Below are positions 1 to 55,052 of a DNA stretch of 55,052 nt, one piece after another (position 1 is the stretch's first letter; each line of letters begins with the position of its first letter). The stretch is from a virus. Taxonomy: Duplodnaviria; Caudoviricetes. The notes under the pieces were generated by a model. That model was not told the DNA's origin. It ran no database searches and worked only from the letters and a program-made list of their open reading frames with translations. Both the position numbers and the translations under genes were made by a program. The stretch spans positions 1 through 55,052 of the IMG/VR virus record IMGVR_UViG_3300045993_000305. One strand, written 5' to 3'.

Positions 1-414
1 CCGGGCAAGGCGGCGACGTACGCTGAAAAGCTGAACTTCCTCAAGGGATTGTGCTTGGAGACTGGCATCAACACCGAGGAACGCAACCCGGGCGAGACGC
101 CCCAAGAGCCGGCGCCCGCGCCAGCGATCAGGGCGCCGAAAGAAAAGGCGGCTCCCGCGGCGGAGGCAGAACCAGCGGCTGAGGCGACTCCCGCGGCCGA
201 ACCGGAAGACACGTCGCTGGCGTCGAAGGGTGCCATCGCCATGTTGACTCGGGACATCGAGGAGAAGCATCTGATGCCGGCGGTGGTGACCATGCTCGCG
301 AAGAACAAGGCAACGCTGGAAACGCTGACGAGGACTCGCGCCAAAAAGCTGCGCGAGTGGGTGGCGCGGCAGCCGGCTTGGGCCGGGGAGCGCGAGCCGG
401 GTCAGGAGGGGTAG
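1..414 (+). CDS. ERF-family single-strand annealing protein, C-terminal part (5' truncated)
   Basis: Frame 1 is open from base 1: PGKAATYAEKLNFLKGLCLETGINTEE resembles the ERF C-terminal motif (G-x-A-x-T-Y-A-x-K), followed by a Pro/Ala linker; lies next to a nuclease and SSB. Confidence 0.7.
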   Translation, partial: PGKAATYAEKLNFLKGLCLETGINTEERNPGETPQEPAPAPAIRAPKEKAAPAAEAEPAAEATPAAEPEDTSLASKGAIAMLTRDIEEKHLMPAVVTMLAKNKATLETLTRTRAKKLREWVARQPAWAGEREPGQEG

Positions 415-417
415 GAG

Positions 418-561
418 GTGAGCTCTTGGCTGGTCGCGCTGACTGGTCTGATCTATCTGGGGGTGTCCGTCGAGCAGTATTTGGTTGGACACCCCCACTT
501 GGGTCTGGTATATTTCGGGTACGCACTATCGAACGTCGGGCTCTACTACACGGTGAAATGA
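418..561 (+). CDS. Small membrane protein, 47 aa (not in the ORF track)
   Basis: GTG start, MSSWLVALTGLIYLGVSVEQYLVGHPHLGLVYFGYALSNVGLYYTVK with two hydrophobic segments; fills the gap exactly between flanking genes. Confidence 0.75.
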   Translation: MSSWLVALTGLIYLGVSVEQYLVGHPHLGLVYFGYALSNVGLYYTVK

Positions 562-562
562 C

Positions 563-1138
563 ATGAGCGACACACTGCACTTCGAGGCCGCCTCGCACAC
601 ATACAAGCTGCTGCCGAGAGGCATCGTCTTGCCGAGCGTCAGCTCAATCCTTCGCCCGATCGTCGACTTCTCTCGCGTGCCACCCAGCGCGCTGGAGTTT
701 GCGCGAGCTCGCGGGACCGCGGTTCACAAGGCGTGCGAGCTATTCGATCTCGGAACGCTGGACACTGAAGATCTGGATCCGCAGCTGGAGGGGTACGTCT
801 CAGGGTGGATGAAATTCATGCACGAGTTTAAGCCGGAGCTGACGCAGATAGAGACGCCCGGGTACCACAAGACCTACCTGTACGCGGGCACGCCAGACAG
901 GTGGGCGACGCACAAAGGAAAGCGCATCCTGATCGACATGAAGGCGACGCACTCGCTCAACCCGTCGGTGTCGGTGCAGCTCAGCGGGTACAGCATGATG
1001 GCAGACGCTCCGGCGGACGAGCTGTGGTCGGTTCGCCTGCTGAGCAACGGAGGATTCGAGCGCACCGTTCACGCGCACGAGAACGCGACGTTCATGGCGC
1101 TGTTGAACGTTTTCATGTGGAAGCGCAAAAACGCTTGA
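563..1138 (+). CDS. PD-(D/E)XK exonuclease (Cas4/RecB-like)
   Basis: PSVSSIL, RGTAVH, YAGTPD, IDMK and QLSGY motifs; adjacent to the annealase. Confidence 0.85.
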   Translation: MSDTLHFEAASHTYKLLPRGIVLPSVSSILRPIVDFSRVPPSALEFARARGTAVHKACELFDLGTLDTEDLDPQLEGYVSGWMKFMHEFKPELTQIETPGYHKTYLYAGTPDRWATHKGKRILIDMKATHSLNPSVSVQLSGYSMMADAPADELWSVRLLSNGGFERTVHAHENATFMALLNVFMWKRKNA

Positions 1139-1163
1139 CGCGTTCCAGAACGTCAGGCACAAT
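1135..1163 (+). promoter_or_regulatory. Sigma70-type promoter
   Basis: TTGACG-17 nt-CACAAT upstream of AAAGGAGG and ATG 1198. Confidence 0.65.
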
Positions 1164-1197
1164 GGGTTCTCTACTCACCCAGCCCAAAGGAGGGCCA

Positions 1198-1875
1198 ATG
1201 AACACCGTCGTCAAATACGATACCCCGAAACTCCCAGTCGCCGGGTACGCCACAGAGATGGCGTCGCGCATCATCATCGACGATCAGGACACATACGAGA
1301 TCGGGTCCATCGCCGCGAAGGCCGCGAAGGCCCGCCGCGATGAAATCGAGGCGATGCGGAAGACGATCGTCGACCCGATCAACGCCGCGAAGGATGCGGT
1401 GCAGAAGATCTTCACTCCGGTGATCGCGGACTACGACAACTCGATCAGCCTGATCAAGTCGAAGATGGTGACGTACGTCAACGAGCAGGCAGAGATCCAG
1501 CGCAAGACGCAGGCCGAGGCTGATCGTCTGGCGCGCGAAGCAGCAATCGCGGCCGAGAAGGCTGCCGCCAAGCTGGAGAAGAAGGGGAACATCGAGATGG
1601 CCGCCGCGGTGCGGGAAGTCGCCGCGATGGCGCCGGCTGCGGTGGTCGCGCCGATGGTCACGCAGGTGGGCGGAAACAGCGTCCGCAAGGTGTGGAAGGC
1701 GAAGATCTCCAACTGGGTCGAGCTCGTGCAATTCATCGCCGCCAACCCGGACTACCTCAACCTGATCTCGTTCAATCAGGGCGTGGCCGACAAGCTGATG
1801 GCCGCGACCGACGGCAAGCTGAAGATCGGCGGGCTCGAAGCGTATCAGGATTCCATCGTCGCCATTCGCAAATAG
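1198..1875 (+). CDS. Coiled-coil phage protein of recombination loci (Gp157/DUF1351-like)
   Basis: Strong SD AAAGGAGG; helical Ala/Glu/Lys-rich body, then RKVWK...IGGL C-terminus. Confidence 0.65.
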   Translation: MNTVVKYDTPKLPVAGYATEMASRIIIDDQDTYEIGSIAAKAAKARRDEIEAMRKTIVDPINAAKDAVQKIFTPVIADYDNSISLIKSKMVTYVNEQAEIQRKTQAEADRLAREAAIAAEKAAAKLEKKGNIEMAAAVREVAAMAPAAVVAPMVTQVGGNSVRKVWKAKISNWVELVQFIAANPDYLNLISFNQGVADKLMAATDGKLKIGGLEAYQDSIVAIRK

Positions 1876-1883
1876 GAGGCTCC

Positions 1884-2258
1884 ATGTTCGCGCGTCAAGC
1901 AGCAAAGGCAAAGGCCGCCGCGGAACCCTTCAAGGGGTTCTCCGGCTCAGCGGAGCGGATCGCCCTGCTCGGACTGATGATCCCGCAGGTGTCGTGGCGC
2001 GTGCGTCGCAAGATGAACGAAGAGCACGCGCTGCGAGATCTGATCGAGCGCAATGATGCAGAGATGCAGGCTCTGGGCGTTCCACCATTGAGTGCTCCGG
2101 CAGCGGTGGAGGGGTTAGCCCCTCTGCCGCAGATCGCAGTCGTCAAGGAGCACCGTCAGTGGCGCGAGCGCAACAGGCGCATCAAGCAGCGCGCTCGCTT
2201 CATCCACAAGGCGCTCATCACAGCAATCAATTCTGAGCAGAACATTTTCGATATGTAA
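1884..2258 (+). CDS. Hypothetical protein
   Basis: SD AGGAGG before ATG 1884; fills the gap before ssb. Confidence 0.7.
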   Translation: MFARQAAKAKAAAEPFKGFSGSAERIALLGLMIPQVSWRVRRKMNEEHALRDLIERNDAEMQALGVPPLSAPAAVEGLAPLPQIAVVKEHRQWRERNRRIKQRARFIHKALITAINSEQNIFDM

Positions 2259-2259
2259 G

Positions 2260-2268
2260 TGCTATAAT
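2260..2268 (+). promoter_or_regulatory. Extended -10 promoter for ssb
   Basis: TG-C-TATAAT, 26 nt upstream of the ssb start. Confidence 0.7.
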
Positions 2269-2294
2269 CGCACCACCAACCAGAGGAGACGAAC

Positions 2295-2732
2295 GTGGCA
2301 TCAGTCAACAAAGTGATCTTGATCGGAAACGCTGGGCGCGACCCGGAGATGAAGTATCTCCAGAACGGGGACGCCATCTGCAACGTCACGATCGCCACCA
2401 GCGAGACGTGGAAGGACAAGACGACGGGCGAGAAAGTCGAGAAGACGGAGTGGCACCGTCTGGTGTTCTTCAAGCGGCTCGCCGAAATCGCCGGTGAGTA
2501 CATCGCCAAAGGCAAGCCGATCTACGTCGAGGGACGTTTGCAGACGCGCAAGTACGAGAAGGAAGGCGTCACGCACTACTCGACCGAGATCGTGTGCGAC
2601 AAGCTGCAACTGCTCGGCGGCAAGCCGGCCGGAGACGAAGAGGAGCGCCCGGCAGCTCGACCGGCGGCGAAGCCCGCGGCGAAGGAAAAGGAAGTCGATC
2701 AGGCGGACTTCGATGACGACATCCCGTTCTAA
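2295..2732 (+). CDS. ssb: Single-stranded DNA-binding protein
   Basis: MASVNKVILIGN..., TEWHR, YVEGRLQTRKY, acidic DDDIPF tail. Confidence 0.97.
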   Translation: MASVNKVILIGNAGRDPEMKYLQNGDAICNVTIATSETWKDKTTGEKVEKTEWHRLVFFKRLAEIAGEYIAKGKPIYVEGRLQTRKYEKEGVTHYSTEIVCDKLQLLGGKPAGDEEERPAARPAAKPAAKEKEVDQADFDDDIPF

Positions 2733-2739
2733 TCTGTGG

Positions 2740-2946
2740 GTGCAGCGTCTCAGTCGCATCCTAGAAGCCGCCGTCGGGCCAGCCCCGGCTGCGGCGACAA
2801 CGTGCCGGTCATGCGGCAGGCTGCTTACCAGCCGCTCCAGCATAGCGGCGGGCATGGGAGCGTGCTGCGCGAAGAAGCAAGCGCGAGTCGACGCCTACAC
2901 GTTCGACTTATTTGAGGGCGGACACGTTGGATCGGAGGGAGCGTGA
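2740..2946 (+). CDS. Small zinc-finger protein (DUF6011-like)
   Basis: CRSCGRLLTSRSSIAAGMGACC; start uncertain. Confidence 0.65.
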   Translation: MQRLSRILEAAVGPAPAAATTCRSCGRLLTSRSSIAAGMGACCAKKQARVDAYTFDLFEGGHVGSEGA

Positions 2947-3152
2947 GCGAGGGGAAACTGTACGGCATCCATGCGGCGCGGCACGCGTACGAGGAGGTGA
3001 GTGCGTTCCGCAACGTGGTGGACACGATGGTGAAGTGGATTAGCGAGAGCTCGATGAGTGAGTCGGCGCTTCGCACCGCGGCGTTCATGGCCGCCGATAT
3101 CGTGCGCTCTTCCAAGCAAGCGAAAAAGGGAGCGAGCCATGCGCCCCGCTAA
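2943..3152 (+). CDS. Hypothetical protein
   Basis: GTGA overlap with upstream gene; SD GGAG. Confidence 0.65.
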   Translation: MSEGKLYGIHAARHAYEEVSAFRNVVDTMVKWISESSMSESALRTAAFMAADIVRSSKQAKKGASHAPR

Positions 3153-3291
3153 GACGTACCATCGTCATCTTTGCGGGTTCCTCACTCGATCGTGGACCGT
3201 GATTCCGGGGTACTACGTCGACTTCACGTCCAAGCGCCTGTATGTCCACCTCGGTCACTGGCAATGGTGCCTGTACTACAGCGGACGGTAA
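3139..3291 (+). CDS. Hypothetical protein, 50 aa
   Basis: SD GGGAG; aromatic-rich MRPAKTYHRHLCGF... Confidence 0.55.
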   Translation: MRPAKTYHRHLCGFLTRSWTVIPGYYVDFTSKRLYVHLGHWQWCLYYSGR

Positions 3292-3380
3292 GGGAGAGCT
3301 GGATCGGATGGGTCTTGGCGTTCGCCGCCGGCTGCTCCGCTCTGGTGACGTACGCTCTCACGGTCGACGGGCTTCTTTGA
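3264..3380 (+). CDS. Possible small membrane peptide
   Basis: MVPVLQRTVRESWIGWVLAFAAGCSALVTYALTVDGLL; overlaps both neighbours. Confidence 0.3.
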   Translation: MVPVLQRTVRESWIGWVLAFAAGCSALVTYALTVDGLL

Positions 3381-6300
3381 CCAGCTCGTTGAGGTCGCGC
3401 ATCGCGTCAGTGATCTCGGCCTCGATCGCCTTCACCTCTGACGGCGGAGCACCGTCCTTCACCAGCTGGCGGCGCTCCTTCCTCAGCTTAGACACCTCCC
3501 GCTCCGCCTGCGCCCCCTCCTTCACCAGCTCGGCAACCGGGTTGTCCTGATAGTATCCCTCGACGTCTCCGTCGTTCGCCTCGCGCCCCTTGAGCTCGCG
3601 CTCGTGCTTGTTGATCTCGATCACGTTTCGGTAGAAGGCGGCTCCCTCTTTCGTCTGACCATCAGCGTTGCCGTAGAATCTCCCGACCAACGGGATCTTG
3701 TGCGCCGGCAGCTCCTCTCCGGTTCCGGCTGCACTGATCGTCGCGCCCACCTTCGCTACCTCTCTCGCCACGCCGCCGCCGATCTGGCCGGCAACGTAGT
3801 CGATCGCGTCTGGCGTTGGGCTCAGGCGTCCCGGGGTGAACTCGGTGCCGCCGCTCATTACGTTGATCGCCTCTGACATCCAGCGCGCCCACGGTGATGC
3901 TTTTTCGCTGGCCCGCTCGTGCCCCGGACTGGGATTCAGCGGGTTCATGTCTGGCCGCGCAATCTGCTTCCCGGTCCAGTCCTTGTTCTCCAGCAGCGCG
4001 ACCGCGGGATCGAACAGGGTGGGCGCGACGACCTGCGCCGGCGACGATCCTCCGCCTACCGGGCTGAACGTGTCGAACATCAGGCCGAGCAGGTTGAGCG
4101 TCTTGCTGGTCGCGTCCTTGCCTCCGGTCAGCGCGAGCTCGGCGCCGACGCGCCCGACGTTGGGCAGGAAGTTGAGGCCCAGCGGCATGGGGATCGTGAC
4201 GTATTTCTTGCCACCGATGGGGATGATGAACGAACGCTCTCGGACGAACTCCGGCGGCTCGTCGTCGTCGAACCCGGCCGCGGCCAGAGCAAACGCTTGA
4301 AGGACGCCAGCCAGCACGCCCCCGGCTACGATGACCGCGCCCTTCGGACCCCGGATCGTTTCGTACAAGCGGGCCGTGCCCTGCGCCGACGCATTGAAGA
4401 ACGCATAGAGCGATCCGATCTGGCTCGACACGTTGCCCTTGCGGTTGAAGTTGACGGTGAGGTTCTTCGCGATGCTCGCGGCTTTGTTGACCGAGACTCC
4501 GTTGTCGCGCGCCACCTTGTAGGCGGACAGGCGGGTGGCGTTTTCCATCGCCGTGTTGTAGTCACTCAGCCACCCCCCTGCCCACTTGATGAACTCTCGC
4601 GGGACCGCGCGCACCTTGCCCCTGCCGGCGTGCTTGATCTCCCTCTCGATCGCTTTGGTGCGATCCTCCGGGGTGACGAACATATCGCGGTACCCGGTGG
4701 CGCCGCCGGCGTTCTGGAACTCCTCGTACGTTTGCGCCCACCCAGATCGAGCGGGGCGCCCCTTGCGGTCTGAGCGCAGATCTCGAAGCGTACCCACCAG
4801 CGCCGGAAGTATTCCGCGCAGCACGGCCAGCTGCTTGCCGGCGATGGCCGTAGTCGTCAGGTTGAAGAACAGCTGCTGGGTGTCGCGAACGATGTTCACC
4901 ACGCCAAAGATCGGGTTGTACTGGGTGTTGATGGCGGCGAAGTAGCGCGTCACTTTCGCCGCGGCGCCGATGACGACGCCGAGCTCCGGCGCCGTGAGGT
5001 TCTTCATCGACGACGCCATGCGTACGGCCCGGGCGTTGTGCTTGTTGAAGACGACCGCGTGCTCCACGACTCCGCCCTTGCCGTCCGGCATGCGGGCCAC
5101 GACGACGTTGTCGCGCGACTTCCACATGGGGTCGATCGTCGAGATGACGATCCCGCTCGGGCCGACGTACTTGATCATCTCCGGGTTGTCAACCGACCAA
5201 AAGCTGGGGTTGTGGTTTGAGAGTGCGAGGTTGACGAGCGCCGTAGCGACTCTGTTCTTCCCGCCGCGCGTGATCGTCTTCTCGCGTGCGATGGCGAGAT
5301 TTGCGACGATGTTCTCGACCGGCTTGGTGGATCCTGTTGCGCGCTTCGATGCCGACCCCTTGACGGTGTACCCCTGCCCTGTCCCGCTCAGCGAGTCAGA
5401 GTCGACGTCCTCGCGATGCAGCGGGACGTAGTTTTTGTAGGCTCCGTTCCATGCGTCGATCGTCTTCTGGGATTCCAGCCCCTCGCTGACGAGCATCTGG
5501 TTGGTTCGCGCGATGATGGCGTCGACTCGGCGCGCGAGCGCGACGTATGCGGCGCGCTTGGCGGACGGCAGGCCGGCGAGGTAGGCGCGGGCGTCAGCGG
5601 TCTTGATTCCAGATCCTGCGTCTGGCATCTGCGGGTTGATCTTCGCGATCTGGATGTTGCGCTCTTCGGCGTGCCGGTTGTGCAGGTACGTCTCCAAGTC
5701 GTCGAGCGAAACCTTTCGCAGCGCCAAGTCTTGGATCAGCGGCTTCAGCTCGCGTTGCATGAAGTCGTCGGACAGCTTCCCGGCGCGGCCGTGATACAGC
5801 TCTTCTTGCAGGTAGGCGTTCTGCGCTTCGGGCAGAGCCACGCCGCGCGACGATTCGATGGCAGCGATGATCTTCTTGGTGTCGAGGTGCTTGTCTTGCA
5901 GGTTGAAAACGACCGCCTCCCACTTCGGGCTCGTGATGTCCGGGGCCACCCATGTGTTCCACGCGCCGTTGGGAGACGGAACCCGGTGCTTGCTGAAGTT
6001 CGGCTCGCGCGGGCTGAACTCTCCGTTGTTGCCGGTGGCCGACTTCACTTGCCGAGGATCGAAGATGATGTACGAATCCGCGGCAGCAGGGTAGCGCCGC
6101 TTGAACGCCTTGTCGGTGTACTCGTTCACGGCCGAGAACCCGTCGTCTTCTCTGAGGTCGACGCCCTCTCTGCGGTTGAGGTATACGATGCCGTCGTACC
6201 CGGCGCCCTTGATGGCGGCCTTGATTCCATCTTGGTTGTGGGCGTTCACCAGCTCGTCCCATCGAGAGTCTTCGACGATGCCCAGATCGATGAGCTGGCT

Positions 6301-6873
6301 CACCACAGTTTCGTTGTCGAAGTTGCCTTCGTCGTTCAGGCGCAGAGGATTTTCCAGCTTGACGTACACCGGCATCACTCTGCTGCGTTGTACTCCAGAC
6401 TGCGTCATTGCGCTCTGTATTCCCATCGCCAAGTTTTCAGCGTTGGACCCGGGGACGAATTGGGCCGCCTGCGCCTGCGTTCCAAAGTGCGAACCCATCT
6501 CCCCTTTGTAGGTGTTGAACACGTCGAAGTCATCGTACGCTCGGGTGCCGTGATACAGGACCAGCGGCACGCCGCCCGGCGCACCGTTCATCGTCGTCAC
6601 GCTGTCACCGAACCACGTCTGGAACGCTTGCGTCTCTTCCTGCGCCTTGTTCTTCGACACCCTCGGCGTCGGCTTGGGCTGCGCTTTCCCGACTTGATCC
6701 ATCACGTCTTCGCGCTTCTGGATCAGAGAATCGAGCCGATCCTTCACGGCGGTGACGGCGGCGTCCTGCGCCGGATAGCCGTCCGACCGCAACGACGCCG
6801 CGGCCTCGCGGATCTCCTTCTGATCCGCTTCGCCGATTCCGTTCCGCTTCATGCAGTGCGCCAGACTTCCCAT
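3358..6873 (-). CDS. Large polyvalent/ejection protein with ART-PolyVal ADP-ribosyltransferase domain and LPD38-like C-terminus
   Basis: FQTWFGDS...PLVLYHGT...VMPVYVKLENPL...GYDGIVY...YIIFDPRQVKSATGNNGEFS (ART-PolyVal pattern, about 5990-6635); NFNRKG, FFNASAQG, YVTIPMPLG, ENKDWTGKQI (LPD38-type). Confidence 0.85.
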   Translation of the reverse strand: MGSLAHCMKRNGIGEADQKEIREAAASLRSDGYPAQDAAVTAVKDRLDSLIQKREDVMDQVGKAQPKPTPRVSKNKAQEETQAFQTWFGDSVTTMNGAPGGVPLVLYHGTRAYDDFDVFNTYKGEMGSHFGTQAQAAQFVPGSNAENLAMGIQSAMTQSGVQRSRVMPVYVKLENPLRLNDEGNFDNETVVSQLIDLGIVEDSRWDELVNAHNQDGIKAAIKGAGYDGIVYLNRREGVDLREDDGFSAVNEYTDKAFKRRYPAAADSYIIFDPRQVKSATGNNGEFSPREPNFSKHRVPSPNGAWNTWVAPDITSPKWEAVVFNLQDKHLDTKKIIAAIESSRGVALPEAQNAYLQEELYHGRAGKLSDDFMQRELKPLIQDLALRKVSLDDLETYLHNRHAEERNIQIAKINPQMPDAGSGIKTADARAYLAGLPSAKRAAYVALARRVDAIIARTNQMLVSEGLESQKTIDAWNGAYKNYVPLHREDVDSDSLSGTGQGYTVKGSASKRATGSTKPVENIVANLAIAREKTITRGGKNRVATALVNLALSNHNPSFWSVDNPEMIKYVGPSGIVISTIDPMWKSRDNVVVARMPDGKGGVVEHAVVFNKHNARAVRMASSMKNLTAPELGVVIGAAAKVTRYFAAINTQYNPIFGVVNIVRDTQQLFFNLTTTAIAGKQLAVLRGILPALVGTLRDLRSDRKGRPARSGWAQTYEEFQNAGGATGYRDMFVTPEDRTKAIEREIKHAGRGKVRAVPREFIKWAGGWLSDYNTAMENATRLSAYKVARDNGVSVNKAASIAKNLTVNFNRKGNVSSQIGSLYAFFNASAQGTARLYETIRGPKGAVIVAGGVLAGVLQAFALAAAGFDDDEPPEFVRERSFIIPIGGKKYVTIPMPLGLNFLPNVGRVGAELALTGGKDATSKTLNLLGLMFDTFSPVGGGSSPAQVVAPTLFDPAVALLENKDWTGKQIARPDMNPLNPSPGHERASEKASPWARWMSEAINVMSGGTEFTPGRLSPTPDAIDYVAGQIGGGVAREVAKVGATISAAGTGEELPAHKIPLVGRFYGNADGQTKEGAAFYRNVIEINKHERELKGREANDGDVEGYYQDNPVAELVKEGAQAEREVSKLRKERRQLVKDGAPPSEVKAIEAEITDAMRDLNELVKEARRP

Positions 6874-6881
6874 GTGTTTTC

Positions 6882-7295
6882 CTATGCCGCGAGCCGCAGC
6901 TCGTCAAAGATTTGAACGATGTCCAGCAGGTCTTGGGCGTCGCTGTTGTCGCGCGACGGGGGAGCGCGCCGATCTGTCATGCGCCGCGACAGATCCTCGC
7001 CGCGCCAGACGTGGACGTTGGTGCGTTGCCCGACCGATCCGTAGGTTCCCGGCGCCGGCGTGGGTTGGGTAACCTCGATCGGGGGAGCCGAATCGACGAA
7101 GGTGATTGATCCGGTCGCGCCGATCGTAATTGTCGCCGCGCCCACCATCGAGCCGTCCACCAAAGGCACAGACAGCGTGCCTACGGAAGACAGCAGGATG
7201 GTCGCAGAGCCCCGGATGAACCCGGGAGCCAGTGGGGTAGCTACGCCTTCCCAGTTCCCGTCCCAGACCCCGTCCCAGACCCCGCGCCAGACCAT
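6882..7295 (-). CDS. Putative virion accessory protein
   Basis: W-x-G-x repeats at the N-terminus, beta-rich middle, acidic helical end; tightly packed in the operon. Confidence 0.65.
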   Translation of the reverse strand: MVWRGVWDGVWDGNWEGVATPLAPGFIRGSATILLSSVGTLSVPLVDGSMVGAATITIGATGSITFVDSAPPIEVTQPTPAPGTYGSVGQRTNVHVWRGEDLSRRMTDRRAPPSRDNSDAQDLLDIVQIFDELRLAA

Positions 7296-7296
7296 G

Positions 7297-8067
7297 CTAC
7301 GCGCCGTCGCGAGTGGTGATCGTCCTCGTTCCAGCGGCGACGGTACCCGCGATGCGGGTCTTGCTGCCGTCCAGCGAGTAGAACTCTGGGTTCGTTTCCA
7401 GCGTCAGCGCGTTGCCCGCGGCGTGCGCGGCGAGCAGGCGCAGGATCTCTTCGGCGGTGAAGCCCGCTTCGATGATCTTGGCCCAGACAGAATTGGTGAT
7501 CCCGGTAACCGTCAGCCCCTGCTCTACGGTGGTGCCGACCATATGGCCAACGGCGTACGGGGTGAGCGAGCCGGTGACGGTGATGCCCGCGGCTCCGACC
7601 AGCCATCCGAGCGCGCCCATCGTTCCCGCTCCGTTGATGGTGATGGTGGCCGTGCCCTGCGCGCCGATCGCGGCGAACATATCGCCGGTCGCCGTCAGAG
7701 AGATGACCGCCGATCCGACCGCGCCAGCGATCAGGCCGCCGACGCCGATTGAATCCAGCGTAATGACGGAGGCGCCGATCAGGTTGACGCCCTCGGCTCC
7801 CACGCCGGCCGCGGACAGCGTGACGTATGCTTCGTCGCGCGAAGACATGGCTCCGCCGATCTGCGGCTGCAACCACGCAGCCGGGTGGCGGTACCCGTTG
7901 GGGAACCCGCTCTTCTCGGTGGCGTATTGAACGCTGTGCTCGCCGGAGCGGAAGTTGCGGTGCGCCCCGGTCTTGTCGAAGTTGCCCGGCAGCGTTGCCG
8001 CTCCGACCGCGCCGAAATATCGGTTCAGGCCGGAGATGACGTGCGCGCCGTTACGGATCAGCGACAC
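7297..8067 (-). CDS. Putative virion fibre/appendage protein
   Basis: Gly/Ala/Thr-rich beta repeats; C-terminal TAEEILRLLAA...DGSKTRIAGTV. Confidence 0.7.
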   Translation of the reverse strand: MSLIRNGAHVISGLNRYFGAVGAATLPGNFDKTGAHRNFRSGEHSVQYATEKSGFPNGYRHPAAWLQPQIGGAMSSRDEAYVTLSAAGVGAEGVNLIGASVITLDSIGVGGLIAGAVGSAVISLTATGDMFAAIGAQGTATITINGAGTMGALGWLVGAAGITVTGSLTPYAVGHMVGTTVEQGLTVTGITNSVWAKIIEAGFTAEEILRLLAAHAAGNALTLETNPEFYSLDGSKTRIAGTVAAGTRTITTRDGA

Positions 8068-8973
8068 TCAGCCTCCGTATGCGTAGTCGGCGAAGACGTT
8101 GATCGGGCTCGTCGTGGTGGTCGCGCCGGTCTGGAACAGAAGGAACTTGAGGCACGCACCGTCATGAATTTTCGGCAGGCTGGGAAGCTGGTTGACGAAG
8201 TCGCGCTCGGCGAGAACGCCGGATGCTGGAATGGGCAGCTGCCACAGCGGGCGCACGAGGTGCAGCACCAGCTGGCCCGTGCCGGTGTATGCCACGCCGC
8301 CGGAGAACGTGAACGCTTCGATGTCGCGGATGCCATAGTCGCCGGCCACCAGAGGCAGGAACGGAGCGTAGCGCGTCGCCGCGTTGCCGCTGTGCGGGAT
8401 CGCGCCTGCGATGGCGCCGGCCGCCGCGGCCATGCCGACAGCGATCGTCATGTTCTTGCCAGTAGTCCCGGCCTGATTGGTGTACTGAAACGATGTCAGA
8501 TTCGGACCACCAGTCGCCGGCGCAACCTCGGCCGAGAAGTACGCGCGCAGCCCGCTGCCGTTGTTCTCGCGAGCTCCAGCTCCGAGGGCGGTCATCGTTA
8601 CCGTGCGCGCGACAGCCGACGTCACGTCAGTGCCGGTGATCGGGACGTACCCCAACTGGTCAACGCACATGAGGATCCACGGTGCCCCAGCGGCTGCGAA
8701 CACGGTGGCCGCGGCGTTCAGGAAGTGCTTGGTGGCAGTCGAGACGTTGCCCCCGTGCCAGACCGCACCTTCCGCCCAAGTGTCGTCGGTGGGGACGTAG
8801 GTAAGAGACGTGCCGGCGTACGTCTTCACCGGAACGCTGCCGGTACACATGCCCAAGTCGGTCCACGTCCCGGCTACGCCAGCGATCGGCGTGACCGCGT
8901 TGTAGTCGATGCGTCCGTACTTTCCGTTCACCGTGATCTGGTTGAGCAGATCGTCTTGCGAAGAAAATCCCAT
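8068..8973 (-). CDS. Putative virion appendage protein (paralog A)
   Basis: Starts MGFSSQDDL; shares D-x-L-x-Y-x-P, G-x-GL, YT(N/D), P(F/L)xPLVAG-x-x-GI and LVRPL motifs with the next gene. Confidence 0.75.
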   Translation of the reverse strand: MGFSSQDDLLNQITVNGKYGRIDYNAVTPIAGVAGTWTDLGMCTGSVPVKTYAGTSLTYVPTDDTWAEGAVWHGGNVSTATKHFLNAAATVFAAAGAPWILMCVDQLGYVPITGTDVTSAVARTVTMTALGAGARENNGSGLRAYFSAEVAPATGGPNLTSFQYTNQAGTTGKNMTIAVGMAAAAGAIAGAIPHSGNAATRYAPFLPLVAGDYGIRDIEAFTFSGGVAYTGTGQLVLHLVRPLWQLPIPASGVLAERDFVNQLPSLPKIHDGACLKFLLFQTGATTTTSPINVFADYAYGG

Positions 8974-8974
8974 G

Positions 8975-9853
8975 TCATCCCCAAGTAGTTTCAATCATCC
9001 CCACCAATGGAGACGAGGCCAAACTTCCAGCAACACCCTGCCCGGCGAAGCCGAGAAAAGCGCCGTCCTTGATCTCCACGATTCCGCCGCGCAGGCGCAT
9101 CGCTTCCACTTCATGTGCCGCTCCGATGGCCGCAACAGCGCACGACTCCAGCGTCTGCGTTGACTGCAACGGACGCACCAGCACGATCGCGCACAGCCCG
9201 CCGTTCGCCACCGAGAAGTTGCAGGAGTCGACGCGCTTGATCCCTTTGGTGCCAGCAACCAGCGGAACGAAAGGAGTGAGCCCGCCGGTCGACAGGCACG
9301 CGCTGACGATGGCCCCTGAAGGTTGGGCCGCCGCGCAGAACATCGAGGTCGTCGTCTGCTGCACGTCGTCGGAGTCGGTGTAGGTGATCGTGAATCTTCC
9401 TCCGCCCACCGTGATGCTCTGCGCCACCACCATCATCTGCAAACCAACGCCGTCGGCGTAACGCGAGAGCGCCGAGGTCTGCGCCATCGCCTGATCTTCG
9501 CCGGCCGCGTCCATGTCTACGAACGGGTAGTAGAGCAGGTAGTCCATCAGGATCAGCGGCTGAATCGAAGACGTAGCCCCGGCAGACATCACGGTCAGGC
9601 GGTGCAAGAACTGCCGATCGGTTCCGGTCATACGCGGAACGATGATCCCCTTGTTCGACTCCAGCAGAGCCGCTTCTAGCGGCGCCGCGGCGTAGTAATT
9701 CGGGATCGGGTTGCCTGATGCGTACGAGTAGTCGAACCACTGACCAGTGATGGTCGCGGTGGACGCTGGCACCTTGCGGAACGTGGACATCCACGTCTTG
9801 CCGTTGTCGACCAGCGACTCGGCCAGAGCCCTGACGTTGTGAAATCCTGCCAT
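8975..9853 (-). CDS. Putative virion appendage protein (paralog B)
   Basis: Starts MAGFHNV at ATG 9853; DYLLYYPF, PFVPLVAGTKGIK, LVRPL, IKDGAFL. Confidence 0.75.
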   Translation of the reverse strand: MAGFHNVRALAESLVDNGKTWMSTFRKVPASTATITGQWFDYSYASGNPIPNYYAAAPLEAALLESNKGIIVPRMTGTDRQFLHRLTVMSAGATSSIQPLILMDYLLYYPFVDMDAAGEDQAMAQTSALSRYADGVGLQMMVVAQSITVGGGRFTITYTDSDDVQQTTTSMFCAAAQPSGAIVSACLSTGGLTPFVPLVAGTKGIKRVDSCNFSVANGGLCAIVLVRPLQSTQTLESCAVAAIGAAHEVEAMRLRGGIVEIKDGAFLGFAGQGVAGSLASSPLVGMIETTWG

Positions 9854-9854
9854 G

Positions 9855-10274
9855 TTACTCGGCGTTGACGGTGAGGTCGCCGATCGCGAACTGCGGCTGG
9901 ATGTTCTGGTTGATTGCCAGCGACGCAGACAGCACGCCGATGATGCCCTGAGAGATGGCGCCAGACGCCGTATCCACCACCACAAACGCGGTCGCAGTTT
10001 GCGTCGCTCCGCCGTCGGTGCGCTTGCCGAACTGGATCAGGCCGGCGTTGGTGAACGCGGATCCGCCGTCGGTCCACGCGCTGGCCTTCGTAATCGCCAC
10101 GCGAGCGTACCCGGTGTAGGTGCATTCGTTTGCGATTGGCGCTGCCTCGCTCACGGCTCCGGCCGCGTCTGTAACCAGCGCGAGGTATTGCGTCGCGCCA
10201 GCTCGATACGCCGGATCGGTACCCTGAAGGTGCATCTTGAGGGTCTGGTTCTCGGTTGCGTTGCTCATTGACAT
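9855..10274 (-). CDS. Small tail-fibre-associated structural protein
   Basis: YLAL...E-x-x-Y-x-GYARVA...TNAGLIQF...PQFAIGDL pattern typical of small phage fibre-base proteins. Confidence 0.75.
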   Translation of the reverse strand: MSMSNATENQTLKMHLQGTDPAYRAGATQYLALVTDAAGAVSEAAPIANECTYTGYARVAITKASAWTDGGSAFTNAGLIQFGKRTDGGATQTATAFVVVDTASGAISQGIIGVLSASLAINQNIQPQFAIGDLTVNAE

Positions 10275-10284
10275 TTGATGCTCC

Positions 10285-10596
10285 TTATAGGGTCTTGGTG
10301 AAACTCAGACGACTGATGCGGCCGTCCTCGTCGCGCTCGGTTACTTCAACGTCCCATGACCCACCGGAACGACCCAGCAAGTCGATGACTTGAGACAGCT
10401 TCTCTGCCGCTACTTCCTGCCCCGCGCTGACCACTGTCATCATGCGCTCCATGTGGATCGGGTCTGGTGCTTGCGGCACCGGAGGGGTGGGCGGAGAAGG
10501 TGGCGGCGGTGGCGCCTTGATTACGGGCGCCTGCTTTTGAATCGTGTACGTCCCGCCGCGCTTGGCGATGTCAGCTTGGCTCAGGCGGATAGGCAT
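10285..10596 (-). CDS. Hypothetical Pro-rich protein
   Basis: Overlaps the end of the giant gene; C-terminal VTERDEDGRISRLSF motif. Confidence 0.65.
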   Translation of the reverse strand: MPIRLSQADIAKRGGTYTIQKQAPVIKAPPPPPSPPTPPVPQAPDPIHMERMMTVVSAGQEVAAEKLSQVIDLLGRSGGSWDVEVTERDEDGRISRLSFTKTL

Positions 10597-13500
10597 AGCA
10601 GCAGCTTTCGGGTCTGTTCGATGTCGCCGTCGAGCGCCTTCAGCGCCTCATCCGCTGGCATGGTGACTTCCGCCGTCCTTCCAGTTTCTGACTCGGTCAC
10701 TTCCACTTTCACGGGAACCGTCAGATCGTTCATGGGGGCGCCTATCGCGACCGGCGTTTCGACGTTCGAGTATTCGCTGTTCAGGTCGGTGAGATTGGAC
10801 AGGAACCGCTGCACGCTGGCCTGACTGTCGCCGGCGACGTAGCCCTTGAAGTTGCCGCTGTCCCAGTATTGCGAGACGTACTTCCAGTGCTTCTTCAGCG
10901 CGACTTCGGTCTGCGGTTCGGTCAGCATCGAGCTGTGCATGCCAACGATCTGCTCTTCGCGAGCGGACTCCGCCTTGTCGGCGGCGGCCTGCCCCTTCTC
11001 CAGCACCTCGGCCTTCTTGGCCGCGAGCTGATCCGGCGTGTAGTAGCGCGCCTTGTAGCGGTCCTTCTTCTTCTCGCGCGCCTTCCACTCCTCGGTGTTG
11101 CCGATGACCTTTTCCTCGAACAGCGCGATGCCGTCCGGTTGCATCATCTCCTTCACGCGCGCGAACTGCGGGTCGCGCGTGTTCGAGATGAATTGGAACC
11201 CCATCGACTCGTGGATCACGTCGTACTTGATCTTTGGATCGAACGTTAGGATCTTCGTCCCATCGTCTTCGGTCCACGCTTCCTTGCCCGCGTCCTCCGC
11301 CGATCCGAACGCGGAGACGTCGTACGTCGCGCCCGGGACCGTGCTGATGTCCTTGAAGTGCTTGGCCATCGTCAGGTTGGGGTCGAGCGCAAGCGTCTCG
11401 ATCCTGCCCTCGGAGGTGGCAGATATCGCCTTGTTGAACGCGCCCTCGCTCGCCGCAATGTCGAGCAGCTGCGCGCCTTCCGGGTAGCTCCGCACGATCG
11501 CGTCTCCCACTGCCTGCTGCACCTCGCGGAACCCGGGGATGCTGGTGGCAATGTGGTCGTCGAAGTTGCCGCGGTGCTTCAGGTACTCGGCGGTGAACCC
11601 AGCGTTGGAGCTGATGTCCAGCGTCGGAACGTACGGCACCTTCGCGTCTGGAGCTCGCTCGCCGCGCGACGCCGCGCTGAAGAAAGCGGTGTGCTCTCGC
11701 CCGTCGCCGGCCAGAGATTCTGTGCTTGCCGACTTGTTGCCGTAGCCGGCGCGGATCTCCGCGAACAGCTCGGCCGGGTCATGCGTTTGCGTCTCGGTCA
11801 TGCGTAGGCTCGGCGCTTCGAGCGGCGTGTAAGCGAACACCTTGCCGCTGGTGTCCTCGTCCGCGTCTTCAGCGTTGTCGGGATCCTCGTACTCGGAGAT
11901 GCCGTAGTGCTTGCCGTCCACGTTGGCGATGTAGTGGTACTCGTCGTACAGCGTGTAGGAGTTGCGCTCGGTGATCTTCTTCAGCTTCTCCGATGGCTTT
12001 GGCAACAGTTTGCGCGCCTCGAACAAGTTGTGCGCCGGATACCCGCCCGGCAGGTTCCCGAACTCGATGTCGTCGCGCTTCGCTTCCGGTATGGCCGCGA
12101 TGCGATCGGCGTCCGCAGCGATCCCGGTGCTCTTGTTCGCGTTCTTCTGTGCCGGCATGAATCCAATAGAGATCGGCGTGCCGTCGGGCAGGATCGTGTA
12201 TCCGGGCAGCTTGGTTGCTTCCTCGCCCACCACGTCCTTGCTGTGGTCCGCGCGCTCCAACCGTCCATCAACGTACTCGAATCCCTGACTCGTCGTGATC
12301 GCCTCCTGATGGTACTTCTCTGCCAGCTTGAGAGAGATCGAGGTGGGCGCGTAGACGATGTAGCTGTTGCCTTGATAGACACCGCGCCACATACCTTGCA
12401 CTGCCTCGAACCCGAACCCAAGCGCCTTCAGATCCTTCAACAGCTCCTTGTTTGCGACGGTGTTGTACGAAGCAGCGCGGTCCTCGACGGTGGCCGTGAT
12501 GAACGCCCATCCATCTTTCTTGATCGCCTCTTCAGGCGACTCGCGGAAGTCGAGCGGGTTAGCGTTGATCGGATCGTCCGCCTCGTACTTCTCCTGATCC
12601 TTCATCACGCCCAGTTCGGCGGCGAAGGCTAATGCTTTTTCTGCTTTGGCGGCAGCGGCGCGGGCGCTTTCTTCTGCTCTCGATTTCCTGACTGCGTCGA
12701 GACGCCGCGCGGCCCGACTTTCAAAGACGGATTGAACGCCTGAAGTAAACGGAGCCTTTTGTCCTGCACTGCTTGGATGGGGGTTTCGTCCTTCATTTTC
12801 AGCACTTGTTCTGCGTGCTGCTGCAAGATTTTCAACCCCCGCGGCGAGCCCTCCATTGCGGAGGATATTGGCGTATTCGCCGACCGTGAAGAGGGATCCA
12901 AAATCTGGGGTTGCGGCAATGAGGGCATCAGTCAGCTCCTTGTTGTTGAGTATCGATTCGGCCGTGCGGTTCTTGCCGCCCATCTCGTAGAGGGTCTTCG
13001 CCCAAGACCAGATCGTCTCCTGCACCTCGGCTGGCGTCCACACTTCTCCGGTGCGCTTCGTCAGCATGGCGGCTGCCTGCCTGACGTGCGCGCTCATGGC
13101 GAGATATCCGGCGCCCTTCCCGGGGTTGGTGACGATGCCACCGTTCTTCGTCAGCGGCGTGGTGAGGCCGCCAAAGATTGCGGCGTCCACGCCGGCGAAC
13201 GCTGCCATCCAGCTGTCGTTCGTCACTTCGTTGACGTCGTCGATCAGGTTGCGGTAGAACGAGTTGATCTTCGGGCCAGAGATCAGCATGCCAGCCGGAT
13301 CGGGGTGGGTGAGCGCGCGGATGACGTTGTTGCGATCGGTGTCCCCGATCACGCCCGTTCCGCGGATGCCTTCCTTCATCAGCTTCTCGATGGCGGCGTG
13401 CGCCACCGGGCGCCCGGCCTTCTGCCACAGCACCCACGTCTGGAGCGCGCCCCTCAGATTGTCCTCGACGCTGGTCTGCGGGGACATCGCCGCGAGCAGC

Positions 13501-16500
13501 ACCGCGAACCGCGGCGCGTCGAGCCCGAACACATGGTGGAGAGCGTACGACGCGCTGCGATACCATCCCTTTTTCGCCTTGCCCGCCCATGCGATGGCCG
13601 CCATTTCCTTTGTCGACGGCATCGACAGGAAGATCGAGACGAAGTTTTTCGCCGACTCGATCTTGTTGAGGGTCTTCTTTTCGGTCGACAGAATGAAGTC
13701 GAGGACTCCCCGTCGATCTCCTTCGGCCAGCTCCCGGTTGCTGGGCTGGCGCGACTTGTTTAGTTTTTCGTCACCCGCACCGGGTTCGACGGATCGCGCA
13801 GCTCCAGCCTTTTGGCCAGCACCTTTGGATCCTTCAGCTGCGTTGCCATCTCTTGCGATCTGGAGCCCATCCGCAGCAATATCGCGGACTCGCTTGAGGC
13901 TGGCGTTGGGTTCTTTTCGGATTGCATTGTCTCTGTCCTCGAAGTATTTGGCTGCGATAGGCAGCTCTTTTTTCATGGTATTAGGAGCAGTATACCACAG
14001 TCCAGCGAGCTGGGCCATGACCTCTTCTTGCAGGAACCGCGTGTGGTTGTCCCTCTGGTTGGCGCCAACCTTCGCGTCCCAGACGCCGAGCGGGTACTCC
14101 AGATAGCGGACCAAGTTCGGGTCGCTGTCGGGGTTGAGGTAGAAGTCGACCGCCTCGGACATCATGTCGCCCATCGGCTCCCGGGTCTTGCCGTACGGAT
14201 CCCACGCTATCGCCATGCGCGGGGACTGCGAGGGCAGCGACGTCCAGCCCGTGCGCTCGGTCCAGTGGTTGCTGACGTGGTGGTCGACCTCGTGCGCGAT
14301 CGTGGTCAGCGCGTCGACCTTCTCCTGAGCGTTGCCTGCCATCAGCTTCAGCAACACCTTCTGGGTGATCCCCAGCTCCCGGCCGTCGCCGGCGCTGTAT
14401 TGCTGGGCGCGCTCGGTGGGGTCGGCAGCGGTGTAGACGTGGAACCCGGTGACGCCGTCGAGCAGCTGCGATGGCATCCCGGCGTTGAGCAATCCCTGAA
14501 GGATGCCGGCCAACGCGCGCTGCTCTTTCGGGGTGGGCGCACGCAGGTTGGTGACGTCCGGTCCCTGAGCCGCCGCAACGTCCGGGTCAAGCGGTGACGT
14601 GACGATCCGCTGGACGGAGGGGTGCGCGTCGGCGACGGCGATCTCTGCGTACGCCTGCGAAATATGTACACGTTTTTCGGACGCTACCGCCTCTTTCTGC
14701 TTGGACTCCGCGGGCTTGGTTTCCGCCGGGTTTTTTGGCGCGTTGGTGGACGCCTCGCGCTCGGCCTTCAGCGCCTCGAAGCGCGTGCCGAGGTACTTGA
14801 CCGGGACGTCCCGTCCGAGGGTGACGATCTGGTTGCCGTGCTTGTACCCGGAGTAGCCGGCGTCGTGGACCGCTTGCTCGAACGCGTTCAGGTCCATGCG
14901 CCCTTGCGAGTCGCGGGGCACCGCCTTCATCAGCGCCGCGGCCTCTTTGGTCGTTACGTCCAGCAGGCCCGGCAGCTTCGCCTCGTAGGCGTGCGTGCCC
15001 GTTACCACTCCCTCGGGCTCGGGCAGCTTGATGCCGTCGTGCTCGTAGAAGTAGACCCGCTGCTTGACGGTGTCGGGCGCCGTTTGGAGACGGCCGCGCT
15101 CCTCGCCGTTCCACATGGACGCGCCTGTTCCGTACCGCCCACCCAGCAGGCTGGTCAGGTTGGCGGTGTTCCCGTAGTGGATACCGCGCGCCTCGACGCT
15201 TCCGGGGTACGTTTGCTGGGCGGCGATCTGCTGCACGCCCTCGGCCGCGGACGCAGCCGGGACGGCGCCGGGAGTCGTCCCGGGCATCTCGATCTTCGGC
15301 AGCTCGCCTGCCACCGGCTGCCGCGCGGGGGCGGGCCCGATGGGACTGGGGATGGTGACGGGCGCCGCCTTCGCGTCCAGACTCGGCACCTCGATGTTCA
15401 GGCCCGTGACTTGTTCACGTTCCGTGGACGCGCCGGGAACTTGAACGGCGGGCTTTTGCAGGCTGGCGTAGTGACCCTTCAGCGTCTGCAACGTCTCGGC
15501 CGCGGTGCGGTGCAGGTTGCCGGCTGCGGCGGACCCGTACTTGGCGCCGTAGTCCGCGAGCATGGCGCGGGCTCCGCGGATCAGCTCCTCGGCCTTCGCG
15601 GCGAGCTGGGCGCGCTGCTCCTTCGGCGCCGTCTTGGCGGCCTTCTTCAGCGCATCGATCTCGAACAGGGTGTTGGCCAGATCCCCCGCACTATTATGGT
15701 GCGTGTCTTGGGGGACGCCGTCCGGGTACGTCGGGCTCGCGCCCACCTGCGTGATGGGTGCCGCGGCGATGGCGGCGATGGAAGCGGACGGGTCGGCTTC
15801 AGAGATGTCGATCTGCGACGCGGTCTGCGGTGCCGCTCCGGCTTGCGTAGCGGGCGCAGGAGGCGGCGCCCAGTTGGCGGAGGCTCTGGATGCCTCGGTG
15901 GCGGCGCGGGCCGCCTCAACCGCGTCTGCGTGCGCCTGAGCGGGGTCTACCGTTGGCACCTCGGTGACCGGCAGGGGTTGGGCGGATACCTCGGCGACGG
16001 TGCGTCCGGGCGCCGGTAGCGCAGGAACCACCGGAGGGGTGGGCGATCCGGTGTACGGCTGGATCGGTTGGGCCTGTCCGGGGGCGGCCGGCCTCATTCC
16101 TCCGAACATCTCGGATGCCTTCGATTCCGCGCTGGTCTGGGCGGCGTCTGCCTCTGATACCTCGCTGCGCCTCTGCAACGCGTCTCCGACAGCGGCGCGA
16201 CCCATGCCCGCAGCAGAGAACCCGGCGCCGGGCAACATCGCCCCGACGGTGGCGCTGAGCGCGTTCTCGGTCATGTCGCCCGGATCTCTCCCGGCGATGT
16301 ATTTTTGCGACAGGTCTTGTCCAACCTGCCCGATGCCTTCCGTTGCGCCCTCGCCTAGCCCGCCTCCCGCGACAACGCCGACTCCGGCAACCGCGCGAGC
16401 GATCAACGACGTGGCCAGCGTGCGCTTCATGCTGTCGGGGATGGACTCGACGATCGCCTTGAAGGCGGGCGCCGCTATCTTTGCGCCAACGAACGTGAGC

Positions 16501-17240
16501 CCCTCGCTGGCAGCCTCGATCAATCCGTTGAGCGTGGCGTCCGTTCCCGATGCATCGATGGACACCCCGGCCTTGCGGTTCTCAGCGTACTGGTTGCCGC
16601 CGGCGGTGATCCCCATCATGGGAAGCGTGGCCGGAGCGAGCTCGGGAACCAAGATCGTGGCCAGCATGGCGGCGTACGATGGCGTCTGGGACGCAGCCTG
16701 AGTCAGCAGCCACGGTGCGAATTGATCGCTCTTCCACGCCTGAGTGACGCCCATTTTCTGGAGCACCGGCGCGTTGGCTTCTGCCATATCCTCCAGCTGC
16801 TTGGCCGACTCGAATCGCTTGACGCTTCCAGCGTCGTCCTTCGGGAGCAGCATGGCGGCGATGTCTTGCGCGGTAGACATTGGATCGCCAGCAAGCGTGA
16901 TGCCAGTCTCTGCTGCCTTTGCCTTGCGCGCCTCAGACTGCTGAGCGAAACCCCATAGCGCGTCGAGCGCGCCGGCGCCCGCCCTCTGGAGCCCGCCTAT
17001 GCCGGCGTCCACCAAGCTGCTGGTCAGAGGCTCAGCAGACTTTCTGACATCTGCTCTGCGGCTGACGGCGTCCTCGGTGTCGGCGAGCGGCGGAGCGGTG
17101 ACCTGCGGGCGAGACGCCGCCCGGCTCGCGGCGTCCGGGTACTCTTCTTCCGGCTTGTCCGCAAGCAAGTAGTCGAACGGGTTCACCTCGGCCGGAGCCG
17201 AACTCTTGTCGCCTAACAGGTAGTCGAACGGGTTGCTCAT
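10581..17240 (-). CDS. Giant polyvalent ejection protein, 2219 aa (ART-like, HEXXH peptidase, glycosylase-like, DUF3293-like, CmoA-like domains)
   Basis: N-terminal NPFDYLL repeats and Gly/Ala hydrophobic region typical of DNA-ejection proteins; domain motifs are detailed in findings; follows other ejection genes. Confidence 0.85.
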   Translation of the reverse strand: MSNPFDYLLGDKSSAPAEVNPFDYLLADKPEEEYPDAASRAASRPQVTAPPLADTEDAVSRRADVRKSAEPLTSSLVDAGIGGLQRAGAGALDALWGFAQQSEARKAKAAETGITLAGDPMSTAQDIAAMLLPKDDAGSVKRFESAKQLEDMAEANAPVLQKMGVTQAWKSDQFAPWLLTQAASQTPSYAAMLATILVPELAPATLPMMGITAGGNQYAENRKAGVSIDASGTDATLNGLIEAASEGLTFVGAKIAAPAFKAIVESIPDSMKRTLATSLIARAVAGVGVVAGGGLGEGATEGIGQVGQDLSQKYIAGRDPGDMTENALSATVGAMLPGAGFSAAGMGRAAVGDALQRRSEVSEADAAQTSAESKASEMFGGMRPAAPGQAQPIQPYTGSPTPPVVPALPAPGRTVAEVSAQPLPVTEVPTVDPAQAHADAVEAARAATEASRASANWAPPPAPATQAGAAPQTASQIDISEADPSASIAAIAAAPITQVGASPTYPDGVPQDTHHNSAGDLANTLFEIDALKKAAKTAPKEQRAQLAAKAEELIRGARAMLADYGAKYGSAAAGNLHRTAAETLQTLKGHYASLQKPAVQVPGASTEREQVTGLNIEVPSLDAKAAPVTIPSPIGPAPARQPVAGELPKIEMPGTTPGAVPAASAAEGVQQIAAQQTYPGSVEARGIHYGNTANLTSLLGGRYGTGASMWNGEERGRLQTAPDTVKQRVYFYEHDGIKLPEPEGVVTGTHAYEAKLPGLLDVTTKEAAALMKAVPRDSQGRMDLNAFEQAVHDAGYSGYKHGNQIVTLGRDVPVKYLGTRFEALKAEREASTNAPKNPAETKPAESKQKEAVASEKRVHISQAYAEIAVADAHPSVQRIVTSPLDPDVAAAQGPDVTNLRAPTPKEQRALAGILQGLLNAGMPSQLLDGVTGFHVYTAADPTERAQQYSAGDGRELGITQKVLLKLMAGNAQEKVDALTTIAHEVDHHVSNHWTERTGWTSLPSQSPRMAIAWDPYGKTREPMGDMMSEAVDFYLNPDSDPNLVRYLEYPLGVWDAKVGANQRDNHTRFLQEEVMAQLAGLWYTAPNTMKKELPIAAKYFEDRDNAIRKEPNASLKRVRDIAADGLQIARDGNAAEGSKGAGQKAGAARSVEPGAGDEKLNKSRQPSNRELAEGDRRGVLDFILSTEKKTLNKIESAKNFVSIFLSMPSTKEMAAIAWAGKAKKGWYRSASYALHHVFGLDAPRFAVLLAAMSPQTSVEDNLRGALQTWVLWQKAGRPVAHAAIEKLMKEGIRGTGVIGDTDRNNVIRALTHPDPAGMLISGPKINSFYRNLIDDVNEVTNDSWMAAFAGVDAAIFGGLTTPLTKNGGIVTNPGKGAGYLAMSAHVRQAAAMLTKRTGEVWTPAEVQETIWSWAKTLYEMGGKNRTAESILNNKELTDALIAATPDFGSLFTVGEYANILRNGGLAAGVENLAAARRTSAENEGRNPHPSSAGQKAPFTSGVQSVFESRAARRLDAVRKSRAEESARAAAAKAEKALAFAAELGVMKDQEKYEADDPINANPLDFRESPEEAIKKDGWAFITATVEDRAASYNTVANKELLKDLKALGFGFEAVQGMWRGVYQGNSYIVYAPTSISLKLAEKYHQEAITTSQGFEYVDGRLERADHSKDVVGEEATKLPGYTILPDGTPISIGFMPAQKNANKSTGIAADADRIAAIPEAKRDDIEFGNLPGGYPAHNLFEARKLLPKPSEKLKKITERNSYTLYDEYHYIANVDGKHYGISEYEDPDNAEDADEDTSGKVFAYTPLEAPSLRMTETQTHDPAELFAEIRAGYGNKSASTESLAGDGREHTAFFSAASRGERAPDAKVPYVPTLDISSNAGFTAEYLKHRGNFDDHIATSIPGFREVQQAVGDAIVRSYPEGAQLLDIAASEGAFNKAISATSEGRIETLALDPNLTMAKHFKDISTVPGATYDVSAFGSAEDAGKEAWTEDDGTKILTFDPKIKYDVIHESMGFQFISNTRDPQFARVKEMMQPDGIALFEEKVIGNTEEWKAREKKKDRYKARYYTPDQLAAKKAEVLEKGQAAADKAESAREEQIVGMHSSMLTEPQTEVALKKHWKYVSQYWDSGNFKGYVAGDSQASVQRFLSNLTDLNSEYSNVETPVAIGAPMNDLTVPVKVEVTESETGRTAEVTMPADEALKALDGDIEQTRKLLLCLSA
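12629..12928 (-). CDS. Nested +1-frame ORF (99 aa) inside the giant gene
   Basis: AAGGAG-7 nt-ATG; host-frame codons become A/T-ending over this interval. Confidence 0.55.
   Translation of the reverse strand: MPSLPQPQILDPSSRSANTPISSAMEGSPRGLKILQQHAEQVLKMKDETPIQAVQDKRLRLLQAFNPSLKVGPRGVSTQSGNREQKKAPAPLPPKQKKH
13760..13927 (-). CDS. Nested +1-frame ORF (55 aa) inside the giant gene
   Basis: GAGG-9 nt-ATG; MQSEKNPTPASSESAILLRMGSRSQEMATQLKDPKVLAKRLELRDPSNPVRVTKN; extended -10 about 60 nt upstream; same codon shift. Confidence 0.6.
   Translation of the reverse strand: MQSEKNPTPASSESAILLRMGSRSQEMATQLKDPKVLAKRLELRDPSNPVRVTKN
13989..13997 (-). promoter_or_regulatory. Internal extended -10 promoter within the giant gene
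   Basis: TG-G-TATACT encoded by TGG TAT ACT (W-Y-T) using A/T-ending codons atypical for this gene. Confidence 0.55.
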
Positions 17241-18196
17241 GGGCGCAGATCTTTCCCGGTTTTTGCTTTGTACGCCGCCTTGACATCAGCCGCTTTTTCA
17301 GGGTGCTGCTTGATGAACTGGTACGCCGCCTTCGCGAGCGCCACCGGGTCGTCTGCCGAGGCGGGAGCGGCCCCAGTGTTTACGACGCCCGATGCGCGCG
17401 GCTTATTGCCTGAGTCTTCGTTGCGCTTGGCGTCCACCTCTTCAAACGTCACTTTGGTCTTCTTGTCCGGGGCGTAATACTCGGTGACGCCTTCGCTGGC
17501 GGGCACCGGGTCACGCTTGCCCATGCCAAGAAAACCTGAACTGCCCGGATCTCCAGCCTTGCCACTGATGACCCGCTTGTAGTAGCCGGTTGTCTTGTCC
17601 TGCGACCATTCACGCGACCCCTTCTCGGCCTCCCATGCGAACGGCTTCTCAGCTTTCACTTTGTCTGGCTTCGCGCCTGAACCCGCCTCCGTTTTGTCGG
17701 CCTTCGCTTGCGCTTGGTTGCCGCGGGCGCGGGCTTCGTCGGCGCGAGCGTTGAAGTAGTCGGCCTCTTCCGCGGTGAGCTCGCGAGGAGCGCCGTCGAT
17801 GACGACCTTGTCTCCCTTGACCAACCGGACGCCGGGCGAGAGAGTGTGGAACTTCTCGGCCTCTTGCGCCGCGGTGAGCTTGCCAGCGGCCTCGGCCATT
17901 GCCGGAGCCTTCGCCTTGATCGCCGCGACCTCGCGCGTATTGGCATCAGTAGATGCAGCGTTGAGGGCGTCGTTGGTGGCGGCGGCCTTCAGTGGGATCT
18001 GGGCCAGATCGATGTCGGCAGACGCTTGAGCGTTCGCCTTGTGGTTCTCGCGCGCCAGCTGCGCCAGCGTGGCGTCGCGCTTCGCTTGGATCGCTGACTT
18101 CTGTTGTTCGTCGATGTCCTTCGCCACCGACCCCATCGCGCCGGCCGCTCCCCCAGCGAGCGCGCTCGCGATGACCCCACCCCATGACATGCTCAT
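17237..18196 (-). CDS. Putative DNA ejection (internal virion) protein
   Basis: Gly/Ala-rich hydrophobic N-terminus followed by coiled coil; ATGA overlap. Confidence 0.7.
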   Translation of the reverse strand: MSMSWGGVIASALAGGAAGAMGSVAKDIDEQQKSAIQAKRDATLAQLARENHKANAQASADIDLAQIPLKAAATNDALNAASTDANTREVAAIKAKAPAMAEAAGKLTAAQEAEKFHTLSPGVRLVKGDKVVIDGAPRELTAEEADYFNARADEARARGNQAQAKADKTEAGSGAKPDKVKAEKPFAWEAEKGSREWSQDKTTGYYKRVISGKAGDPGSSGFLGMGKRDPVPASEGVTEYYAPDKKTKVTFEEVDAKRNEDSGNKPRASGVVNTGAAPASADDPVALAKAAYQFIKQHPEKAADVKAAYKAKTGKDLRP

Positions 18197-18873
18197 TGTT
18201 GCGCTCCGGCTGCTTGGTTGACGATGCCCCCCATTTGCGGCGGACGCGCTTGAGGCGGCCCTGCCTGCGGCGGACCCGGCTGGGTGGGCGGCTGACCCGA
18301 TGGCCCAGCGGGAGGAGGTTGCTCAGCTTGACCGCGACCGGGAATCTTGCTGATGTCCTGCTCGATGCCGGCCTGCGTCAGCGATTGCTTCGCCTCGATG
18401 GCGCGGGCGTCGGTGATCTGGCCGTCGCGCCCCATGTTCTGGCCCCAGATACGCAGCCCCTCATACAGCGCGGCTTCGGCCACGTCCTGCGACTGCTCCT
18501 CGCTGACGATGCCGGCCGCGGTGGCGATGTCCACGATCTGGGACACCACCTCCTGCCCGGCGTTGTACAGGATCTCCTCTGGGATCTCCTGATCGCTCTG
18601 GGCGACGGTCTGCACGAGCGAAGTCATTACCATCGCCGCGGTGTGGCCGATCTCCTTCGAGATGTTGTTCGCCCCGGCCTTCAGCTTTTCCAGCATGGGG
18701 ACGATGCGATCGTCGGAGTAGAGCATCTCCATCGCTTTGTAGACGATGGTGTCGTATTGCTGTTGCTCTTCCGGTGTGACGTTGGGCTCCTCGCCATCGA
18801 ACGCGGCGCGCTCGTCTGGGCTGGACTCAATCTGCTTGGCCTGAGCTGCGACGTTTTTGTTTTCCGGTTTCAT
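18193..18873 (-). CDS. Hypothetical acidic helical protein of the ejection cluster
   Basis: ATGA overlaps on both sides; Pro/Gln-rich tail. Confidence 0.75.
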   Translation of the reverse strand: MKPENKNVAAQAKQIESSPDERAAFDGEEPNVTPEEQQQYDTIVYKAMEMLYSDDRIVPMLEKLKAGANNISKEIGHTAAMVMTSLVQTVAQSDQEIPEEILYNAGQEVVSQIVDIATAAGIVSEEQSQDVAEAALYEGLRIWGQNMGRDGQITDARAIEAKQSLTQAGIEQDISKIPGRGQAEQPPPAGPSGQPPTQPGPPQAGPPQARPPQMGGIVNQAAGAQQ

Positions 18874-19667
18874 GGCTTGGGTGCCCCTGTGATTAGACCC
18901 GTGACCGAATCGACCACGCCGGTGTTGTACCGTCCGCCCGGACTTGGGTTCGTCAGTATCGGGCTCGAATTGAGGCGCACGCGATCGGTTCTGTCTTGCT
19001 GGTACCGAGCATCAGCCGATTCCTGCTGGCTCTTCTGCGCGAACATTCCGATGCCGGTCTTCAGACCCTCGGTGCCGAACGTCATGGCCGCCTTCGAGAC
19101 GACGGGGTTCTTTTCCATCCACGTCATCAGGCTGTTCCCGCCAGCTTCGGCCGCGGTCTTGCCCGCGCTGGCGGCGGTCTGGACGCCGCTCTTCACGCCG
19201 CTCACCGCCGCATCAGTTCCGACTCCACCGAACCCGCTGCTGGTGGTGGGCGCAGAAGCGAACGCTCCGCCACCGCCTTCGGCCGCGCCGCTGAGCGCGT
19301 CTGCCCCGGCCAGCGCAATGTCTCCGGCGGTGGTAGCGGCAATCGTTGCGCCGATGCCCTCGGTCGCGATTCCGCCGGCCGCAAGATCTGCGGCGCCCGA
19401 CATCACGCCGGCGGAGATGTTGGCGGCTGAGGCGACGCTCGCTGCCGTCACCGCAGCCTCCGCGGCAATGGCCCCGGTGCCCGCCAGACCTACCATCTGG
19501 CCCGCAGCAGTGATACCCGGAAGGCTCGCCGCGAATGCGGACCCCCCGGCCGCCAGCGCAACGCCGGCGGTGAAGTAGACGGCCGCCGCGATTGCGATGA
19601 CCTTAAAGATCTTCGATGAGATGACCTTCTTGAAGACCTTGCCGATTTTCTTGAGAATGCCACTCAT
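18870..19667 (-). CDS. Putative membrane-penetrating ejection protein
   Basis: Amphipathic basic N-terminus ILKKIGKVFKKVI, then a long Gly/Ala hydrophobic tract. Confidence 0.75.
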   Translation of the reverse strand: MSGILKKIGKVFKKVISSKIFKVIAIAAAVYFTAGVALAAGGSAFAASLPGITAAGQMVGLAGTGAIAAEAAVTAASVASAANISAGVMSGAADLAAGGIATEGIGATIAATTAGDIALAGADALSGAAEGGGGAFASAPTTSSGFGGVGTDAAVSGVKSGVQTAASAGKTAAEAGGNSLMTWMEKNPVVSKAAMTFGTEGLKTGIGMFAQKSQQESADARYQQDRTDRVRLNSSPILTNPSPGGRYNTGVVDSVTGLITGAPKP

Positions 19668-20116
19668 GTCGATACCCTTTGTTTGGTGAAGATCCCGCCG
19701 ACGTGCTCGAACCCTCGGCGGCGATACAATGCTTCGGTGCGCTTGGAGCTCGCTGCCCTGTGCGATACGCCCATGAGCAGTTGATCAACTTTGCGTTCAT
19801 CAAACGCCCAAGATGTGAAACGGTCGAGCAGCTTCTTTCCCGCGCCCACCTCTTCTGCGTACATCGCGATGTCTGTCGCGTAGCGCAGGTCACAGTAGAC
19901 ATACTGCTCTTCCTGACCCATCAGGAACCCAACGATCTTGGCTCCAGACTCAGCGACGAAAATGCACGTCTGCTTCCCGGTGATGAGCTGCGCCAGCAAC
20001 AGCTTTGCCTTCGACTCGTTGAAATGGTAGCGCGCGTTGTCGCTTGCGGCGTGCCCCCTCTTCCCTATCTCGATGAGCGCCGGAACGTCATCGAACGTCG
20101 CCCTCCGAATCAGCAT
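19664..20116 (-). CDS. GNAT-family acetyltransferase
   Basis: IRRATFDDVPAL, FVAESGAKIVGF, GAGKKLL, LYRRRGF. Confidence 0.88.
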   Translation of the reverse strand: MLIRRATFDDVPALIEIGKRGHAASDNARYHFNESKAKLLLAQLITGKQTCIFVAESGAKIVGFLMGQEEQYVYCDLRYATDIAMYAEEVGAGKKLLDRFTSWAFDERKVDQLLMGVSHRAASSKRTEALYRRRGFEHVGGIFTKQRVST

Positions 20117-20117
20117 G

Positions 20118-21866
20118 CTATTGGCCGCCGCTGGTGGTGTCGGTGTAGGGGACCGTGTTGACTATCCCGGTCCCGGTACCTGTTCCGGTTCCCGTACCAG
20201 TCCCGGTCCCCGTGCCTGTCCCGGTGTTCGCCTTGAAGATAGGGGCGATCCAACCCTTTGGCATGGGTCCGCCAGCGTAGAGGGACACGAGCGTGTTGGC
20301 CCGGTTGTTCTTTTCGTCTGGCTCCAGCTCGGACGCGAAGATCTGGTTCAGCTGCGTATTGAAGTTTGTGTAGTTGCTCTGCTCGATGGCCAGCAAATTC
20401 TGCTGCGTGGTGTAGTTCTGCTGGTTCGTCACGCGAGCGATGTCGAACGAGTTTTGCAGATTCAATTCCTCAAGGCGCTGCGCTAAAGCGGACTTGTCGC
20501 CCTCCTGCTTCAGCAACGCGATCTTGTAGTCGTTCGACAGCGAGTTGTCCTGCATCAGCAACTTGAGCTTGTCGTCCTTGTCGAAGCGATAATTGTTCTG
20601 CTGGAACAGGGCGTAGGCTTTTTGCAGGTCGATGACCTTGCCCTTCTCCATCGACAGGAACTCGTTGGCGATCGTCTGGTTGGTCAGCGCCTGCTTCTGG
20701 TACGTCGCAGAGTCTTGCTTCGCCGCTTCCAGAGCGGTGGCGTTCATCGCCTCTTCTCCGCCCTGAGCGGCCATTGAGGTGTTCTGGAGCCCTCGCTGGT
20801 TGGCGGCCTGAATGGCTCTCGCCTTCGCCGCTTCGATCAGCGGGTTGCCTGACTTGAGGATGTCGCCCAGCTGCCCGGACACGGTCTGGTTCCGCTGCAC
20901 CTCGGCCATGACCGGGTCGATGTTGTCGTCGATCGGCGTGTTCGGCAACCCATTTGCTCCGAGCGTCCAGCTCTGGTTGCTGTTGACGTTGGCGCCGGCG
21001 TTGACGATGCCGCCGGTGTTGACGTACGGTGATCCGGTGCTGACCGCGGGAACAGTAACTGTGCCGCCACCTCCGCCGGCTCCAGCGCCAGATCCAGTTC
21101 CGGCGCCCGTCCCCCACCGGCGATCCCAGTCGGCGAGGATAGCGGATTCCGCGCCAGAGGGCGGAGAGAAGAACGATGGACGAGGAGGCGCTTTGCCGTC
21201 AGGCATTGGATCGTTCATCGCGAAGTTCGGGGATCCGTCGGCAAGCAACGGACTATTGCGGTCGACCGTAGTCGCCGGAGTCGCCGGATTCGCTGTGGCC
21301 GGAGTTAGGCTCTTGATGTACGCCTGCTCTTCCGGCGTGTAGGTGGCCACCTGAGCGGGCGTCAATCCACGCAGGTGCGCGGTCAGCGCGGCGTCGCCAA
21401 CGAGCTGCGACGTCCACCCATACTTGTCGCGGAACGCAGCCGCATCGATCGATGTTCTCGCGGGACCGCCCATGAGCGCGAGGATCTCTTTCTGGTCGGC
21501 CTCGTTGAAGCGCGACATCTCCGATGCCTGCGTCCTTTTCAGGGCGGCCGTCAGCTCGGCGTCCGTCTTGTAGGCGCTGGTCCACGGGTTGTTCTGTTTG
21601 AACGTGTCCAGCCACGGGGTGAGCGGAGTTGCTTTCGCCACCTCTGGCGTCAGTTTCGGCTGGGCTGTGGCGCTGTCGATGACGCCCGTGACGGGGGCGG
21701 TGACTGGGGTAGACGCGGCGGCTGCGTCCTTGAACATCTGGACGTAAGCGGGGTCGTACGTCGCCTTCGTCGCCTCGTCCATCGCATTGAAGTCATTCGC
21801 CAACGTGGCGTCGTCCTTCACTTTGGACCAGCTGAATTCGTTCTTGAAGTCTGCGATGCTTGGCAT
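20118..21866 (-). CDS. Putative ejection protein with three N-terminal repeats
   Basis: TVSGQLGDIL...NQRGLQNTSMAAQGG motif of podoviral ejection proteins; Gln/Asn coiled coil; (TG)n tail. Confidence 0.75.
   Translation of the reverse strand: MPSIADFKNEFSWSKVKDDATLANDFNAMDEATKATYDPAYVQMFKDAAAASTPVTAPVTGVIDSATAQPKLTPEVAKATPLTPWLDTFKQNNPWTSAYKTDAELTAALKRTQASEMSRFNEADQKEILALMGGPARTSIDAAAFRDKYGWTSQLVGDAALTAHLRGLTPAQVATYTPEEQAYIKSLTPATANPATPATTVDRNSPLLADGSPNFAMNDPMPDGKAPPRPSFFSPPSGAESAILADWDRRWGTGAGTGSGAGAGGGGGTVTVPAVSTGSPYVNTGGIVNAGANVNSNQSWTLGANGLPNTPIDDNIDPVMAEVQRNQTVSGQLGDILKSGNPLIEAAKARAIQAANQRGLQNTSMAAQGGEEAMNATALEAAKQDSATYQKQALTNQTIANEFLSMEKGKVIDLQKAYALFQQNNYRFDKDDKLKLLMQDNSLSNDYKIALLKQEGDKSALAQRLEELNLQNSFDIARVTNQQNYTTQQNLLAIEQSNYTNFNTQLNQIFASELEPDEKNNRANTLVSLYAGGPMPKGWIAPIFKANTGTGTGTGTGTGTGTGTGTGIVNTVPYTDTTSGGQ
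20164..20226 (-). repeat. (Thr-Gly)n coding repeat
   Basis: About ten ACN-GGN hexamers with varied third positions. Confidence 0.8.
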
Positions 21867-21867
21867 G

Positions 21868-22116
21868 TCAGCCTCTCTTCACCAGTCCGTTGACGATCCC
21901 CTTCACCGGGACCGGGCCCGTCTGCCCGGCTCGATTCGTCAGCTGCATCGATGACGTCGGTAGTATGCGTGGGTCTGGATCCGACATCTTTGCGCCCGGA
22001 GCCGGCGACGGCGCCGACATCTTGGCCGGAAGCGGCTTCGCCCCGGTCGACCCTCTGAGATCCGGCTTGGCCGCAACCACGTTGGTCCTCTGTTTTACCG
22101 ATCCGAATGTGTTCAT
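21868..22116 (-). CDS. Small basic hypothetical protein
   Basis: Fills the gap exactly, with 1 nt spacing on both sides. Confidence 0.65.
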   Translation of the reverse strand: MNTFGSVKQRTNVVAAKPDLRGSTGAKPLPAKMSAPSPAPGAKMSDPDPRILPTSSMQLTNRAGQTGPVPVKGIVNGLVKRG

Positions 22117-22117
22117 C

Positions 22118-23965
22118 TCAGTCCCATGCTGTAGTTACGTTTCGAGTTGTGATAAGCCAATTCGACGATGTTCCGCCAACGGTTAGCACGCACGTTTTGG
22201 TTGCGCCCGGACGCAGGTCTGTCGTGGCGCGTAGCTGGATCGTATTTCCGTTCACGCAGCTCGCCGACCCTGCCGTCCACGCTCCGGCCGAGACTGACAT
22301 CTCGAACCCCGGTGTGATCGTGGCCAGTATCGGCTGCCCCGCGGTGATGCCAGCCAAAGTGATGATGTTCGAGTACGTCAGAACCCCGGGCATCAGATCC
22401 GTTTTCGCCGTGAGCGATATCGCGTCCGGGGTGATGTCCACGCCGGTGCTGCCGGAGCACAGGTTGACGTGCATCGAGCCGATCTTTGCGGTGAAATTGC
22501 ACGACTGAGTGCCAACCGCAGGCACCACCATCCGCAACGTCAGAGTATCTCCCGCCACGACTGAGACAGCGCCGATGTTGTACCACAGCGGGTCCGCGCT
22601 CTTTTTGTACTGATGAAACGTGCCGCCGCTTGTGGCGAACGTGATCGGAACCGACTCCTCGATGTCAGTTACGGTGAACATGGATCCCGTAGCAATCGCC
22701 CCGGGAGCCACGGGAGCAACGATCGGCAGAAAGACTTGGCTCGGCGTAGTGACGTTCGGCCGCGTTGCGACCTCGTAGTTCGCCGCGAACGATCCAGCGA
22801 TTGCGGCGGCAAATGCTGTATCGTAGGTGGACGGGGTCGTTACCCACACCTCGACCTCTGTGCCGTTGTAGACTGGCCACGAGTAAACGTCGTCGTGCGT
22901 CTCCTCTGACGGACCCACAGCATCTACCGTGTTCAAAACGTTGACGTAGCGCGCGGTGAATGGCCACAACAAACCAAAGTACCCGTACAAGCCGTCGTCG
23001 ATCACAACGACTCCGCTGTTCCAAGCCACAGAATCGCAATCTGCAATCCTGATCGTCTTCAATTTGACGCGCTGCCCTCTTGGCAAATCAAGCACCTTGT
23101 CCAGAGGCGTCACGGTGGGCGTGCGGTCTGGGACGGTGCTGATGGTAGAGAACCCAAGACTCATGCCGTGCAACCACAGCACGTCTCCGTTCCCCTCGTT
23201 ATAGAGGGACGGAAGCAGGATCATCCGGCGCAGCTGGAACGAGTCTCCGTCAGTGAAGGTGCCAACCAGATAGTCGAACCAGCGCCCATCGTTGTTCTTC
23301 TGGACCTGCGTTATGGTAGACCCGCCCGTTGCGTACCAAATGAACGACAGCGGCTGGCTCAAACCTCCGGGGGCGCTGATGTCGATAACGTTCGAGTAGA
23401 TCCACTCCCGCAGCGGACACCCGGTCTGCGAAACGAACGACACAGCAGAGAAGCGCGTGTCGTTTGAGAACAGCCGAATCTTGACGTAGTCAACCTGTAC
23501 CGTAGCCGATCCGGTCCCGCTGGACATGCGCGCCGACAGCGCGCAGTAGCCCTGCATCGTGAAATGACTCGGAGTCATGTCGCCCATGATGGCGCTGACA
23601 TCTGACGACCCGAACGTATGCACGGTCCAGTCATACGACAGATCGACCTCGCCAAAATCGTAGTAGGAGTCGAGGTAGCACAACATCTTGACGTCAACGT
23701 CCGAGCGAGACTTGCGGGCGCGCACCTCAAATTCGACGCCAACAACGGTATCGGTAGCGTTCATCCCGACGAGCAGAGCCGCCGGCCAATCTGATGCGCT
23801 AAGTTCAGGGGTGAGCGCCTCGGTGTATCCGTATGGGTAGTTCAGGCTGCGCGAAACGGTAACCGACGCGTAGGAGCCGTCCTCGATCAAAATGTTGTCC
23901 GCGTTCAGCCACTGCGTGCCGCCATAGGCGCTGGTGGGCGAGAACAAGGCCGTTGCTGTGCTCAT
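22118..23965 (-). CDS. Tail-associated beta-sandwich repeat protein
   Basis: N-terminal lectin-like beta domain (VGVEFEVRAR, VDYVKIRLF), then repeats of the TPDAISL...YSNIITLAG...NG-x-T-x-QLR type. Confidence 0.7.
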   Translation of the reverse strand: MSTATALFSPTSAYGGTQWLNADNILIEDGSYASVTVSRSLNYPYGYTEALTPELSASDWPAALLVGMNATDTVVGVEFEVRARKSRSDVDVKMLCYLDSYYDFGEVDLSYDWTVHTFGSSDVSAIMGDMTPSHFTMQGYCALSARMSSGTGSATVQVDYVKIRLFSNDTRFSAVSFVSQTGCPLREWIYSNVIDISAPGGLSQPLSFIWYATGGSTITQVQKNNDGRWFDYLVGTFTDGDSFQLRRMILLPSLYNEGNGDVLWLHGMSLGFSTISTVPDRTPTVTPLDKVLDLPRGQRVKLKTIRIADCDSVAWNSGVVVIDDGLYGYFGLLWPFTARYVNVLNTVDAVGPSEETHDDVYSWPVYNGTEVEVWVTTPSTYDTAFAAAIAGSFAANYEVATRPNVTTPSQVFLPIVAPVAPGAIATGSMFTVTDIEESVPITFATSGGTFHQYKKSADPLWYNIGAVSVVAGDTLTLRMVVPAVGTQSCNFTAKIGSMHVNLCSGSTGVDITPDAISLTAKTDLMPGVLTYSNIITLAGITAGQPILATITPGFEMSVSAGAWTAGSASCVNGNTIQLRATTDLRPGATKTCVLTVGGTSSNWLITTRNVTTAWD

Positions 23966-23968
23966 GTA

Positions 23969-25513
23969 TCAGTCCCACGGGTTGGATGATACCCAGAACG
24001 ATGACCCGTCCCAGTAGAAGTTGACGAACGTCACCGCGTTCGCTGCCGAGGCGATGGTTGGGAGCGCGTTGCCGAGGCAATACGCAGCCGCAAACCCGAC
24101 CCACGTCGGAGCCCGGCTCCCGGTACCGTCCTGCACAATTCGCAGCTGGTACTTCCCGATCGGCAGGCTCGTGCTGTTGATCGTCAGGGCGGGAGTGGCC
24201 GCGTTCAGCGTGATGCTTTGGAACGGGCCATTGAGGAAGTCGATCGTCTTCGCGGCGCCGGAGTTTCCGTTGGCGTATTCTGCCGGCGACCCGATCGGAC
24301 CAGAGAACAGGGTGCGAAGCGAGGTGACGGTCAGCGTCCCCTTGCCGGCGGACCCGTTGGTGCCACCGGCAGACGCGATCTTGGCGTCATACAGTTGGGC
24401 GCCGGCCGCTGACCTGAAGTCAAGGCGCGCGGTGGTTGCAGTGGCGTCGCCGATGGTGACGATCGGGAGCGTGTACCCGGCCCCGAAATACGTCTGCTCT
24501 GTCACCCCGGCCAGCAGCGACACAGTGTTGAAGTCGTTGAACAGGGTCGGGTATGCGCCCTGTTCCAGCTTCATGTTCCTGATAATTATACCATACGCGG
24601 TGGCGCTGACCCCTGAGAACTCGACGGAAAACGCCATCCAGACCGTAGACGCCGGAGCGGTGGCCGTGACAGAGTAGACCGCGTTGGCGGTAGCCGGGAG
24701 CGCAGCTCCTGACGTCGCCAATCCAATCAACGAGCTCGCTCCGTCATAGAAGCGCAAGGTGGGAACGCCGGCGCCGGCAGACATGCCAGTCGTGTCGATC
24801 TGGACGGACCCGGTTACCTGCTGCCCGACTCCGCACGCTATCCACCCCCCGGTCACAGGCTTGTGATCGAAAGATCCGGCGATGCCTCCGGTGTTGATCC
24901 AGTGCGGGCCACGATGGTCCCAGTTGCGCGACAGGCTCGTGGTCCACCAACCGCTCCCGGTGTTGCCAGAGGGATCCTTCAGCACGTTGTGCCCGCCCAC
25001 CTGCCACCGGCATTGCCCCCCGGTGTACGCGAGGTAAGAGCCGGCGTTGACTGTCGCCGTGTCTGGGATGTCGCGCGTCGGCGTGCCCCAGAACACGATG
25101 GATCCATCCGTCAACAGCGGCCCAACCTTGTGGTCGATGGCCGGCAGGCCAGTCAAGCCAGCGGAGTACGAGGACAGCTGAGACAGGTTGACCGGCTCGT
25201 CCGCCGCGAGAGCGTTGGGCAGGTTGCGGATGCGGTACGGAGACACGCTGATGTCGGCTTGCAGGGAAGACGACAGCACGAGATCTCCCGACGAATTGAA
25301 CTGCATCAGTTTTCCGGCTCGCTGTACGGGAGTCTCGACGATGCGGTGATCGGTCAGGCTCTCGTCGGCAGGGAGCTTGATCGCGGTGTTCAGCTCGGCT
25401 TGCACGGTGGAGAACCCGACCTCGGCTCCTTGCATCTCGGCGTTCACCTCAGACGCTTTGGCGACCGACCCAGAGATCAGCTGGTTGACGAAGTTGTAGA
25501 AGCGGTTGCTCAT
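23969..25513 (-). CDS. Tail fibre protein
   Basis: AKASEVNAE anchor, RIRNLPNA-x-x-x-DEPVNLSQL knob, carbohydrate-binding-like domain (MKLEQGAYPT), C-terminal IVQDGTGSRAPTW domain. Confidence 0.8.
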   Translation of the reverse strand: MSNRFYNFVNQLISGSVAKASEVNAEMQGAEVGFSTVQAELNTAIKLPADESLTDHRIVETPVQRAGKLMQFNSSGDLVLSSSLQADISVSPYRIRNLPNALAADEPVNLSQLSSYSAGLTGLPAIDHKVGPLLTDGSIVFWGTPTRDIPDTATVNAGSYLAYTGGQCRWQVGGHNVLKDPSGNTGSGWWTTSLSRNWDHRGPHWINTGGIAGSFDHKPVTGGWIACGVGQQVTGSVQIDTTGMSAGAGVPTLRFYDGASSLIGLATSGAALPATANAVYSVTATAPASTVWMAFSVEFSGVSATAYGIIIRNMKLEQGAYPTLFNDFNTVSLLAGVTEQTYFGAGYTLPIVTIGDATATTARLDFRSAAGAQLYDAKIASAGGTNGSAGKGTLTVTSLRTLFSGPIGSPAEYANGNSGAAKTIDFLNGPFQSITLNAATPALTINSTSLPIGKYQLRIVQDGTGSRAPTWVGFAAAYCLGNALPTIASAANAVTFVNFYWDGSSFWVSSNPWD

Positions 25514-25926
25514 GGTTGGTTGCCCCAGATTGTGGATTTCAGACTATTGAAGGTGTCGTATGCAAGCGTGAGTACATAGTTGCGATCGGCGTCGAGCATG
25601 GGGACGTACGTTCCCTCGTTGTCCTCGCTGTAGTAGAACGCGATCTTGGTGACGTCGAACCCGGAGTAGGTGTGCTCGGCCTTCACCCACTTCGTTGCGT
25701 TGCCTGAGCCCCGGAACCAATACTTGCGCGCCGGCAGCGCGGCGGTGCCCGGGGACGCCTCCGCTCGCGTGACGGAGTTGGTGTAGTTCCACAGCGGAGA
25801 GATGCCAACGGCAGTCGCCAAGTTCACCGCGGCGAGGTTGTTACGCAGGATGTCCAGAGGCAGCGAGCTGGCTCCGGTCGGGATCTCGGGCTGGTACGGA
25901 CGCCATACCGACAGGCGGACGGTCAT
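25510..25926 (-). CDS. Small tail-associated protein
   Basis: ATGA overlaps on both sides; MTVRLSVWRPY... Confidence 0.7.
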   Translation of the reverse strand: MTVRLSVWRPYQPEIPTGASSLPLDILRNNLAAVNLATAVGISPLWNYTNSVTRAEASPGTAALPARKYWFRGSGNATKWVKAEHTYSGFDVTKIAFYYSEDNEGTYVPMLDADRNYVLTLAYDTFNSLKSTIWGNQP

Positions 25927-28034
25927 CGCTTGATCCCGTAGAGCGAGAACTGCAACAGGCCAGCGGAAATCGTGAACGGTTGCGCGGTGTTGGTGTCGTG
26001 GTACAGCGTGATCGCGGCGTTGCGCCCGATGCCATCGATGTTCACCTCCGGCGCAGTGAGAACACCGCTGTCCCAGAAGAATTGCTCCCACTGCGAGATG
26101 TCCCACTGGCCGCCGGTGGCTCCGGTGGGGGCGACGAAGTTCCCGGTCTGCGCTCCGGTGCCGTAATCGAAGTCCAAGTGGACGCGCAGGTCAAGCGTGG
26201 CCGGGGTTTCCATCTCCAGCGTCAGCTTGTGGAACCGCTTCTCGCGATCCGGGTGCCCGTAGTAGCAGAACGGCAGCTGCGCGATCGATTGGATGCTGTC
26301 TCCCGCGAAAGACGACCCGTAATCGCACACCATGACGTGTCCGGTCGAGGTTCCCATGAACACTCCGGCCTTTCCGTCCACGACTCCGGTGCAGGCGCAC
26401 GTCATCTGGTCGGCGTACACGCACTTCGACCAACCCATCAGCTTGTTAGCATAGAATGTAGCAATAAGGAACGTTTTGTCATCAAAGAATAGACGGTACT
26501 GGCTTTTGCTGGGCACCGAGAACCCGAAAATAGCTCTCGGAGCCATGACGTCGAGCGTCTTCCGCACGTTGCGCGAGATCTGCTGCGTCGTGTAGTCCTG
26601 AAAGGTAGGCGGAGCAGGCGTCAGCCAGCTCACGCCAGAGGTATCGAGGAACAGCGTCTGTCCGCCCACCGCGGCGAGCGTTCCGGCGACGCCGATCATC
26701 TCGTCGGCGATGACGCGCACGTTCCAGTCCTGATCACTGGTGCCGGTGATCATGTGGACGCTCTTTTCTGCGGCTACGGCGAGCGTGTTGTTGCCGTTCG
26801 ACTTCATTCCGATCGGCTGATCCCCGATGGCCAGCTCGCTCGCGCCGAATCGCACGCTCCACACCATTGGTTGTCCGGTCGAGCTGTTCTGGATCGATCC
26901 GCCGTCGTACGCGAGGAACAGGTGGTTGCGATGCGCCTCGATGTACTTCGGGTGCGTCGTCATCGTGTTGCTGAAGTACATCAGGTAGGTTCCGTCGAAG
27001 CAATACGGGTCGTTGTAGCCGTCTACACCATAGATGGCTTTGCGGTTCTGGTTGCCGTAGAAGTTCGTCTCGATCGTGCCGTGCCGCGCGAGCTCCAGTC
27101 CGCTCGAAATCGTCGGCGTTGTCATGGCTCCGTTGACCAACGCTCGTTTTGCGGGCCCGATGCGGATCTCCTCGTTGTCAACGAAGACCCCCACCACGTC
27201 GGTCAGGAACAGGCGACCCTGTGCGTAGGACGGGCCGGCGAAGTTACCGAACTCGATGTTGATCTCGTACACCGTAGCGGTCGCAGAGCTGACGCTGCCG
27301 ACGATCGAGTCGCCGCGGAGCAGCTCCGCGGTCCCGTTGTCGAACGGAAGGTACGGCATCGCCGTGATCGCCGCGAAGGTGGATGAGTTGACCAGCACCT
27401 GCTTCGTGACGTCAGCCGGATTCGAGATCCAGCCGTACAGCACGTCCTCGAACGTGAAGATTCCAAGCAGCGGACGCTCCACCGCCGACCCGATCAGTGG
27501 GCCAGAGAAGCTGCGGTAGTAGCTCTTCGCCGCCTCTTTCCACTCCAAGTGCTTGCTGTCCGACAGCTCTGCGGCTTGCAGCGCCCCGTTGTATGTGGAT
27601 CCGATGGTGTAAGTGGTGCCGTTGATGTACACGCTGTCGCCGTCGACCGGCTGGTAGAGCGATGGATCCGCCACCATTGGAGCAAACGCCAGAATCAGCC
27701 ATCCGGCGGCCGTTCCAGACCCCCAGTCTCCGCTCGTCACCTCATACGCAACCAACGGTACGGTCGACCACAGGAAGCTGGGCGTGACAGAGACAGTGCT
27801 GTCGAGATACGGCTCGCGCGTGCCGTCGGTGAAGGCCAGCTTGACGTATGTCTCCTCCTCAGCAACGGGCCACGATCCGGGCCAGTCTTCGTACCCGCCG
27901 ATGCGCTTGTATCCGCCGCCGGGCAGGCACTCGTAGTTCTGAAGGAACGCCGCGCTGCCGGGCTTTTGCGTGAACTGCGGGTCTTCTTCGTTGAGCCCGC
28001 CCTGTAGCCGGAATTGTGAGGAGAGCCAACCCAT
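25923..28034 (-). CDS. Tail nozzle/stabilisation protein (P22 gp10 / tubular B-like)
   Basis: GGLN, GGYKRIGGY, HRNHLFLA, EKRFHKL, WDISQWEQFFWD; follows the adaptor gene. Confidence 0.82.
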   Translation of the reverse strand: MGWLSSQFRLQGGLNEEDPQFTQKPGSAAFLQNYECLPGGGYKRIGGYEDWPGSWPVAEEETYVKLAFTDGTREPYLDSTVSVTPSFLWSTVPLVAYEVTSGDWGSGTAAGWLILAFAPMVADPSLYQPVDGDSVYINGTTYTIGSTYNGALQAAELSDSKHLEWKEAAKSYYRSFSGPLIGSAVERPLLGIFTFEDVLYGWISNPADVTKQVLVNSSTFAAITAMPYLPFDNGTAELLRGDSIVGSVSSATATVYEINIEFGNFAGPSYAQGRLFLTDVVGVFVDNEEIRIGPAKRALVNGAMTTPTISSGLELARHGTIETNFYGNQNRKAIYGVDGYNDPYCFDGTYLMYFSNTMTTHPKYIEAHRNHLFLAYDGGSIQNSSTGQPMVWSVRFGASELAIGDQPIGMKSNGNNTLAVAAEKSVHMITGTSDQDWNVRVIADEMIGVAGTLAAVGGQTLFLDTSGVSWLTPAPPTFQDYTTQQISRNVRKTLDVMAPRAIFGFSVPSKSQYRLFFDDKTFLIATFYANKLMGWSKCVYADQMTCACTGVVDGKAGVFMGTSTGHVMVCDYGSSFAGDSIQSIAQLPFCYYGHPDREKRFHKLTLEMETPATLDLRVHLDFDYGTGAQTGNFVAPTGATGGQWDISQWEQFFWDSGVLTAPEVNIDGIGRNAAITLYHDTNTAQPFTISAGLLQFSLYGIKR

Positions 28035-28738
28035 TATTTGAACCCGATCGAGGTGTCTCTCGTGCCGCGGGCGATCGGGTGGGCGGCGACTGATGCCGGC
28101 ATTTCGCCCTGATCGACGGTCAGCTGCAAGGAGATCGGAACGTACATCGATTTCGCGTACCCGTACAGCTCGGTCGCGCCCTCGTTCCCGGCGAACATCA
28201 TCACCGACTTCCACACGATCGCGTCATGCAGGTGCTCGGGAGACGCGGGGACGTCGTTGTTCTGCGACAGCCTCTCCGGCGTCATCCAGTAGTCAAAGGT
28301 GACGGTGTAGATGGCGTCTGGCGTGGAGTTGAACGCCAGCACGCGCCCGGGCGCCTCAGTGATGACGGTGGGGCGGCCGGGTGGGTAGGTGCGGTAGCTC
28401 TTGCGGAAGTAGTCGTACGCCCTCCACCGCAGCTCCTGCTCGTCTTCTGTCGATGTGAGGTACAGATAGGTGTTCTCGCGATCGAACTTGTCGCACGTCG
28501 TGAGCGAAAGGTCTGCCGCCACGTCGTACTCGCGCACACCCACCACCGTTTGGAACGTGAACTGGTTGCGGAGGAACTTCCAGTACGGGCGAGACGCCTG
28601 AATGTCGATCCACGCTCGCGCGGTGCGGTCGACGATTTTCTTGAGCACGCCCACTTGGTTGAGCACAGAGGTAGGGCCGTCGCCGGCGACGCCGCACTCT
28701 TGGCGCACGGTCTGGCAAAGCTGTAGGAAGGTGGGCAT
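28034..28738 (-). CDS. Head-tail adaptor (tubular A-like)
   Basis: TFLQLCQTVRQECG, WKFLR, TPDAIYTVTFDY, HDAIVW. Confidence 0.82.
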   Translation of the reverse strand: MPTFLQLCQTVRQECGVAGDGPTSVLNQVGVLKKIVDRTARAWIDIQASRPYWKFLRNQFTFQTVVGVREYDVAADLSLTTCDKFDRENTYLYLTSTEDEQELRWRAYDYFRKSYRTYPPGRPTVITEAPGRVLAFNSTPDAIYTVTFDYWMTPERLSQNNDVPASPEHLHDAIVWKSVMMFAGNEGATELYGYAKSMYVPISLQLTVDQGEMPASVAAHPIARGTRDTSIGFK

Positions 28739-28750
28739 CTGGTCCTCGTT

Positions 28751-31090
28751 TTAGGTGAGCATCGCGTAGCGCCACGTCGCGCCGACCAAGAAATAGATTC
28801 TGTTGTTCGTCGTGTCGACCACCATCGCTGAGGCGTTGGTGTACGGCGCGGTTGGGGCGCCGGTTGGCACGCCAGCGCACGACGGGATCCACGGGAATCC
28901 AGCGGTCGCATTGGTCGCGAGAGCGGCGGACCCGATGATGACGTTCTTGTTCACGCCGAACTTCATCACGTCGCCCACCCCTCCGCCATAGAAGTTCAGG
29001 GCGGCAAAAGAGTTGCCGGGGGTGCCGGTATCGTAGACGTGACCAAACAGCATCCCCTCATTGGTCGCCTGCTTGCCGAACAAGTTCTGCGAGTAGGTCT
29101 TGTTGCCGTAGATGGGCGTGCCCTGAAACTGCGCGATCATCGTCGCCGTTCCCTCAATCACATGGAACGGAGCGAGGGGCGTGCCTCCGACCCCGACGTA
29201 GCCGCTGCCCAAGCAGTCAAAGATCTTGGTGGTGCCGTCTTGCTTCCACACGCGCAGGGCGTAGTCGCTGCTGTTGGTCCCGGCAGCGATTTGCATCCCA
29301 TACGCCTGCCCAGCAGTAGTGACAGTCGTCGCCAGATTGGCGATGAGCGATCCGGCGGTGTTCTGAGTCATCTCACAACCAGTAGCGCCGCTCAGGTTGA
29401 ACTGGATGCGCCCACCAGCAGTGTAGAGAGCGTGCGCGCTTGACTCTCCACCGATGTGCAGCTTTCCGACAACGGTCGTTCCCCACCGCGTGTTGTACGA
29501 GATCACGTTGTCCATCGTCGTGGTGGCGTTCCATGTTCCCGTGTACACGATGTCGGTGGTGCCGCAGTTGACGTAGACGTTCTTGAAGCTCAGCGGTCCA
29601 TCGAACGGAGTGCGGTCCACCGTGATCGAACTGTTGCCTGAGCCTGTGACGCTGACGCCGTTGAAGCTGATGTTCCTAACGTTCTCTCCAGCCGGCCATC
29701 CCTCGAACAGCTCGAACACTTTCTCCGTCGAGGTGACGTTGCGGATGGAGCCGGAGAACTCAATCTCCTCCACCGTGTGGCCGCGAGCGATGCCGGTGTC
29801 CAGCGTGCCGTAGGGATACTGCCGGTACGCCTGACACACAACGCTGACGTTGCTGCCACCAGCCGCGTCGATGTCGAACTTGAACTTGACGTTGCTGATT
29901 GACGCCGCGCCGCCATCATCGCTGCGCGGCAGGATGTTGCACGCCATTGCCGTGCTGTTGCGCGTGCGGCCAGAGGCGCGGTATGTGATGTCGAGATTCC
30001 GGCATACCTTCACCTCTTGCACAGAGCTGTGGGACGCCGACACCAACACGTCGGCCATGTACGCGTCGCAGCTGTCGAGGACGAAGGTGCCGTTTTGGAC
30101 GCTCTCGATGAACAGACCCCGCGCTTGGTTTGACACCTTCGCTTGCACATAGACGTTCTTGCCGCCGCTGCTGAAGCTCGGCCCGTAGACCGTCCAGTTG
30201 CTGACGATGTTGGTGAAGCGGAAGTTTTCTGGCTGCTCGGCCTCGGTGTATGACGCTCCCAAGTAGGACGCCACTGACTCGTTGCCCCCGTACTGCGTCA
30301 TGTTGTCCACCACCACGTTCTTGCACGACGGGCCGAACACAAACGAGCGGAACCCAGTGGGATTGGAGTAGACGTTCGTCGGGTCGATCGCCATCCCAGT
30401 GACGCGGATGTTGCGGATGAACAGGTTCTGCGACGACGTGAAGTAGAAGACGTTGTGGTAGGCGGCTGGCCCGTAGGTGTATGTGTAATTGATCGTGATC
30501 AGGGCGCCGCTGCCATCGAAGTCCAGCCCGTTGACGTTGTTGAGCGTGAACATGCTGGCGCCGTTGAGCGCCGTCGGTGCAATCGCGTAGTTCGCGTCTC
30601 GCCGCAGGCGCACCACTCCGCCGCCGGCAGCCGCGACCGCGGTCATCATCTTGCCAAAGTTGACGGTGTCGTCCGTCGATCCGTTGCCGACGCACCCAAA
30701 GTCCTCGGGCGTGAAGACCGTCGTCAGGCGATTGGCGAGCGGACGCGAGATCCCGCCCACCCATGTGTTGTTGCCGCTGGACAGGGTGACCGCGCCGTCA
30801 ACGACTAGATCCCCGGCCATGTTGACCGTGCCAGTGAACTGCGGGCTCGCGAGAGGAGCGCCGCCAATGGCGGTCAGGACGGCGGCAGACGTGGCGGACC
30901 CAACGATAGCGCGCCCGGTAGCGGTGAATGTGGCGAGAGCCGCTGATGCGGGCCCGGTGTAGTAGGGGAGACGATCGGACGCTGGCGTGACGCTGGCGAG
31001 CGCCACCACAGCGGGATCAGTAACGATGCCGTCGGCTGCGTTCAACCACGACGCTGTGACGATGGTGGAATAGTCGGTGAACGATGTCAT
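28751..31090 (-). CDS. Tailspike / beta-helix depolymerase-like protein
   Basis: PEDFGCVGNGSTDDT pectate-lyase-3-type start, followed by Asn/Ile/Val beta-helix rungs. Confidence 0.82.
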   Translation of the reverse strand: MTSFTDYSTIVTASWLNAADGIVTDPAVVALASVTPASDRLPYYTGPASAALATFTATGRAIVGSATSAAVLTAIGGAPLASPQFTGTVNMAGDLVVDGAVTLSSGNNTWVGGISRPLANRLTTVFTPEDFGCVGNGSTDDTVNFGKMMTAVAAAGGGVVRLRRDANYAIAPTALNGASMFTLNNVNGLDFDGSGALITINYTYTYGPAAYHNVFYFTSSQNLFIRNIRVTGMAIDPTNVYSNPTGFRSFVFGPSCKNVVVDNMTQYGGNESVASYLGASYTEAEQPENFRFTNIVSNWTVYGPSFSSGGKNVYVQAKVSNQARGLFIESVQNGTFVLDSCDAYMADVLVSASHSSVQEVKVCRNLDITYRASGRTRNSTAMACNILPRSDDGGAASISNVKFKFDIDAAGGSNVSVVCQAYRQYPYGTLDTGIARGHTVEEIEFSGSIRNVTSTEKVFELFEGWPAGENVRNISFNGVSVTGSGNSSITVDRTPFDGPLSFKNVYVNCGTTDIVYTGTWNATTTMDNVISYNTRWGTTVVGKLHIGGESSAHALYTAGGRIQFNLSGATGCEMTQNTAGSLIANLATTVTTAGQAYGMQIAAGTNSSDYALRVWKQDGTTKIFDCLGSGYVGVGGTPLAPFHVIEGTATMIAQFQGTPIYGNKTYSQNLFGKQATNEGMLFGHVYDTGTPGNSFAALNFYGGGVGDVMKFGVNKNVIIGSAALATNATAGFPWIPSCAGVPTGAPTAPYTNASAMVVDTTNNRIYFLVGATWRYAMLT

Positions 31091-31099
31091 GCAATCATC

Positions 31100-31327
31100 C
31101 TATGGTCGGGTGCCGCGATCAACGCCGGCCACCATACACCCGGCGACGCCGAGCCCCGCGACCGCTTGGACAGAGTAGAGCGTGCATCCAAGCTGAGGCG
31201 GGTGGGCGCGGTAGTACGGGTCCAGCAGATACTCTGAGGTGCGGTGCCCTGAAGAGCGAGCGCGCTCAGAAGCGCCCGTCCCGGCGGAGCGCAGGTGCTC
31301 TGGCGTGCCGGTGCGGGCGAGGCGCAT
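31100..31327 (-). CDS. Small hypothetical virion-associated protein
   Basis: Fills the gap; AVAGLGVAGCMVAG motif. Confidence 0.6.
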   Translation of the reverse strand: MRLARTGTPEHLRSAGTGASERARSSGHRTSEYLLDPYYRAHPPQLGCTLYSVQAVAGLGVAGCMVAGVDRGTRP

Positions 31328-31330
31328 GGG

Positions 31331-31735
31331 CTACAGCGAGACGCCCGGGGCCGGGTCGATCGGCATGTAGTTGAAGGGCTCGCTCGGGACGTCCATCGAG
31401 ACGACGATGTTCTTGCCCTGCTCGTCCTTCTTCCGCATGAAGCGGCGCTCGATGTTGTTCTTCATGTGCGTCACGACGTACCACGGCAGCTCCACTTCGA
31501 CGCCGCGGGGAATCCAGTAGATCTCCTCGTTCACCACGACGGACAGCGGGTTGGGTGCCTTCTCGCGCGGCTGAAGCGTGAACTTGGCGCGCAACACGTT
31601 GCCGTGAACGTCGGTCTTGCCCAGCCGGTAGTCGGTGTGGTCGACGTGATCGGCCTCGATCTCGTCCATGATGCCCTTCGCGACCTGCGCGAGAGCCTGC
31701 GTCGCTGCTTCCTTGCTCTTTGCTTTCGTTACCAT
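31331..31735 (-). CDS. Hypothetical head-module protein
   Basis: VVVNEEIYWIPRGVEVELPWYVV pattern often found downstream of N4-gp56-type capsid genes. Confidence 0.75.
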   Translation of the reverse strand: MVTKAKSKEAATQALAQVAKGIMDEIEADHVDHTDYRLGKTDVHGNVLRAKFTLQPREKAPNPLSVVVNEEIYWIPRGVEVELPWYVVTHMKNNIERRFMRKKDEQGKNIVVSMDVPSEPFNYMPIDPAPGVSL

Positions 31736-31758
31736 GTTGTCTCCGCTCCTGTGGTTGG

Positions 31759-31790
31759 AAGAGCCCCGGGGGCGCGTGGCTCCCGGGGCG
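31759..31790 (-). terminator. GC-rich hairpin / weak terminator after the head genes
   Basis: GCCCCGGG...CCCGGGGC followed by TCTT. Confidence 0.45.
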
Positions 31791-31837
31791 TGTTACTAGG
31801 CCGATCTGCGCCGGCTTATTGAGATCTCGACTACGGG

Positions 31838-32404
31838 TTACGCGCCGCCGGCGACGAACGTGTACTTCGTCACGTCAGCGGTCAGGATGCCGACAGGCGC
31901 CGCGCTGGAAACTACGCCGACCGCGTCCCAGTTTGTCGTGCCGGGCACCCAGACAGCGTTCGTTCCGTTCACCACCTTGAACACGGCCACCGGAGCGTAG
32001 GTGTCCGGTACCGCGATGTCGGGGATCGATCCGTCGCCCTTCGGACCACGCGGGAAACCGTAGCCCAGCACCTGATTTGCATAGGTGCCCTGAATGACGT
32101 ACGAAGTGCCGGCCGCGTTGACCACCCAGAGGTAGTACACGGTCGTGCTCTTCGGTTGATCGTAGTACACGTCGCTGCCCGTGACTGGGTTCTGAAGCGC
32201 CGGCAGCGTCGCCAGCACCTTGTTGGTCACGTCGGCCGTTGTGAACGCTCCGCCGCCGGCCAAACCGACGATGATCGCATCCGGCTCGGTGACGCTGTCG
32301 AACGTCGCCGTCGAGTTTTGCAGATTGACCAGCGAGCGCGAGAGGATCCGCGTGCCGATGAGTTCCCGCAGAGTGCGGTACTGAATGTCTTGAAGTCGTG
32401 CCAT
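31838..32404 (-). CDS. Putative capsid decoration/cement protein
   Basis: Immediately after the major capsid gene; beta-rich; SD GGAG before ATG 32404. Confidence 0.65.
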   Translation of the reverse strand: MARLQDIQYRTLRELIGTRILSRSLVNLQNSTATFDSVTEPDAIIVGLAGGGAFTTADVTNKVLATLPALQNPVTGSDVYYDQPKSTTVYYLWVVNAAGTSYVIQGTYANQVLGYGFPRGPKGDGSIPDIAVPDTYAPVAVFKVVNGTNAVWVPGTTNWDAVGVVSSAAPVGILTADVTKYTFVAGGA

Positions 32405-32490
32405 CTGATTCTCCAGTTTAGAGCCCAAGGGGCTATGGTTACACGTCAGGGGATTCCCCGGCCAGCGGAGTGCCAGCCGGGGTCAGACGA

Positions 32491-33480
32491 TTACAGCGAG
32501 GTGACGCCGCACTCCAACCGATACATCCAGTTTTCGTTGAGACGCAGAGCGGTGAACCAATACTTCGCGCCCACCACGTCACGCTGGTTCAGCGGGTCAG
32601 ACTTGTCGCCGCCAGTGTGAACAAACATCTCGACCGACTTCGCGCCCTTGAGGGGAACCTGCGCGAACGCGCCGCGAGCGATGAAGATGTACGGGTAGAC
32701 GTCGACCTTGTCGGCCGTGACGAACTTCATCCCGTTCTCGGTCGAGCTGCCGGCAGCGATGAACGGCTCGGCGTTGACCGTCAGGATGAAGCGGATGTTC
32801 TCGAACGAACCGAGCTCGTACACCGAGATCGGCTTGCGGCTGCCGTACTTGGCGACCGGGACGAACCCGGAGAGAGCGCGGATGTCGTGCTCGCAGTCGG
32901 TGTGCGCGAAGCAGACGTAGCCGGCCTCGATTGCACGCGTGTCGTAATTCACAGACGGAGACATCACCTCGGTGATGAATTTTGCGCGCTGCGAGTTGAG
33001 CACACGAGTCGCGGCGTGGATCTTCAGCGAAGACAGCGCCGTGTTGACGTCCGAGCGCGCAACGCCGTTGGCGTAGCCCACTTGCGAGCCCGCCTTCAGC
33101 ACGCCGTAGATGACGCCTTCGATCGTCTCGATCGCTTGCTCACCGAGGTTCTTGCTCGCCTCGGCCAGCACGGGATCTTCCGACAGCTCGCGGACGCGAT
33201 CGGTCGTCTCGACCACGTCGCCCCATTCCTGCATCGTCGCGGTGACGTCCTCGAACTGCATCTGACGCGCGGTGGGCGTGACGCCTTCCGCAAGTTCAGT
33301 CGTCAGCTTCGGGAACGGAACCGAACGCCGGAACGAGATGACCTCGGCCTTGTTCTTCGGCATGGGCTTGACCTCGCCGAACTTGGCGAAGACTTCTTGG
33401 GGAGCAGCGTGCTCCAGAAAAACGGTGGCGGCGTAGACGTTGGTGCGTTGTGCCGCGGTGGCGTAGGTGTTCAAAGGCAT
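32491..33480 (-). CDS. Major capsid protein (N4-gp56 family)
   Basis: KPMPKNK...FRR, LAEGVTP, EWGDVVETTD, ELGSFENIRFI, DKSDPLNQR. Confidence 0.93.
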   Translation of the reverse strand: MPLNTYATAAQRTNVYAATVFLEHAAPQEVFAKFGEVKPMPKNKAEVISFRRSVPFPKLTTELAEGVTPTARQMQFEDVTATMQEWGDVVETTDRVRELSEDPVLAEASKNLGEQAIETIEGVIYGVLKAGSQVGYANGVARSDVNTALSSLKIHAATRVLNSQRAKFITEVMSPSVNYDTRAIEAGYVCFAHTDCEHDIRALSGFVPVAKYGSRKPISVYELGSFENIRFILTVNAEPFIAAGSSTENGMKFVTADKVDVYPYIFIARGAFAQVPLKGAKSVEMFVHTGGDKSDPLNQRDVVGAKYWFTALRLNENWMYRLECGVTSL

Positions 33481-33489
33481 GGTAGTTCC

Positions 33490-34443
33490 TTATGCGTAGC
33501 GGCTCTTCAGTCGCTCGTTGGACTTTTTCGCGTAGAACGCGAAGAGTTGGTCCTCGTCGCTGAGATCCACTGATTGGTTGGGGGCGGTGGCCCGGTTCGT
33601 TGGTGTGCGCGCTCCTTCAGCTTGGGCGCCCCGTCGCGCGGCCAGCGTTGCAGCGGCAGCGACTTTTGTGGGATCCGGCGTTGGTGCGGTCGACCGAGCG
33701 CGGTGTGCCCCGTACAGATCGAAGAGCGCAATGGCGTCAGCGACATCGTCACTGGACGCGAGCTTCTCATACGTTGTAGAGGTGGCCTTCCACGCTTGAA
33801 ACTCACTGCTGCGTGCTACGTCCCGCCAACCTGCGTGGACGCTCTCGACTGCTTCCCAAGCGTCCTGCATGTAGCGGTTCTTCTTCTCGCTCTCGATGTA
33901 CTCCACCGCCTCCGCGATCTTGGGATCGTTGCCGGCCGCGCCTTTCGACGTGCGGGCCTCGATCGCCTTCGCGATGTCGGGGTAGTCCTGAGCGAACTGC
34001 ACCCACTCCGGTGGCTCCTCTTGTGTGGCTGCGGGAGCGGCTTCGGCTGCCGGAGTGCGTTTGCCTGCTGCTTCCTCGTACCGTCTCTGGTACGCGGACA
34101 TTCTGCCAGCCATGCTGCGGTTGTCCTGTTCGAGCTTCTTCGCTTTGGCCTCAGCGTCAGCGGCGGCTTTGAGGCGCTGTGCCAGCGCGTCGCGCTTATC
34201 CGCGGGGATGAGTCCAAGCAAGTCAGCGTCGGGGTCATCCGGCGGCGCTGCCGTCACGGGCGCTGGCGCAGGCGCCGCGTCCTCAATGGTGGGCGAGGGA
34301 TCCGGGTCTTCCGTCTCCAGCTTCGCCACTTGTTCGTTGAACGCAGCCTCGTACGCGGCGTCTTCCTGTTCGGGCGTCAGCTCCTCGGGAGCGATGATGG
34401 CGCCGGTTGCCGGGTCGGTGTTGTGTGTCACTGCGTCTGTCAT
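33490..34443 (-). CDS. Capsid scaffolding protein
   Basis: Acidic, coiled coil, FAQDYPD and HAGW motifs; directly upstream of the capsid gene. Confidence 0.8.
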   Translation of the reverse strand: MTDAVTHNTDPATGAIIAPEELTPEQEDAAYEAAFNEQVAKLETEDPDPSPTIEDAAPAPAPVTAAPPDDPDADLLGLIPADKRDALAQRLKAAADAEAKAKKLEQDNRSMAGRMSAYQRRYEEAAGKRTPAAEAAPAATQEEPPEWVQFAQDYPDIAKAIEARTSKGAAGNDPKIAEAVEYIESEKKNRYMQDAWEAVESVHAGWRDVARSSEFQAWKATSTTYEKLASSDDVADAIALFDLYGAHRARSTAPTPDPTKVAAAATLAARRGAQAEGARTPTNRATAPNQSVDLSDEDQLFAFYAKKSNERLKSRYA

Positions 34444-34673
34444 ACGATCCCCCTAGGGTTCATCCCGCTATAGCGTAGCGGGGCAACGTGCGGCGGCCTA
34501 TCCGCCAGCAGATTCCGCAGCTCTTGGATGGCGCCCCGGGCGAGCTGCGTTTCGCGTTCGGTCATGTCCGGGCTCTCCAGTTGCTTCGTCTTGTACTCGA
34601 TGCGAGCGATGATGGCGCGCTTCAGCTTGGCTCCAGCGTCTGACGAAAGGTCCAGCTCTTCTGTCACGCTCAT
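34440..34673 (-). CDS. Small portal-adjacent protein
   Basis: LESPDMTERETQLARGAIQELRNLL; lies between portal and scaffold. Confidence 0.75.
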   Translation of the reverse strand: MSVTEELDLSSDAGAKLKRAIIARIEYKTKQLESPDMTERETQLARGAIQELRNLLADRPPHVAPLRYSGMNPRGIV

Positions 34674-34674
34674 G

Positions 34675-36942
34675 TCAAATGCCCGTCCCCATCTTCAGCT
34701 TGGTGTCCATCTCGCTGTTGAACATCTGCGCCTCGACGTCCTTGCCGATCTTGATGCCGGCGAGCCGCGCCTGCGCCTGTTCGAGCGATATCTTCTGGTC
34801 GGACGCGATGCGGGCGACCGCGATGCGCTCCTGACTTTCGGTCTGCCGGTTGCGCGCGTCGATCTCGGCCTGCTTCATCGCCAGCTTGGCTTGCTCCAGA
34901 TTCGGGTCCGGGCCAGCCGGTCCTGCCTGCGCTCCCTGCGCTCCGGCCGCCTGCGCCGCAGCCGCCTGCTGTTGCTGGTCGAGGTTCTTCTTGATCTCCT
35001 CGTCGGGCAGGATGATGTCCTGAATCCGCTTGGCCTTCAGCGCCTGCTGGTACAGCTTCTTCATGTCGGTGTACGGCTGCCACGTCGGCTGCATTGCGAT
35101 GGCCATCGCCTCGCTCAGCGCCTGCCCCTGCTGCTCCTTGTCGAGCAGCGTCGAGCTGCCGCGGGCGACCGAGCGGAAGTCGCCCTTGATGTCGTCGCGC
35201 GGGTTGAACTGCATGTTCCACTCGTAGAACTTGTTGATGAGCGGGATCGTCATGTAGTCGTCGAAGAACTTCACGGTGCGCCGGAGCACCACGGTGGACG
35301 CGTTGTACAGCAGGCTCATTCCCTGCGCCGTCTGCGTGATATGCGGGGCCATCTCGCCCTGCATGATGAGAGGCAGCTGGGTCACGTCGTCGGCGAACCT
35401 GATGGCCAGCTGGAGGATGTTGTCGAGCTCCGCCTGATGGCTGTCGATCGAGAACTGAGCGAACACGTCGCCCACTCGCGCCACGTCATCCGCGACGTAC
35501 CACAGCTTCTTGGGCTTCATGTGGTAGTCGCCGTCCGCCGGCGTCACAGCGTTGGCGCGCATCACGGTCTGCGGGCACACGCTCAGGCCCGCGTTGTCGT
35601 GCTTCATGCGCCACGCCGCGTTCACCGAATCTTGCTCGCCGCGCATCAGCCGCGGGATCCCCGTGCCGAACGGCGACGCCTCGTCCTTGTCGCAGTAGCA
35701 GACGTTGAACGGCATCGATCCGCTGTCGAGCGGGTTGATGTCGACCTTCAGCACCTCGCCGCCGCAGATCCAGACCACTCCCATCACGACGTCGGACACG
35801 CCCATCGCGTCGGGCTCCATGTCCACAGCGCGCAGGTCGTCCGCCGTGAGCTCGCCGTAGTACCGCAGGAGCCTGTACCGCTGGTCGATGATGTTGCTCG
35901 TCTCGCTCAGCTGCCGCAGCTCGGTCATCCAGCGCAGCATGTGGACGTTGAACGGCGCCTGCTCCAGCGCCCGCTCCACTGCCGCCGGGATGAAGTTGAA
36001 CCGCTTCGCGTACTTCCTGAACGTCGCCTTGTTCACGAGGTACTGGACGAACGCGAACTCCCAGTCCTCGGGCGCCTCGGAGCTCATGTCCGGGTAGAAG
36101 TTCCAGCAGTCCACCCACTGCAAGCCCGGACGCATGTCGGTGTTCTTCACCAGCGTGCGGACGTAGTCGTACCCATTCGGCTGCCCGTCCACCCCCATCC
36201 GCTCTTGAGGCTTCCATGTCACGCGCCACTCGTCGAGGATCGCCGGGCCCATCACGATGCCCGTGCCCAGCTTGGCCATCTGCTCGATCGCCTTGCGCTG
36301 GACAGCGTTGACGTTCGCCTCGGTCAGTTGGTCCTCGACCTCGCTCTCCATGTCCTCGCACCGCGACGCGGCCTCTTCCTTCACCGCGCGCTCGATGTCC
36401 GTCTGGAGCACCACGTTGTTCTCGGGAGTGGTCGTTGGCTCCAGCGCGCCCGTCTCCGGGTTCGTCGTGCCGGCAACAGCTTCAGGCAGCGCGCCCTTCT
36501 GCGCCTTGCCGACCATCTCCGGCACCGGCGTGTTCTCCATGCCCCAGTTCTTCTCGTCGGTGGGCAGGACCATGTCCATCACTCGCGCGCTGAACGCGTG
36601 GGTCTTGGGCTTGGTGATGTTCAGGAACAGGGCGCAGCTCTCGGCCTCGTCCAGCTCCTTCTCGATGCTCGGATCGTAGCGGCCGTGATACTGCCGCAGG
36701 TCTTCCAGCCAGCGCGTCTCGATGTACTGCCGCTTGATCTCGCTGTCGTTGAACTTCGCGAGGATCATGTGCCCCAGATTCTGGAGCTGCTCCGCGCTGA
36801 CCTGCTTCAGCTTCTCGGCGGCCTCGTGCTGGGCCGGGTTGCTGCCGTCCTCCATGTCGTAGACGACCTCGCCCTGCCCGAACTCGGGCTGCTCGTCATC
36901 GACGAACTGAGGCTCTTGCGTTTCGATCGGTTCAGGCATCAT
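34675..36942 (-). CDS. Portal protein (P22-like)
   Basis: WLEDLRQYHGRY, GTGIVMGP, NFYPD, FGTGIP, TAQGMSLL, long C-terminal coiled barrel; follows TerL. Confidence 0.92.
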   Translation of the reverse strand: MMPEPIETQEPQFVDDEQPEFGQGEVVYDMEDGSNPAQHEAAEKLKQVSAEQLQNLGHMILAKFNDSEIKRQYIETRWLEDLRQYHGRYDPSIEKELDEAESCALFLNITKPKTHAFSARVMDMVLPTDEKNWGMENTPVPEMVGKAQKGALPEAVAGTTNPETGALEPTTTPENNVVLQTDIERAVKEEAASRCEDMESEVEDQLTEANVNAVQRKAIEQMAKLGTGIVMGPAILDEWRVTWKPQERMGVDGQPNGYDYVRTLVKNTDMRPGLQWVDCWNFYPDMSSEAPEDWEFAFVQYLVNKATFRKYAKRFNFIPAAVERALEQAPFNVHMLRWMTELRQLSETSNIIDQRYRLLRYYGELTADDLRAVDMEPDAMGVSDVVMGVVWICGGEVLKVDINPLDSGSMPFNVCYCDKDEASPFGTGIPRLMRGEQDSVNAAWRMKHDNAGLSVCPQTVMRANAVTPADGDYHMKPKKLWYVADDVARVGDVFAQFSIDSHQAELDNILQLAIRFADDVTQLPLIMQGEMAPHITQTAQGMSLLYNASTVVLRRTVKFFDDYMTIPLINKFYEWNMQFNPRDDIKGDFRSVARGSSTLLDKEQQGQALSEAMAIAMQPTWQPYTDMKKLYQQALKAKRIQDIILPDEEIKKNLDQQQQAAAAQAAGAQGAQAGPAGPDPNLEQAKLAMKQAEIDARNRQTESQERIAVARIASDQKISLEQAQARLAGIKIGKDVEAQMFNSEMDTKLKMGTGI

Positions 36943-36952
36943 TGTCCTATTG

Positions 36953-38326
36953 TCAGTAGCCCACTCGACGGTTGCCCACGCTGCTCACGCGCGGTGCGTT
37001 GCGAGGCAGCTGGGTGGGCGAGCCGGAGAAGCTGGGGAACGTGATCGTGCTCGCGCTCTTGGCCTTCCAGCCATCTGCCCACTGTCGGATGGCGTCTGCA
37101 TAATTCGATGACCAGTCGTGGACCGGCTCGCTGCTGTACGATCGCGTCGACTCGTTCCACTTCTTGTGGTACGACTCCAGCGCCTCGATCCCGCGCTTGC
37201 ATCCCTCGGCATCGAACGACGCGGTGCCCATGCGGGTGCGCGTCAGGTTGACCGATGTCCACACGTCTGGCGTCCGATCGACCCGCACTAGGTCGCGCAT
37301 GCCGAGCCCGAACATCTGGTCCCACACGTTCGCGCCAAGCGGGTTCGACTTGCTGGCCAGCGTGACGTTCTTGCAGTCGTGCGGCAGGTGGTGGTGGCCG
37401 TACAGGTAGCCGCGCTCCTTCAGGTAGCGGACGAAGTGCGGCACGCTCTCGCCGGCCTCCTCGTACGCGTGGATGAAGCGGTCCTCGCCTTGCACCTGCT
37501 GGTGGAACCAGATCGCCGTCGTGTCGCTGTGCCCGATGTCCCAGAACGTGTTGACCGGGTGCCGCGGATCGTACGGGAAGCGCCCGATGCGGCCGGCTGC
37601 CCGGGCGGCTGCCAGCGCCTGCCCAAAGATGCTGCCCTGACGCACGCCTTCCCACGAGCAGAAAAACTCTTGGTCGACCATGTCGTCGTCCATGCCGGAG
37701 TCGCGCTCGGCCTGAATCGCCTCGGGCGGGATCAGGCGCGTGTCGGTCACCGACAGGAGCTCAGAGAACCAGTCCGGGTTCTTCTCCGCCATCCGGTACA
37801 GCGTGTGCCCGTGATTGCGGCCGCGCGGCGTGTAGATGAACACCGCCCAGCCACCGTTCTCGGTCAGGATCGGTCGCAGGTAGTCCCACGCCGCCGGGTT
37901 GCCCACGCTGTACTCGCTGAACGTGACGCCCACATAGTTGGTGCCCACGAGGCTGTTGTAGTTGTCCGACCCCGCGACGCCCCATGTCGAGCCGTTCTTG
38001 AGCTCGATGAACATTTCCTGATCCACCGTGCGCGCCCGCAGAGCGATTGGGAACACCTGATCGATCACGCGCCTACCCTGCTTGTCGATCGCCAGCCAGA
38101 TTGCCTTCCGCGCTTGCGCGGCCTCGGGCAGCATGTGCAGGTAGCTCCCAACGCGCTGGTGGGCGGCGACGCACGTCCAGTTGAGCGCCGTCGAGTCCTT
38201 ACCCGCGCGCCGGTGCCACACTGCCACCGCCCGGAGCCCGCCGGCTGCCATGTAGTTCCAGAAGCCCAGCTGGTGCTCGCGAGGATCCCAGTCGTTGGGA
38301 ACCGTCAGTCGAGTCGGCTCAGCCAA
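36953..38326 (-). CDS. terL: Terminase large subunit
   Basis: Walker A WHRRAGKD, Walker B VTFSEY, YTPRGRNH, WDIGHSD, HDWSSNYADA. Confidence 0.96.
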   Translation of the reverse strand: MAEPTRLTVPNDWDPREHQLGFWNYMAAGGLRAVAVWHRRAGKDSTALNWTCVAAHQRVGSYLHMLPEAAQARKAIWLAIDKQGRRVIDQVFPIALRARTVDQEMFIELKNGSTWGVAGSDNYNSLVGTNYVGVTFSEYSVGNPAAWDYLRPILTENGGWAVFIYTPRGRNHGHTLYRMAEKNPDWFSELLSVTDTRLIPPEAIQAERDSGMDDDMVDQEFFCSWEGVRQGSIFGQALAAARAAGRIGRFPYDPRHPVNTFWDIGHSDTTAIWFHQQVQGEDRFIHAYEEAGESVPHFVRYLKERGYLYGHHHLPHDCKNVTLASKSNPLGANVWDQMFGLGMRDLVRVDRTPDVWTSVNLTRTRMGTASFDAEGCKRGIEALESYHKKWNESTRSYSSEPVHDWSSNYADAIRQWADGWKAKSASTITFPSFSGSPTQLPRNAPRVSSVGNRRVGY

Positions 38327-38540
38327 GAGCTTGGACCCTCTGGGTCAGCACCACCTGATAGCCGCCCATGTGCTTCAGCTGGAGCTCCAGCAGGGCGCGC
38401 TGGTTGAGCGTCAGCTCCACGCCTTCCGGCTGGACGCGCAGGAACGCGGCGAGCTTCTCGATGCGATCGGACAGATCGATAAGCTCGCTGAACATCCGCA
38501 GCTCGTGTGCTTCGTATGGTCCCACTCTCTTGCCCATCAT
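38319..38540 (-). CDS. Small helical-hairpin protein (crAss001_48-like)
   Basis: RMFSELIDLSDRIEKLAAFL...LLELQLKHMGGYQVVLTQR. Confidence 0.7.
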   Translation of the reverse strand: MMGKRVGPYEAHELRMFSELIDLSDRIEKLAAFLRVQPEGVELTLNQRALLELQLKHMGGYQVVLTQRVQALG

Positions 38541-39073
38541 CCCCCCTTTGGGTTGGCGGGCCCAGAGATGTCCTTGCTGGGCGCCGTGTACTGCTTGATC
38601 TCAACGACGATGCCGCCGGCAACCGTCGCATCCACGCTCTGGAGCCTCGCGTGCTCGTACGGTGCCACGTCCTTCGCCGCCTGCTGGGCGATGCCAACGT
38701 GCCGGCCCGCCTCCATCCTCAGCTCGTTGGCTGTCTTCCTGAAGCTCTCCATCACGTCGCCGTCGGTCGCAGCCGCGGCAAGCGCATCGAGCTCCCGGGC
38801 CTCGGCCGCCTTTGCGTGCGCGCTCTCCCACGCCATCCGCATCGTCGTCAGGAGCAAGTCCTTCGCGCTGATGCCCTCTGGGGCCACCACAGGCGCGTCG
38901 CCCTTCATTGCCAGTCCGGTGGACGCCAGAGCGAGCGCCCCAGCCACCACAGCCTGCGATACGGGCCCGCGCTTGCCGGCGCCCTTCAGCTTCGTCTTCG
39001 CGCCCTTCGGGCGTCCAGATCCGGGGCGAAAGCCGCCGCGGCCCTGTCGTTTGGTTTCCCCGGGGGTTTCCAT
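38537..39073 (-). CDS. terS: Terminase small subunit
   Basis: RGGFRPGSGRPKG N-terminus, AAKDVAPYEHARLQSV; upstream of terL. Confidence 0.8.
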   Translation of the reverse strand: METPGETKRQGRGGFRPGSGRPKGAKTKLKGAGKRGPVSQAVVAGALALASTGLAMKGDAPVVAPEGISAKDLLLTTMRMAWESAHAKAAEARELDALAAAATDGDVMESFRKTANELRMEAGRHVGIAQQAAKDVAPYEHARLQSVDATVAGGIVVEIKQYTAPSKDISGPANPKGG

Positions 39074-39234
39074 GCGCTCCTTTTTGGTGCGTTCGAGAGG
39101 AGAATCAGACCCAGATCTGATATTCGATTGATATGGGTTGAATTGCGCCAGATTCTGGGTGATTTCCAGACTGATGCGATTAAGGCGCCAATCGTCTCAT
39201 TGGACGACCCCGGGTTCCCCCGGGGCCGCGTTGC

Positions 39235-39453
39235 CTACCTGAACCTGAACCAAGACCTCGATTCGCCGCCTTCAACGAAGACCAGCAAGAGCGCGATCAG
39301 GAACACCACCGACACAACGGCGATAGCTCCTCGCAGGAACTTGTTGAAGGGGTCGGGGATCTTGAGGAAATCCACCAGCCACCACAACAGCCACGCGATG
39401 CCACCCACTGCCGCCGTGCGAATCACAAAGTCTACGAACACCGATACGTTCAT
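39235..39453 (-). CDS. Small two-TM membrane protein
   Basis: Two hydrophobic helices around IPDPFNK. Confidence 0.75.
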   Translation of the reverse strand: MNVSVFVDFVIRTAAVGGIAWLLWWLVDFLKIPDPFNKFLRGAIAVVSVVFLIALLLVFVEGGESRSWFRFR

Positions 39454-39531
39454 GTCACTACCTCGGTTGGAATGCTCCCGGGATGCCGGGCCAACCCTTC
39501 TGCGTACCGCTCGTTCAGCGGATGCCTCACT

Positions 39532-40008
39532 TCAGTTGCCGAGGGCGCGTCCTGTCGAGCTGCCCCTGACGATTCCGTGTCCCCACAGAGAGAACGGTCT
39601 GAACCAGTCGCGCGGGACGTACATCGTGTCCTGCCAGCCCGTTGCCTGCCCTCGATCGTTGCGCCCGCTCTTGACCACCTTCAGGCCGGGGTCATCCATC
39701 ACTACCGTCCAGAGCGCGCAGTCTGCGAAGTGCAGGGCGTAGAACACCGGGGCGTCTACCTCCTTACCAGCTGCCACCATCCGTTGCCACTTGTCTACGC
39801 TCATGGTGTAGCTGTCGTACGCTTCGCTGTGAACGTATCGTCGCTTCGCCTCCAGCAGTCCCACCCAACGGTGGGCGGAGCGAAGCGCGAAGTCGGTTGC
39901 GCTCAGATCTGGCAGCTCGAACCAGCTGTCGCACTTCAGCACCGGCAGGAACGCGTCTGCGATGATCCGACCGTTGACTCGGTCGACCTCCGTCTCGCGC
40001 CGAGGCAT
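39532..40008 (-). CDS. PD-(D/E)XK nuclease-like protein
   Basis: TDFAL...LLEAKRR, MSVDKW, GRNDRG. Confidence 0.75.
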   Translation of the reverse strand: MPRRETEVDRVNGRIIADAFLPVLKCDSWFELPDLSATDFALRSAHRWVGLLEAKRRYVHSEAYDSYTMSVDKWQRMVAAGKEVDAPVFYALHFADCALWTVVMDDPGLKVVKSGRNDRGQATGWQDTMYVPRDWFRPFSLWGHGIVRGSSTGRALGN

Positions 40009-40193
40009 TACTCTTGATCGATCAGACGAATCACCTCGTGCATGGGCAGCACGGTGTAGATGGACCCGCTGCCGTTCAGGTTGATGTGGGTGCCTCCGCC
40101 ATGCGCCGGCGGCTCAGGCTCGATGTGCGTGATACGGTACACGTTGATCCAGATCCAGTCGCCGTTCTCGTTTGTGACTTTGATCAGCTTCAT
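40008..40193 (-). CDS. FlbD/SwrD-like small protein
   Basis: IKVTNENG...INVYRITHIE...THINL...EVIRLI; SD GGAGGGGAG. Confidence 0.6.
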   Translation of the reverse strand: MKLIKVTNENGDWIWINVYRITHIEPEPPAHGGGTHINLNGSGSIYTVLPMHEVIRLIDQE

Positions 40194-40268
40194 GCTCCCC
40201 TCCGGGTAATGTGCGTTATATGTGACATTAGGTGCGCTTTAAGCCTCTTTTGTGCAACATAGCTTGCG

Positions 40269-40451
40269 TTACACGGCTCGGTAGATGAAGCTCCAGCTGC
40301 CCGAACCGTCGAAGTTGGTGGTGTGGATCCCCTTGCGGTGTATCCACTCCAGCCACACCCACTGCGAGCGCCCGAAAATCGCCACCGGGTACCACGCGAA
40401 CCACGGGTGCCAGAACTTGCGATCGACCGTGAGCTTGCGCTTGAATCTCAT
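40269..40451 (-). CDS. Trp-rich hypothetical protein
   Basis: WHPWFAWYPV...WVWLEWI; ATGA overlap; SD AAGGAGG. Confidence 0.7.
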   Translation of the reverse strand: MRFKRKLTVDRKFWHPWFAWYPVAIFGRSQWVWLEWIHRKGIHTTNFDGSGSWSFIYRAV

Positions 40452-40636
40452 GTCCCCTCCTTGAGCGCGGCGCGGCACTTGATTACCAGCGGATCGATCT
40501 CTGGGTCATGGCTTTGCTCTCCGATCATTTCCGCAAGCGCATCCGTCACTTCCAGCAGCAACTCCCGCAGCGCCTCGCGCTCTGCCCGTACCGCCGCGAT
40601 AGCTTCGGAGGCTTGCCGCATCAGCGTCGCGCTCAT
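40448..40636 (-). CDS. Hypothetical protein
   Basis: ATGA overlaps; ends CRAALK. Confidence 0.65.
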   Translation of the reverse strand: MSATLMRQASEAIAAVRAEREALRELLLEVTDALAEMIGEQSHDPEIDPLVIKCRAALKEGT

Positions 40637-40863
40637 CGCGCCAACCCGCTCTGGATGCGCTGCCACAGCAGGGCGCAGTATTTCACGTCCATCTCGTGCT
40701 CGTGCGCCTTCACCGCCGCTCTGACCGCGGTCGCGTCCTTGAACGCGTACCACCAGTTGTCCACCGCCTCGGATGGAGTGTTGCCCCAAGCAGAGAACAT
40801 GCGATCGGCGCTATACCAGCAGCACCTCCACAGTCTCCCCATCTTCTTCACCCGGGGCTTCAT
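40633..40863 (-). CDS. Hypothetical protein
   Basis: ATGA overlaps; MKPRVKK...WGNTPSEA. Confidence 0.65.
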   Translation of the reverse strand: MKPRVKKMGRLWRCCWYSADRMFSAWGNTPSEAVDNWWYAFKDATAVRAAVKAHEHEMDVKYCALLWQRIQSGLAR

Positions 40864-41051
40864 TGCTTGCCTCGCCGCGTCCTGCGGGTGGGCGCGAGAC
40901 GATCGGACGTGTCGGCGATCATCTGCGTCACGCGCTCGGACCACTCAGTGGCCCGGTCTACTGCGACGGCGGCGTTGTGCTTTGCTCGCCCCAGCTGGTA
41001 CGCCTGCAACAGCCCAACGCCCAGCCCTTCACCCTGTCTTGGTTGCTCCAC
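40860..41051 (-). CDS. Hypothetical protein
   Basis: GTG after GGAGG; stop overlaps the next ATG; start uncertain. Confidence 0.5.
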   Translation of the reverse strand: MEQPRQGEGLGVGLLQAYQLGRAKHNAAVAVDRATEWSERVTQMIADTSDRLAPTRRTRRGKQ

Positions 41052-41271
41052 TGCCACCCTCCGATGGTGCTGCATTCACTCTGCTCGCAGACTCCAGCGC
41101 CGCAAGTGCGACGCCGGCTGCGCTCAGGCCCGGCGGATAGCCGGAGATCACGATCAGCGCCGCGCGCATGATGTCGCACTTTTCCTCTGCCACGTCTGCC
41201 CGGCGCCGGTGCCTGCCCGCTACCTCCAGCCAGTGCCCGGCGCGCGTCTCGGTTGCCGTGATGACGTTCAC
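41029..41271 (-). CDS. Hypothetical protein
   Basis: GTGA overlap with upstream gene. Confidence 0.6.
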   Translation of the reverse strand: MNVITATETRAGHWLEVAGRHRRRADVAEEKCDIMRAALIVISGYPPGLSAAGVALAALESASRVNAAPSEGGSGATKTG

Positions 41272-41687
41272 TCAGGCTGCCCGGGTTGACGCGGACACTT
41301 GGCGGGAGCGACGACGACATCGCGCCCCATCGCCGCGCCCCAGTTCACGATGATTTGGTCGATCTCAGACTCGCGCCTGTCGGCCGCGGCCTGCGCCTCG
41401 TCCTCATCGATGCCCGGGTCGTTCAGGTCTTCCTCTTCGCCGGTGTCGTAGTCCACCGCCTCTCCGTCGGGGCTGAACTCGATGACCAGCTTGCCGCGAT
41501 CAGGGAGCAAACCCATCCGCCCCAGCTCGCGCAGGTGCAGCTCCAGCAGCGCGTTGCGGACGATTTCCTTCGACCGCGGGTAGTCCTGTTCGGCGCCGCT
41601 GTCCATCAGCGCGGTCAGCAACAGGATCCGGTCGGAACTCAGCTGCTCGATGCGCTCGCCTTTGTCAAAGTCTTTGATATCGCTCAC
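41268..41687 (-). CDS. Acidic hypothetical protein
   Basis: SD GGAGGG; first gene after the leftward promoter. Confidence 0.7.
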   Translation of the reverse strand: MSDIKDFDKGERIEQLSSDRILLLTALMDSGAEQDYPRSKEIVRNALLELHLRELGRMGLLPDRGKLVIEFSPDGEAVDYDTGEEEDLNDPGIDEDEAQAAADRRESEIDQIIVNWGAAMGRDVVVAPAKCPRQPGQPE

Positions 41688-41728
41688 AATTCCCTCCAGA
41701 GTTGGTTTCGATGCCGACCGACGAACGG

Positions 41729-41764
41729 TTGTACGCTGTCAAGCTCGACTGATATATTATAGCA
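41729..41764. promoter_or_regulatory. Overlapping divergent promoters
   Basis: Plus strand: TTGTAC-18 nt-TATATT with TG extension (41729-41758); minus strand: TG-C-TATAAT (41764-41756). Confidence 0.7.
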
Positions 41765-41808
41765 CTTGTAGCAGATAGCGTCCCTCACACCCCCACTAGG
41801 AGCCCAAG

Positions 41809-42177
41809 ATGTCTAACGCCACGTTCACTCCCGCCTCGATCAGCTTCTACCCGCAATCGAACCTCTGTGTCGTCGGATCCAACCCGGAGATGGCCGACAT
41901 CGACAACCCCCGCGGCGACATCATCCGCGAGGTGTGGTACATCGTCGCCGCCAACGAGAACGGCGACACCCGCGAGTCAGGCTCGTTCGGCGATCACGAG
42001 TGGTCCCGCGTTGACGCCGAGAAGACCGCCGTCGCGCTCTCGATCCGCTCCCAGTCCCTCGGCAAGCTCCCCGTCGGATTCGACGACTGGCGCGACGGCC
42101 GCCCGCAGTACGGCTCCTCCGCCTACCTGATGTACGGCGCCGACGACGACATCGAATGGGAGCGCCAAGCCGCCTGA
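41809..42177 (+). CDS. Early hypothetical protein
   Basis: SD AGGAG; strongly C-ending codons; ends RQAA. Confidence 0.8.
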   Translation: MSNATFTPASISFYPQSNLCVVGSNPEMADIDNPRGDIIREVWYIVAANENGDTRESGSFGDHEWSRVDAEKTAVALSIRSQSLGKLPVGFDDWRDGRPQYGSSAYLMYGADDDIEWERQAA

Positions 42178-42181
42178 CTGG

Positions 42182-42237
42182 ACCCACCGTCGAGGGGCTG
42201 CGCGCCCCTCCGCAGTGCGCCCCGCACTTCAACAGGA
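42182..42237 (+). repeat. Structured intergenic repeat, copy 1
   Basis: ACCCACCGTC-GAGGGGC/GCCCCTC-CGC-AGTGCG/CGCACT-TCAACAGGA. Confidence 0.8.
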
Positions 42238-42244
42238 GCCCAAG

Positions 42245-42796
42245 ATGTCCAAGACCTTCACCCACACCGTCGCCGGAGTCCCCGGCACCCGCAAGTCGCC
42301 GCGCGTCTACACGCACGCCACCGTCGTCACCTACGATCCGGTCTGGTACCAGCAGCACAAGGAGCTGGGCCGCCTCCAAGCGTTCGAGCTACGCGCCCAG
42401 CAGGACTGGGACTACTACGCCAACGTGCTCGCCAACGACAAGCAGCTGCGCTTGCGCGCTCTCACCGATGACGCCGCGTTCGCCGCCAAGATTCTCGCCC
42501 GCAGCCCTGAGCGCGCGGAAGAGATCGCCGGCTGGGAAGGCATCAGCCTGTCCAGCCACGAGCGCACGATCGCCAGCGCCCAAAAACTGCTGATCCGCTG
42601 GGGCACCCGCGAAGGCTACATCGCGGCCGAGCGCGTGGCCGAGAAGCAGAGGCTCGAAGCCGAATACGCGCAGGGCGTCTCGCGCGGCGTCCTGTCGTGG
42701 CACCAGTCGCCCGGCGCTGCCGCGGCGTTCGCCAACACGACAGCGAACAAGGGCGAATGGGCCGCCGTCGAGGTGTGCCCGGTTCAACGCTCCTGA
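42245..42796 (+). CDS. Early hypothetical protein
   Basis: SD AGGAG; TRKSPRVYTHA N-terminus and VLSWH C-terminus around a helical insert. Confidence 0.8.
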   Translation: MSKTFTHTVAGVPGTRKSPRVYTHATVVTYDPVWYQQHKELGRLQAFELRAQQDWDYYANVLANDKQLRLRALTDDAAFAAKILARSPERAEEIAGWEGISLSSHERTIASAQKLLIRWGTREGYIAAERVAEKQRLEAEYAQGVSRGVLSWHQSPGAAAAFANTTANKGEWAAVEVCPVQRS

Positions 42797-42811
42797 GCGC
42801 CCAACGCGCAC

Positions 42812-42842
42812 GCAAAAGGCCCGCGATCTGCGGGCTTTTTGC
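42812..42842. terminator. Bidirectional intrinsic terminator
   Basis: GCAAAAGGCCCGC-GATCT-GCGGGCTTTTTGC between convergent genes. Confidence 0.85.
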
Positions 42843-42858
42843 TTGTGGGACTACGGGC

Positions 42859-42942
42859 TCAGCAGCCCTTGCCCTTGCCCTTGCCGCCCTTACCGGGCAT
42901 CAGTGGCAGGGGAGACGGATGCTTCTTCGATGAGACTTTCAT
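42859..42942 (-). CDS. 27-aa basic micro-protein
   Basis: AAGGAG-5 nt-ATG; MKVSSKKHPSPLPLMPGKGGKGKGKGC. Confidence 0.6.
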   Translation of the reverse strand: MKVSSKKHPSPLPLMPGKGGKGKGKGC

Positions 42943-43189
42943 TGTAGCTCCTTGATAGGTTGAGCCGAGCCCGCCACTCGGAGTAGGACACCAGAAGATA
43001 CGCCGCGCGGTCGGCGTCTACGATGCGCGTCACCACCACTTGCTTGGAGGTGACGCACCACAGCTTGAACAGCGCCAGCTTGGCACGCGCCCACCACAGA
43101 TACTTGGTCGGCTTGAAGAACCGAACGTACAGCGACTCGCTGTCCTTCGACTCGTGCTCCTGAATCACTTCGCATACCGGATAGTGCAT
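42890..43189 (-). CDS. Hypothetical protein
   Basis: TGATG overlap with the upstream membrane gene; MHYPVCEVIQ... Confidence 0.55.
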   Translation of the reverse strand: MHYPVCEVIQEHESKDSESLYVRFFKPTKYLWWARAKLALFKLWCVTSKQVVVTRIVDADRAAYLLVSYSEWRARLNLSRSYNESLIEEASVSPATDAR

Positions 43190-43557
43190 CACTTTCCCTC
43201 CTCGCTCTTGATCTCGTCTCCCACCACGTTCTCGGGCTTTGCGAACGCGGCATTGAACGCCCGGCCTCCGACGAAGATGCCCAGCGTGCCCAACAGAATC
43301 GTCTCGACCGCCTGCTCGCGCTCCAGCAGACGCAGGATCGTGAACACGCTCAGCGCCGCCATCACGATGACCACCAGCTTGTACAGGTCGGCGCGGCCGC
43401 GCTTGTCTACCACCATGTCCGACAACAGGAAGCGGCTCTCCTTGTCGACGTGCATCCGGTACAGCTGGGTCATCAGCCACACACCGGCAACCGTCAGGCC
43501 CAGCTCGGACCACGGGACGTCCGCGAACACCTCGCGAATGTAGGCGCCAACGCTCAT
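43189..43557 (-). CDS. Membrane protein, putative holin
   Basis: Three hydrophobic segments and a charged C-terminus. Confidence 0.55.
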   Translation of the reverse strand: MSVGAYIREVFADVPWSELGLTVAGVWLMTQLYRMHVDKESRFLLSDMVVDKRGRADLYKLVVIVMAALSVFTILRLLEREQAVETILLGTLGIFVGGRAFNAAFAKPENVVGDEIKSEEGK

Positions 43558-44492
43558 GTGTAGAACGGGTAGCTTCGGTTCTTGGTTCCAAACACTCCGT
43601 TGCTCTGGTAGTGGCAGTCAACGAAGTGCAGGTAGGGGGCGACGTTCAGCGTGTCGGCCGCGCGAGCGGAGTCGCGCCAGCACCGCACCAGCAGCACCGC
43701 GTCGGGCTCCAGAATGTGAGTGCTGTCGAGGATCCGCCAGCGGAAGTTGGGCTGCGCCACGATCGTCGTGCTGGCCACAGAAGCGAGCGTCACCTGCGAT
43801 GAGCTGGTGTACGCGCTGATCGACGTGTCCAGAGGAGCTCCGGCGACGCCGGCGCCGAGCACGCGCACCGTCTTGCTGATGTCGTCAGCGGTCCACGGTG
43901 TCGACGCGGACGTCAACACCCCAGACCCGGACGCGATCGAGACGTTCCCGCCAGCGACAACCAGCCCGCCGGCGGTGGCCAGCAGCGTCTCCGAAATCAT
44001 GTGGCTGAAGGCTCCGCCCGGGGCGCCGGATGCGCCTACGGTGACGGACGCGCCAGACCCGTCGGTGCCCTCGAACACGTCGCGCCCGTAGCCCGCAGAG
44101 GCAACGGCCTCGAACAGCCAGTTCGCCTGCCCGGTAGGAGATCCAGCGGTTGACCAGTGCGAATGGATGTAGAAATCGCTATCCGGCACAAAGTCGTGGC
44201 TCATGTGGAAGTTGACGAACACCTCGATGACGCCAGCGGCGGTGCCGAACGAATACTGGTAGATGTTGCCCTTGTAGGCCGACCACACAGGTGGCGACCC
44301 GCCGCCGGCAATGGCCCGGTCGATCGCGCCAGTCATGTCCGCCCACCCGAAAGTGGGGTTCGCCGTGTCCACCTTGATCCCGGTGCCTACGGTCTTGGGG
44401 ACCACCAGCCCGGCCGTGAACGACTGGACGGTCTTCCAGAGGTTGTCGACGCCCAGCTTCGCGGCTGTGGCGCCGACGTCTATGCCGAACAT
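43554..44492 (-). CDS. Putative fibre/spike protein
   Basis: Beta-rich; FHMSHDFVPDSDFYIHSHW; DCHYQSN; Gly/Ser/Thr-rich insert. Confidence 0.65.
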   Translation of the reverse strand: MFGIDVGATAAKLGVDNLWKTVQSFTAGLVVPKTVGTGIKVDTANPTFGWADMTGAIDRAIAGGGSPPVWSAYKGNIYQYSFGTAAGVIEVFVNFHMSHDFVPDSDFYIHSHWSTAGSPTGQANWLFEAVASAGYGRDVFEGTDGSGASVTVGASGAPGGAFSHMISETLLATAGGLVVAGGNVSIASGSGVLTSASTPWTADDISKTVRVLGAGVAGAPLDTSISAYTSSSQVTLASVASTTIVAQPNFRWRILDSTHILEPDAVLLVRCWRDSARAADTLNVAPYLHFVDCHYQSNGVFGTKNRSYPFYT

Positions 44493-44493
44493 G

Positions 44494-45393
44494 CTACTGG
44501 AGCACCACCGAGACGGCTTCGATGACGACGACGTCGGTGGCCGTTCCCTTCGCAACGGTGAACGCCAGCACAAACGCCGCGCTGGTCGTCTCCGCCTTCA
44601 GGGCGGCGGCTTCGCGAACGAACGCGGTGGCGCCAAAAGCGAGGCCACCCACGATCTGCTTGTCCGCCACGCCGTTGACGTGGATCGTCTTGTCGCTGTT
44701 CACCTCGGCCAGCGACGTCAGTGTGTCGGTGTGGAACGTGGTTCCGGCGACGTTGGTCATCCGCACCAGCGACGTCTTGGCGTTGGCGTTGCTCGTCGCG
44801 TTGAACTTCTTCAGGATCCGAATCCGCGCGTTGACGTCCAGCGCCGCCAGCGAGACGCTGAAGTACGCGGCCTCAGTGGTGGGTCCAGTGAACGCCCCGG
44901 GCCCGGTCTTGCTCCACAGGGTGGGCGAGGCAACGGCTTGCGGCTCGCTCGTGCCGTTCCACGTCTCCTGATACACGGTTGCGGCCGTCGTCGTCGTCCA
45001 GACCGTCCAGTACCAGCCGGCCGGGCTCGCCGTGAAGATGGCGCCCGTCGGGAACCATGTGTACGTCTTCAGGTAGATGAGCGGATTGACCGTGCCAGAC
45101 GTCAGCGCGCCGTTGTTGCCCATTGAGCCCGTCGGGGCGATGATCAGCGGGATGTTGCTGCGCCACATTTCGCAGCCAACCGAGCAGCTCTTGCTACCGT
45201 TGGCGTTGACGTCCTGTCCCAGCGTCCAGTCGCCCAGCTTGACCGTCGCGCGTTCGTTGTTCGACGCCCGCGACGGCAGGACGTATAGGCCGAGGCCCAG
45301 CGTGTCGCCCGGGTCGTGCTCGACCGTGATGCGACCCGGATAGCCGGAGAGATTTTCACCGCCGACGTGCAATGCGTCTTTGTCGATTCCCAT
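44494..45393 (-). CDS. Putative fibre/spike protein
   Basis: Thr/Ala/Gly-rich; IIAPTGSMGNNGALT; TSNANAKT. Confidence 0.65.
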   Translation of the reverse strand: MGIDKDALHVGGENLSGYPGRITVEHDPGDTLGLGLYVLPSRASNNERATVKLGDWTLGQDVNANGSKSCSVGCEMWRSNIPLIIAPTGSMGNNGALTSGTVNPLIYLKTYTWFPTGAIFTASPAGWYWTVWTTTTAATVYQETWNGTSEPQAVASPTLWSKTGPGAFTGPTTEAAYFSVSLAALDVNARIRILKKFNATSNANAKTSLVRMTNVAGTTFHTDTLTSLAEVNSDKTIHVNGVADKQIVGGLAFGATAFVREAAALKAETTSAAFVLAFTVAKGTATDVVVIEAVSVVLQ

Positions 45394-45401
45394 GTCGTCT
45401 C

Positions 45402-46097
45402 CTAATCAAGCTCGTGAACGTAGAGGTTCCCGCCAGTCGCGACTTGGATCGCGCTGACCTTGTCTCCCGGGTAGCACGGGATGTTCTCGGGAACGTTCGC
45501 CGCCAGCGGGTAGTCCGCGGCCACCGCGGTCGGGCTGATGCCGACGCGAATGAACGCGGCCGTCGTGCAGAGCACGCGCACGAGGAAGGTGTTACGGGCG
45601 TTGTCGCTGCCGCCAGACGGCGCGCTGAACGACAGTGTCGTGCCCACCGGGGTCTTGAAGTCGATCGCGTTGCCGGCCGCGCCGTAGGCGATGGTCGTGA
45701 TGAGGAACGCGTGGTTGGTGACGGCGGCTGCGGCGGTCACGAGCGTGCTCGCCGCGGCGCCGATCCCGCTGTTCGCGTAGTCGGTGCCCGCCGTGCCGGT
45801 GTGGTTGATACAGCGGATCAGGTTCAGCAGGGCCGCGTCGGCCGAGCCGGCGATCAGCACCTGTCCTGCCGTCGGGGTCAGCGCGGTCTTGAACGTGTAG
45901 ACCTGCCCGCCGATGCTGACGGTGTCGCCGTCTGCCGGCGTGACGTTGTTCGACGTCAGCGTGGTCGTGGCCTGCGTCTGTCCGAGCGGGTTGGCGATCG
46001 TGCCGGCGGTGCCGGTGTAGGCGACGGTCTGCCCGGTGCCCGGCTTCATCCTGAAGTACGGCGCTCGGAAACCGGATTGGTCTTTGTATGCGGGCAT
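45402..46097 (-). CDS. Putative head-spike base/decoration protein with inserted beta domain
   Basis: VRVLCTTAAFIRVG-x-x-PTA...LAANVPE...GDKVSAI...GNLYVHEL jelly-roll pattern, interrupted by a PADGDTVSIGGQVYTF domain. Confidence 0.65.
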   Translation of the reverse strand: MPAYKDQSGFRAPYFRMKPGTGQTVAYTGTAGTIANPLGQTQATTTLTSNNVTPADGDTVSIGGQVYTFKTALTPTAGQVLIAGSADAALLNLIRCINHTGTAGTDYANSGIGAAASTLVTAAAAVTNHAFLITTIAYGAAGNAIDFKTPVGTTLSFSAPSGGSDNARNTFLVRVLCTTAAFIRVGISPTAVAADYPLAANVPENIPCYPGDKVSAIQVATGGNLYVHELD

Positions 46098-46217
46098 TGC
46101 TGTTCTCCCTGCGCCCTGTGCTGGCGCGCTCTACGGTTGATGGGTGCCGGCCATCTCATGCCCCTCGTGACGACAGAGGAGGGGGCTGCGCCCCGTGGGC
46201 ACGAGAGGCCAGCATGG

Positions 46218-46325
46218 AAAAAGTCGCCGACGTGCTAATGCAGAGGTCGGCGACAAGCGGGCGGGTGGCCCGCTAACTTGCCGGTTTAAGTCCCGGCGTA
46301 CTTGGCCGCACGGTTGCGATCCAAG
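46218..46325 (-). ncRNA. Candidate small RNA / attenuator leader (four hairpins, the last a terminator)
   Basis: Starts just after TGCTATAAT; stems at 46301-46325, 46280-46297, 46256-46274 and 46223-46254 followed by TTTTT. Confidence 0.55.
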
Positions 46326-46329
46326 CTCA

Positions 46330-46338
46330 ATTATAGCA
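46330..46338 (-). promoter_or_regulatory. Extended -10 promoter
   Basis: TG-C-TATAAT overlapping the stop codon of the lipoprotein gene. Confidence 0.65.
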
Positions 46339-46702
46339 CGCGGGCACGCTTCCGGCATGCGTCCCCAGTCTCAGGAACGACATGCGCGGGTAGCGTGAGG
46401 CTGCCGGCGCGGACGTAGACGTCGCCGTTCCGATCAGCCACCGCAAGCAGGCAGGCAGCCAGCGCGGCATTTCTCTTCGCCTTTGCGTACGCCGCACGCT
46501 CCGCAGAGCGAAGACGCTTTGCTTTGACGATCGGCGCCGGAGCGGGGGCGGGAGCCACCACCGTCGGAACCTGCACTGGAGCCGGCGCCACGATAGTGGG
46601 CGCCTGCACAGTGATGGGCTGGACCGGGACCGGCGCGGGCTTGGATCCGCACGCCGCCAGCGTTGCCGCGAGAACCGCGGCCAAGAGAAGTCGGGTGTTC
46701 AA
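46331..46702 (-). CDS. Pro-rich lipoprotein
   Basis: SD AAGGAG, TTG start, lipobox LAAC, PAP repeats. Confidence 0.75.
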   Translation of the reverse strand: MNTRLLLAAVLAATLAACGSKPAPVPVQPITVQAPTIVAPAPVQVPTVVAPAPAPAPIVKAKRLRSAERAAYAKAKRNAALAACLLAVADRNGDVYVRAGSLTLPAHVVPETGDACRKRARVL

Positions 46703-46716
46703 TGAGTCTCCTTTTA

Positions 46717-46782
46717 TTGACCTACATCAAAGTCTCCTGTATCTTCTTGACGTACACTTTGAGTGTAGTACCAATTATACCA
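46717..46782. promoter_or_regulatory. Overlapping divergent promoters with palindromic operator
   Basis: Plus strand: TTGACC-17-TATCTT (46717-46745) and a second TTGACG (46747); palindrome TACACT-TTG-AGTGTA (46753-46767); minus strand: TG-G-TATAAT (46782-46774). Confidence 0.72.
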
Positions 46783-46795
46783 CAACGGAGATCCC

Positions 46796-47578
46796 ATGAC
46801 CCTCTTCACCCGCACCGGCGCCGCGCAGGAAACCAACGTCACGTCGCCCACCGGCAAGCCGTACTTCCGCTCGCAGCACTCTTGCTCGCGTTGCGGCGGG
46901 CTCGGCGGATCGGAAGCGTGGCGCTACACCGGCTGGACGTGCTACCAGTGCGGCGGCTCGGGCAAGGGCGCGATCGTCGATGCGCCGCTGTACACCGCCG
47001 AGCAGCTGGCCAAGCTGGTCGCCTCCGCCGCCAAGCGCCAAGCCGCGAAGGATGCGAAGCGCGACGCAGAACGTGCCATTCGCGACGCCGAGCGCGCCGT
47101 GATCGACGCGCAGTGGCACGCCGCCAACGAAGAGTCGGTCGAGCTGATCCGCGGCGCCTACGCCATCTCGCCGGAAGGCTCGTACCACCGCAACCAGCTG
47201 GGCAAGGCGCTCGCGCTCCTGAACGCCGGCAAGCAGCTGTTCTGGATCGACGACTGCCGCGCGCTCGCCGTTGAAGCCTACGACAAGCACGCCGTCCGCG
47301 CGTCCTCGGCGCACTTTGGCGTCGTCGGCCAGCGCATGGACGTGACGTTCACCGTCGACTTCGTAATGACGTTCGAGCCCTACACCTACGGCGCCGGCTG
47401 CTCGTACCTGAACGTCGGCCACACCGACAACGGCAACGTGGTCGTCTACAAGGGCTCGCACGGCTGGGAAAAGGGCGAGACGGTCACCGCCAAGTGGACG
47501 ATCAAGGAGCACAGCGAGCGCGACGGCGTCCTGCAAACCGTGCTGGCCCGCCCGACGTTCCCGAAAGAAGTCGCTTGA
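46796..47578 (+). CDS. Early protein with CxxCxGxG zinc ribbon and C-terminal OB-fold-like domain
   Basis: CSRCGGLG...CYQCGGSG; HFGVVGQR...GNVVVYKG...IKEHSERDGVLQTVLARP. Confidence 0.8.
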   Translation: MTLFTRTGAAQETNVTSPTGKPYFRSQHSCSRCGGLGGSEAWRYTGWTCYQCGGSGKGAIVDAPLYTAEQLAKLVASAAKRQAAKDAKRDAERAIRDAERAVIDAQWHAANEESVELIRGAYAISPEGSYHRNQLGKALALLNAGKQLFWIDDCRALAVEAYDKHAVRASSAHFGVVGQRMDVTFTVDFVMTFEPYTYGAGCSYLNVGHTDNGNVVVYKGSHGWEKGETVTAKWTIKEHSERDGVLQTVLARPTFPKEVA

Positions 47579-47603
47579 CAGGATCCCGGGGCCGGCGCAT
47601 GCT
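47575..47603 (+). promoter_or_regulatory. Sigma70-type promoter
   Basis: TTGACA-17 nt-CATGCT. Confidence 0.65.
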
Positions 47604-47640
47604 GGCCCCAGTACCGACCACCCCACCATCAGGAGATTCC

Positions 47641-47886
47641 ATGAAATTCGCCAAGACCATCGACATCTGGTCGTTCCCGCGGGAACTGATCAAGCACCTC
47701 CAGCGCGGCCAGTGGGTCAGCGCCGGCTTCGGCCTCCCGGGCCAGTCCAACCTCGGTCGCTTCTACGGCATCACCAAAGGCGGCGTCATCCACGTTGCGT
47801 GGATCGGCAACGCCCGCGGTTCCGGCGACTACCGCGGCTACATGGCCGCCCGCTCCCGCCTCGTCGGTCCCGCCAACCGCGCCTGA
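47641..47886 (+). CDS. Early hypothetical protein
   Basis: SD AGGAG; LQRGQWV...GRFYGI. Confidence 0.8.
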   Translation: MKFAKTIDIWSFPRELIKHLQRGQWVSAGFGLPGQSNLGRFYGITKGGVIHVAWIGNARGSGDYRGYMAARSRLVGPANRA

Positions 47887-47912
47887 CCCCCCACCCCAAC
47901 CGGAGACTCACA

Positions 47913-48080
47913 ATGCAAACCACGATCGTCAAGACCATCCTGACCGACGAAAGCGAAACCTACTCGGTCGTCTTCGTTGACGGCAGCTCCCGCGTCGAGA
48001 TCGGCGCCGCGACCCTCAAGGACGCGACCCAGCTGCACGCCGCGCTCTCGGCCTACGCCCTCTACGCCACCGTCTCTTAA
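47913..48080 (+). CDS. Early hypothetical protein, 55 aa
   Basis: SD GGAG; MQTTIVKTILTDESETYSV. Confidence 0.75.
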   Translation: MQTTIVKTILTDESETYSVVFVDGSSRVEIGAATLKDATQLHAALSAYALYATVS

Positions 48081-48101
48081 CCCGCCCACCCCGGAGATCC
48101 C

Positions 48102-48332
48102 GTGAACGCACAACCCCGCACCTACGAAGAGTCGTTTGCCCAGTGGACGCCGTTCTACGCCCGCCGCTGGACCGTCAGCTCGCGCGCCGACGCGCTGCAA
48201 TACGCGCTGAACGACATCCTCGCCGCCCTGAAGGCGCACGGCGACGAACGCACCGTCTACACCGGCAAGCTGTACGCCGAGCTGGACGCCGTCCGCGCCG
48301 CCAGCGCGAGCAAGTTGTTCCGTCGCCGCTGA
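48102..48332 (+). CDS. Early hypothetical protein
   Basis: SD GGAG; GTG start. Confidence 0.75.
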   Translation: MNAQPRTYEESFAQWTPFYARRWTVSSRADALQYALNDILAALKAHGDERTVYTGKLYAELDAVRAASASKLFRRR

Positions 48333-48387
48333 ACCCACCGTCGAGGGCGTTCGCCGCCCTCCGCAGTGCGCTCTGCACTCAACAGGA
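48333..48387 (+). repeat. Structured intergenic repeat, copy 2
   Basis: ACCCACCGTC-GAGGGCG/CGCCCTC-CGC-AGTGCG/TGCACT-CAACAGGA. Confidence 0.8.
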
Positions 48388-48396
48388 AGAACCGAC

Positions 48397-48504
48397 ATGA
48401 CCACAGCCCAGATCCTCGCTCTGCTCCACCAGTTGGACCCCAACTCGTACTACGTTGTGGCCGCCCAGATTGTCAACCACGCTGTCAACCGGGTGGGCGC
48501 ATGA
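48397..48504 (+). CDS. 35-aa hypothetical peptide
   Basis: SD AGGA; ATGA overlap with the next gene. Confidence 0.6.
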   Translation: MTTAQILALLHQLDPNSYYVVAAQIVNHAVNRVGA

Positions 48505-48695
48505 CCATCCGCCACGAGGGTCACCATCTTGACCCCTTGTACCAATGGGTGCCTGACGACAAGCGCCCTGTCTCGGGCTGGCTGCTCGTCCTCGCCATTT
48601 GCGTCGGGTTCCCGCTGGCCATGCTCCTGATGCCGCTCTGGCCGTTCGCCGATCGCATCATCGCCGCCGCAGAACGCCGCGGCTTCAGATTCTGA
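48501..48695 (+). CDS. Small membrane protein
   Basis: One long hydrophobic segment WLLVLAICVGFPLAMLLMPLWPF. Confidence 0.65.
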   Translation: MTIRHEGHHLDPLYQWVPDDKRPVSGWLLVLAICVGFPLAMLLMPLWPFADRIIAAAERRGFRF

Positions 48696-48720
48696 ATCCC
48701 CGTGACAACAAGGATATGCC

Positions 48721-48966
48721 ATGACAACCAGCTCGTTCGCCAAAAAACCTGACCGGGGCGAGGATCGCCCGGCGCCCGACTTCGTCTGGACCGATCACGG
48801 CTCGCTCGTGCTCCTCCGCCCGCTCACCAAAGCCGGCTGGGACTGGGTCAGCGAGAACGTCGACCCCGACGAACCCCGCTGGATGGGACAGATCCCGGTG
48901 TCCGCCAGCCGCGTGTGCCAAGTGCTCGACGCGATCAATGCCGCCGGTTTGCTGTATACTAATTGA
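48721..48966 (+). CDS. Hypothetical protein
   Basis: SD AAGGA; DHGSLVLLRPLTKAGWDWVSENV. Confidence 0.75.
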   Translation: MTTSSFAKKPDRGEDRPAPDFVWTDHGSLVLLRPLTKAGWDWVSENVDPDEPRWMGQIPVSASRVCQVLDAINAAGLLYTN

Positions 48967-48991
48967 GAGCGGTTCCCATCTCCGAGACAAC

Positions 48992-49186
48992 ATGAGCAAG
49001 CTCGTCGTCACCATCGAGTACCCGGACGGATCCCCCGGCAAGGCAAGCCGGCCGCTGGACCCTGAAGACGTCCTGTCCGCCATGCGAGACTGCGTGTTTC
49101 GCGTTGCGGTCGGAGAGTACGCCGCGGTCTACGTCACTCTGGCGAAGCCGCTGACCATCACCCCTAGCAGTCCAACCACCACCTGA
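48992..49186 (+). CDS. Hypothetical protein
   Basis: MSKLVVTIEYPDG; fills the gap. Confidence 0.6.
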   Translation: MSKLVVTIEYPDGSPGKASRPLDPEDVLSAMRDCVFRVAVGEYAAVYVTLAKPLTITPSSPTTT

Positions 49187-49197
49187 AAGGAGTCACC

Positions 49198-49455
49198 ATG
49201 CGCTCGCTCTACCAGATCCAACGCTCGAACACTGAGTTTGCCAGTCGGGCAGACGCCCTCAACTTCACCGAGAAGTGCCTGACCAAAGGCCCGCAGGCGG
49301 TCTACGAGCCAAGCGAGAACTGGCGCGCGGCTCACGCGGCGCTGTCCCGCGGCTGGGTGTACGTCGAAACGCTCCCGGTCTACGAGAGCGAAGGCACGGT
49401 CCAGCGGTTCATCTCCAACCTGAAGGCGGCCGACATCAAGGAGCTGCGGGCATGA
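49198..49455 (+). CDS. Hypothetical protein
   Basis: SD AAAGGAG. Confidence 0.75.
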   Translation: MRSLYQIQRSNTEFASRADALNFTEKCLTKGPQAVYEPSENWRAAHAALSRGWVYVETLPVYESEGTVQRFISNLKAADIKELRA

Positions 49456-49748
49456 TTCGCCCAGCCGTGTGGGTGGCCCTGACGATCGGCGGCGCGGTTG
49501 CGCTGTTCGCCGCCGGCGCGATGGCCGCCCCCATCACGTTCGCGATCTGCGATCCAGCCAACACCCAGAAGCCCACCTTCAAGGTGCCGCCGGGAACCGA
49601 CAAGCTGGAAGTGCGGTGCCCGGGGTCCAACGTGGTCGTGTTCACCATCGCCGGCTGCGTCGGGCCCAAGCTCAAGAGGATCGGCACAGACTACACGTTG
49701 ACCTGCACCAGTTGGAACGCGTACGAGCTTGTTCCGAAACCGCGGTAG
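49452..49748 (+). CDS. Exported Cys-containing protein
   Basis: Signal peptide ending AMA-A; four Cys in the mature part; ATGA overlap. Confidence 0.7.
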   Translation: MIRPAVWVALTIGGAVALFAAGAMAAPITFAICDPANTQKPTFKVPPGTDKLEVRCPGSNVVVFTIAGCVGPKLKRIGTDYTLTCTSWNAYELVPKPR

Positions 49749-49767
49749 ATCCCGTCGGTTGACGACG

Positions 49768-49806
49768 AAAAGAAACGGCGCCTCAAAAGGGCGCCGTTCT
49801 CATTTT
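49768..49806. terminator. Bidirectional intrinsic terminator
   Basis: AAAAGAAACGGCGCC-TCAAAAG-GGCGCCGTTCTCATTTT between convergent genes. Confidence 0.8.
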
Positions 49807-49832
49807 GGGTACGTTCGTACGCAGTTTGGGTA

Positions 49833-50606
49833 TCAGCCGATCGCGACGTCCTCGCCTTCCGGCGGAGTCGTGGGCGGAGCGACGACAACCGGGGGCGTCC
49901 TTCTGGTGCTCCCCACGTCCACCGTGCCGGGCCTCTGGTTCGCAAACTCCTCCAGCGCCCGGGCGTCGGCCGCGTTCTGCTCCGCGGTTTGGTAGGCCGC
50001 CTGATTGTAGTAGCGGTCGGCCGCCTCCGGCCAGTAGGTGCCCGCGGTGTCATGCGGTCTTCCCGGCTGGAACAGGTGCGCCGTGCCGAGGAATAGAGCA
50101 CCCAGACCCGTCGGGAACGTAGCGGCGCCGCACTGCTTGCTGACGCGGGCGATGTACCCGACCAGCATCTCGCCTCTCCCCGGGTCAGCGGGGTTTGGCT
50201 GCGGCAGCGACAGCGTGTGCTGCGTCTTCGGAATCGTCACGGTACCCGGCGTTCCCGGCGGGACCACGTCGTCAACGCGCCACCCGCCCGGCCCGGCCGT
50301 GTATGTGATCTGCGTCGTCGGGATCGTCACCATCACCGGGGTGGTCGTGCCGGCGGAGCGGCGCTCGTTCTTGCCGTACAGCGCGTAGTGCTGGGCTCCG
50401 CTGGTGAAGTCACCTCGGGCCACCGCTTGGGCGACGTCGGGGTTCGTCCGCAAGTAGTACGCCTCGTCGAATCCGGGCAGCACAGGAGCCGCCACAGGAT
50501 CCTGTGGGACGACGGCCGTCACAGGGGTAGGCGAAGCGGAAGCGAGCGCCTGTAGGGCTTGCTGGAAGGCCGCCGTGATGGCAGCAATTTGGGCTTGAGT
50601 GAACAT
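49833..50606 (-). CDS. Hypothetical protein with one FDEAYYL-x-x-NPDV repeat unit
   Basis: FDEAYYLRTNPDVAQAVARGDFTSGAQHYALYGKNERR; SD AAAGGAG. Confidence 0.75.
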   Translation of the reverse strand: MFTQAQIAAITAAFQQALQALASASPTPVTAVVPQDPVAAPVLPGFDEAYYLRTNPDVAQAVARGDFTSGAQHYALYGKNERRSAGTTTPVMVTIPTTQITYTAGPGGWRVDDVVPPGTPGTVTIPKTQHTLSLPQPNPADPGRGEMLVGYIARVSKQCGAATFPTGLGALFLGTAHLFQPGRPHDTAGTYWPEAADRYYNQAAYQTAEQNAADARALEEFANQRPGTVDVGSTRRTPPVVVAPPTTPPEGEDVAIG

Positions 50607-50615
50607 GGTGCTCCT

Positions 50616-51014
50616 TTACGCTTTGAGAAAACCGGGTTGGTCGTACGGGATGGGAATGGTTGCAGACTGCTGTGCCTGTAGCTGCTCGATGACGCGGCGC
50701 AGCCTTTCGTTCTCCGCCACCAGCCACGCGTACATCGCTGGATCGGCCGGCTGGCTGACGAAGTGATCGACCGCGGCTGCCGGAACGCTTGGCGCGCTCG
50801 GCTTGCGCTTGATGAGCGCCTGAACGCGAGCCTCGATCTTGGCCAGCAACTCAGGCCGCTTTCGCTTCAAATAGAGCAGCCCGCCCACCGATAACGCGAT
50901 GAGCGCCACGATAACGATGCCAGTGTTATCGTTCGGAGGAGCAACGGCCACCAGCTGCTGTGACCATCCGTAGGACGAAAACGCCGCTAGTGATGCGGCA
51001 ACGATGCGTTTCAT
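50616..51014 (-). CDS. Membrane protein
   Basis: Signal-like N-terminus, TM GIVIVALIALSVGGLLYL followed by KRKR, coiled-coil tail. Confidence 0.7.
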   Translation of the reverse strand: MKRIVAASLAAFSSYGWSQQLVAVAPPNDNTGIVIVALIALSVGGLLYLKRKRPELLAKIEARVQALIKRKPSAPSVPAAAVDHFVSQPADPAMYAWLVAENERLRRVIEQLQAQQSATIPIPYDQPGFLKA

Positions 51015-51397
51015 TTTGACCCTCCAGTCTGAATACAGTGCTCGATCAGTGCGGAAACCGCTTTCGCGTACCGCTCGAACTGCTCGGCGTCGATCGAGAC
51101 AGCGCCGGCCTTCTGGTCTGTGCTTGCCTTGCTGACGTCGATCGGCGTCGCCACCGGCAGCTTGGGCACGTCCTCGCGCGAGACGCACGCCACCGGGACT
51201 GGGATGCTCACGTTGGTCGTGACCGTGCGCGTCTGCACCACCGTCTCCGGAGTGGCGCACCCGACAACAATGAGCAGAAGCAGAACGCATGCCAGCAGGA
51301 CGAACGCCGCCCCAATCCAGCACGGCCACCCCATCGTGATCCTTTCGTTTGCGCGGCGGTCGCTGATCCTGTCGTACATGCGGCGGTCACCTTTCAT
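51011..51397 (-). CDS. Outer-membrane spanin (Rz1-like lipoprotein)
   Basis: Hydrophobic run with lipobox VVGC; IPVPVAC; follows the i-spanin gene. Confidence 0.75.
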   Translation of the reverse strand: MKGDRRMYDRISDRRANERITMGWPCWIGAAFVLLACVLLLLIVVGCATPETVVQTRTVTTNVSIPVPVACVSREDVPKLPVATPIDVSKASTDQKAGAVSIDAEQFERYAKAVSALIEHCIQTGGSK

Positions 51398-51846
51398 GGC
51401 TGCTTCCTCGAAATGAGAGACTCGGTCAGGATGGCGTCGGTCGCAGATAGCACCTCCTGACACGATCGGTTGGACGCCGGAGCCGCCTTGACCTGCGCTT
51501 GCAGCTTCGAGATCCGCCCCTGATTGCGGGCCAGCTCGCTGGCGTACAGGATGGATTGAGCTCGCGCCGCCTTGACGGCGCCTTCCGTTGCGGCGTTTGC
51601 CGCCTGAATGGCCGCATTCTGTGCGGCGATTGCCGCAGTCGCCGCTCTGGCGTCGGCCTCCGCCTGCTCGGCGCGCGTGGTGGCCAGCGTGGCCGCTCGC
51701 TTGGCCGCTTCGATCAACGGAGCGTCCGCCTCCAGCTGCGCCGCGGCGCCCTGCGCGACGTACTGCCCGGTGAACCCGGTCCATATCTTCATGCCGCCGA
51801 ACGCGAGCCCGGCCGCGAAGAGTCCATACAGAATCAACTGTAGCAT
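51394..51846 (-). CDS. Inner-membrane spanin (Rz-like)
   Basis: N-terminal TM, Ala-rich coiled coil (QNAAI), C-terminal Cys. Confidence 0.75.
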   Translation of the reverse strand: MLQLILYGLFAAGLAFGGMKIWTGFTGQYVAQGAAAQLEADAPLIEAAKRAATLATTRAEQAEADARAATAAIAAQNAAIQAANAATEGAVKAARAQSILYASELARNQGRISKLQAQVKAAPASNRSCQEVLSATDAILTESLISRKQP

Positions 51847-51854
51847 GCTACCCC

Positions 51855-53129
51855 CTATGTCTTGTCTTGCCACTGAACCCACGGGGCCGATGCGTCTCGT
51901 CCGGGGTGAGTCTCCAAGTATACTGGCAGGTGCATTGTAACACCGTGCTCAGGATGGGTCAGCCACAGCGCCTGAATGGGCGGCTCGAACCCAAAGTTGT
52001 TGACGTTTGCGTACTCGTCGTAGCCCTTCAAGCTGCCGTTCACCAGCGTGCGATGCAGAGGCATGTACTGGTGCCAATGCCCAAGCAACATGGTGTCGTA
52101 GCCGCGATTGATGGAGCTGTTGCGCGCCAGCTTGCGCTGGTTGCCGCGCGTGATGGGCCCGATGGCACCGATTATGCCGTCTCCGCCGCGGAACTGGTCG
52201 CCATGCGTCAGCAGGTACCTGTGTCCGCACACCGAGAACAGCGCATCCGGGCCGTCGGGGATGAAAAAGTTGACTCGCGCGTCGCCCTCAAAGTGCCGCG
52301 CCAGCAGCTGGTACAGCAGCCAGTCGTAGTTGGTGAACGCCCGGTTCTTTGCCTGCGGCTTGCGCGTAGTGCGGCCGTGATTGCCCGGCACGCACGGCAG
52401 GAACACCCGGCCGAACTGGTCGGCGATCGTCTTGATCGACCAGCACAGCACGCCGAACAGGTCGAGCAGCGCCGACAGCGTCGGCACGTCGTTCGTTTCC
52501 TTGAGCTCCTCGTGGATGTCGCCCGTCACCATGTCTCCTCCGAGGCACACGACGATCCCCGGGTACTTCGGGTTGACGACGTGCTTCTGGAGCAGCTGCA
52601 CCGTCAACGACACCAGCTTGCGCGCCCGGTCGCGGGCCACGCTCAGGTCGAAGTTGTTGACGCCGTTGACCTGATCAGGAAACACCGTCTCCCCCCAGTG
52701 CCAGTCGGACCAGAACGCAATGGGCACACCGGGCAGCGACTTGCCGCGCACCGGGCCCAGCAGCCACTCAGGGTGGGCGGCAGACAGCGCCGCTTCGCTC
52801 AGACCGAGAATCTTCCGCTTGACGTACTCGACGTCGATCGAGTCGGCGCGCGACGCCTTGATCTGTGCGCGCAGCTCGTAGACCTCGTCCCTCATTCTGT
52901 CCAGCTCCGCCGGCGCCTCCACTTCCACCATCGCTACGCGCGCCGCGGCACGGGTCTTTGCGTCCACTTTCGGCGCCTTGATCCCGAACAGTTTGGCCGC
53001 GCGCAGGCGCCCCTCCAGAGCTCCGCGCGAGATCCCCATCTCGGCCGCGGCCTTGATGACGGTGCCGTGCTTTTCCACCTCGGCGACTGCCGCCTTAGCT
53101 TGTGACTTGGTCAGGGGCGTGTTCGCCAT
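51855..53129 (-). CDS. Calcineurin-like metallophosphoesterase with N-terminal HTH
   Basis: SDWHWGE, GGDMVTG, PGNHGR, THGD, GHWH; HGTVIKAAAEMGISRGAL helix-turn-helix. Confidence 0.88.
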   Translation of the reverse strand: MANTPLTKSQAKAAVAEVEKHGTVIKAAAEMGISRGALEGRLRAAKLFGIKAPKVDAKTRAAARVAMVEVEAPAELDRMRDEVYELRAQIKASRADSIDVEYVKRKILGLSEAALSAAHPEWLLGPVRGKSLPGVPIAFWSDWHWGETVFPDQVNGVNNFDLSVARDRARKLVSLTVQLLQKHVVNPKYPGIVVCLGGDMVTGDIHEELKETNDVPTLSALLDLFGVLCWSIKTIADQFGRVFLPCVPGNHGRTTRKPQAKNRAFTNYDWLLYQLLARHFEGDARVNFFIPDGPDALFSVCGHRYLLTHGDQFRGGDGIIGAIGPITRGNQRKLARNSSINRGYDTMLLGHWHQYMPLHRTLVNGSLKGYDEYANVNNFGFEPPIQALWLTHPEHGVTMHLPVYLETHPGRDASAPWVQWQDKT

Positions 53130-53625
53130 GAGATCCTTGTGTTGGGTTGGTGTGCGCGGTTACGATTTTCGGTCGCCGCACTCGCTTCTGCGGTGCTGCG
53201 ATCTCCATTGTCTTCACGGGCAGCCCGCAGTGCATTGGATCCAGAGCGCACGCCAGCTTCACCGCCTCGGTCGGGCTCTTGCCCAGCGCCATCGCGGCCA
53301 TCGCAATGTCTGCTCCGGTGCCAATCGCGAAAAACTTGTCCTTCAACTTGTCTGGCTCGCTGCAATCTGTGTACACGAGCAGACCGTCAGTCGTGAGCAC
53401 GAGCCCGATGAACGTGTGCTCCTCGTCGAGAGTCATTGCTACCTCGTCGGACGGGCACTCCTTCCGAAACCACGCCAACCACTTGTTCGTCAACCCGGCG
53501 TCGCCCGCCATTCCCACCAGCGACGTTCCGATCTTGAAGATCTTGTCTGCGGTGAAGAACAGGCTGCCGGCCGTGACCCGGCTGTCTCCCGCCATCTCAC
53601 GCAGGTTGGCAGCGATAACGGTCAC
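53095..53625 (-). CDS. Ntn-hydrolase, HslV/proteasome-beta-like peptidase
   Basis: GTG start gives (M)TVIA...AGDSRVT...KIF...VGMAGD...AIGTG...EAVKLACALD. Confidence 0.82.
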   Translation of the reverse strand: MTVIAANLREMAGDSRVTAGSLFFTADKIFKIGTSLVGMAGDAGLTNKWLAWFRKECPSDEVAMTLDEEHTFIGLVLTTDGLLVYTDCSEPDKLKDKFFAIGTGADIAMAAMALGKSPTEAVKLACALDPMHCGLPVKTMEIAAPQKRVRRPKIVTAHTNPTQGSHGEHAPDQVTS

Positions 53626-54011
53626 TGTGCGCCCCGCGCCATTGGAGCGCCGGCCTCTTCGAGCTCCAGCTGGAGCAACGCGAGAGCGCGCCACGCCATC
53701 TTGGCGGAGTGCCGGCAGCCGTCGGTGTCGACGGTCCCGCGCTCCATCAGGTGCCTAACGATCGTGTCGGCCTGATCCATCGACTTGCCGCGCGCCCAGT
53801 GCAGCGGCTCGCCCGGGTTGTGCTGGTCGTTGCCGACCTTCGAGATCTTCGCTATCTCGGCCAGCGCCGCCGGGAAATAGTCGAGCACCCCGGTGCATAG
53901 CGGGATCCCCTTGCGAGCAGTAGCGTCCACCGGCAGCACCGACGCGTCCTGCCTCTTACCAGTGAGCCATCGACCCGGCAGGTCTGCCAGAGGAGTCTGC
54001 TCTCCGCTCAC
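53622..54011 (-). CDS. dATP/dGTP diphosphohydrolase domain protein (DUF5664-like)
   Basis: YFPAALAEIAKISKVGNDQHNPGEPLHWARGKS...RHL...HSAKMAWRALA. Confidence 0.82.
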   Translation of the reverse strand: MSGEQTPLADLPGRWLTGKRQDASVLPVDATARKGIPLCTGVLDYFPAALAEIAKISKVGNDQHNPGEPLHWARGKSMDQADTIVRHLMERGTVDTDGCRHSAKMAWRALALLQLELEEAGAPMARGAQ

Positions 54012-54346
54012 TGCGTAATCTCGTCGATGAAATTGATCGGGATGCCCAGCTTCGCAGCAATGAGCACCTCCTCGTCCACGCCGCGGCTCTTGTCCCACCC
54101 GTCGAGGCGCAGCACCAACAGCTCGGCAGCGTGCGCGAGGAACGGCATGCACTGCCGCATCCAGAAGTGGTGCGGACGTGCGCTGATGTAATCGGAGAGA
54201 TGATGCGAGTGGGTGATCGGTGAGTAGACCACGAGGTCGCTATCGCGCATCAGCTGCGCGGCGCACTTGGTGACCGCTCGATAGCGTCGGTCCCTCACCA
54301 TGTAGTCAGGATGCGAATACGGACACGCCAAGTATGTGTACTTCAC
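54008..54346 (-). CDS. DUF1937-like nucleoside deoxyribosyltransferase-fold protein
   Basis: YLACPYSHPD, YSPITHSH, LDGWDKSRGVDEE. Confidence 0.85.
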   Translation of the reverse strand: MKYTYLACPYSHPDYMVRDRRYRAVTKCAAQLMRDSDLVVYSPITHSHHLSDYISARPHHFWMRQCMPFLAHAAELLVLRLDGWDKSRGVDEEVLIAAKLGIPINFIDEITQ

Positions 54347-54378
54347 CAGCCCTCCCGGTTATTAGACGCCAAGCGCCA

Positions 54379-54387
54379 AGTATAACA
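54379..54387 (-). promoter_or_regulatory. Extended -10 promoter for the enzyme cassette
   Basis: TG-T-TATACT in the 49-nt gap between the endolysin and DUF1937 genes. Confidence 0.6.
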
Positions 54388-54395
54388 CCATCCGC

Positions 54396-54938
54396 TCAGG
54401 GTTGCAGAACCAGCTTCTGGTACAGGGACACGCGCTCGGATAGACCGTTCAGGCCGCCGTTGATCTTCTTGGTCACGCCGACGAAGTCGAACGCATCCGC
54501 CAGCTCGTTGCACCCGCGGCTCGCCCAGTAGTGGGCGGCGGACAGGCACGCGCCCTCTGGGTGCGTCAGCCAGCCAACGATGTCCTCAATGGGGATGCCG
54601 AACCTGCGCGCCACCGCCTCATGGTTGGCGCGTCCAGTGACTTGTATCAGCCCGTGCCCGCGGTAGCGGAATCCGTCGCCGGCTTGGTTGCCCAGCGTGC
54701 GCGACAGCTCGCTGCCGTTGTCGTACTTCAGCTGCTGCGGGGTCGGACCCCAGATCTCGGAGACGAACTGGAACCGACCAGACTCGTGCGCCACCTGCGC
54801 GACGAACATCGCCGGCCGCTCGCCCGACGCAATAGAGAACGCCGCCATCGCTCGGTTGAGCGGGGGCAGGAACTGGGATCGAATCAGGGGAGGTACGTCT
54901 ATCGCCGCCAGCTGCCCGTCGGTGACAGGAAACCTCAT
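54396..54938 (-). CDS. Endolysin, glycoside hydrolase family 19
   Basis: FVAQVAHESG, GDGFRYRGHGLIQVTGRAN, TKKINGGLNGLSER. Confidence 0.93.
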   Translation of the reverse strand: MRFPVTDGQLAAIDVPPLIRSQFLPPLNRAMAAFSIASGERPAMFVAQVAHESGRFQFVSEIWGPTPQQLKYDNGSELSRTLGNQAGDGFRYRGHGLIQVTGRANHEAVARRFGIPIEDIVGWLTHPEGACLSAAHYWASRGCNELADAFDFVGVTKKINGGLNGLSERVSLYQKLVLQP

Positions 54939-55051
54939 TTCGGCTTGTTCGGGATCGACTCAATGGCGTGTTGGTGTGGTTCGCCATCGAAGTTCTGGGT
55001 GATCTTGGAGGCAGACTGCTGCGGCAAGAGAACGTATGGTCGCGGCGTGAA
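54935..55051 (-). CDS. C-terminus of a truncated gene
   Basis: Frame open to the window edge; stop overlaps the endolysin ATG (ATGA). Confidence 0.55.
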   Translation of the reverse strand, partial: FTPRPYVLLPQQSASKITQNFDGEPHQHAIESIPNKPK

Positions 55052-55052
55052 G

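Follow-up and report, generated by a model that had tools for sequence, protein, structure and literature searches.

The giant gene and its two low-GC3 patches

The window analyzed here, a stretch of 55,052 nucleotides from a virus of the Caudoviricetes, carries on its minus strand a giant gene that shares its strand with portal, major head, and tail-fibre genes, according to the annotation of its neighbors, and adjoins a gene encoding a DarB-like giant protein. The original prediction placed two small genes in the +1 frame inside this gene, behind enzymatic domains and served by an internal promoter. The features involved are the following:

10581..17240, minus strand: giant gene of multiple modules (2219 aa) within the late structural block
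13997..13989, minus strand: TGGTATACT, an extended -10-like motif 62 nt ahead of the ATG of ORF1
13730..14030, minus strand: patch 1, the low-GC3 end of the HEXXH-motif module (sliding GC3 0.40-0.57)
13927..13760, minus strand: ORF1, 55 aa, +1 frame, start GAGG-9-ATG, a candidate embedded gene
12843..13694, minus strand: core of the DUF7178 module, main frame, predicted all-alpha fold (alignment of 48 sequences; AlphaFold2 pLDDT 90.3)
12620..12950, minus strand: patch 2, the low-GC3 C-terminal tail of the DUF7178 module, read as dual-coding from sliding GC3 and relatives
12928..12629, minus strand: ORF2, 99 aa, +1 frame, start AAGGAG-7-ATG, assigned to a conserved embedded small-protein family
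12854..12856, minus strand: internal +1 ATG (Met25 of ORF2), near the usual start of the family
12734..12763, minus strand: conserved +1 motif DKRLRLLQAF (coordinates counted by hand)

Both ORFs have the coordinates, strand, frame, and start sequences first described for them. Based on the position of the giant gene in the late structural block, its product is putatively a virion component that is delivered to the host cell.

A Pfam match places DUF7178 at aa 1215-1349 of the giant protein, and the other domains include a DUF3293-like stretch and a methyltransferase-like region (aa 1892-2136). The module upstream of patch 1 does contain the HEXXH motif (HEVDH) for which it was called a peptidase, but the label has no family-level match beyond these five residues, as searches of Pfam, PHROGs, and NCBIfam placed the module in no family and the PDB holds no meaningful sequence match to it. 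Similarly, the description of the DUF7178 domain as glycosylase-like comes down to a non-significant fold resemblance to 8-oxoguanine DNA glycosylases (probability 0.77, TM 0.38-0.49, E 0.78); the predicted core structure has no significant PDB match. Relatives carry the modules at aa ~660-830, ~1183-1536, ~1560-1707, and 1892-2136 singly or reordered. The DUF7178 module, which is common to many uncultivated phages, is a gene of its own in about half of the relatives (stand-alone genes of ~560-620 aa) and is fused into giant genes elsewhere. With several unrelated effector-type domains that are rearranged among relatives, the giant gene displays the domain shuffling that characterizes polyvalent proteins.

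The codon positions of the giant gene have GC contents of 0.64/0.48/0.81 (GC1/2/3), and the claim that G/C-ending codons dominate except in two patches rich in A/T-ending codons was confirmed. Main-frame GC3 falls to 26/57 = 0.46 across ORF1 (binomial P 3e-11), 39/81 = 0.48 across 14000-13760 (P 1e-13), and 45/101 = 0.45 across ORF2 (P 1.5e-19), compared with 0.84 in the remainder of the gene. Both patches are far beyond chance, given that the lowest windows of equal length elsewhere in the gene have a GC3 of 0.68-0.71; an ordinary Ala/Pro-rich linker (about aa 380-520) stays at 0.70-0.90. The +1 frame scores best for codon usage in 22 of 438 windows, which form runs of 10 and 12 and all fall inside the patches. 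Within the window, open +1 frames are unremarkable in themselves: 20-73% of synonymous-codon shuffles or resamplings remain open (P 0.2-0.7), and the giant gene contains ten +1 stop-to-stop runs of at least 70 codons.

ORF2 and selection on its reading frame

The evidence for ORF2 comes from its relatives. Of 32 non-redundant relatives with a GC content of at least 0.58, 27 have a homologous GC3 drop (core minus tail at least 0.20); mean GC3 is 0.85 in the core and 0.55 in the tail, and the GC content of main position 1, which is the wobble position of the +1 frame, averages 0.78. The 32 include two relatives (L069 and L084) that have neither the +1 motif nor any dip and show no GC3 drop. The original prediction named synonymous-site constraint in homologs as a check, and we found it for ORF2: among 48 sequences below 85% aa identity, the motif columns have a conserved A or T at main position 3 (up to 1.7 bits; e.g., T in 46 sequences), with main positions 1 and 2 and the main-frame amino acid poorly conserved. 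The phase of substitution was followed in 24 independent pairs of 70-96% nt identity, with differences per site given for main positions 1/2/3 and the fraction of codons with a changed amino acid for the main/+1/+2 frames:

Core: 0.087/0.052/0.324 differences per site; 0.095/0.34/0.35 of codons changed
Motif region: 0.244/0.094/0.109 differences per site; 0.30/0.19/0.34 of codons changed
Following main-frame motif: 0.161/0.097/0.342 differences per site; 0.144/0.369/0.405 of codons changed

Across the conserved +1 motif, main position 1 thus replaces main position 3 as the fastest-changing codon position, a mark of purifying selection on the +1 frame.

This frame is uninterrupted by stops over the ORF2 equivalent in 45 of the 48 sequences, compared with 27.3 expected from core codon usage; none of 200,000 simulations reached 45, a P value that, like the Fisher value given below, overstates independence because the relatives are phylogenetically linked. 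When only the codons of each tail itself are shuffled, 42.3 open frames are expected, so that the excess is weak (P=0.036). In AT-rich relatives (GC 0.37-0.48), the +1 frame is open over the same 60-70 codons and the +2 frame is full of stops. A profile constructed from the +1 peptides of 37 relatives, with the window left out, matches segment 12931-12632 (E=1.3e-5, 25 bits) in a search space of 13,277 six-frame segments, and 10 of 13 held-out loci from other collections contain a profile match at E <= 4.8e-5, all 10 in the +1 frame. The family consensus of the motif is A-K-Q-x-R-L-[LI]-Q-x-L; it is absent in about 4 of the 48 relatives (L053, L069, L071, and L084), so DUF7178 can manage without it. 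The putative ORF2 product matches no Pfam or PHROG family and has no signal peptide, lipobox, or membrane segment, so it is not a spanin or lysis protein. Taken together, these comparisons support ORF2 as a genuine, conserved +1 coding frame overprinted on the DUF7178 tail.

The explanation that we favor, and as a whole consider reasonably probable, is that the DUF7178 tail contains a small gene that is independently initiated on the late mRNA of a polyvalent virion-protein gene. The DUF7178 module of this multi-module gene would end in a poorly conserved, linker-like tail on which the second gene is written in the +1 frame, and ribosomes would initiate it at its own Shine-Dalgarno sequence and ATG, namely AAGGAG-7-ATG at 12928 in the window and, in most relatives, a GGAGG followed after 6-8 nt by an ATG formed from main-frame TAT-G. 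The putative product of ~60-100 aa would have a pair of short helices that carry the motif K-[ND]-P-x-L-A-A-K-Q-x-R-L-[LI]-Q-x-L and then a disordered Ser/Pro-rich tail. The A/T-ending main-frame codons would be the visible cost of the small gene, since main position 3 coincides with the second codon position of the small gene, whose amino acids fix it.

Selection on the +1 frame would fit equally well if the tail were reached from the main frame by programmed ribosomal frameshifting. In that case, no free small protein would be made; the DUF7178 protein would acquire an alternative C-terminus, and giant genes would give a product cut short at the module boundary. Rare codons can promote +1 slippage, and in GC-rich phages rare main-frame codons follow one another along the tail. 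Two database proteins (P0034 and P0071) join the +1 peptide to the main-frame TPDF/TPAF motif in a single frame; however, the upstream parts of these proteins look out of frame, as indel errors would produce. The start signals also argue against frameshifting. All 38 sequences that match the motif pattern have an upstream ATG within the open stretch, usually behind a GGAGG-like sequence 6-8 nt upstream, and many relatives have a +1 stop just 4-6 codons ahead of the family ATG. In 16 of 24 GC-rich relatives, the Tyr codon of the main-frame AGYG site is TAT, which creates the +1 ATG, against a background of 181 TAT to 955 TAC (16% TAT; Fisher P=6e-8). Of the features that the original prediction named for checking in homologs, an ATG behind a Shine-Dalgarno-like sequence is thus preferentially kept, with the qualification that the main frame, through its conserved residues L-[EK]-E-A-G, in part dictates the Shine-Dalgarno-like sequence. 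No conserved slippery site was noticed in passing. The window itself has no Shine-Dalgarno sequence ahead of the internal ATG at 12854..12856, a point in favor of frameshifting; for independent initiation, it means that the window would have to use the upstream start. On balance, we consider frameshifting unlikely.

The patches could also be special linkers whose +1 ORFs have no product, either as rare A/T-ending codons clustered so as to slow the ribosome between domains or as A/T-richer DNA at junctions of module shuffling or gene fusion. Both patches do lie at module ends, the main gene stops just past the patch 2 equivalent in about half of the relatives, indicating that this site was or is a gene end, and the giant genes of relatives have many further GC3 dips. 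In addition, the openness of the +1 frames in the window is expected by chance, and the evidence for patch 1 is a codon signature from this single genome. Patch 2, however, contradicts this account in its +1 substitution-phase shift and its site-specific conserved A/T third positions, and the AT-rich relatives, in which such codons are not rare, still keep the open frame and the motif. The high GC3 of the Ala/Pro-rich linker and the consecutive +1 optima of codon score in patch 1 also count against it, and we regard it as improbable.

Returning to an independently initiated small gene, the sequence comparisons show that the +1 frame is under selection and that its start signals are preferentially kept; independent initiation and any function are inferred. 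The original prediction further proposed that the small genes travel with their domains. ORF2 does stay with DUF7178 in both fused and stand-alone genes, but this linkage is automatic because the small gene is physically embedded in the module; being written into the module, it would be inherited with it whether alone or fused. Most plausibly, the small protein would work together with the DUF7178 domain or act on it, for instance at assembly or within the producing cell.

ORF1 and the candidate internal promoter

As first noted, ORF1 ends at an NKS junction, its TAA stop overlapping the main-frame L-N codons of EKLNKS. The GC3 of its +1 frame is 0.75, and by codon-usage score this frame leads in 10 consecutive windows, with no comparable internal run elsewhere in 2416 windows save at over-extended 5' ends. 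Our searches detected no homolog of ORF1. The sole homolog of its host module is a protein (P0004) that was compared at the protein level and shows a gap of 7 residues within the ORF1 span, where main-frame identity is low. ORF1 is unrelated to the ORF2 family (its score of 3.5 bits is near the 90th percentile of shuffles). We offer only tentatively the possibility that ORF1 might be a second, unrelated embedded gene of the same kind as ORF2.

In the original prediction, a promoter at 13997-13989 drives a separate transcript for an operon of ORF1 and ORF2, which encode antidotes or chaperones of the neighboring enzymatic domains. The motif is present as an exact match, 62 nt before ORF1 where about 60 nt had been stated, and with up to one mismatch TGGTATACT occurs at 7 sites in the window compared with 1.33 expected, three of them intergenic, where promoters are plausible. 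GC3 is already low ~100 nt upstream of ORF1, where there is no +1 ORF, and both the GAGG-9-ATG start of ORF1 and the reality of ORF2 fit such a transcript. However, a scan of 10000-18500 for consensus promoters (-35/-10 pairs) returned 0 sites, and the motif encodes W-Y-T in the main frame, which P0004 keeps; as a motif match, it is a doubtful internal promoter. The operon itself is not supported, because about 830 nt devoid of +1 coding separate the two ORFs and the ORF2 of relatives occurs without such a promoter context. Given also that the ORF2 family is found in dozens of contexts that lack both ORF1 and the HEXXH module, that ORF1 is not a member of this family, and that a toxic or enzymatic role of either neighboring domain is putative, the combined model is very improbable.

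A second embedded family was observed in four relatives (L016, L029, L030, and L047).

Relation to known embedded genes and polyvalent proteins

We can speculate, as a long shot, that giant polyvalent virion-protein genes regularly harbor embedded +1 genes in the linkers between their domains and that their modules are two-gene cassettes. If so, each module would encode a domain together with its small cognate antidote, chaperone, or regulator, and the two would remain inseparable through shuffling, splitting, and fusion. ORF2 would be the founding example, with ORF1 and the family of L016, L029, L030, and L047 as further ones, and many other GC3 dips in the giant genes of relatives would mark additional embedded genes.

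Phages have well-known embedded same-strand genes, including Rz1 inside Rz in lambda and B, K, and E in phiX174. As in these systems, ORF2 is a small gene wholly inside a larger one, on the same strand and in another frame, with its own start signal, a putatively shared late mRNA, and selection on both frames. In contrast to these systems, ORF2 is a gene predicted from sequence and hosted by one module of a giant multi-domain virion protein, and the overlap lies in an inter-domain linker that moves with the module between fused and split forms. The lambda tail assembly chaperones G and GT, in which a -1 shift at a slippery site extends the protein, are likewise two products of overlapping frames in a late structural operon that are conserved across distant phages, a comparison in which the product of ORF2 is putative; unlike GT, the ORF2 frame has its own preferentially kept ATG and Shine-Dalgarno-like sequence.

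Polyvalent proteins of phages and conjugative elements combine many shuffled domains in one polypeptide (Iyer et al. 2017, PMC5512222). The giant gene resembles them in joining a HEXXH-motif region, DUF7178, a DUF3293-like stretch, and a methyltransferase-like region, in the differing orders of its modules among relatives, and in its DarB-like neighbor. In the portion of that article covered by a term search, the terms frameshift, overlapping, alternative reading, linker, and internal promoter are absent (PMC5512222). Relative to the polyvalent concept as described in that portion, the distinguishing feature of the DUF7178 module would be a second gene written into its tail.

Low-GC3 patches in the giant gene

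The 2219-aa giant gene belongs to a late structural block of the IMG/VR record (55,052 bases, completeness estimate about 90%).

Late structural block
34675-36942, minus strand, portal or adaptor
32491-33480, minus strand, major head protein
28751-31090, minus strand, tail-fibre-like protein
minus strand, amidase-like protein of 763 aa
minus strand, several family-less proteins
10581-17240, minus strand, giant gene, 2219 aa
3358-6873, minus strand, DarB-like protein, 1171 aa

The PHROG families matched by the 1171-aa protein are very long (phrog_14770 at 2.6e-199), and a DarB-like antirestriction family is among them. Apart from a methyltransferase-like region (aa 1892-2136), the giant protein matches only Pfam DUF7178 (aa 1215-1349) and, at that same location, an uncharacterised PHROG. 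The original prediction assigned it an HEXXH peptidase domain; the motif is present as HEVDH, but the module around it has no family match in Pfam, PHROGs or further family and structure-sequence searches, so "peptidase" is a motif-level label only. The reading of an NKS sequence as a module boundary fits a comparison with P0004, a homologous database protein of 2100 aa: the window protein carries an extra module of ~130 aa (aa ~1703-1835; 11736-12134) with [AG]-N-K-S on both flanks, and the single GNRTKV of P0004 aligns with both. The N-terminus of the giant protein contains a tandem repeat, NPFDYLL.DK, whose DNA (17154-17234) comprises two 30-nt copies that are 83% alike and 51 nt apart.

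The two patches rich in A/T-ending codons that had been described within this gene are confirmed, with every coordinate correct, and the collapse in GC3 is confined to them. Each contains an open reading frame in the +1 frame of the same strand, relative to the main frame of the giant gene.

Main-frame GC3 of the giant gene
Outside the patches: 0.84
ORF1 span (13927-13760, minus strand, 55 aa): 26/57 = 0.46, binomial P 3e-11
ORF2 span (12928-12629, minus strand, 99 aa): 45/101 = 0.45, binomial P 1.5e-19

Elsewhere in the giant gene the lowest window of equal length has a GC3 of 0.68-0.71. In a codon-usage log-likelihood scan trained on the other long genes of the phage, a frame other than the main one wins in 22 of 438 windows of the giant gene; all 22 are +1, forming one run of 10 and one of 12 windows, each lying over a patch. 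Genome-wide, the scan flagged 73 of 2416 windows, mostly the over-extended 5' ends of crude ORF starts, with no comparable internal run elsewhere. The openness of the +1 frame in the window alone is unremarkable, being kept in 20-73% of synonymous-codon shuffle or resample trials, and the giant gene has many long +1 runs. No DNA repeat links the two patches, and known RNA families gave a single chance-level match within 12300-14300. Four DNA sequencing runs contain the sequence and no RNA run is listed; compared with 12300-14400, their contigs gave only identical sequence, from two possible source samples, and short unrelated pieces, with neither variants nor transcript ends.

The +1 frame of the DUF7178 tail in relatives

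With the 633 aa around the patches as query, four loci were recovered from IMG/VR; what they share is confined to the DUF7178 module (aa ~1183-1536; 39-47% identity). An alignment-based scan then matched 263 stretches, 232 of them encoding relatives, of which the best 80 were used. The main ORF of roughly half of the relatives stops 123-170 aa past a conserved EVQETxW anchor, in which case the module is a separate gene of ~560-620 aa with patch 2 as its C-terminal tail; in the remainder the module is fused into ORFs of >1300-3600 aa, and other modules of the window protein reappear elsewhere in relatives at different positions. With 232 IMG/VR stretches, the DUF7178 module (12582-13700 in the window) is common in uncultivated phages; it is also present on six MAG contigs, whose labels are Gamma- or Betaproteobacteria and Chloroflexi. 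Searches of 50,697 GenBank phage records (blastn, tblastn) and 72,556 plasmids gave no match, and none of about 8.4 million full texts contains the term "DUF7178". The core of the module has a confidently predicted all-alpha fold (pLDDT 90.3) with no PDB match at E <= 0.001 and a weak resemblance to 8-oxoguanine DNA glycosylases.

We compared 48 sequences with less than 85% amino acid identity, taken from 83 of 85 after leaving out L045 (anchor-less) and L062 (too short). GC3 falls from core to tail by at least 0.20 in 27 of the 32 relatives with GC >= 0.58, for which the means are 0.85 (core GC3), 0.55 (tail GC3) and 0.78 (tail main position 1). The five exceptions are L010, L048 and L061, with a smaller drop, and L069 and L084, which have neither the drop nor the +1 motif described below. 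The tail GC3 of AT-rich relatives (GC 0.37-0.48) is ~0.25-0.33, similar to that of their core, so that tail third positions stay near one value at any genome GC.

Translation of the tails in the +1 frame yields the consensus M-x-x-N-S...L-L..L...K-[ND]-P-x-L-A-A-K-Q-x-R-L-[LI]-Q-x-L, whose counterpart in the window is ...IQAVQDKRLRLLQAF and whose codons are G/C-ending in the +1 frame. Nucleotide conservation in the motif columns is highest at main position 3 (up to 1.7 bits, with A or T shared by up to 46 sequences) and lowest at main position 1; the main-frame amino acid there is poorly conserved. The phase of substitution was measured in 24 independent pairs whose cores are 70-96% identical at the nucleotide level.

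Differences per site at main positions 1/2/3 and, where given, codons with a changed amino acid in the main/+1/+2 frames
Core: 0.087/0.052/0.324; changed codons 0.095/0.34/0.35
Start-to-motif stretch: 0.187/0.115/0.201
Motif region: 0.244/0.094/0.109; changed codons 0.30/0.19/0.34
Following main-frame motif AARRLE: 0.161/0.097/0.342

In 7 of 11 pairs, scans over whole giant ORFs led to this same region, at +43 to +119 codons relative to the anchor. Conservation of the +1 frame in homologues, on which the original prediction depended, holds for ORF2: in addition to the move of the substitution phase to +1, 45 of 48 sequences have no +1 stop between codons +62 and +100, as against 27.3 expected from core codon usage (none of 200,000 simulations using each sequence's own core codon usage reached 45) and 42.3 expected when codons are shuffled within the tail only (P=0.036), although these P values are optimistic because the sequences are related. 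We regard the phase shift across independent pairs as the strongest evidence for selection on the +1 frame, and it is very probable that the +1 frame of the DUF7178 tail is translated and selected.

Membership of the window in this family was assessed with a +1 profile built from 37 relatives' peptides, the window left out, against 13,277 six-frame segments. The profile matches window segment 12931-12632 (E=1.3e-5, 25 bits), finds one match per locus, and reaches E <= 1e-3 in 79 of 91 loci, training members included. Ten of the 13 non-training loci (metagenomes and GTDB MAG contigs) match at E <= 4.8e-5, all in the +1 frame by coordinates; the other three comprise one that ends before the tail, one weak variant and one without any match. 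These comparisons support ORF2 being a genuine embedded gene, one of a new and widespread family of small proteins.

Five relatives (L005, L006, L020, L034 and L060) have a +1 frame that is open and conserved past the DUF7178 tail (ETE.DG.RAEALRRL.VR), an extension included in database proteins P0024, P0030 and P0031 (140-190 aa). Overlapping this stretch is SLAPLEGAP, a main-frame motif belonging to the next module; either frame is a candidate for the selected one.

The +1 frame could be reached by its own start or by programmed frameshifting, the latter being the main rival. The start signals predicted for ORF2 recur among relatives: an ATG lies upstream in the open stretch of all 38 sequences that fit the motif pattern. 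The commonest +1 ATG is formed by main-frame TAT-G in a conserved AGYG, with a GGAGG-like sequence 6-8 nt upstream, and the Tyr codon of AGYG is TAT in 16 of 24 GC-rich relatives, compared with 181 TAT and 955 TAC in the background (Fisher P=6e-8). Other lineages have an ATG ~13 codons earlier, or one that lies ~27 codons earlier and follows AAGGA(G); the window start (AAGGAG-7-ATG at 12928) is of the latter kind, as in L038, L048, L055 and L061, and the window ATG near the usual site, at 12856, has no SD before it. In two database proteins, P0034 and P0071, a single uninterrupted frame covers both the TPDF or TPAF motif of the main frame and the +1 peptide, as frameshifting would give; their upstream parts look out of frame, and either contig indel errors or natural frame fusions could account for them. 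On balance, independent initiation of ORF2 seems probable.

ORF1 and the promoter-like motif

The module before ORF1 (aa 850-1185) has one homologue, P0004, among 5.8 billion proteins, with 58% identity overall and 35% over this module, and the HEXXH module has no shorter homologues there; P0004 was compared as protein, its DNA being absent from the metagenome, IMG/VR and GTDB scans. Across the ORF1 span the first half aligns with conservative changes, and the second half is poorly conserved with a 7-residue gap. The ORF1 peptide has no homologue by word search and nothing significant by phmmer or blastp in the 13,277 six-frame segments. Descent of ORF1 as a paralogue of the ORF2 family, suggested by a shared K-D-P...L-A-K-R-L look and by AGQKA in both main frames, was rejected, since the score of 3.5 bits falls near the 90th percentile among 2000 shuffles.

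The giant genes of some relatives contain a second, unrelated embedded +1 ORF (L016:1316-1585; L029 and L030:872-1117; L047:686-931), in a low-complexity linker and encoding a peptide with Cys and Trp (...KACYAEK...SKWDCDKWIKEGG...). In the L016/L030 pair, differences at main positions 1/2/3 are 0.25/0.12/0.09; this ORF is carried by one close clade only. We count this further ORF in support of ORF1, together with the GC3 and codon score of ORF1, which form the signature that the validated ORF2 also has within this genome. Even so, we consider it doubtful that ORF1 is a gene.

The extended -10-like motif TGGTATACT (13997-13989) had been proposed as an internal promoter. Motifs of this type occur at seven sites in the window against 1.33 expected, a count reached in 0 of 100 shuffles, and three of the seven have a plausible intergenic position. 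The other six are:

506-514, plus strand
8478-8486, plus strand
24585-24593, minus strand
46774-46782, minus strand
54223-54231, minus strand
54379-54387, minus strand

One site (TGGTATAAT) lies, in sense orientation, within the gene at 23969-25513 (514 aa). P0004 keeps the W-Y-T that TGGTATACT encodes in the main frame. As an internal promoter the intragenic copy is a candidate and unproven, and the predicted operon of ORF1 and ORF2 is not supported; the antidote function proposed for their products is hypothetical. A main-frame ATG (13974-13976; Met1089, MKKELP...) lies 13 nt past the -10-like hexamer, and this Met is not kept in P0004. If a transcript were started from the hexamer, almost no leader would precede the coding sequence of a C-terminal isoform of ~1130 aa.

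The small protein and its wider context

The structure predicted by AlphaFold2 for the 72-aa form (38-row alignment, mean pLDDT 69) has one helix at residues 5-22, another at 27-41, and a disordered tail. Pfam has no family for the small protein beyond single chance-level matches, and none for the longer database forms; PHROGs matched 0 of 38 members, and the ESM Atlas gave no usable match for a family member. A profile search of 1.84 billion representative proteins returned 198 at E <= 1e-3 and 30 at <= 1e-10. Eighteen of the 24 inspected start at the family Met, and most are 60-70 aa, with some longer C-terminally; the nine to ten clusters looked up are unnamed or "hypothetical protein", most on short contigs. 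These entries are gene-caller outputs and no proof of translation. Co-folding of the DUF7178 core (alignment A3) with the +1 peptide (alignment A2) scored 0.46, 0.00 and 0.00 in runs without controls, which weigh neither for nor against an interaction.

A conserved small-protein family of hundreds of uncultivated phages has gone unnamed because gene finders discard ORFs inside longer genes. At the level of listings, we found nothing relevant that links polyvalent, ejection or internal virion proteins to overlapping, embedded or alternative-frame genes, and a term search of Iyer et al. 2017 (PMC5512222) gave no occurrence of frameshift, overlapping, linker, alternative reading or internal promoter. 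Relatives' giant ORFs have many further GC3 dips away from the DUF7178 tail (L001 codons 906-1010 and 1905-2021; L007 codons 1585-1682), whose GC1/2/3 pattern resembles the validated tail; these are candidates for dual coding only.

Our findings show that a local GC3 collapse within a GC-rich phage gene can reliably point to dual coding. Should the small protein be found to act on DUF7178, this would open a route to the function of that domain and be relevant to the way producing cells handle giant injected proteins. ORF2 offers a concrete, testable instance of a second gene physically tied to a mobile protein module, to be set beside the known systems Rz/Rz1, phiX174 and G/GT.
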